Assembly (NCBI GenBank): GCA_963662715.1
Contig: OY759724.1
Location: 1,530,001 to 1,562,000, forward strand
Direction: 5' to 3'
Origin: Candidatus Omnitrophota bacterium
Lineage (GTDB): Bacteria; Omnitrophota; Gorgyraeia; Zapsychrales; JANLHA01
DNA: 32,000 nucleotides
A model generated the notes under the pieces. It saw only the letters and a list, made by a program, of their open reading frames with translations. It searched no databases and was not told where the DNA came from. Shown piece after piece: positions 1 through 32,000 of the stretch (the first letter of the stretch is position 1; every line of letters begins with the position of its first letter). A program made the position numbers and the translations under genes.

Positions 1-692
1 TTGTTTTTATGGAAGAAGACGTTATGGCGGTTGGACGCAGCGGAGAGCAGCCTTTTTGTGTCGAAATGGCCAATGGAGAAAAAATAGAGACCACATCGAT
101 CGTTATTGCGGCAGGCATTGCCATCAATAAGCTAGGGGTAAAAGGTGAGAAAGAATACCATGGGAAAGGCGTGAGCTATTGTGTTGATTGTGATGCAGGA
201 TTTTTTAAGGATAAAAGAGTCGCGGTCGTCGGTAATGGCAGCGCCGCCGTGAGCGGGGCCAGGCTTTTGGCCCTTTATGCCCGTGATGTTTATCTTATTT
301 CAAGAGATATTGATGTTCATGATAATTTAAAGTCACAGCTTAACGCCTCAGAGATTGTGCAGATCAACAATCAATGGGTTAAAGAGATCCTCGGAGACGG
401 GAACAAGGTTGAAAGTGTGTTGTTGGAGAATGATGAAAAATTGAGTTTGGATGGTGTCTTTATTGAGCTGGGGGCAAAAGGGGCGCTGGAGTTATTCCAG
501 CCCTTAGGTCTGGCGCCGGGGGGAGAAAATTTTGCTTATATTGATACAAACAAAAAACAGGAAACCAATATTTCAGGAATTTTTGCCGCAGGAGATATTT
601 GCGGACCCCCTTTTCAGCTTGCGAAGGCTGTGGGGGAGGGCTGTGTCGCCGGCATTAATGCCAGTGATTATGTGAAAATAAAAAATAAATGA
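1..692 (+). CDS. thioredoxin-disulfide reductase-like FAD/NAD(P) oxidoreductase (5' end outside window)
   Basis: The frame is open from base 1. It has a redox CxxC in GVSYCVDCDAGFF followed by KRVAVVGNGSAAV (second Rossmann), and a C-terminal GIFAAGD motif. This is the TrxB-family layout. Confidence 0.75.
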   Translation, partial: VFMEEDVMAVGRSGEQPFCVEMANGEKIETTSIVIAAGIAINKLGVKGEKEYHGKGVSYCVDCDAGFFKDKRVAVVGNGSAAVSGARLLALYARDVYLISRDIDVHDNLKSQLNASEIVQINNQWVKEILGDGNKVESVLLENDEKLSLDGVFIELGAKGALELFQPLGLAPGGENFAYIDTNKKQETNISGIFAAGDICGPPFQLAKAVGEGCVAGINASDYVKIKNK

Positions 693-820
693 AAAAAATA
701 TAAAAGTTGTTATTGCCTGTGGAGTCGCCGCCGGACCTGAAGCGGGCCCAAGAATCCATCGTATGTGTCCGAAGTAGACATCCATTCAAAGCAAAGTTTG
801 AGCCCTTGCGAACTTGAAAG

Positions 821-847
821 ACGAAAAAGGGGGCTGAACATGGCCCC
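821..847 (-). terminator. possible intrinsic terminator read on the minus strand
   Basis: Minus strand reads GGGGC-catgttca-GCCCC followed by CTTTTTCGTC. No convincing gene lies upstream of it. Confidence 0.3.
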
Positions 848-984
848 GTTACTTGATATTGTTTTTTACTCCTTGTTTTGTGTTGTCCTCCCTTTTTTCT
901 CTCACAAAAGATTAAAAGCCGACCTCCCCCGCGTAGCTTGTGCACGGACGCAAAGAGATGAAAATATCGCATCCTTTTCCATAG

Positions 985-1176
985 GGACGGAGTTATTTTT
1001 TTGATGGTCGAAATGTGGGCTTAGATCATTTTGCGGGGGCTATCATATCCGCCGTAAAACAAACAGGGTTAAAAACTGTTGTTATTAAAGCGGATGAGGA
1101 TGCCCGTCTGGGCATGGTGGCCAAAGTGATGGATATCGTCAAAGAAAATTTCTTTGAGATTGAATTTGCCGCGTAA
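985..1176 (+). pseudogene. ExbD/TolR-like C-terminal fragment (no start codon, no N-terminal TM)
   Basis: A frame open only from 985 encodes ...FFDGRNVGLDHFAGAIISAVKQTGLKTVVIKADEDARLGMVAKVMDIVKENFFEIEFAA*. This resembles the periplasmic C-terminal half of ExbD/TolR. An in-frame stop lies at 982-984. Confidence 0.4.
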
Positions 1177-1379
1177 GAAGAAATCCTGCTTATGTCCTGT
1201 CCCCAGACTGTATTGAAGAATGAAAGTTGCTCCGGTCATCTGGTTTTAAGGAATCCGATAGAGGAGCCTTAACATCCGTTGGCCGGGCGGGCCCTTTTCC
1301 GCCGTTGTCAGCTGATTTAGAAAAAAGGAACTGGGGTCTGATAAGGACAGTTTCTTAAGATCGGAAATATAAAAAAAGA

Positions 1380-1428
1380 TTGATTTTAAATGCTGTTGTG
1401 TTACAATTTTTAAAATCATGACACGACA
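1380..1428 (+). promoter_or_regulatory. sigma70-like promoter with overlapping imperfect palindrome upstream of the NikR-like gene
   Basis: TTGATT (1380-1385), 16 nt, TACAAT (1402-1407). TGTTGTGT (1394-1401) and ACACGACA (1421-1428) form a 7/8 inverted repeat spanning the -10. Confidence 0.35.
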
Positions 1429-1440
1429 GGATCCGACGAA

Positions 1441-1857
1441 ATGGCTGATTTATTCAGATTTGGTATTTCTTTACCGAGAGATTTAATTGAAAAATTTGAC
1501 GGAGCCATCAGGGGAAAGAGTTATACGAACCGGTCGAAGGCGATCGGCGATCTAATACGCCAGGAATTAACCAGAAAAGAGTGGCGTGAAGACCGGGAAA
1601 TAGCGGGCGCGGTTATACTCATTTATAATCATCGCAAAAAAGAACTTTTCCACAAGATAACGCATTTACAAGACAGCTTCCGTACAATAATTATTTCCGC
1701 AGAACACATTTATTTGGATCGTAATCATTGTCTTGAAATAATCGCCATCAAAGGTAACTCTCTGCCAGCGCAAAATTTGACCAATAGTTTAAGAGCCATT
1801 AAAGGAATTAAGCGTGTGATGTTGAGTATGGCAGACACAGGGCCGACGGCAGAATAG
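1441..1857 (+). CDS. NikR-family ribbon-helix-helix transcriptional regulator
   Basis: N-terminal RHH (FGISLPRDLIEKFD...YTNRSKAIGDLIRQ) plus a C-terminal ACT-like metal-binding domain (VILIYNHRKKEL...AEHIYLDRNHCLEIIAIKG). Confidence 0.8.
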   Translation: MADLFRFGISLPRDLIEKFDGAIRGKSYTNRSKAIGDLIRQELTRKEWREDREIAGAVILIYNHRKKELFHKITHLQDSFRTIIISAEHIYLDRNHCLEIIAIKGNSLPAQNLTNSLRAIKGIKRVMLSMADTGPTAE

Positions 1858-1957
1858 TGCTTTACTTTTTTTAATATAAGTATAGAATTTATGTTATTAA
1901 AATGTGGAAGAATAATCAGGGGATTTTGGAAACAGGAACTTTTAAACGGAGGGAAAT

Positions 1958-2326
1958 ATGTCCAAAATATTGATTGTCGATGATAATGACGATTTTTTAC
2001 AGGCCTGTGAAGCGGTCCTCACAAAAGAGGGATACGAAATTGTATCGGCAAATTCGGTCGCGGAGGCGGAGCCAATCATTAGCGGCGGCGGCTTAAGTTT
2101 AATCCTGCTTGATATCATGATGGAAAAGCCTGATGACGGTATATCTTTGGCTCATAAACTTAAAAGAGACGGCGTTAATATCCCGGTAATAATGCTGAGC
2201 GGGGTGGGCAAGATTACCGGTTATGAATATAAATCTGATGAAATGCTGCCTTGTTTGGATTTTATTGAAAAACCCGTTAATCCAGACCTGTTGTTGAAGA
2301 AAGTCAAGGCCGTTGTTGGGGAATAG
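1958..2326 (+). CDS. single-domain CheY-like response regulator receiver
   Basis: ILIVDDNDD, LILLDIMM (phospho-acceptor Asp), MLSG and EKP (Lys) are at canonical spacing. RBS is ggaggg. No output domain. Confidence 0.85.
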   Translation: MSKILIVDDNDDFLQACEAVLTKEGYEIVSANSVAEAEPIISGGGLSLILLDIMMEKPDDGISLAHKLKRDGVNIPVIMLSGVGKITGYEYKSDEMLPCLDFIEKPVNPDLLLKKVKAVVGE

Positions 2327-2352
2327 CATTTAATTTATGGAAGGTGGATAAC

Positions 2353-2829
2353 ATGGAATCTTTCTGCTCTTTAAAGAAAATAGTCAAGAAAAATGGGAAG
2401 CAACCTGTCGTATGCGATGATGTTCGGTCATACCTCCTGGCAGAACTTCAAAGGGTTCAGGATAAGGAAGGATATATCTCGGATGAAAATATGCAGAAGA
2501 CAGCGCGGCAGTTCAAACTTCATCCGGTTGAGGTTTATTCTGTCGTATCTTTCTATTCCTTCCTTTCGACGGAAAAGAAAGGAACGCATGTCATACGGAT
2601 AAGCAATTGCGTGTCATGTGTCATGAAAGGCAATGAGGCCCTCATCAATGCTTTTGAGAAGAAACTGGGTGTGAAATGCGGAGAAACAACAGGGGACGGT
2701 AAATATAGTCTCGAGAAGACCAGTTGCATAGGCATGTGTGACAAGGCCCCGGCGATCATGGTTAATGATAAATTGCTGGGTCCTGTCGGCCCGGATGACG
2801 TAGATTCAATTATCAATCAGCTGCAATAA
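2353..2829 (+). CDS. NuoE-like [2Fe-2S] thioredoxin-fold hydrogenase subunit (HydC/HndA type)
   Basis: Cys ligand pattern SNCVSC ... TSCIGMCDKAPAIMVND. ATG 2353 is preferred over GTG 2344 because of the ggaagg RBS at 2338-2343. Confidence 0.85.
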   Translation: MESFCSLKKIVKKNGKQPVVCDDVRSYLLAELQRVQDKEGYISDENMQKTARQFKLHPVEVYSVVSFYSFLSTEKKGTHVIRISNCVSCVMKGNEALINAFEKKLGVKCGETTGDGKYSLEKTSCIGMCDKAPAIMVNDKLLGPVGPDDVDSIINQLQ

Positions 2830-2852
2830 GCGAAGAAAAGGAGTCCCGTAAT

Positions 2853-4028
2853 ATGTGTAAAAGGCAAGGTCCAGTAATCTTTAGCGATATCGACCCGTTA
2901 TCCGGGTTAAAGAAAGCTTTAAATATGTCAAGAATTGAAGTTGTGGAAGAAGTCAGGGCTTCAAATATCCGAGGAAGAGGGGGCGCAGGGTTCCCCACAG
3001 GTGTTAAGTGGAATCTCGCGGCAGCGGCTCAAGCGGAATATAAATACGTCGTCTGTAACGCGGATGAAGGCGAACCCGGGACATTCAAAGACAGGATTCT
3101 GTTGACGGAGTATCCTTCTTTGATCTTAGAGGGTATGATTATTGCCGCATATGCTATAGGAGCGCAGAAAGGATATATCTATTTAAGGGGGGAATATAAA
3201 AGCCTGAAACAGGAATTTGAAAGACTCGCGGAGGAGATGCGGAAGGCCGGTACGCTCGGGGAGAAAATACTCGGCAAAGAAAAGTTTAACTTTGACATTG
3301 AAATCAGGCTCGGCTCGGGAGCTTATGTCTGCGGCGAAGAAACCGCGCTCATTGAGTCCATGGAAGGACAAAGAGGTGAACCGCGGAACAGGCCGCCGTT
3401 CCCGGTTAATACCGGATTCTTAGGCTACCCCACGATCGTCAATAACGTCGAGACAATAGCAGCGATACCGCATATTATTCTGAAAGGCTCGGATTGGTTT
3501 AAAAAGATCGGGACGGAGAAATCGGCCGGGTCAAAGATTTTAAGTGTGTCGGGAGATTGCGGCAAGCCCGGCGTGTACGAAGTGGCTTTTGGAACAACGG
3601 TGGCCGAAATACTGAAACTGGCGGAAGCCAAAGACACAAAAGCCGTGCAGATAGGCGGCGCTTCCGGAACATGCATAGGAGAGTCAGACTTTAACCGGAA
3701 AATCGCTTTTGAGGATATCGCGACGGGCGGTTCGGTTATTATATTCGACAAAACACGGAATATGCTTGGCGCGGTTGAGAATTTCCTGGAATTTTTCCGG
3801 GAGGAATCCTGCGGACAGTGTACGCCGTGCCGGGAAGGGATTCCGGTCCTCCTGGAGGGGACAGCAAAGATTAAAAGCGGAGAGTGTTCCCGGGGGTATC
3901 TGAACGACCTTTTTTCTTTGGCAGAGACAATGCAGTGCGCGTCCAAATGTGGGTTAGGGCAGACAGCGCCAAATGCTTTTTTAGCGGTCATGGATAATTT
4001 TAAAGAGGATTTCTCGATAAAAAAATAG
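2853..4028 (+). CDS. NuoF-like NAD(P)H/FMN-binding hydrogenase subunit (HydB type), core domain only
   Basis: GRGGAGFPTGVKW, CNADEGEPGTF, and N3-cluster ligands ESCGQCTPCREG ... CGLGQ. Only 391 aa, with no flanking ferredoxin-like domains. Confidence 0.9.
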   Translation: MCKRQGPVIFSDIDPLSGLKKALNMSRIEVVEEVRASNIRGRGGAGFPTGVKWNLAAAAQAEYKYVVCNADEGEPGTFKDRILLTEYPSLILEGMIIAAYAIGAQKGYIYLRGEYKSLKQEFERLAEEMRKAGTLGEKILGKEKFNFDIEIRLGSGAYVCGEETALIESMEGQRGEPRNRPPFPVNTGFLGYPTIVNNVETIAAIPHIILKGSDWFKKIGTEKSAGSKILSVSGDCGKPGVYEVAFGTTVAEILKLAEAKDTKAVQIGGASGTCIGESDFNRKIAFEDIATGGSVIIFDKTRNMLGAVENFLEFFREESCGQCTPCREGIPVLLEGTAKIKSGECSRGYLNDLFSLAETMQCASKCGLGQTAPNAFLAVMDNFKEDFSIKK

Positions 4029-4051
4029 TCTAAAATACGAGGAGAGTTTTT

Positions 4052-5995
4052 ATGAGTAAAGAACCATTTTCGAAAGAGACTTCCCAGGAGTCCACCAGCC
4101 GGAAGTCTCAGGATGTCAATAAGCATACAGCCGAAAGCGCCCTTGGCGGTACTGTGAAAGTCGTGATTGATGATATAGAACTATCTGTCCCTTTCGGGAC
4201 GACTATTTTAGAGGCGGCCAAAAAAGTGAATATAAAAATACCGACACTCTGCCATCATGAAGATCTTTGCCTGGCGGGTGTCTGCCGTATCTGCGTGGTA
4301 GAAGTCGAAGGTCAAAGGACCCTGCAGGCCTCCTGCAGCTACCCGATCTTTGACCCGATAAAGGTACGGACCCATTCCCCCAGAATCAGAAGGGCGAGAA
4401 AGAATATCATCAGTCTCCTTTTAAAGAATCATTATGGCGAATGTTATAGCTGTAAAAAGAATGGAAACTGTGAATTGCAGGATCTGGCCAAGGAATACGG
4501 CGTTGAGGATTACAAATTCGGTCATATCGCAAAGCCGCGATTCGGGATAGACGATTCAAGTTACGCGATTGTCCGGGATATGGATAAGTGCATTCTTTGC
4601 AAACGCTGTGTCCGTACCTGCATTGATCTGCAGGGCGTGGGAGTGCTGGAATCGGAAAACAGAGGGGACAAGACGAAAATAGCTGCGTATATGGACAAAC
4701 CCATGGGAGAAGTTGTCTGTATTAACTGCGGGCAGTGCGTTAACCGTTGTCCTACCGGAGCGCTTAGGGAAAAGACGGATATAGAAAAGGTCTGGGATGC
4801 CATAGATGATCCTGATAAACATGTTGTTATCCAGACAGCCCCGGCCCCCAGAGCTGCTATCGGGGAGGAATTCGGCCTGCCTGCGGGAACATCGGTTACC
4901 AAAAAGCTTAATACGGCTCTGAAGCGCATGGGTTTTGATAAGGTTTTTGACACCAATTTTACGGCAGACCTTACGATTATGGAAGAAGGCACGGAGCTCC
5001 TTTTGCGTATCAAAAAGGCCCTGGTAGAGAAGGACGCTTCTGTCAAACTTCCTCAGTTCACGTCCTGTTCTCCGGGCTGGGTTAAGTTTATTGAGCATTT
5101 TTATCCGGAAAAACTCGATCATGTCTCTACGGCGAAAAGCCCTCAGCAGATGTTCGGCGCTGTTGTGAAAACATGGTACGCAGAACGCAATAATATTGAT
5201 CCTAAAAAAATTGTCAGTGTCTCTTTAATGCCTTGTACAGCGAAGAAATTTGAATGCCAGCGTCCGGAGATGAATGATTCCGGGTTGCAGGATGTGGATT
5301 TTTCTCTCACCACACGCGAATTGGCGCAGATGATAAAAGAAACGGGGCTGGATTTGCCGAGCCTTCCGGCATCGGATTTCGACGATCCTTTGGGGATCGG
5401 ATCGGGCGCCGCTTTGATCTTTGGCGCGACAGGCGGGGTGATGGAGGCCGCGATCCGAACGGCCTATGAAATCGTTACCGGAGAAGAAGTGCCTTTTAAT
5501 AATTTGAACGTTACACCGGTGCGGGGCATGGAGGGGATAAGAGAAGCAGCGCTTCCGGTCACAAAAGCCGTGGAGGAATGGAAATTTTTAGAAGGAGCCA
5601 CTCTCAAGGTCATGATCGCTCACGGAACGGCCAACGCCCGGGAAGTCATGGAGATGTTATGCCGGGGTGAGCTGGACGACTACCATTTTATCGAGATCAT
5701 GGCTTGCCCGGGAGGATGTCTGGGGGGAGGCGGACAGCCTATCCCGACAACGCCGGAAATCCGCGAGGCCCGGGCCCGGGCCCTTTACAGCGAGGATGAA
5801 ACTTTAACCTATAGAAAATCTCACGATAATCCGGTCGTTAAGAAAATTTATGAAGAGTTTTTGACCGAAGGACCCTGCAGTAAGTTGAGCCATAAGCTTC
5901 TGCATACAACTTATCTTGACCGGGGCAACAAAATAGATCCCCGGCAGACGAAGATGAATGCCCAGGAGGCAAAACCGGCGGGCACGCATCACTGA
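4052..5995 (+). CDS. hydA: [FeFe]-hydrogenase catalytic subunit, M3-type architecture
   Basis: N-terminal 2Fe-2S (CHHEDLCLAGVCRIC), His-ligated cluster (HYGECYSCKKNGNC) and 2x[4Fe-4S] (CILCKRCVRTC, CINCGQCVNRCP). H-cluster motifs are FTSCSPGW, MPCTAKKFE and EIMACPGGCLGGGGQP. Confidence 0.9.
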   Translation: MSKEPFSKETSQESTSRKSQDVNKHTAESALGGTVKVVIDDIELSVPFGTTILEAAKKVNIKIPTLCHHEDLCLAGVCRICVVEVEGQRTLQASCSYPIFDPIKVRTHSPRIRRARKNIISLLLKNHYGECYSCKKNGNCELQDLAKEYGVEDYKFGHIAKPRFGIDDSSYAIVRDMDKCILCKRCVRTCIDLQGVGVLESENRGDKTKIAAYMDKPMGEVVCINCGQCVNRCPTGALREKTDIEKVWDAIDDPDKHVVIQTAPAPRAAIGEEFGLPAGTSVTKKLNTALKRMGFDKVFDTNFTADLTIMEEGTELLLRIKKALVEKDASVKLPQFTSCSPGWVKFIEHFYPEKLDHVSTAKSPQQMFGAVVKTWYAERNNIDPKKIVSVSLMPCTAKKFECQRPEMNDSGLQDVDFSLTTRELAQMIKETGLDLPSLPASDFDDPLGIGSGAALIFGATGGVMEAAIRTAYEIVTGEEVPFNNLNVTPVRGMEGIREAALPVTKAVEEWKFLEGATLKVMIAHGTANAREVMEMLCRGELDDYHFIEIMACPGGCLGGGGQPIPTTPEIREARARALYSEDETLTYRKSHDNPVVKKIYEEFLTEGPCSKLSHKLLHTTYLDRGNKIDPRQTKMNAQEAKPAGTHH

Positions 5996-6023
5996 TTGAT
6001 ATATCCGTTGCAGGGTATATAAT
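5996..6023 (+). promoter_or_regulatory. sigma70-like promoter immediately after the hydA stop
   Basis: TTGATA (5996-6001), 16 nt, TATAAT (6018-6023). Confidence 0.4.
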
Positions 6024-6094
6024 ATACGCTCTACCTGCGGTAAGGAGTTTTATCTCTGATCTTTTAGGGTAGCAGGGGCAGTATTTTTAAGAGT

Positions 6095-6142
6095 CCCCTT
6101 CTTCCCTTTGAAGATTACAGGGTGGAAGGGGATTTTTATTTT
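6095..6142 (+). terminator. intrinsic terminator / attenuator hairpin in the leader of the maturation operon
   Basis: CCCCTTCTTCCCT (6095-6107) pairs with AGGGTGGAAGGGG (6119-6131). That is 12 of 13 positions including one G-U, with an 11-nt loop, followed by ATTTTTATTTT. Confidence 0.55.
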
Positions 6143-6157
6143 CAGGAGGGATATCTT

Positions 6158-6406
6158 ATGGACAGAAGAGTCGGCTTTGTAGGAATCATTATAGAGGACA
6201 GAACAAAGACATCGGATGCGGTCAATCACATCCTTTCGGAATTCGGGGATTTTATTATTGCCCGGACCGGGATCCCCTATAAAGATAAGAATTGCTGCGT
6301 GATCACACTCGTGGTTGACGCGACCACGGATGAACTGGGGGCTTTGACCGGAAGGCTCGGCAACCTCGAAGGGCTGTCGGTTAAAGCAGCATTAAGCAGA
6401 AAATAG
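6158..6406 (+). CDS. TM1266-like small ACT-domain protein (putative iron-only hydrogenase system regulator)
   Basis: 82 aa: MDRRVGFVGIIIEDR...ARTGIPYKDKNCCVITLVVDATTDELGALTGRLGNLEGLSVKAAL. AGGAGGG RBS at 6144-6150. The GTG at 6122 was rejected because it lies inside the terminator stem. Confidence 0.65.
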   Translation: MDRRVGFVGIIIEDRTKTSDAVNHILSEFGDFIIARTGIPYKDKNCCVITLVVDATTDELGALTGRLGNLEGLSVKAALSRK

Positions 6407-6419
6407 GCGGATATAAACC

Positions 6420-7814
6420 ATGAACTATCGGATAGAATCTGACAGCTTGGGGCGCGTTGAGATCCCGGAAAAATGTCTGTGGGGGATTCACACCCAGAGG
6501 GCTCTGGATAATTTCCGGCTGTGTCCTTGCCGGCAGAGCCCATCGCTTATAAAAGCCATGGCCCTTGTAAAAAAGGCTTGTTGTCTGGCGAACCTGGAAA
6601 CAGGATATCTTCAGGAGAATAAAGCCTCTGCCATTATGAAAGCCTGTGACGAAATTATAGAAGGAAAGCATGCGGACCAGTTCCCGCTCGACCCTCTGCA
6701 GGGAGGCGCCGGCACGTCTACGAATATGAACATGAATGAGGTCATTAGCAACCGTGCTCTGGAAATTGCAGGCCGTGAGCCGGGAGATTATTCCATGATA
6801 CATCCTATCAGGGATGTCAATATGCATCAATCGACCAATGACGTATATCCCACGGCTGTGAAGATAGCGGTTATTCAGTCTTTGAGAGAATTAAGCCGCC
6901 GGATAGAATCTTTGCAGGCCGCCTTTCAGAAAAAAGAAAAAGAGTTTGCTCATATCGTCAAGATCGGCCGTACGGAAATGCAGGAAGCTGTCCCCATGAC
7001 GCTGGGAGCGGAATTCTCTGCCTTTGCCGAGGCTATCGCCAGGGACAGATGGCGGGTCTTTAAATGTGAGGAAAGAATCCGGTCCGTTAACTTGGGCGGG
7101 ACGGCGGTGGGGACCGGGTTAACGGCCCCGCGGAGCTACATATTCCTGGTTATAGAAAAGCTGCGTGACCTGACGGGATTTGGCCTGTGCCGCGGAGAAA
7201 ACGTCGTTGATCAGACCGCCAATAGCGATAGTTTTATAGAGGTGACAGGCATTCTCCGGGCGCATGCGTCCAACGTCATAAAGATATGCAATGATTTAAG
7301 AATGCTGAATATGCTGGGAGAAGTGCGGCTTAAAGCCGTGCAGACAGGGTCTTCCGTTATGCCGGGGAAAGTGAATCCTGTCATCCTGGAATCCGCCATC
7401 CAGTCCTGCCTGAAAGCCGAGGCCGACTGCCGGCTGGCCTTTGAGGCGTCTTCCCGCAGCAGTTTTCAGATAAACGAATTTATGCCGCTTCTTGCGTTGG
7501 GTGTGCTGGAGGCGCTGGGAATTTTCGTGAACGTCAATGATATGCTGGCGGAACATGTCGCCTGTTTGGAGGCCGATGAGAGCACGTGTCAGGAATATGT
7601 GGAAAACAGCCCGTTCATCATGACTGCGTTTGTTCCTCTGCTCGGATATGAAAAGTGCGAACGGCTTCTTGCGGAATTCTTTTCCGGTTCTTCCGCCCAG
7701 CCTGATATAAAAAAATTTCTAAAAGAAAAGCTCGGGGAGGAAACCGTTAAAAAAACATTGTCACCACAAAATCTGATGTCGCTGGGATACAGGGAACATG
7801 AAAAAAACACCTAA
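6420..7814 (+). CDS. aspartate ammonia-lyase / class II fumarase superfamily protein
   Basis: 464 aa with signature GSSVMPGKVNPV, plus TNMNMNEV and HQSTNDVYPTA motifs. Confidence 0.85.
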   Translation: MNYRIESDSLGRVEIPEKCLWGIHTQRALDNFRLCPCRQSPSLIKAMALVKKACCLANLETGYLQENKASAIMKACDEIIEGKHADQFPLDPLQGGAGTSTNMNMNEVISNRALEIAGREPGDYSMIHPIRDVNMHQSTNDVYPTAVKIAVIQSLRELSRRIESLQAAFQKKEKEFAHIVKIGRTEMQEAVPMTLGAEFSAFAEAIARDRWRVFKCEERIRSVNLGGTAVGTGLTAPRSYIFLVIEKLRDLTGFGLCRGENVVDQTANSDSFIEVTGILRAHASNVIKICNDLRMLNMLGEVRLKAVQTGSSVMPGKVNPVILESAIQSCLKAEADCRLAFEASSRSSFQINEFMPLLALGVLEALGIFVNVNDMLAEHVACLEADESTCQEYVENSPFIMTAFVPLLGYEKCERLLAEFFSGSSAQPDIKKFLKEKLGEETVKKTLSPQNLMSLGYREHEKNT

Positions 7815-9060
7815 ATCTTTACGTTTGCATATCGGCGTGTTCGGACGGACGAACGTGGGCAAGTCAAGTTTCCTGAACATGATTTCGGGCCAGGATGTTT
7901 CCATCACGAGCAGCCTCCCCGGCACAACAACAGATGTCGTGGAAAAGACCATGGAGCTCCTTCCTCTGGGGCCGGTGGTGTTCTTGGATACGGCCGGCAT
8001 TGACGACGTTTCCAGCCTGGCGGAAAAGAGAATAGAAAAGACCATGAAGATATTCCGCAGGGCGGATATCGTTTGCCTTATGGTTGAACCGGGGGTCTGG
8101 GGGAATTTTGAAGAAGATGTGCTGGTGAAAGCCGCCGGGGCGGGCATCCCTGTCCTCGGAATCGTCAATAAGATAGACTGCGCCCGTCCGGATAAGGATT
8201 TCACGGATAAAATCGCCGCCAAGACAAAAGGGTGCGTTTTGGTTTCAAGCGTGCCGGCGGACAAAAGGGAGAGGGAATCTTACATCAGTGCGCTGAAGAA
8301 GCATTTGATCCGTTTATGTCCTGATGATTTCTTGAATCCCCTTCCTTTGGTCGGGGATCTTATCCCTCCGGGTCAAGTGGCCGTGCTGATCGTTCCCATA
8401 GATCTTCAGGCCCCCAAAGGCAGGCTTATTCTGCCCCAGGTCCAGGCGATACGGGATGCCCTTGATGCGGACGCCATGATTCTTGTTGTCAAGGAGCGGG
8501 AATACAGCCATGCTCTTTCGATCCTGGAAGAACGGCCGGCCCTGGCCGTCTGTGATTCGCAGGTTGTGATGAAGATGGTGGCGGACACCCCTCCGGATAT
8601 GAAATGCACGACTTTTTCCATTCTCTTTTCCCGTTATAAAGGGGATCTTGTGGAATGCGTGAACGGCGTCTTCAGGATCGATGAACTCAAGCCGGGGGAC
8701 AGCGTCCTCATCGCGGAAAGCTGCAGCCATCATCCCATAGAAGACGATATCGGAAGGGTGAAAATTCCCCGATGGCTCAGGCAGTATCTTGGGCATGATG
8801 TGAACATCGACATATATTCGGGAAAGGATTTCCCGGACAACCTTTCCGAGTACAGCCTTATCATTCATTGCGGGGCATGTATGACAAACAGAAGAGAGAT
8901 GTTATTCAGGATTAATCTTGCAAAAGAACACGGTGTTCCGATAACCAATTACGGGATCTGCATATCTTTTTTGCAGGGAGTGTTAAAGAGGGTTCTCTCG
9001 CCGTTTCCTGCGGCATTGGATGTTTATGAGAGGAAAGTTTCTGGTAAAGGAGTGTTATGA
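7798..9060 (+). CDS. hydF: [FeFe]-hydrogenase maturation GTPase HydF
   Basis: P-loop GVFGRTNVGKSSFLN, DTAG, NKID. C-terminal cluster motif CSHH...HCGAC. Overlaps the upstream gene by 17 nt. Confidence 0.85.
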   Translation: MKKTPKSLRLHIGVFGRTNVGKSSFLNMISGQDVSITSSLPGTTTDVVEKTMELLPLGPVVFLDTAGIDDVSSLAEKRIEKTMKIFRRADIVCLMVEPGVWGNFEEDVLVKAAGAGIPVLGIVNKIDCARPDKDFTDKIAAKTKGCVLVSSVPADKRERESYISALKKHLIRLCPDDFLNPLPLVGDLIPPGQVAVLIVPIDLQAPKGRLILPQVQAIRDALDADAMILVVKEREYSHALSILEERPALAVCDSQVVMKMVADTPPDMKCTTFSILFSRYKGDLVECVNGVFRIDELKPGDSVLIAESCSHHPIEDDIGRVKIPRWLRQYLGHDVNIDIYSGKDFPDNLSEYSLIIHCGACMTNRREMLFRINLAKEHGVPITNYGICISFLQGVLKRVLSPFPAALDVYERKVSGKGVL

Positions 9061-10553
9061 GCGTTAAAAATACAGATATAAAGACTTGGTTGAAAGAACG
9101 TATCCGGCCGGAAGAGATAAAGAAATATATGCTTTCCGGTGAGGATTTTATTGATGATGCCTTTTTTCATCGTATCTTGGAAAAAAACCGGCATCCGCAT
9201 AAGCAGGAGATCCGGGATATCTTGGCAAAATCCCTGGCGATAGAGGCGCTCACTCTTGATGAAACGGCCGCTCTTTTGCATGTCACCGATCAAGACCTTC
9301 TTGAGGAGATGCGTGAAACAGCGCTTAAAGTCAAACTTAAGGTGTATGATAACCGCATCGTGACTTTTGCCCCGCTTTACATGGGAAATAAATGTGTCAA
9401 CAACTGTCTTTACTGCGGATTCCGAAGCGCCAATAGTTCAGCACAGCGGAGGGTCCTTTCAATGGATGAAATCCGTCAGGAAGCCGAGGTCCTGGCCGGA
9501 AAGATAGGGCATAAACGGCTTATTGTCGTGTACGGGGAGCATCCGGAAACAAACATTGATTATATGGTGGACTCTTTAAAAACGATTTATGGCGTTAAAG
9601 TTCAAACCCGAAAAGGTTTCGGCCAGATACGAAGAGTGAATGTCAATGCCGCGCCCATGCCGGTAGAAGAGCTCAGAAAGCTTCAGGAGGCAGGCATAGG
9701 AACATATCAGGTCTTTCAGGAGACCTATCATCATGAAACCTACAGGAACCTTCACCCGGAAAATACTGTGAAAGGGGATTATCCTTGGCGTTTATATGTC
9801 ATGCACCGCGCTTTTGAGGCAGGTATTGATGACGTGGGCATAGGGGCTTTGTTCGGGCTTTATGACTGGCGTTTTGAGGTTCTGGGGCTTGTGGCCCATT
9901 CCCGGGAGTTAGAGCAGAAATTCGGGATAGGACCGCATACGATTTCTTTTCCGAGGATTGAGCCTGCCGACGGGTCTCCCTGCCGGAGTAATTCCCCGTA
10001 TCTTGTAAATGATAATGATTTCAAACACCTCATAACGGTCATTCGTTTAAGCGTCCCGTATACCGGAATGATAATAACCGCCAGAGAAAGCGCTGAAATG
10101 CGCCGCAATGCTTTTCTTTACGGCTGTACCCAGACCGACGCGTCAACCTGTATCGGGATCGGGGGGTATAGAGAGGGGCTGTCATCGCAGGAAGGAGACC
10201 GGCAGCAGTTTATCTTGGGAGATATCCGGTCTCTTGATGAGGTCATCCGTGAATATGCTGACATGGGATATATTACTTCTTTTTGTACGGCAGGGTATCG
10301 TTGCGGGCGTACAGGAGAGTGCATCATGAATTTGCTTAAAACAGGACAAGAGGGAATGTTCTGTAAATTAAACGCGATATTAACTTTCAGGGAATGGCTT
10401 GATGATTTTGCCTCATCGGAGACGAAAAAGTCAGGAGAAGAGGTTATCATAAAGGAGCTGAATGAAGTCAGAGAGAAGTATCCGGACCTTTCTGCCGCAT
10501 TGGTAAAAAAATATGAGAGGATAAAACAGGGAGAAAGGGATTTATATTTTTAA
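9057..10553 (+). CDS. hydG: [FeFe]-hydrogenase maturase HydG (radical SAM, ThiH-like)
   Basis: Radical SAM CVNNCLYCGF. 498 aa with a Cys-containing C-terminal domain (SFCTAGYRCGRTGEC...FCKLNA). ATGA overlap with hydF. Confidence 0.8.
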   Translation: MSVKNTDIKTWLKERIRPEEIKKYMLSGEDFIDDAFFHRILEKNRHPHKQEIRDILAKSLAIEALTLDETAALLHVTDQDLLEEMRETALKVKLKVYDNRIVTFAPLYMGNKCVNNCLYCGFRSANSSAQRRVLSMDEIRQEAEVLAGKIGHKRLIVVYGEHPETNIDYMVDSLKTIYGVKVQTRKGFGQIRRVNVNAAPMPVEELRKLQEAGIGTYQVFQETYHHETYRNLHPENTVKGDYPWRLYVMHRAFEAGIDDVGIGALFGLYDWRFEVLGLVAHSRELEQKFGIGPHTISFPRIEPADGSPCRSNSPYLVNDNDFKHLITVIRLSVPYTGMIITARESAEMRRNAFLYGCTQTDASTCIGIGGYREGLSSQEGDRQQFILGDIRSLDEVIREYADMGYITSFCTAGYRCGRTGECIMNLLKTGQEGMFCKLNAILTFREWLDDFASSETKKSGEEVIIKELNEVREKYPDLSAALVKKYERIKQGERDLYF

Positions 10554-10665
10554 GAATGAATAAGATGGAAATTATTGAAGACATTAAAAAATTAGCTATT
10601 CTCTTGTTCACGATTTGTCATTATCCTCTGTAAATAGCGATGTTGCGGAAAATTAGGGCATCATG

Positions 10666-10693
10666 AAAAACACGCGGATACGCGTGTTTTTTT
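10666..10693 (+). terminator. Rho-independent terminator after hydG
   Basis: AAAAACACGCG-gata-CGCGTGTTTTTTT. Confidence 0.7.
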
Positions 10694-10773
10694 GTAACTT
10701 TATTATTTCGAATATGTTATGGTTAAATTTTTAAGTAATGCGTGCCCTAAAAATAAATTTCGCAAAAAAACTA

Positions 10774-10802
10774 TTGACAGCAACAAAAATATAGTTTACA
10801 CT
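10774..10802 (+). promoter_or_regulatory. sigma70-like promoter of the tetR-efflux operon
   Basis: TTGACA (10774-10779), 17 nt, TACACT (10797-10802), about 30 nt upstream of the TetR start. Confidence 0.45.
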
Positions 10803-10833
10803 AAATTTAGGTGACACACAAAGGAAAATAACC

Positions 10834-11490
10834 ATGAGCTTTGTTGAAGATAAATATCCTTTAAGAGAGAAAAAACACGCAAAGACAAAACTTGCTCTTA
10901 CGGAAGCATTTATAAAACGTTTAGAGCAGGAGGATTATGATACCATATCCATCAAAGACATTTGCCAGCAGGTTGAGGTTTCCGAAGCGACTTTTTTCAA
11001 CTATTTTCCCCGGAAGATCGATGTTATTATTTACTTCCATAATTTGTTTTTCCTTAAAATCTATTGGCGCTTGAAACATGAAAGCCAGACCGACGCTCCG
11101 ATTCAGCTTGTTATGGATTTGCTGGATTATTTGGCAGAAGAATTGCCGGAACCGAATGTTTTCTTTAGATTTATCGGCGTCTTTGTCAAGGACCGTCAAA
11201 GCAGGGATGAGATGCCGCATATTTCAGAGGCGGAAAAATATTACGCTTATCCAGACTTGCCGCAAATAGAGGAGATTCAATCGGTCAACATGGATTTGTA
11301 TTTACAGGATTTGATTGACCAGGCCGTGGCTCAAAACGTTGTTAAAGAAGGTATCAGCGCAAAAGATGTGTGGGTGGCCGTGAACACGATATTGATCGGA
11401 ACACCCATGTCGCTAGAGGAAAATTTCGCTGACTTGAAAGAATATTACCGCAAACAGCTTGCCTGGCTGCAGCAGTCTTTGACGCCATAG
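10834..11490 (+). CDS. TetR/AcrR-family transcriptional regulator
   Basis: N-terminal HTH ISIKDICQQVEVSEATFFNYFPRK. Size and position are typical, directly upstream of the efflux genes. Confidence 0.8.
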   Translation: MSFVEDKYPLREKKHAKTKLALTEAFIKRLEQEDYDTISIKDICQQVEVSEATFFNYFPRKIDVIIYFHNLFFLKIYWRLKHESQTDAPIQLVMDLLDYLAEELPEPNVFFRFIGVFVKDRQSRDEMPHISEAEKYYAYPDLPQIEEIQSVNMDLYLQDLIDQAVAQNVVKEGISAKDVWVAVNTILIGTPMSLEENFADLKEYYRKQLAWLQQSLTP

Positions 11491-11497
11491 GGGGGAT

Positions 11498-12808
11498 ATG
11501 AAGATGAAGAGTTTTGGATGGATAATATTTTTTATTTGCGGTTCGCTTTTGTTGTCCCCTTGCCCGGTCCGTTCCTCTGAACCGCTGAAGCTGACGATAC
11601 AGACGGCCATTGACATGGCTTTTGAGGCCAGTGAAGACCTTAAGATAAGCGAGAACAATATTCTCAAGAAACAGTCTGAGCGAAAAGAAGAACAGTCTTA
11701 TGCTTTGCCGCATATCATGGGCGAGGCAGGATGGTCGAATAATTTTGAATACCCTGACTTCCCGCAGACCTCATATACAGAAGAATATCATGTGAATACA
11801 GGCGTGACCGTCTCCCAGACTTTGTTTACTTTCGGCCGCATTTCCGCTGCGATCCAGGCGGCCAATAAAGCTATTGAGGTCAGCCGTTTTGACAGGGAGA
11901 GCACCCGGCAGGAAATTATTTATAACACGAAACTCGCTTACTACAATGCCTATGTTGCCAAAAGGATTTTTGAGATTGCCGAGGAATCTTATGAAAACGC
12001 CAGTCAGAATAAACGTATCCTGGAAGAGCGGAGCGAACAGGGCCGGGTCTCGAAATACAATAATATAAAAATATCATCCGACCTGGCTTCCCGTATGCCT
12101 GCGGTCAACAATGCCCGGGCGGATTTTCTTTCGGCCATGGAGACTTTAAAGGTCATGGTCGGGACAGAGGAGCCCGTTGAGCTTTTCGAAGGGTTCCGGC
12201 AGGACTGTCCTGATTTCGACAGACAGGAACTGGCCCTGGCCTTGTATCATAATCAGCCGGCCATTAAGGCTCTGGCGGCTAGCATAGAAGAAAAAGAAGC
12301 GCTTATCCGCTCCAAGACAGCGACGATTCTCCCGGAAATTTCCGCTTTTGCCAGCTGGAATCATAAGGGGGACGGCGATGAGTACTATGTGGGCCGTGAC
12401 AATATGGACGGTTACGGAGTGGCCGGCATCGAAGTCAGCATCCCTGTCTGGCTGGGAGGTATCAGCCGGGCCAAGCTGCATCAGGCTAAGCTCGACAAAA
12501 GAGATGCCGAACTGCAGTATCAGAAAGGCCGGGAAGATTATCTGCTGTTTCTGGATAAAGCGCTTAATAAATATAATGAATATAAAAAGACGTTGGAAGC
12601 GAATGAAGAAGCTTTGCGCTGGGCCGAAGAATCTTTTAAATACAGCCAGGAGCTTTTCGCCTCCGGCCAGGTCTCGGTGACGGATTTGAACGATGCGGAA
12701 CTGCAGCTTACGAACGCGAAAATGAATAAGGAATCCACCTTGTTTAATTTGAATATCATACTGGCCCAGATTGAGCGGCTGACTTTGATAGGAAACGCAT
12801 ATGAATAA
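11498..12808 (+). CDS. TolC-like outer membrane efflux protein
   Basis: Signal peptide followed by two internally repeated coiled-coil/beta halves typical of the OEP family. First gene of the efflux operon. Confidence 0.8.
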   Translation: MKMKSFGWIIFFICGSLLLSPCPVRSSEPLKLTIQTAIDMAFEASEDLKISENNILKKQSERKEEQSYALPHIMGEAGWSNNFEYPDFPQTSYTEEYHVNTGVTVSQTLFTFGRISAAIQAANKAIEVSRFDRESTRQEIIYNTKLAYYNAYVAKRIFEIAEESYENASQNKRILEERSEQGRVSKYNNIKISSDLASRMPAVNNARADFLSAMETLKVMVGTEEPVELFEGFRQDCPDFDRQELALALYHNQPAIKALAASIEEKEALIRSKTATILPEISAFASWNHKGDGDEYYVGRDNMDGYGVAGIEVSIPVWLGGISRAKLHQAKLDKRDAELQYQKGREDYLLFLDKALNKYNEYKKTLEANEEALRWAEESFKYSQELFASGQVSVTDLNDAELQLTNAKMNKESTLFNLNIILAQIERLTLIGNAYE

Positions 12809-13487
12809 GAAAAGAAATTGGGTTTATCTTTTTTGTCTTATCGGAACCGTGTTTCTTGTTGTCTGGAAACAACAGGTCATAAAGGAAGAAAGACAGAAAG
12901 CCATTATCAGCACTTTCTCGGAATGGGAGACGAAAGGGAAGCCCGTGGTTGTCTCCCGGGTCTCCCGGAGAGACGTGCCTTTTTATACAAAGGTTACGTC
13001 CTGGCAGGTCAGCGAGCACGTGTTTGAAGGTCATGTCTCCAGAGAGACAAGGGAGAAGATTCATGTGGGGCAGGACATGCTTTTTTATGTGGACGGGGGG
13101 GAAGTCCCGGGGTCAATTTCGAGTATCGCCGACGAAATTTCCCTGGAGACCGGGATGTACCGGGTTCAGGTTTATGTTGAGCGCCTGTTCGATTTAAAGG
13201 ACTGGGTGGTCGCCTACGCGCATACGGACACCCTCCGGGACGTGATATGTTTTCCCAACGAAATCATTAACAGTAAAGACGGAAAGCTGTTTGTCTGGAA
13301 ATCCGTGAATTCCAGAGCCGTCAGACAACCTATTGCCATAGGGCAGCGCGACGGTTACGGGGCGGTTGTGACGGAGGGATTGCAGGAGGGCGACACGGTT
13401 ATCGTCCAGGGGTTTACCATCCTTTCCGAAGGGGACAAGGTTCATGTCTTAAAGGACATCACGGACGAGGAGAGCGATCATGATTGA
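12801..13487 (+). CDS. RND periplasmic adaptor (membrane fusion protein), unusually short
   Basis: N-terminal TM anchor. Barrel-like C-terminus (VRQPIAIGQRDGYGAVVTEGLQEGDTVIVQG). 8-nt overlaps with both neighbours. Only 228 aa. Confidence 0.65.
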   Translation: MNKKRNWVYLFCLIGTVFLVVWKQQVIKEERQKAIISTFSEWETKGKPVVVSRVSRRDVPFYTKVTSWQVSEHVFEGHVSRETREKIHVGQDMLFYVDGGEVPGSISSIADEISLETGMYRVQVYVERLFDLKDWVVAYAHTDTLRDVICFPNEIINSKDGKLFVWKSVNSRAVRQPIAIGQRDGYGAVVTEGLQEGDTVIVQGFTILSEGDKVHVLKDITDEESDHD

Positions 13488-16400
13488 GTTCTTTGTTAAA
13501 AGACCGGTTACGACCATTATGTTCGTCGCGGTTTTCGTTATTTTGGGTATTGTCTCGATCTTTAACCTGCGGGTTGAAAAAGAGCCGCAGATTGATTTTC
13601 CTATCGTGACAGTGACCGTCACCTATCCCGGAGCAACGCCGCTGGAGGTGGAAACCCTGGTGATCAACAAGGTGGAGGATGCGGTCGCTGAACTGTCTGA
13701 GATCAAGAAGATGAACAGCTATTCTTACGAGAATTTCGGATATGTCTCCATAGAATTTCTGATGTCTTCCGACGTGAATATTAAACTGATCGAAGTCAAA
13801 GACAAAGTCGAAGCTATTTTAAACGACCTCCCGGAAAGCATCGAGAAGCCGGTCATCGAAAAGTTCGACCCGCTCATGGAGCCGGTCATGGACCTGGTGC
13901 TTTCAAGCGAAAGCATCGACGGACGGGATTTGTATGAGTTCGCCGACAAGAAACTCAAAGACCGGTTCTCTTCCATTGAAGGGGTGGCCAACGTTGATCT
14001 CTACGGAGGGAAAGAACGGCAGATCAACGTGACCGCGGATCCGATGCTGATGAAACAGCGGTATGTGGTGATTACGGATATTATCAACAGCATCAGGGCC
14101 AAGAACCGCAACATCCCGGGGGGACTGCTTGAGAAGGACAAGTCCTCGTTAAGCCTGCGTTTCCTGGGAGAGTTTGAAAGCCCTGAGGAAATCGCCAACA
14201 TGCTCATCGTCTCCAGAGACGGCAGCCGTTTTCCGCTTAAGGAGATCGCCCGGGTGGAGGACAGCTTTAAAGAGGTGGAAACCATAGCGCGGTATAACGG
14301 CAAAGATGTGGTCGGCATGTCCCTGAATAAAGTGTCCGACGGAAATGCCGTGAATATATCACGCGAGGTCCGCAAGCGGCTTCCGGCCTTGCGCGAGATG
14401 TTGCCGGAAGGGGTGTCTCTTGAAATCGCCACCGACACGACGGTTTTTATCATCAACGAAACCAATCAGACCTACATTAATATTATTATCGGGATTTTCC
14501 TGACCGTCCTTGTCCTGTATTTTTTTACCGGGGAGCTCAGTCTCACGTTTATCGCTTCGATCGCCATCCCGACGTCTATCGTGTCGGCCCTGTTTCTCGT
14601 GGACGCTTCCGGCTTTACCGTTAATATGATGACCCTTTTAGCCATGGCCACCGCGCTCGGAACTCTGATCGCCAACGCGATCATTATTGTGGAAAACGTG
14701 CTGGTGCATCTGAGCCGGGGGGATGACCCCCAGGCGGCCGCGATCAGCGGCACAAAAGAAGTGGCCTCGGCTGTCCTGGCATCCACGGGCACCAACCTGG
14801 TTGTGTTCACGCCCATTTCCTCTATGGGGGGGATCATCGGCCAGTTTATGCAGTCTTTCGGTTTAACGGTTATTTACGCGACGCTGTTTTCCCTGCTGGC
14901 CTCGTTCAGCCTGACGCCTATGCTGTGCGCGCTGCTTCTTAAAAAGCCGAAAAAAGACGCCGAAGGAACGAAGGCCCGTTTGTTTAATCCTTTTTCCTGG
15001 CTTGTTGTCCTGACCGACAAACTGATGCAGGGACTGAAACGCGAGTACCAGAGGATCTTTAATCTCATCTTCAGGTTCCACTGGGTCACCGTCCTGTTTG
15101 TCCTGCTGTGCTTTTATTCTTTGAAATTCATCATGCCTTATGTGGGGAACGAATTTTATCCGGCTTCCGATGAGGATATGATCACGGCCAAAGTGGAAAT
15201 GCCGCAAGGGTCCACGATCGAGAAGACCCTGGAGACCGTTCAGATTATTGAGACGCGCCTGCAGAAGATCCCCGAACTCGATTCGCTGCTGACGTCGATC
15301 GGCGAAGACGGGGTCGAAAACGCGGCCGTTGTCATGAACCTGGTTCCGCTGGCAGAGCGCCAGCGGGGCGACGTGGATATTATTTATGAACTTATCCCGT
15401 TTATGGCCCAGATTCCGGATGCGGAGATTAATATAGAACGCGGCGAAGCCCGGGGCGGCATCGAGGGGGATGTTACGATTAATCTTTACGGCCGCGACTA
15501 TGATCGGATGATCGATATCTCCAAAGCGATGAAAAAGAAGATGGAGGAAAGCGGCTATTTCCGCTCGGTGAAATCATCGTATAAGGTCCCGAAAAAAGAA
15601 ATCCGTTTTATCCCTGGCCAGGAGAAACTCGTGGAGGCCGGGTTGACAGATGCGGAGGTGGGGGGCATTGTGCGGGCGTCTGTCTACGGGGATGATTCCA
15701 ACATTTATAAAGAGGCCGGCGAGGAATATGATATTAACGTGGAGCTGGATGAGAAATACACCGAAGACTTCGATGATCTGAAACAAATAAACGTTATTTC
15801 CAAAAAAGGCCTGATCCCTGTAAGCGAGCTCGGCCGGATTGAGGAAGACAAAGCCTATCCGACGATCCGTCACCGGGATAAAGAACGGATCATCACCCTG
15901 GACGGTTATTTGTCCAAGTCCAATGCCGGGTATGTCCGGCGCATTCTGGATGAGTCTTTTAAGGATATTGCTTTTGAAGACGGCTACGGGTATGTTTACG
16001 CGGGGAGCGCTGAATATCAGGAGGAATCCGCGCAGGAAACCGGCAAGGCGTTCCTGCTTGCGGTCGTCTTGACCTTTATGCTTCTCTGCGCCCTTATGAA
16101 TTCGTTCCTTTATCCCATCCCGATCCTGTTGGCCGTGGCCACGTCTTTTATCGGGGTCTTTTACGCGTTTTTCTTCCTGGAGCAATCCATCAATATCGCC
16201 TCCATGCTCGGTATGATCATGCTTGTCGGACTTGTGGTGAACAATTCCATTTTGCTTTTGGACTACACTTTGCTGAAAATGAATGAAGGGGTTCCGGTTG
16301 TGGAGGCGCTGTGGCTGGGCGCGTCAGAGAAATTCCGGGCGATTATCATGACGTCTCTGGCGATCGTTCTGGGTGTTCTCCCGCAGCTCTGGTCGGTGGT

Positions 16401-16539
16401 GCCGCTGAAATCCGCCATGGGAACGGTTATGCTCGGCGGCATGCTGGCGTCGATATTTTTCACGTTCATCTTTACACCGATAGCGTTCTGGTATGTTGTC
16501 AGCATCAGACGGTTTTTTTCATCCCGAAAAACCGGATAA
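13480..16539 (+). CDS. RND (AcrB/HAE family) inner-membrane efflux transporter
   Basis: 1019 aa with two large periplasmic loops and 12 hydrophobic segments. N-terminus MIEFFVKRPVTTIMF is typical of AcrB-like pumps. Confidence 0.9.
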   Translation: MIEFFVKRPVTTIMFVAVFVILGIVSIFNLRVEKEPQIDFPIVTVTVTYPGATPLEVETLVINKVEDAVAELSEIKKMNSYSYENFGYVSIEFLMSSDVNIKLIEVKDKVEAILNDLPESIEKPVIEKFDPLMEPVMDLVLSSESIDGRDLYEFADKKLKDRFSSIEGVANVDLYGGKERQINVTADPMLMKQRYVVITDIINSIRAKNRNIPGGLLEKDKSSLSLRFLGEFESPEEIANMLIVSRDGSRFPLKEIARVEDSFKEVETIARYNGKDVVGMSLNKVSDGNAVNISREVRKRLPALREMLPEGVSLEIATDTTVFIINETNQTYINIIIGIFLTVLVLYFFTGELSLTFIASIAIPTSIVSALFLVDASGFTVNMMTLLAMATALGTLIANAIIIVENVLVHLSRGDDPQAAAISGTKEVASAVLASTGTNLVVFTPISSMGGIIGQFMQSFGLTVIYATLFSLLASFSLTPMLCALLLKKPKKDAEGTKARLFNPFSWLVVLTDKLMQGLKREYQRIFNLIFRFHWVTVLFVLLCFYSLKFIMPYVGNEFYPASDEDMITAKVEMPQGSTIEKTLETVQIIETRLQKIPELDSLLTSIGEDGVENAAVVMNLVPLAERQRGDVDIIYELIPFMAQIPDAEINIERGEARGGIEGDVTINLYGRDYDRMIDISKAMKKKMEESGYFRSVKSSYKVPKKEIRFIPGQEKLVEAGLTDAEVGGIVRASVYGDDSNIYKEAGEEYDINVELDEKYTEDFDDLKQINVISKKGLIPVSELGRIEEDKAYPTIRHRDKERIITLDGYLSKSNAGYVRRILDESFKDIAFEDGYGYVYAGSAEYQEESAQETGKAFLLAVVLTFMLLCALMNSFLYPIPILLAVATSFIGVFYAFFFLEQSINIASMLGMIMLVGLVVNNSILLLDYTLLKMNEGVPVVEALWLGASEKFRAIIMTSLAIVLGVLPQLWSVVPLKSAMGTVMLGGMLASIFFTFIFTPIAFWYVVSIRRFFSSRKTG

Positions 16540-16597
16540 AAAAACAGGCTTTCATCTTTAAAGGAAAACGGAGGATCTCTGTGCGCAGGAAATTGAT

Positions 16598-16994
16598 CAT
16601 GACGTCTCTTCTGGACATGATAAAAAAACATCAGGATAAAGAGATTGAATATATTGACGACACTATTATTTCAGACAATTATCTCCTTATCCGTTTAAAA
16701 GGCCCGATTGACGCGCAGACCCTTCCGCTGATCGAGAGAAAATCCATGGATGAAGACGCCTTTGAAAACAAACATATTCTTTTGAACTTTGAAAAAGTGA
16801 ACCATGTGGACACCGCCACACTGGCGACCCTTGTGAAGGTTTTTCATGACCTTAAAAAGAATGACAAGGAACTCGGCGTCATTCATGCCAGCGCGACTTT
16901 AAAGAAGTATATTGAAATTCTGAAACTAGGTTCTGTGGTGAAAACTTTTAGCGATGAAGCAGCAGCCTTAAAAGCCTTTCATCTTCAAAACTAG
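16598..16994 (+). CDS. STAS-domain protein (anti-sigma-factor antagonist-like)
   Basis: LLIRLKGPIDAQT...FEKVNHVDTATLATLVKVFHDLKKNDKELGVIHASATLKKYIEILKL. The upstream part of track ORF 16311 overlaps the RND gene and was trimmed. An in-frame GTG at 16580 is an alternative start. Confidence 0.7.
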
Positions 16995-17033
16995 CCGAAC
17001 CGCTCTTTTCTGTCACGATGCGCCGAACGGCCT

Positions 17034-18335
17034 TTATGCCGAGAGCAGGGTGTCCAAAGGGCTCTGCGCGCAAGAATCCAGCCCTTTGATGACATGGGTA
17101 TATATCATCGTCGTCTCAACGTGCTTGTGCCCCAGCAGTTCCTGTACTTCCCGGATATTCACTCCGTTCAACAGCAGATGCGTGGCGAAACTGTGCCGCA
17201 GCGTGTGCAGGGAAACATGTTTAACAATCCCCGCCTTTTTTACCGCCGCTCTCATGCCCTTCTGCAGAGGCCGCATGCTCATGTGAAACCTCCGTATTTT
17301 GCCTGTCGTTGATTCAACCGATAATTTGGACGAGGGGAACACGTACTGCCAGGCCCAGTCCTTGCCTGCCTTGGGGTATTTACGGCTTAAAGCATAGGGT
17401 AGAGACACTTCCCCATAGCCGTTTTTCATATCCTGTTCATGCAGGCGTTTGACCTTTTCAAGCTGTTGTTGCAGCGGGACTTTTAACTGCTGCGGAAAAA
17501 GAGTGGAACGGTCTTTGTCTCCTTTGCTTGACCGGACGAAAATAAGGTTGCCTTCAAAATCAAGGTCCTTGACTCTTAACTTTACAAGTTCGGAAACCCT
17601 TAACCCTGATCCGTAGAGCAGCTGATGGACCATCAGGTTCTTTCCGCTTGAGTGCTGAAAGAGGGCGCGCACCTCCTCAACAGAAAGCACGACCGGAAGT
17701 TTCGGGCCCCGTTTGGCCCTTACCGTGCCCTGCAGGTTTTCCAGATCGCGGTGTAAAATGTCGCGGAATAAAAATAGTAATGAATTGAACGCCTGATTCT
17801 GTGTCGAGGCGGATACCCGGCGCCTTAACGCCAAATAGGTGAGGAAATCCTGGACATCTGTTGCGCTCCATTTATCTATCTCTTTTCCCATGGGATCGAT
17901 TTCCATGAGGTATTGCTGGAATTTATATATCCAGTGGGTGTAGGTTTTTTCCGTGCTCACGGAGTAATGCTTGATACGGATAACCTGGCGGACTTTCTGA
18001 ATGAGTTCTTCAAAGGTTTTGCATGAGGACGCAGGGAGGATGATCCACGGCGGGGATTCCTGGGCCGGTCTTTGTTTAAGGTATTTGTAGAAATAGAGTT
18101 TGACGGCTGAATAAGCCTGCCGGACCTGCCATTCTTCCCTTGTTCCGGAGTCTCTTAAGAAATCCATGAACTGGTGAATGCGGATATCCAGTTCGATCTG
18201 CTGTTCAGCGCTTTTGTTGGCGAATTTGAGAAACTGGGCGGCCCAGGAAGCATAGAACGGGATGCATTTCTCCTCGGTCAGCTTGCGGGAAGATAAGTAT
18301 TTCTGGAATTCAGGAAGTACGAGTGTTGTTTTCAT
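17034..18335 (-). CDS. intI: integron integrase (tyrosine recombinase, IntI type) with extra N-terminal domain
   Basis: Colinear with IntI1 from LIQKVRQVIRIKHYSVSTEKTYTHWIYKF to the C-terminus. IntI-specific insert ALSRKYPKAGKDWAWQYVFPSSKLSVESTTGKIRRFHM. Catalytic HTLRHSFATHLL...LLGHKHVETTMIYTHV. Divergent from a downstream attC array. Confidence 0.85.
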   Translation of the reverse strand: MKTTLVLPEFQKYLSSRKLTEEKCIPFYASWAAQFLKFANKSAEQQIELDIRIHQFMDFLRDSGTREEWQVRQAYSAVKLYFYKYLKQRPAQESPPWIILPASSCKTFEELIQKVRQVIRIKHYSVSTEKTYTHWIYKFQQYLMEIDPMGKEIDKWSATDVQDFLTYLALRRRVSASTQNQAFNSLLFLFRDILHRDLENLQGTVRAKRGPKLPVVLSVEEVRALFQHSSGKNLMVHQLLYGSGLRVSELVKLRVKDLDFEGNLIFVRSSKGDKDRSTLFPQQLKVPLQQQLEKVKRLHEQDMKNGYGEVSLPYALSRKYPKAGKDWAWQYVFPSSKLSVESTTGKIRRFHMSMRPLQKGMRAAVKKAGIVKHVSLHTLRHSFATHLLLNGVNIREVQELLGHKHVETTMIYTHVIKGLDSCAQSPLDTLLSA

Positions 18336-18355
18336 GTTTATTATGACTGTCCCGG

Positions 18356-18489
18356 GTTAGAGAGAAGGACTCGTGGTATTATCTTTGCCCCCCCATAAGG
18401 CAAAATTTTCAACCTGACAGGGGAGACTGGTTTTAGGGGACAAGGTAATCATTTATTCTTTTTTAGTTATTCTTGGCCCTGTTAGAGAG
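18356..18489 (+). other. candidate attI region (two GTTAGAGAG direct repeats)
   Basis: GTTAGAGAGAAGGAC at 18356 and GTTAGAGAGTAAGGGC at 18481, just upstream of the intI start codon. GTTRRR-type cores are what IntI recognises in attI. The exact crossover point is not determinable here. Confidence 0.3.
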
Positions 18490-18568
18490 TAAGGGCAAAT
18501 TATAGTATCATTTTTTTATTTTGTGGGGATTAGTAACGGGAAAGAAGGGGGCGTTGAAATATTTTATA

Positions 18569-18627
18569 TATTATACGACGTACCTATATAACGAATATTA
18601 TAAAGCAAACGCGACTTTTTTCAAGAG
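18569..18627 (+). repeat. copy A of a ~60-bp imperfect direct repeat in the AT-rich intI-proximal region
   Basis: ATATTATACGACGTACCTATATAACGAATATTATAAAGCAAACGCGACTTT aligns with copy B. A second shared block, ATTATTGGGCAT, lies about 140 bp downstream. Confidence 0.5.
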
Positions 18628-18812
18628 TAAATAATATGGGGCGCCCATTTTTTAAGAAAAGTAAGTGATTTTAACCTTAGGAGTTGTGTCCAATTAATTC
18701 ATTTATAGATTATTGGGCATACCTCAATAAAGAATTCAAACGACTTTAAGAATAATTATTAATTATTCATGAAAAATGTCAAGAAATGTCAGTTTTTGGC
18801 CCAGTCCGGCCA

Positions 18813-18841
18813 TTGACAAAGAGGAGGATAAGGGCTAATAA
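18813..18841 (+). promoter_or_regulatory. possible plus-strand promoter facing the cassettes
   Basis: TTGACA (18813-18818), 17 nt, TAATAA (18836-18841). In AT-rich DNA this could be a chance match. Confidence 0.25.
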
Positions 18842-18895
18842 TAGAAAATATTTGGCTCTTAAGCCGGCTGAAAAGGCTTTTTATACAAAATTTAA

Positions 18896-18956
18896 TGTTA
18901 TACGACGTCCCAATTAACAGTATAAATAAGGGCAAATGCGACTTTGTTCCAGTGGA
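18896..18956 (+). repeat. copy B of the ~60-bp imperfect direct repeat
   Basis: ATGTTATACGACGTCCCAATTAACAGTATAAATAAGGGCAAATGCGACTTT. Followed about 160 bp later by ATTGTTGGGCAT and the RBS of ORF 19090. Confidence 0.5.
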
Positions 18957-19089
18957 AGTGGCACGAAAACAAGCATTTTTCAAATAAAATAAGGTATAAT
19001 AAAAAAAACACACTATAGGGAAGGGAACGAAATCCCCGCCCTTAGTCACGACGTAGAATAATTGTTGGGCATCGATAGAAAGGAGATAA

Positions 19090-19420
19090 ATGATGATAAA
19101 GCCGGGCATTGAATTCATTGCTCCTTTCAGAATATACCTTCCAGAAGAATTCTATGAGATAGCATTGGAAGGCAAAATGCATCTCGTCAAACCCGTAGCG
19201 TTGCCTCCTGTAAAAATAGATGAAGGAACACAAGTACACGGGAAGAATATTGAAATATCCCACGATATCTTTGGTTATGCAGGAAGAACGAAATTTTCAG
19301 TAATTATAGATGAAGATGTCGATATTAAATCAGGAAGTTGGAAACAGGATTTTTGTGATAATGAATCCTCATTTATAGATGCAGCAATTTTCGCTGTAAA
19401 TAGAATGCTCGATGTGTATA
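19090..19420 (+). pseudogene. hypothetical protein gene interrupted by the IS3-family insertion
   Basis: AAGGAG RBS. The ORF runs into the IS left inverted repeat at 19421, so the last 14 residues of track ORF 19090..19464 are IS-encoded. A short 3' remnant follows the IS, ending by about 20693 in any frame. Confidence 0.5.
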
Positions 19421-19485
19421 TGACCCACCCCCCAAAAGTTGAGCCACTTTTTGTGATAGAATAATGATAACAGAAAGGGGCAAAA

Positions 19486-19761
19486 ATGGGTAAAAGATTC
19501 AAATCAGAAGAAATAATTACGAAATTACGAGAAGTTGAAATACACCTTGGTAAAGGGCTGGACACCGGAGATGCCTGCCGACAAGCGGGCATATCGGAAC
19601 AGACCTATTACCGTTGGCGCAAGGCATACGGCGGGATGAAAATAGATCAAGCCAAGAAGTATAAAGAGCTAGAACGGGAGAATACCCGATTAAAGAAACT
19701 GGTGGCTGACTTATCATTAGATAACGCTATTTTGAAGGAAGTCAATGAGGGAAACTTCTAA
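19486..19761 (+). CDS. IS3-family transposase OrfA (HTH)
   Basis: [18 protein letters not shown]...[18 protein letters not shown]...[21 protein letters not shown] is the classic IS3 OrfA HTH plus leucine zipper. Confidence 0.85.
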
Positions 19762-19787
19762 GCCCGGCCAAGAAACGCCGGGCGATT

Positions 19788-20639
19788 ATGTGGGCGAAGG
19801 AGAAATTCCCCAAAGTATCAGAAAGGCGGTTGTGTAAAATTCTTAGCCAAGCAAGATCAACACAGCAATATAGATGTTCAGGCCGATATGATGAAGGAGC
19901 ATTAGTTGAGGCTATGATCAATATGGTCAAGCAATATGGACGGTATGGATACCGAAAAGTTGCTGAATTGTTACGCGAATCGGGCTGGATGCCATTAAAT
20001 GATAAACGAGTCGAACGTTTATGGAGACGGGAAGGTCTTAAAGTTCCGATGAAACAACCTAAACGAAGGAGGTTATGGCTGAATGACGGTTCCTGCATCC
20101 GATTACGGCCAGAACATCACAACCACGTCTGGAGTTATGATTTTGTTCATGACCGGACATCAAATGGCCGACCAATAAAGATGTTAACGATCATTGATGA
20201 GTATAGCCGGGAATGCCTGGCCATAGAAGTTGGGCGCAAACTCAATTCCAGGAATGTGATTGATGTTTTATCTCGATTGTTTATTGAAAAAGGAGTGCCG
20301 TTATATATTCGTTCGGATAATGGGCCGGAATTTATCGCTGAACGCGTCCGTTGGTGGTTGAGAAGGATCGGAGTGGAAACGTTGTATATTGAACCGGGAA
20401 GCCCTTGGGAAAATGGATATATTGAATCCTTTAACGGGCGACTACGGGATGAGTTGTTAAATCTGGAAATTTTTGATACATTGTATGAAGCTCAGGTGTT
20501 GGTGGAACGCTGGCGGTGGGAATATAATACGATCCGTCCGCATGGATCATTGGGTTATAAGCCTCCGGCACCGGAAGCTATTCAACCAAGATGGCTTCAG
20601 CCATCTCCGTTAAACTCTCACAACTTTTGGCACAACTAA
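19788..20639 (+). CDS. IS3-family transposase OrfB (DDE/rve domain), made as an OrfAB fusion by -1 frameshift
   Basis: rve-type core ([48 protein letters not shown]). The OrfB frame is open from 19749. Slippery heptamer G_GGA_AAC at 19749-19755 lies in the orfA/orfB overlap. Confidence 0.85.
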
Positions 20640-20750
20640 TGGGGGCAGGTCAAGAACATATTATGGATGACAGTTAATGATAATTTTATATAATTACCCC
20701 CCGACCGCAAGGTACCGGGCTAAATTTAAAAACAATAAGAAGGAGTATAT

Positions 20751-21167
20751 ATGAAGTTAATTAAAATCCTGTGCTTTCTTTGTATCCTTGGTATTTTAGG
20801 CGGGACAGGCTGTGCTGCTAGAAATGCTAAAACGTATCTTTTTGGCGCTCAAAAAAGCTCTCCGATATCGTCATTGGCTATTGTTGATATACAATTATTG
20901 TACACAGGCGCGTATATCCGCTCAACGGAGAACGAACTCATCACACCGTTCACGACAGCCTCACAGATTTATCTCCCACCTGGCTCATATATTGTGAAGA
21001 CGAACTGGCTCGGGGTTGATCGTAAAAAAGAATATGACAATTTAACAGTTATGGGACCGGCCTATCATGAACTTCCCATAACAGTACAAGCTGGCAAAAA
21101 GTATATTCTTAAGCGTGTCGGACGTAATTTAGAGGAAGAAATAACGATTCAAGAAACTGCACAATAA
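20751..21167 (+). CDS. hypothetical secreted protein / possible lipoprotein
   Basis: GGAG RBS. Signal peptide MKLIKILCFLCILGILGGTGC with Cys after the hydrophobic core. No recognisable domain. Confidence 0.6.
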   Translation: MKLIKILCFLCILGILGGTGCAARNAKTYLFGAQKSSPISSLAIVDIQLLYTGAYIRSTENELITPFTTASQIYLPPGSYIVKTNWLGVDRKKEYDNLTVMGPAYHELPITVQAGKKYILKRVGRNLEEEITIQETAQ

Positions 21168-21192
21168 AATTGCTGCGCGCCAGGAGGAAAAA

Positions 21193-21342
21193 ATGGGCCA
21201 CACAAAACAAGGGAATTCTGCAGATGATTTAATCCCAGTTAATGTGTCATCTGAACGGGAATATGCAGATATGCTATGTAGTAGATTAAAATTTTTAGAT
21301 ACTAAATTTTTAAAATATTATGCGAATGATTTAAAGGCATAA
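21193..21342 (+). CDS. small hypothetical protein (49 aa)
   Basis: Strong RBS caggagg 6 nt upstream of the ATG. Below the ORF-track size cut-off. No recognisable motif. Confidence 0.3.
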   Translation: MGHTKQGNSADDLIPVNVSSEREYADMLCSRLKFLDTKFLKYYANDLKA

Positions 21343-21404
21343 ATAAATGAGGTTCATCTATGGAGTAGTCCAAGAAAAAGGAAAAAACGTCACAGGAGAA
21401 GGCA

Positions 21405-21563
21405 ATGAAAAAACAAGGCAAACCGTTCAAGCATAGAATCAAAGGCAGTTATAAGTGCGCTCATTGCGGAGCTGAAATTGATTGGAATGAGCCGCATTTG
21501 GTCTGCAAGAAATGTGATTACTGGATATGTTATATGAACTGTAAACCATGTCCCCCAAAATAA
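21405..21563 (+). CDS. small zinc-ribbon protein (52 aa)
   Basis: MKKQGKPFKHRIKGSYKCAHCGAEIDWNEPHLVCKKCDYWICYMNCKPCPPK has two CxxC pairs. GGAGAAGG RBS. Confidence 0.4.
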   Translation: MKKQGKPFKHRIKGSYKCAHCGAEIDWNEPHLVCKKCDYWICYMNCKPCPPK

Positions 21564-21583
21564 TATCTTAGGATAGAAAAATT

Positions 21584-21641
21584 ACATAACTGCCAACAAG
21601 CGCATTCACGCTGAGCGCCGCCCGCTGATTTCGCGACGCAG
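21584..21641 (+). repeat. degenerate attC-like site
   Basis: ACATAAC inverse core, then a GC-rich imperfect palindrome (gcgcattcacgctgagcgccgcccgc). The position homologous to GCGTTAnnC reads GCGACGCAG, with no GTT. Confidence 0.3.
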
Positions 21642-21653
21642 GAAAGAATCATT

Positions 21654-22151
21654 ATGAATAATAAGACAAAACAAAATGAGGAGCTTTTGCTAAAGAAAGC
21701 ATTCAGGTTTTTGAACAAACAGCAATTTGTGAACCTGGGATCTTCTTCATTATCTGCAAAACCTCATACATCACCTAAATCCATTGTTTTATTAAAGGAT
21801 AAATATATTTACCTTGCTGACGATCTCCTGGAAAAGACGTATAAGAATATTAAGGAGAATCCTTTCGTGTCACTCTCTTCTTTTGATATTCAATCCATGA
21901 AAGGTTTTCGATTATATGGAAAAGCAGTTATTGTCAAAAACGGTAGAGAGTATGAACATCTTATAAAGAAAGAAGAAAAAAGACAGGTAATGATGGCCAC
22001 AGAAAGAGTGGTTGAGAAAGTTCAAGGTAAATCCAATGTTAAAAGCCTAACAATGACATTTCTTAAACCAGTATTATTTTATAAATTTTCACCTAAATCT
22101 GTTGAATTTATTGACAGGACCAAAAAACAAATTAAAAAAGAAGAGACTTGA
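21654..22151 (+). CDS. pyridoxamine 5'-phosphate oxidase-like (FMN-binding split-barrel) family protein, tentative
   Basis: Pattern LLKDKYIYLADDLLEKTYKNIKENPFVSLSSFD...KGFRLYGKAVIV resembles PNPOx-like split-barrel proteins. Single gene between attC-like sites. Confidence 0.5.
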   Translation: MNNKTKQNEELLLKKAFRFLNKQQFVNLGSSSLSAKPHTSPKSIVLLKDKYIYLADDLLEKTYKNIKENPFVSLSSFDIQSMKGFRLYGKAVIVKNGREYEHLIKKEEKRQVMMATERVVEKVQGKSNVKSLTMTFLKPVLFYKFSPKSVEFIDRTKKQIKKEET

Positions 22152-22162
22152 AATTAATTAGC

Positions 22163-22241
22163 CTATAACAAATCACTTCAGCGGTCCATGCTTCGGCAGC
22201 TGCGCCGCCAACGCAAAGCCTTTGAGTTCCTTGCGTTGTGT
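22163..22241 (+). repeat. attC recombination site
   Basis: CTATAAC (R'') ... cttcagcggtccatgcttcggcagctgcgccgcc ... gagttccttgc GTTGTGT (R'). Confidence 0.7.
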
Positions 22242-22254
22242 GCGAGCAATAAAC

Positions 22255-22737
22255 ATGAAAGATCCGATGATGACTACGACTATCAGACAAATTTCGGAAA
22301 AAGAAATCCCGGTGAGTATATTGCTACAAGCCGACCCATCAGAAAAATGTGTCGATAAATATCTTCCAAACTCTAAATGCTTTGGTGCATTTGTTGAAAA
22401 TGTTTTGGTCGGTGTATGTGTAACAAATTTAAATGAAACAGGTGTCTGGGAAATATTCAATATCGTGGTGATTCCAGAAAAGCAGAAACAAGGTATTGGA
22501 ACAAAACTACTGAAATTTGTTATCAGACATTTTGAAAATATTGGTGAAAAGAATCTTGAATTAGGTACCGGCACATTTGGTTATCAATTGTTGTTTTATC
22601 AACGATTGGGATTCAGAGTTGAAGGTGTTTGGAAAAACTTTTTTGTCGATAACTATTCTGATTCCATTTATGAACAAGGCGTACAGCTCCAAGATATGCT
22701 TAGATTAAGCCTAAAATTGAATCAGACATGCACATAA
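22255..22737 (+). CDS. GNAT-family N-acetyltransferase
   Basis: Acetyl-CoA motif VVIPEKQKQGIGTKLLKFV and FYQRLGFR. Start moved to ATG 22255 because the track start 22222 lies inside the attC. Confidence 0.8.
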   Translation: MKDPMMTTTIRQISEKEIPVSILLQADPSEKCVDKYLPNSKCFGAFVENVLVGVCVTNLNETGVWEIFNIVVIPEKQKQGIGTKLLKFVIRHFENIGEKNLELGTGTFGYQLLFYQRLGFRVEGVWKNFFVDNYSDSIYEQGVQLQDMLRLSLKLNQTCT

Positions 22738-22806
22738 CAACTGCTTCAGCGGGACACCAACCCACGCATCCGCGCGGTCAGGCGCCCGTTAAGTAGAGCG
22801 TTATGC
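22732..22806 (+). repeat. attC recombination site
   Basis: ACATAAC overlaps the TAA stop of the GNAT gene ... cttcagcgggacacc ... gcGTTATGC. Confidence 0.7.
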
Positions 22807-22885
22807 AAAAGTGTAAATATGAAATATGAAGATACGCCTATCCATTCTGTCTGGATTTGAGTCATGTTAATCTGGAGGACAAATA

Positions 22886-23587
22886 ATGCCGAGAAACGTA
22901 ACGAAAACCTACAGCCAAGAGGTGTCTGTAGGCCGGACCTGCTCAGAATGCGCACATAATTGGGTGTATTCAGAAACTCTGAAAGTGAGCGAAACAAAGG
23001 CAGGGGATTTTTGGGAACCCTCATTTGACGAGGAAGGGATGAAAGAAAAACTCAATAAAAGTATAGAGGCTTTTAAAAAGAATTGTTCGTCCCGCTGTTA
23101 TTGCCCTAAATGCAAGGCTCTCGCCGTGCAGACTATGAACAAATATCTGCCCAGCGGGTTTCTTGCCGCTTTCAAACAGGGCTATGTCCTTTCGAAAAAA
23201 GAAACCAAAAATGTGTTTATCTGGGGCACTATCATAATATTGGCTATTGTTTTAGCGTTTGCTTCAGGCCTGGATTTAAGCGGTGTCATTGATTCTTTGG
23301 ATATTGACGGCGATTCTTTTCCTGCGGTTGTAGGTATTATTATAGCCACTCTGGTTTTTGGGCTATTTATTATTTGGATTTTGGTGGTTTATGTTCAAAA
23401 CACCATTGATTTTTTCAAATTGAACTCGGTCAGAGAGTCCGATTTGGAAATTTTTGATGAAAAAGAAGCAAAACAATTTTTCCGGGATTGCCGTTGCGAG
23501 CCCTTTGATCTTGGTGCTGTCGGGACAATGATCCCCGGATATCTTGATAAGCATAAAATGAAACACGCCGGAGCGGAGGCGTCTTAA
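22886..23587 (+). CDS. hypothetical membrane protein with split zinc-ribbon N-terminal domain
   Basis: CSEC ... CPKC pairs in the first ~90 aa. Two long hydrophobic helices (IWGTIIILAIVLAFASGL, VVGIIIATLVFGLFIIWILVVYV). First gene of a two-gene cassette. Confidence 0.55.
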   Translation: MPRNVTKTYSQEVSVGRTCSECAHNWVYSETLKVSETKAGDFWEPSFDEEGMKEKLNKSIEAFKKNCSSRCYCPKCKALAVQTMNKYLPSGFLAAFKQGYVLSKKETKNVFIWGTIIILAIVLAFASGLDLSGVIDSLDIDGDSFPAVVGIIIATLVFGLFIIWILVVYVQNTIDFFKLNSVRESDLEIFDEKEAKQFFRDCRCEPFDLGAVGTMIPGYLDKHKMKHAGAEAS

Positions 23588-23590
23588 ATT

Positions 23591-23971
23591 ATGTTTTATG
23601 TTGATTTTAACAAGGCAGAGAAATTGTTGAAAATAAAGTTAACACATATTTTCGATGAGAAGGACGCTGAGCAATGGCTGGCACAGATCAAAGTTTGTTT
23701 AAAGAATGTGCAGCCAGGTTTTAAAATCCTTACTGATTTAACAAGCGTGGAAAGGGTGGATGCGGCAACAATTCAATATATCGAACAAGCTATGGATTTT
23801 TGCAATCAAAAAGGGGTATCTAAAATTGTAAGAATAATTCCAGACTCTGCCAAAGATGTCGGATTTAATATAATGTCTATTTTTCATTACGATAATAATA
23901 TAGATATAATTACTGTTTCCAACATGGATGAGGCTATAAATAGATTATTTTTTAAACACAAATCATTTTAA
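23591..23971 (+). CDS. SpoIIAA/STAS-like fold protein (tentative)
   Basis: 126 aa. The pattern FKILTDLTSVERVDAATIQYIEQAMDFCNQKGVSKIVRII resembles STAS/SpoIIAA-like modules. Starts 3 nt after the upstream stop. Confidence 0.45.
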   Translation: MFYVDFNKAEKLLKIKLTHIFDEKDAEQWLAQIKVCLKNVQPGFKILTDLTSVERVDAATIQYIEQAMDFCNQKGVSKIVRIIPDSAKDVGFNIMSIFHYDNNIDIITVSNMDEAINRLFFKHKSF

Positions 23972-23995
23972 GCTTTGTCGATAGCATCAGGAAAC

Positions 23996-24076
23996 ATTTA
24001 ACAAGCCACTTCGTCGTCCCCGCCTTGCCGCGGCGGGGACAGCTTTGCGGCCCCCGCCGCGTTCGTTGCGTTATGT
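23996..24076 (+). repeat. attC recombination site
   Basis: ATTTAAC ... tcgtcgtccccgccttgccgcggcggggac ... gttcgttgcGTTATGT. Confidence 0.75.
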
Positions 24077-24089
24077 TAAGGATAAATAA

Positions 24090-24527
24090 ATGAGATTATG
24101 GTCCCTTCATCCCAGATACTTAGATCAGAAAGGATTGGTTGCTCTTTGGCGGGAAGGCTTATTGGCACAAAAAGTTCTTATGGGAGAAACAAAGGGCTAT
24201 AAAAACCATCCTCAATTACTGAGGTTTAAAAACACAATAAATCCTGTGGGAGCTATTGCTTCATATTTAGACGCAATATATAAGGAATCTTTGGATAGAG
24301 ATTTCAATTTTAATGAGGAGAAGATACATAAAAAAAGAACAAAGAAGAAAATTGGCGTAACAAAGGGGCAGCTGGAATATGAGCTGGAACATTTGAAAAG
24401 AAAATTAAAAAATCGGGACAAGAAAAAATACCATGAAATTATGAGGGTGAAAAAGCCTGAAGCTAATGCAGTGTTCCGGGTGTCTGCGGGTGATGTGGAA
24501 GAATGGGAAAGAAGAAATAAAACATAA
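24090..24527 (+). CDS. pyrimidine-dimer DNA glycosylase (T4 endonuclease V-like) family protein
   Basis: The N-terminus MRLWSLHPRYLDQKGLVALWREGLLAQKVLMGETKGYKNHPQLLRF matches my recollection of the conserved start of this family. Confidence 0.7.
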   Translation: MRLWSLHPRYLDQKGLVALWREGLLAQKVLMGETKGYKNHPQLLRFKNTINPVGAIASYLDAIYKESLDRDFNFNEEKIHKKRTKKKIGVTKGQLEYELEHLKRKLKNRDKKKYHEIMRVKKPEANAVFRVSAGDVEEWERRNKT

Positions 24528-24608
24528 CAGGTCATTCCGTCGTCCCCGCCTTGCCGCGATGCGGCTGCGTCAGGCCCCGCAGCCCCGCTTGAGTTCCTTG
24601 CGTTAGAC
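24522..24608 (+). repeat. attC recombination site
   Basis: ACATAAC overlaps the TAA stop ... ccgtcgtccccgccttgccgcgatgcggctgcg/cgcagccccgc palindrome ... gagttccttgcGTTAGAC. Confidence 0.75.
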
Positions 24609-24709
24609 AAAAAAATATAAAGAGGAGTTTTCAACGCGGCATTAAGGATGATTTCGAAACGTTAGGGGGCGGGTCCTGGGGCGCCCGCCGTTTTTAAGCC
24701 TGAAGGCCT

Positions 24710-25501
24710 ATGAACGATAAGACATTGACTCGACTAGAGAATAAAAGAGACATTTTATGCGCCATTCTTCTGTTGTCTCTGCTTGGTTTTATATGCTCTT
24801 ATGGGGAGCTCCTGCCTTATCCGCATCGAAAAGATATTGTTGATCAAGTTTTAAAGGAGCCTGTTCAGACACTTGCCGATGATGTGCCTTTTTATGTGAA
24901 AAGTGAGGGCCGTGAATATAAGATTGTCCCGATATATAATTATGAATTGTACGGGATGGTTGTGTCGGTCAATAATAAAATGGCATTGAAGGGATTATTG
25001 AAGCTGTTTAATTCGTACGATTTTCTTAATGTGAACGACTTGTGCGTTATTTGGGGCGCAAATATAAATACAGCAGTATATAAATATATGAAATTTTCTC
25101 AAGGAGCTTACACGTGCTACGCTCAATTTGAGGGAAAAAAAGCCTGGGCATGGTCGCGGATTTTTGATAAAAGTAAGTTGAGCCATAATCATTTGTTAAG
25201 CAATGATCCTGGAATCATCAGGATTTTATCGAATGTCAAAAAAGGTGACCAAATATATCTGCGGGGAAAACTTGCCGACTACTATTTTGGCGATGAGCAT
25301 TTGATACGCAGGACAAGCACTTCAAGGGCCGACCGAAGCAGCGGTGCCTGTGAAACAGTGTTTTTAACAGATTTTAAAATCATAAAATCAGCCCATCCGG
25401 TAGCGAAGATTATAAACCGGACATCTTTTTACCTTATTATTCTTTGTGTGTGCTGGATAACTCGGATTTGGTTAAACATCGGGAAAACACGAATAAGATG
25501 A
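24710..25501 (+). CDS. hypothetical membrane-anchored protein (263 aa)
   Basis: N-terminal TM (ILCAILLLSLLGFIC) and C-terminal TM (FYLIILCVCWITRIWL). No motif I can assign. Confidence 0.5.
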   Translation: MNDKTLTRLENKRDILCAILLLSLLGFICSYGELLPYPHRKDIVDQVLKEPVQTLADDVPFYVKSEGREYKIVPIYNYELYGMVVSVNNKMALKGLLKLFNSYDFLNVNDLCVIWGANINTAVYKYMKFSQGAYTCYAQFEGKKAWAWSRIFDKSKLSHNHLLSNDPGIIRILSNVKKGDQIYLRGKLADYYFGDEHLIRRTSTSRADRSSGACETVFLTDFKIIKSAHPVAKIINRTSFYLIILCVCWITRIWLNIGKTRIR

Positions 25502-25593
25502 TATTTGAAAAGCGGGATATGTGCCGGATATCGCGGCCGCGCAGAATGAGTTGACGGGATTTTATTGGCATGCCCGCCAAGGGGCAGCTGTGA

Positions 25594-25649
25594 GTTTGAC
25601 GGTGCGGCTGCGGCAGGGCCTGACGAGGTCCTTGCTTCAGGTGTTAAAT
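25594..25649 (+). repeat. probable attC site (degenerate 5' core)
   Basis: The 3' half gcggctgcggcagggcctgacgaggtccttgcttcaggtGTTAAAT parallels the 24570-24608 attC half. The 5' core is only GTTTGAC. An alternative longer start is GTTGAC at 25550. Confidence 0.4.
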
Positions 25650-25693
25650 AAGGGGCGGGGATCAAGTCTATATGTAAGGGCAAAGGAGGTCTT

Positions 25694-26689
25694 ATGTTGT
25701 CACGTGATCTTGGGCAATCAGGGATTTCAGTATCAGCCATTGGACTTGGATGTATGGGGCTTTCCGAGTTTTACGGGGACCCCGCGCCGGAGTCGGAGGC
25801 CATTAATTTACTTCACCGGGCCGTAGACCTGGGGATCACTCATTTTGATACCGCGGAAATCTACGGCCAGGGACGCAATGAGCAACTCCTCGGTAAGGCT
25901 TTCGCCGGACGTTGGGATCAAATTGTTCTGGCGACCAAGTTCGGTCCCCAGCGGGACCCGGCCACGGGCGCCTTCGTGGGAGTGGACGGCTCTCCGGCCA
26001 ATGTCCGGAACTCCTGCGAAAAGAGCCTCAAGCGTCTGGGTACCGAAAAGATTGACCTGTATTATCTTCACCGTGTTGATCCGGCCACGCCGATCGAGGA
26101 TACTGTGGGCGAGATGGCGAAGCTGGTTCGCGAGGGCAAGATCAGGGCTATTGGCTTGTCAGAGGCTTCAGCAAAGACTATCGAGCGGGCACATGCTGTT
26201 CATCCCATTGCCGCCCTTCAGACCGAGTATTCGATATTCAGCCGTGATATTGAGAAGGACATCCTCCCCACATGTGTGAAGCTCGGCATAAGCTTGGTCG
26301 CCTACTCCCCCCTGGGCAGGGGAATGCTGACCGGCCGTTACACCTCAACCAGCGACCGCCCCACCGGCGAGGCTGATTTCCGGGCCAGGATGCAGCCCCG
26401 GTTTCAGCCGGGAAATATCGAGTCTAACCTCAAACTGGTGGAGGCGATCAAGGAGATTGCTGCCCAAAAGGGATGCGCGGCAGCGCAGGTTGCTTTAGCC
26501 TGGGTGCTGGACCAAGGGGATCATGTTGTGGCCATTCCGGGCACGACCAAGCTCGCCAATCTCCAGACCAACCTGGGGGCCATTGACTGTCGCCTCACAG
26601 AGGAGAACCGGGCTGCGCTCAATGTCTTGGCAGATCAGGTGCTCGGGGATCGGTATCCGCCTGAGGGGATGGCGCAGGTCAACCAGTAA
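25694..26689 (+). CDS. aldo/keto reductase
   Basis: GLGCMGLSEFYG, DTAEIYG, LATKFG, IDLYYLHRVD, AIGLSEAS, PLGRGMLTG. AAAGGAGG RBS. Confidence 0.9.
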   Translation: MLSRDLGQSGISVSAIGLGCMGLSEFYGDPAPESEAINLLHRAVDLGITHFDTAEIYGQGRNEQLLGKAFAGRWDQIVLATKFGPQRDPATGAFVGVDGSPANVRNSCEKSLKRLGTEKIDLYYLHRVDPATPIEDTVGEMAKLVREGKIRAIGLSEASAKTIERAHAVHPIAALQTEYSIFSRDIEKDILPTCVKLGISLVAYSPLGRGMLTGRYTSTSDRPTGEADFRARMQPRFQPGNIESNLKLVEAIKEIAAQKGCAAAQVALAWVLDQGDHVVAIPGTTKLANLQTNLGAIDCRLTEENRAALNVLADQVLGDRYPPEGMAQVNQ

Positions 26690-26791
26690 CAGTCGCGGGC
26701 GCTGACGCTCTGCCCGGGGGCAGCAGCTTGCCGCCTGACAGACCGCAGAAGCGGACGCATAACCGCCGCGCGGGTGCGCTAGCCGTTACAG
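26684..26791 (+). repeat. long attC-like site
   Basis: CAGTAAC overlaps the TAA stop ... GC-rich imperfect palindromes ... agccGTTACAG. An internal CATAAC at 26758 allows an alternative short reading. Confidence 0.55.
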
Positions 26792-26801
26792 GTGAAAAAT
26801 T

Positions 26802-27182
26802 ATGAAAAGCAGAATTCCCTTAATTGTTTTGATAATAGGGCTGGCTGTATTCAGTAATTTGCTGTTGGCGCAACAAGAGAATAATGAATGCAGAAAACTT
26901 GAGGAAGAAATCCGTGATTTGATTGGCGAATGCCAGACCTGCGTAAGCGATGAGGAATGTTTCTTGGATGAGAGTTTTGACTTATCCTGTCCTTTCGGAT
27001 GCCATTTTATACGGAGTTATACGGAAGATGATGGAGAATATTTAGCTTTGATCGGGGAAAAAATTAATAAGTATAATAAAGAATGTCCCAGTTGTTTATA
27101 CAGATGCCCTGTTGCACCGGAAAAAAATGAAGCCGGTTGCCGCCGGAATAAGTGTGTGGATTTAAGATTTTATGAAAGATGA
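26802..27182 (+). CDS. secreted cysteine-rich hypothetical protein
   Basis: Signal peptide MKSRIPLIVLIIGLAVFSNLLLA. About 11 Cys in a mature part of about 100 aa, including CQTC and CPSC pairs. Confidence 0.55.
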   Translation: MKSRIPLIVLIIGLAVFSNLLLAQQENNECRKLEEEIRDLIGECQTCVSDEECFLDESFDLSCPFGCHFIRSYTEDDGEYLALIGEKINKYNKECPSCLYRCPVAPEKNEAGCRRNKCVDLRFYER

Positions 27183-27186
27183 AAAG

Positions 27187-27260
27187 CTATAACAAGTCCA
27201 GCGTCCCCGACTTGCCACGATGCGGCTCCGGCAGGGGCCGCTGAGTTCATTGCGTTATAT
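27187..27260 (+). repeat. attC recombination site
   Basis: CTATAAC ... cagcgtccccgacttgccacgatgcggctccggcaggggccgc ... gagttcattgcGTTATAT. Confidence 0.75.
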
Positions 27261-27272
27261 GAAAGGAGAATC

Positions 27273-27863
27273 ATGAAGAAAATAATAGGAATCTTATCAG
27301 TAAGCCTCATTTTGTCAGGATGTCTTACATATCAGGAATATTCGTTTAAGTTTGATTTTAACAGCGGGAAAGCAGAAAAGGTGTATCACGATATCCGGTC
27401 TCAGAAAGGCGTTGACGAAAAAGATTACAGCCTTGAAGGCGATTGGGTTGGATTGCAGGAACTCGCGGGGGAGGATTTCGGGAAGGAGTTTGACAGAGAC
27501 GTGATAAAACCCATCACGGCAGAACTGTTCCAAGAGGAGAATGTGCTGTCGGGAAGAGAAGTCTTTGAAGTGCAGGCCCCGAAGGCTTTTCCGTCAAAAA
27601 CAGCGATTTTGGAAAGACTGCATAAGGACGGGAATGAAGAATTTGAGTTTAAAATATTAAACGGCGAAATTTTTATGTTTGTCAATAGCGGAAAAATTAA
27701 GACGGCAAATGGAGATATCATAAAGACTGAAAAAAATTACATGGTTGTATGGCCGGAGGAGCAGGTTGTGTTTGAATTTGTCATTGATAAAGGCGGAAAC
27801 AGAGGGGAATCACTTTTGCCTTTTTATTTAAAAGAAAAGGAAATGGAAAAGGGCCATGAATAA
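27273..27863 (+). CDS. hypothetical lipoprotein
   Basis: AGGAG RBS. Lipobox LILSGC at residues 12-17. No recognisable domain. Confidence 0.6.
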   Translation: MKKIIGILSVSLILSGCLTYQEYSFKFDFNSGKAEKVYHDIRSQKGVDEKDYSLEGDWVGLQELAGEDFGKEFDRDVIKPITAELFQEENVLSGREVFEVQAPKAFPSKTAILERLHKDGNEEFEFKILNGEIFMFVNSGKIKTANGDIIKTEKNYMVVWPEEQVVFEFVIDKGGNRGESLLPFYLKEKEMEKGHE

Positions 27864-27914
27864 AAACACGGAATAGGTCGCCCCGGCGGAGCGCCCGGCC
27901 CCTTGCGGTTTCAG
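27861..27914 (+). repeat. short, degenerate attC-like site
   Basis: TAAAAAC overlaps the stop ... ggtcgccccggcggagcgcccggcccc (GC palindrome) ... gcgGTTTCAG. The same GTTTCA variant core occurs at 28804. Confidence 0.4.
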
Positions 27915-28276
27915 ACGGCTAATGAATATCCTGTATGATGAAATACCGGTTGAATAGTTTTGACGTTGAGCTTAAGATAGGAGGAGAAAGATAGGTCATA
28001 TTCTGCGCGAACGCATGACGTCTAGAGTTGCTGAATTGGTAGACAACGTGTCGTTTTTATGCATTTTGGGCCGGAAATGCTCTGTGTATCGATATCGTTT
28101 ATCGAAGCCAGAAAGATAGATCTGCTCTCGATCAATGCCTTGCAGGTCATGGTTCCCAAGGCCGAGCGGCAGCGGCTTTTCCAAAATCTGATGTCGTTGA
28201 TTTACGCTTTTGCCATGCCCCTGGGCTTTACGCTGCACTGCTGCAAAACGATTATCCGGAAAGGACAGGTTTTTGA

Positions 28277-28444
28277 ATGAAAAGGCTGCTGTCTTTTGTT
28301 GTTGTCTTATCGGTCGTGGCCAGTGCCGCCGTCGCCGATGAAAATGGATGGACGCTTTCCCGCGACCGCCAAAACATCAAGATTCACACACGTAGAATTG
28401 AAGGCATTTCATCACCGACTGGAAGCCGGACTGATGAACATTGA
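28277..28444 (+). pseudogene. truncated START/SRPBCC-like secreted protein remnant (55 codons)
   Basis: Signal peptide MKRLLSFVVVLSVVASAAVA, then DENGWTLSRDRQNIKIHTRRIEG, which resembles the N-terminus of bacterial START-domain proteins (normally about 200 aa). It terminates prematurely and overlaps the next start. Confidence 0.35.
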
Positions 28445-28745
28445 GCAAATAGAAAAATGCCAGATTTGTAAGGGGGAATTCCTTACCGAGAAAAACATCG
28501 TTAGTATCCGCACAATTCGAAGAAGTTTTAATTTAAAAAAAAGATTTGTATGTGAAAGATGTTATCAGCAATGGACAAAAGAGGAGCGACGTCTCCAGAA
28601 TATTTTGAGTGTAGGAGCATCTTTGTTGTCGATAATGGTAGCGATTGTGTTGTGTATGGCTGATTATAAAATAAAAAGCATGCCGTTCTTTTTTATCGGC
28701 GCGGCAGGTTTATTGCTGTGTTTTAAAAACAGAAGGATGATATAA
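28434..28745 (+). CDS. zinc-ribbon protein with two C-terminal TM helices
   Basis: MNIEQIEKCQICKGEF...FVCERCYQQW, then LSVGASLLSIMVAIVLCMA and MPFFFIGAAGLLLCF. The upstream part of track ORF 28296 was trimmed. Confidence 0.5.
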   Translation: MNIEQIEKCQICKGEFLTEKNIVSIRTIRRSFNLKKRFVCERCYQQWTKEERRLQNILSVGASLLSIMVAIVLCMADYKIKSMPFFFIGAAGLLLCFKNRRMI

Positions 28746-28810
28746 CACGTCGCTTCAGCGGCCGCAATTCCGGCAGCTGTTGCCGCCTGCGGCAGACCTT
28801 GCCGTTTCAT
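28740..28810 (+). repeat. attC-like site with variant 3' core
   Basis: ATATAAC overlaps the TAA stop ... cgcttcagcggccgcaattccggcagctgttgccgcc ... ccttgccGTTTCAT. Confidence 0.5.
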
Positions 28811-28825
28811 GGTGTTTTTACCTTT

Positions 28826-29530
28826 ATGCAATTTTTCCAAGAATGGAACAAATATTTTTATGTCTTTTTAGGCGCAGGATGGATGATGTTTATGGCATTT
28901 ATTGCTTTGCGCCATTACGTTTTTAAACTGGGAAGAAAAGGAAAACGTCTGAAAATTCCCGGCATGCTCATCCCGTCCTTTAATGAGGCCAGCCTTTTCT
29001 TGATGGCATTCACTTTTCTTTTGCTCCTCGTCTTGCACGGGCCGTTCCGCAATAATGTCGCAGGGTTTTTCCTGAAGCCCGATTCCTGGGAATCGGTTGT
29101 ATTATCATTGATTTTCGCGGCAGGGCTCTGGTTCTCCTTAATTCATGTTTTTATGAAAAAAAGGAAATCTTCGTTTGAGAAGTCCGTGATGTTATGTTTC
29201 GCGGTATGCGTTAACGCAGGCATGGGATTGATGAGCGGTGTGTATCTGCTGCGGACCGCGCAAGGCCTGTCGCTGTTTTTTTCGGCATGGAATTTTCTTA
29301 ACGCCTTCCTGTTGGTTTACATGTACGATTCCAGGACTCTCAATAACGGTCACATAACAGACGAAGAAGCCGGGTTCCCGGGAATTTTCTGGGGAATTCT
29401 CATTGTAATAGTTATATTCTATTTTACGCAGCACGTCTTCCATACTCACTGGACTGTGACTTTTTCGAACTGTGTAATTTATGCTACGTCTTTTAATGAT
29501 AAACTGTTAAAATTAATCGATAATAATTAA
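28826..29530 (+). CDS. hypothetical polytopic membrane protein
   Basis: About six hydrophobic segments. ATG 28826 was chosen because the track TTG start at 28799 lies in the attC. Confidence 0.55.
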   Translation: MQFFQEWNKYFYVFLGAGWMMFMAFIALRHYVFKLGRKGKRLKIPGMLIPSFNEASLFLMAFTFLLLLVLHGPFRNNVAGFFLKPDSWESVVLSLIFAAGLWFSLIHVFMKKRKSSFEKSVMLCFAVCVNAGMGLMSGVYLLRTAQGLSLFFSAWNFLNAFLLVYMYDSRTLNNGHITDEEAGFPGIFWGILIVIVIFYFTQHVFHTHWTVTFSNCVIYATSFNDKLLKLIDNN

Positions 29531-29553
29531 AAACCAGATCGTTTGTCGCTGTC

Positions 29554-29636
29554 CGATAACGTTCTTAAGCGGCAAGCCGCCCTTCCGGTACGTGCTGAGG
29601 TCTGTAATGCCGCGGAAGGAGTTCATGATGTTTGTT
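29554..29636 (+). repeat. attC-like site
   Basis: CGATAAC ... internal stem CCTTCCG/CGGAAGG ... gagttcatgatGTTTGTT. An alternative 5' core is TAAAAAC at 29528. Confidence 0.45.
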
Positions 29637-29768
29637 GCGTGTTTTGTTCTTGTCGGGGCTGCATTTATGATAATCAGCCCGGCTGTGTTTCCGGGGCGGC
29701 CTGTATATGGGGCGGGAATCTATCTGGTTTTAATTATGAAAAGATATTAAAATAAAAAAGGAGAAGAA

Positions 29769-29981
29769 ATGGCGGATTGTGAAATATTAGCAGATTGCAT
29801 CTTTTTTAATGACAAAATGCAAAATATGCCCAGCGTTGCAGGGATGTACAAGCAGCGGTATTGCCGGACGGATAACTCAACATGCGCCCGTTATATGGTC
29901 ATGAAAAAGCTGGGCAGGGAGAATGTCCCGGCAGATCTTTTTCCTAATATGTTAGACAGGGCTAAAGAAATTCTTTCGTAA
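29769..29981 (+). CDS. small four-cysteine protein (70 aa)
   Basis: AAGGAG RBS. MADCEILADCIFFNDKM...YCRTDNSTCARY has a Cx5C...Cx6C arrangement. I recall similar small ORFs in sulfate-reducer-type genomes but cannot name a family. Confidence 0.55.
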   Translation: MADCEILADCIFFNDKMQNMPSVAGMYKQRYCRTDNSTCARYMVMKKLGRENVPADLFPNMLDRAKEILS

Positions 29982-30069
29982 TCAAAACAATTAAAAAGAC
30001 AGCCGACAATCCGTTTTGCGGAGTCCTGCGGCAGGCTTTGCTCCGCGATGAATTCGCGTTGCGTTGGCT
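29982..30069 (+). repeat. attC-like site
   Basis: TCAAAAC ... gcggagtcctgcggcaggctttgctccgc (palindrome) ... gaattcgcgttgcGTTGGCT. Confidence 0.5.
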
Positions 30070-30087
30070 GATAGGTTGGAAAGAGAT

Positions 30088-30426
30088 ATGCAGGAAATAA
30101 CTTGGAATGATTTTTCAAAAATCGAATTAAGGGTCGGCAGGATTATCCGTGCAGAGGCTTTCCCCGAAGCACATAAGCCTGCGTATAAACTTGCGGTCGA
30201 TTTCGGTCATGAAATAGGCGTGAAAAGATCAAGTGCTCAAATTACTGATTTTTATCCGGCAAATGAACTTCTGGGGAAATTGATAGTAGCGGTTGTTAAT
30301 TTCCCTCCGAAGCAAATCGGGCCTATGATGTCAGAGTGCCTGGTGACAGGATTTCATGATAATGAGGGGCATGTGGTTTTATGCGTTCCGGAGAAAGACG
30401 TGCCGCTTGGAACCAAATTATTATAA
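30088..30426 (+). CDS. csaA: CsaA-like tRNA-binding (EMAP/OB-fold) domain protein
   Basis: FSKIELRVGRIIRAEAFPEAHKPAYKLAVDFG...VVNFPPKQIGPMMSE is the characteristic CsaA/YgjH pattern. Start moved out of the attC to ATG 30088. Confidence 0.75.
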   Translation: MQEITWNDFSKIELRVGRIIRAEAFPEAHKPAYKLAVDFGHEIGVKRSSAQITDFYPANELLGKLIVAVVNFPPKQIGPMMSECLVTGFHDNEGHVVLCVPEKDVPLGTKLL

Positions 30427-30433
30427 TGTTCAT

Positions 30434-30515
30434 CATTTGACAAGGCGTTTTCAAACTGGCGCACAAAGGGCCGCGTGTCTGCCCCGGCAGCCGTCCGTGA
30501 AACATAGCGTTATAA
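30434..30515 (+). repeat. attC-like site
   Basis: CATTTGAC (variant 5' core) ... ggccgcgtgtctgccccggcagccg ... catagcGTTATAA. Confidence 0.5.
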
Positions 30516-30532
30516 CGGAGAAGGAGGAGAAT

Positions 30533-30793
30533 GTGATTTGTCCTCATTGTCATAGAAAGGTCAAAATAAATTCCAAAGCCAGGAACGGTGTCGGAAGAGT
30601 GCGGGTTTGTGACTATTGCGGAGGAAAATTCAGACTCAAATATAATTATGCGAAATTATTCGGTGCTATCTTGTTGGGGATCCTTTTGTGCGGGGGCTTA
30701 GCCAATGTCATGAACGAAAAAGCCCTGGTTATTATCTTCATGCTTTCAATGCTTGTGGGGGTTATCATATCTTCTAAAACGGTGAAAGCATAA
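30533..30793 (+). CDS. zinc-ribbon protein with two C-terminal TM helices (GTG start)
   Basis: AAGGAGGAG RBS 5 nt before the GTG. VICPHCHRK...VCDYCGG, then FGAILLGILLCGGLA and LVIIFMLSMLVGVII. Confidence 0.5.
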   Translation: MICPHCHRKVKINSKARNGVGRVRVCDYCGGKFRLKYNYAKLFGAILLGILLCGGLANVMNEKALVIIFMLSMLVGVIISSKTVKA

Positions 30794-30794
30794 A

Positions 30795-30865
30795 CGATAA
30801 CAAGTCATTGCAAGGGGACTGCCAGCGTCGGAGGCTTCGCAACACCGCCGTATGTCCCGTTAGGA
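30795..30865 (+). repeat. attC recombination site
   Basis: CGATAAC ... aagtcattgcaaggggactgccagcgtcggaggcttcgcaac ... gtcccGTTAGGA. Confidence 0.6.
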
Positions 30866-30879
30866 TAGAGGAGAAGACG

Positions 30880-31488
30880 ATGAAAGAAAAACCCACGGTC
30901 ATTTGCTTTATCGATGACGATCCCGTTGAAGTCCAGGCCTTCAAAGACGTTTTTGGCGAAGACTTCACGGTTATCGCTGACTCTACTCCAGACCCCGTGC
31001 TCGCGGAACTGAAAAGACGAAAGCTGCGGGCCAACCTTTTTGTCCTGGATTTATATTTTGCGGAAGGGAGGGCGAGTTCAGATAAGGAGCGTGACAGGAT
31101 GATCGCCCTCAAGGCCGAGGTGGACCGCAGCCAGAAGGCGCTCAGCGATTATCTCAATGCCATCGGCCAGAGCCGTGACGGCGGCCTGAGGATCCTGCGG
31201 CATATCCGGGAGAACTATCCGATGACCCCCGTTGTCTTTTACACGCGCAAGGGGACTCTCGCGGATGCCGTCGCCTGCGGGGATGCCGGGGCCGATGGTG
31301 TCCTGCCAAAGGCAATGCCGATGGAGTTTGATTCACACGGTAATCGGCTTGAACAGATCAGGCAGGCGGCGCGGGATCATCATGATGCTTTGGCCACACA
31401 TTTTTTCTGCAAGGCATCGACATCCAATATTTTTAAAAAACTGCTCCGGATAGCCAAGTTCATATGGCGCAACTGGTCAAAACTGTGA
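30880..31488 (+). CDS. receiver (REC)-like domain protein with internal insertion, no output domain
   Basis: VICFIDDDPVE (acidic pair), LFVLDLYF (acceptor Asp), VVFYTRKG (Thr), GVLPK (Lys). About 45 aa are inserted after the acceptor strand. GAGGAG RBS. Confidence 0.55.
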   Translation: MKEKPTVICFIDDDPVEVQAFKDVFGEDFTVIADSTPDPVLAELKRRKLRANLFVLDLYFAEGRASSDKERDRMIALKAEVDRSQKALSDYLNAIGQSRDGGLRILRHIRENYPMTPVVFYTRKGTLADAVACGDAGADGVLPKAMPMEFDSHGNRLEQIRQAARDHHDALATHFFCKASTSNIFKKLLRIAKFIWRNWSKL

Positions 31489-31584
31489 GAACCGGCTGCG
31501 CCGGACAAGGCCCCGGAAGGAATAGCGCAAGTGGCCTATATGAAAAGGACGCTGCGGGCACGGAGCGATAAGAGGCGAGACATT

Positions 31585-32000
31585 ATGTGCAAAGCCCGGG
31601 TATTTATTGTTGGAAATGGCAAGCTTGCGAAAGAGCTCCTTGAGAATCTCTCCGGAGAAAATATTTCCGGAGTCGTTCAGTGGAATAATGGCCGTTCCTC
31701 ATCACTGGAAAGAAGTGTCGTTGTTCATGCGGGTTCGGGGCGGGAATGGAAAGATGTGCTGGATTACTGCGCTGAGACAAAGTCAATATTGTTTGAACTC
31801 TCTACGGCAGGGTCTCCCCTGCCGGATTCGGTCGGTTTTCCTGTCGTTGTCTGTCCGAATGTGAATATCCTGATGCTTCAATTCATGGCCATGATAAAAC
31901 AGGCAGCCCCTTTATTTTGCGGTTACAGGATTGAGATAGCAGAATCTCACCAATCTTCAAAAAAGTCAAAACCGGGCACGGCTGTTTATCTGGCGGAAAC
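31585..32000 (+). CDS. DapB (dihydrodipicolinate reductase)-family oxidoreductase, 3' end outside window
   Basis: Open to the window end, so absent from the ORF track. N-terminal RVFIVGNGKLAKEL (Rossmann-like) and EIAESHQSSKKSKPGTAVYLAE, which resembles the DapB signature E-x-H-H-x-x-K-x-D-x-P-S-G-T-A. Confidence 0.5.
   Translation, partial: MCKARVFIVGNGKLAKELLENLSGENISGVVQWNNGRSSSLERSVVVHAGSGREWKDVLDYCAETKSILFELSTAGSPLPDSVGFPVVVCPNVNILMLQFMAMIKQAAPLFCGYRIEIAESHQSSKKSKPGTAVYLAE

Follow-up and report, generated by a model that had tools for sequence, protein, structure and literature searches.

A two-gene integron cassette of an Omnitrophota bacterium combines a rare zinc-ribbon membrane protein with a divergent STAS protein

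The window analyzed here is a stretch of 32,000 nucleotides from Candidatus Omnitrophota bacterium (GenBank assembly GCA_963662715.1, contig OY759724.1, positions 1,530,001 to 1,562,000 of the forward strand). It contains part of a chromosomal integron of this anaerobic bacterium. One cassette of the array carries two genes, designated A and B in the following. The features on which the analysis is based are listed below; all positions are those of the window.

16598-16994: canonical STAS gene (PF01740, E 1.2e-13)
17034-18335, minus strand: integrase gene intI (TIGR02249, 396 bits versus a cut-off of 265), encoding Phage_integrase and SAM_4 domains
22732-22806, plus strand: left attC site with R'' ACATAAC and R' GTTATGC (22800-22806), belonging to the preceding GNAT cassette
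22807-22885, plus strand: cassette leader, carrying the ribosome-binding site of A
22874-22878, plus strand: ribosome-binding site of A, GGAGG, read from the sequence
22886-23587, plus strand: gene A, open reading frame of 233 amino acids
23575-23579, plus strand: ribosome-binding site of B, GGAGG, read from the sequence; it lies within the final codons of A and precedes the ATG of B by 11 nt
23591-23971, plus strand: gene B, open reading frame of 126 amino acids
23995-24076, plus strand: right attC site with R'' ATTTAAC and R' GTTATGT (24070-24076)

Downstream of intI, which encodes the recombinase that would mobilize the A-B cassette, the array consists of co-oriented open reading frames on the plus strand. 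Between them lie imperfect, GC-rich palindromes with ..TAAC at the beginning and GTTR.. at the end. The unit at 22886-23971 is a single cassette of approximately 1.27 kb, which holds two genes between consecutive attC sites and starts at the R' sequence of the left site. The bottom strand of the left attC forms one hairpin from end to end (-16.5 kcal/mol, z -2.45), and its sequence aligns with the remaining attC sites of the array as well as with those of a different array recovered from a metagenome (L011). The right attC, also a GC-rich imperfect palindrome (-21.0 kcal/mol, z -2.21), belongs to a sequence family that includes the attC sites at 24536-24580 and 27197-27241. When the region 22600-24270 was folded in a sliding window of 80 nt, the two deepest minima coincided with the two attC sites, the right one being the strongest. 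The attC assignments are based on the folds of the individual sites, the R''/R' cores, and the alignment rather than on a covariance model. RNAalifold yielded no consensus structure for the MAFFT alignment of 11 attC sites, an alignment that is not structure-aware, and an Rfam search of the window returned no match. A further fold minimum at 23080-23170, inside gene A, was rejected as an attC site; it falls where the conserved zinc knuckle is encoded and has no attC cores.

At the junction between A and B, the sliding fold revealed no attC-like minimum, with values of only -6 to -8 kcal/mol. Both genes share strand and reading frame, and the stop codon of A is separated from the start of B by three nucleotides (TAA-ATT, the spacer being ATT). 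Because of this short spacer and the missing attC site, A and B constitute one cassette and not two. This confirms what a sequence-only reading of the window had proposed, namely an attC-bounded unit of the array with two tightly coupled genes. The ribosome-binding site of B is embedded in the 3' end of A, which points to co-transcription and possibly to translational coupling of the two genes. We thus infer that A and B are co-expressed. A promoter scan of the leader uncovered no sigma-70-like promoter, and the cassette is probably promoterless. The base composition of the two genes differs by 11 percentage points, with a GC content of 42.3% for A (43.6% at third codon positions, GC3) versus 31.2% for B (GC3 30.7%). 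This gap may be due in part to amino-acid composition, A being a membrane protein.

The product of gene A carries an N-terminal split zinc ribbon formed by four cysteines, C19/C22 and C73/C76, which are conserved across its family. In an alignment of 16 sequences, C73 and C76 are invariant, and M1, R17, C19, C22, W26, and G91 are conserved in at least 90% of the members. Kyte-Doolittle windows located two hydrophobic helices at approximately 110-130 and 145-171. All family members share the same architecture, which comprises the zinc ribbon, an FPxGF motif, the two hydrophobic helices, and a C-terminal acidic helix (E-E-D-A-K-x-F-F); the conserved acidic motif in the C-terminal domain of A itself reads EKEAKQFF. 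Of these elements, the sequence-only reading had described the split CxxC...CxxC domain, the two transmembrane helices, and a charged C-terminal tail. The tail is indeed charged, and the AF2 model predicts it to be helical rather than disordered. Basic residues precede the first hydrophobic helix and an acidic loop connects the two helices, from which both termini are predicted to be cytoplasmic. Judged by these features, A is likely an inner-membrane protein whose zinc ribbon and helical C-terminal domain would both face the cytoplasm, joined by a two-helix membrane hairpin.

The AF2 model of A was of high confidence (pLDDT 91.4, pTM 0.75), which was unexpected for an alignment of only 16 sequences. 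It starts with a long beta-hairpin (residues 3-19 and 25-40) that presents the first CxxC motif at its turn. Next come a helix (49-65) and the second knuckle, then a helical hairpin (92-126 and 142-181) and the C-terminal helices. Searches with the model retrieved no structural relative from the PDB (best E 1.2) or from BFVD (best E 0.03), and comparison of the A-family profile with PDB sequences gave transmembrane noise only. A word-indexed homologue search returned nothing except A itself; when repeated with the family profile, it recovered at least three proteins. An exhaustive phmmer search of 1.84 billion representative sequences uncovered 15 distant relatives with E values from 7e-13 to 3e-4 and identities of 25-34% over the matched stretches. 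Neither A nor its relatives consistently matched a family in Pfam, NCBIfam, PADLOC, or PHROGs, and pattern scans of JGI metagenomes and of viral contigs provided no relative of A. The C-terminus of A has the native length when compared with its closest relative, P0017. We conclude that A is a genuine gene and represents a rare family not previously described.

Gene B encodes a small protein that matched the Pfam STAS model PF01740 with an E value of 2.9e-4 and 21.0 bits, that is, under the gathering threshold of 22.6. A homologue search identified 14 relatives with 32-61% identity. Among the resulting 15 family members, 12 matched STAS at E < 0.01 (best 9.4e-6). Four of 15 relatives showed a weak match to PF11964, which was not matched by B itself. 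The best PDB sequence matches of the B-family profile were SpoIIAA proteins. The AF2 model of B, calculated from the family alignment, reached a pLDDT of 88.8 and a pTM of 0.83 and contains strands at residues 2-7, 12-21, 45-56, 78-82, and 105-109 with interleaved helices. In a Foldseek search, all 28 matches at E <= 0.001 were STAS proteins. They were headed by SpoIIAA (1thn_B, E 4.6e-6, TM-scores 0.67/0.72) and followed by RsbV, RsbS, DUF3478, the STAS domain of SLC26, and SiaC. Thus, the SpoIIAA/STAS-type fold that had been suspected from the sequence is borne out by the model, and structure prediction, which the sequence-only reading had recommended for both proteins, clearly assigned B to the STAS fold while leaving A without a structural relative. 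According to this model, B, a member of a divergent family, is a free-standing protein with the STAS/SpoIIAA fold. The family occurs mainly in Omnitrophota, Verrucomicrobiota, and Planctomycetota (PVC group), and its conserved motifs are GFxILTDLSxLExMD and, at the C-terminus, RIIPDxxKDIGFNIMSIFHY. A pattern scan of viral contigs yielded no relative of B.

The similarity to SpoIIAA raises the question of whether the cassette encodes a classical partner-switching unit, with B as the anti-sigma-factor antagonist and A as a membrane-anchored zinc anti-sigma factor or its sensor. The fold of B is that of SpoIIAA and RsbV, its best matches at both the sequence and the structure level are anti-sigma F antagonists, and A is a predicted membrane protein whose zinc site would lie in the cytoplasm. 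However, the column that holds the phosphorylated serine of SpoIIAA, directly after "MD" at the start of helix 2, is occupied by Ala58 in B and by Ser or Thr in only 16 of the 99 unique family members. Since the phospho-serine is not conserved, the members of the B family are not classical partner-switching antagonists and do without the serine phosphorylation switch of SpoIIAA and RsbV. Moreover, the cassette encodes neither a HATPase_c kinase nor a PP2C phosphatase nor a sigma factor. The zinc site of A, a beta-hairpin ribbon with a second CxxC knuckle, is not the helical HxxxCxxC site of ZAS domains, and A matched none of the anti-sigma families in Pfam or NCBIfam. The earlier description of B as partner-switching-like is therefore not sustained, and with the phospho-site missing, a partner-switching unit seems largely refuted at the sequence level; we regard it as highly improbable.

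The sequence-only reading had also pointed out that intI has a chromosomal STAS gene as its neighbor. This gene (16598-16994) is indeed a canonical STAS gene, and it is the last gene of a TetR/OEP/AcrB (RND) efflux operon. Its relation to B is one of fold only: it was rejected as a paralogue on the basis of a BLASTP E value of 89. It thus offers no support for connecting the integron with STAS signaling.

If A and B formed a co-mobilized unit of a membrane sensor or effector and its partner, as had been suggested, homologues of the two genes should be found together in other genomes. We collected B-side loci from one genome per GTDB species (37 loci), from JGI metagenomes (71 loci), and by protein look-ups. 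The 37 GTDB loci came almost exclusively from Omnitrophota, Verrucomicrobiota, or Planctomycetia. The A-family profile was then compared with the six-frame open reading frames of all 129 fetched loci at E <= 10. Not a single A-family reading frame was detected in the 122 loci carrying B; matches were confined to the seven loci that had been fetched for the relatives of A. Expressed per gene, 98 distinct members of the B family from genomes and metagenomes were covered, and none had an A-family reading frame in its flanks, at least 800 nt of sequence being available upstream of 78 and downstream of 75 of them. A screen for B-adjacent proteins with at least two CxxC motifs and a transmembrane segment returned two unrelated proteins only. 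The large unannotated proteins encoded upstream of B relatives in L001 and L003 were considered as A-like candidates and rejected after reading of the sequences and the profile search. The neighbors of B-family genes were heterogeneous and included an S58 peptidase, a cyclase/TPR protein, an RND pump with P-II, ABC-F, DUF748, MFS, DsrE, an amino-acid kinase, a squalene-hopene cyclase, and an ankyrin protein, among others.

The A side gave the same picture. The genomic context was inspected for four distinct relatives (P0025, P0028, P0019, and P0018; seven loci; identities of just 20-34%), leaving aside the closest relative, P0017, which resides on a contig of 1.9 kb. None of the four had a STAS neighbor; their genes were monocistronic or located beside unrelated genes. 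Orthologous A genes with B partners could exist elsewhere, beyond the genomes sampled. The closest relative of B, P0003 (61% identity), is encoded by a single-gene cassette between attC sites in a different integron array. This array was recovered from two metagenomes (L011 and L012), and its adjoining cassettes are small and unrelated. The DNA homology between P0003 and the window extends from the base before the ATG to the stop codon. These observations speak clearly against a co-mobilized sensor/effector and partner module: B genes and A relatives do not occur together in the loci surveyed, and P0003 travels alone. The search for co-occurring homologues had been named beforehand as the check that could overturn the idea, and its outcome was negative. 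We conclude that the A-B pairing is not a conserved module. Since a multi-gene cassette can thus be a one-off pairing, the shared location of two genes in it is weak evidence for a functional connection between them.

The same data bear on a toxin-antitoxin-like addiction module, in which A would act as a membrane toxin and B as its antidote, so that the pair stabilizes the cassette array. The genes are small and tightly coupled, and two-gene cassettes in chromosomal integrons are often toxin-antitoxin systems, which counts in favor of this explanation. On the other hand, the relatives of A stand alone in four genomes, each lacking an adjacent small partner on the same strand, which is unexpected for a constitutive toxin. 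Relatives of B occur alone about 98 times, and neither protein matches a known toxin-antitoxin or defense family. An addiction module is thus hardly to be expected.

A third alternative is a dedicated two-component membrane system, for example for anti-phage defense or abortive infection, in which A would serve as effector or sensor and B would gate it by binding. The tight coupling of the genes and their shared cassette are consistent with such a system. The A relative P0028 is encoded in a variable region, beside a type IIG restriction-modification enzyme on one contig and a TIR-domain protein on another. Furthermore, integron cassettes of unknown function include phage-resistance genes (bioRxiv 10.1101/2024.07.02.601719). 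About one third of these phage-resistance cassettes encode transmembrane helices, and two-gene examples exist (bioRxiv 10.1101/2024.07.02.601719), which is background rather than evidence for the cassette studied here. A precedent for gating by binding is the STAS-like protein SiaC, which activates a cyclase through direct interaction (PMC8457831). Against a dedicated system stand the lack of co-occurrence among 98 B genes and four A relatives and the missing matches of A, of B, and of the A family as a whole in PADLOC and PHROGs. In PADLOC-DB 2.0, A and B were without a match, and the A family gave scattered single-member matches only (E > 9e-4). Viral contigs contained no relatives of either protein. 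The hint of a defense island comes from a single protein, P0028, whereas the other A relatives reside in ordinary chromosomal contexts. Two further candidates were rejected: the weak match of one A relative to the PADLOC model PDC-M01B, which is not common to the family, and an "AAA ATPase" near P0019 as a defense gene, which lies beside dnaN and is probably RecF. A defense role of the A-B cassette is possible but unsupported, and a dedicated two-component membrane system of any kind appears unlikely to us.

How, then, did the pair arise? In the explanation that we favor and consider reasonably probable, A and B are a lineage-specific, co-expressed pair of probably chimeric origin and not a conserved module. 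Two genes that are independent elsewhere would have been joined, with B now under translation signals located at the end of A. The cassette may have formed when two independent genes or cassettes were joined or when a local gene pair was captured. There is no sign that an attC site once lay between the genes and simply decayed: no attC remnant is present, and A, whose C-terminus has its native length by comparison with P0017, was not extended by reading through a decayed site. We infer a chimeric origin of the cassette from the separate occurrence of its two genes and from their difference in GC content. At the same time, the spacer of three nucleotides, the ribosome-binding site embedded in A, and the clean junction give the pair the look of a selected operon, and a precise accidental fusion of A and B is a priori unlikely. 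The precise junction is easier to explain under selected co-expression, and for this reason we retain a small but appreciable probability for the dedicated system discussed above.

Within our preferred explanation of a lineage-specific, probably chimeric pair, A and B may nevertheless interact in this particular lineage. If they act together, the STAS protein would, by analogy, dock in a phosphorylation-independent manner on the cytoplasmic face of the membrane protein, and B would then serve A as a regulatory subunit instead of antagonizing an anti-sigma factor. The most far-reaching version of this idea is that the integron fused two independently mobile genes into a new two-component system, a newly assembled, phosphorylation-independent membrane switch. 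B would bind the zinc ribbon or the C-terminal domain of A, a protein with two transmembrane helices and a previously unseen fold, and would gate its membrane activity, for example a permeabilization of the abortive-infection type or a signal relay. We consider this switch quite improbable.

For the function of B, the sole lead is a domain fusion. In six to seven Omnitrophota loci, a B-type STAS domain forms the N-terminal part of proteins with approximately five transmembrane helices and a GGDEF diguanylate cyclase domain, which places it where it could dock on the cytoplasmic side of a membrane protein. In addition, a free-standing B relative is encoded 5 nt upstream of a large cyclase/TPR protein in L006 and L007. 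By analogy, B-type STAS domains are probably phosphorylation-independent regulatory modules on membrane-associated signaling proteins, and the STAS-TM-GGDEF architecture directs attention to the regulation of membrane-bound c-di-GMP synthesis. Homology of A to the transmembrane module of these fusion proteins was rejected (hhalign probability 0.4%); thus, the fusions provide no Rosetta-stone link between A and B.

The novelty of the locus lies in two poorly known protein families and not in a new system. As a practical yield, both families and their conserved motifs are now defined, and the case documents that multi-gene cassettes can be one-off chimeras. Should the pairing turn out to be functional, it would show how an integron can assemble a two-protein membrane system anew from components that were independent. 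A first access would likewise be gained to two uncharacterized families, one with a zinc ribbon, two transmembrane helices, and no structural relatives, the other a STAS subfamily without the phospho-switch that is found in the PVC group.

Compared with known systems, B is closest in fold to SpoIIAA and RsbV, with TM-scores of 0.65-0.74 to 1thn_B, 1h4z, and 4hyl, and the DLSxLxxMD motif of its family aligns with DLxxLxFMDSSG of SpoIIAA. It differs from these antagonists in that the phospho-serine at the N-terminus of helix 2 is not conserved, the protein scores under the Pfam threshold, no kinase or phosphatase partner is encoded nearby, and the family has a C-terminal motif of its own. The SpoIIAA-like/DUF3478 proteins (PF11964; 2q3l and 2ook) are likewise small, free-standing STAS folds that lack the phosphorylation motif and have no assigned function. 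B superimposes on 2q3l with TM-scores of 0.70-0.73, yet the sequence identity amounts to 11-12% only. STAS domains are also known to dock on membrane machinery independently of phosphorylation, as in MlaB-MlaF and in the C-terminal STAS domain of SLC26/SulP transporters. Structures from the MlaB-MlaF, SLC26/SulP, and SiaC-SiaD systems (6zy2_B, 9ias_A, and 7e6g) were among the structural matches of B. At the sequence level, however, B is not a member of the MlaB, SLC26, or SiaC families, and A belongs neither to the ABC ATPases nor to the transporters or cyclases. SiaC, which activates the cyclase SiaD by direct binding (PMC8457831), is comparable to B in principle.

With zinc-ribbon membrane proteins (Zn_ribbon, DZR, and DUF7544), A shares the pair of rubredoxin-type CxxC...CxxC knuckles followed by transmembrane helices. 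Its match to DUF7544 covers the transmembrane region and remains below the cut-off (E 2.7e-4). Individual A relatives matched the Zn_ribbon and DZR models at chance level, and no family was matched by more than one of the 16 members. Specific to the A family are the beta-hairpin of 17 and 16 residues, the helix, the second knuckle, and the FPxGF motif. Finally, the cassette resembles other multi-gene integron cassettes, namely those encoding toxin-antitoxin pairs and the phage-resistance "BRiCs", in having two genes between attC sites that are possibly co-expressed. It differs from them in that A and B match no known toxin-antitoxin or defense family and in that the pair is not recurrent.

The sole spacer between gene A, encoding the zinc-ribbon/2-TM protein, and gene B, encoding the STAS-fold protein, is TAA-ATT (window 22886-23971), and both genes are in a common reading frame. 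Read-through of this single stop would thus yield a fusion protein in which the TM region precedes the STAS domain. A has a GC content of 42%, which falls to 31% across the junction into B.

The integron integrase gene intI and its attI site are separated from the first recognisable cassettes of the array by an insertion sequence, preceded by a further ORF:

19090-19464, ORF upstream of the IS3-family element
19486-20639, IS3-family insertion sequence
19486-19761, orfA of the element (HTH_Tnp_1)
19788-20639, orfB of the element (rve/rve_3)

This insertion may have cut the array off from the cassette promoter of the integron. Within the array, a 486-nt gap between called ORFs contains a 52-aa Cys-rich ORF, MKKQGKPFKHRIKGSYKCAHCGAEIDWNEPHLVCKKCDYWICYMNCKPCPPK (window ~21405-21563). 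This ORF is preceded by a GGAG of its own and is possibly a zinc-finger micro-protein cassette. The cassette following A-B, the last clear attC and the ORFs beyond it are located as follows:

24090-24527, T4 endonuclease V-type pyrimidine-dimer DNA glycosylase (PF03013, E 3.4e-22), the next cassette after A-B
29982-30063, last clear attC of the array
30064-31488, ORFs for a protein with a tRNA_bind domain, a zinc protein weakly resembling CpXC, and a response-regulator receiver protein

Cassettes neighbouring the glycosylase gene encode a PNPOx-like protein, a GNAT acetyltransferase, and an aldo/keto reductase (58% GC). The ORFs beyond the last clear attC overlap or are tightly spaced, and they may represent either the end of the array or a further multi-gene unit.

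Relatives of A and B were found in other genetic settings. On L011, the contig with another integron array carrying a B homologue as a solo cassette, the attC upstream of that cassette (733-808) has the core motifs but folds weakly (-5.8 kcal/mol, z -0.26). Since the three remaining attCs of the contig fold well, the site upstream of the solo cassette may be undergoing decay. P0028, a relative of A, is encoded on a segment of ~1 kb common to two TARA contigs (L017 3988-5020 and L018 1309-2340), which differ in the DNA upstream of it. Upstream of the segment in one contig lies a type IIG restriction-modification enzyme, and downstream of it in the other lies a TIR/pentapeptide protein. The surroundings of P0028 are variable and defence-flavoured.

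Regarding the host, an anaerobe is indicated by two gene products of the window (4052-5995 and 9057-10553): one is an [FeFe]-hydrogenase with a match to Fe_hyd_lg_C at E 1.4e-89, the other a HydG-type radical-SAM/BATS protein. The window also contains an efflux operon of the order TetR/OEP/(unannotated 228 aa)/AcrB, followed by a canonical STAS gene (10834-16994). On L009, a locus with a B-type STAS gene, this gene lies behind an OEP/MFP/AcrB operon and a P-II-like gene (1-5363). An association of small STAS proteins with RND pumps is possibly recurrent.

B-type STAS domains also occur at the N-terminus of Omnitrophota proteins of ~430 aa, in which ~5 TM helices lead on to a GGDEF diguanylate cyclase domain at the C-terminus (E 4e-38 for the GGDEF match in L036). 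The corresponding genes are located on the following loci:

L028, 4306-5601
L036, 4989-6269
L039 (= L098), 1292-2614
L048, 5001-6296
L071, 1655-2947
L095, 359-1645
L041, truncated

STAS-TM-GGDEF is a recurring architecture in Omnitrophota.
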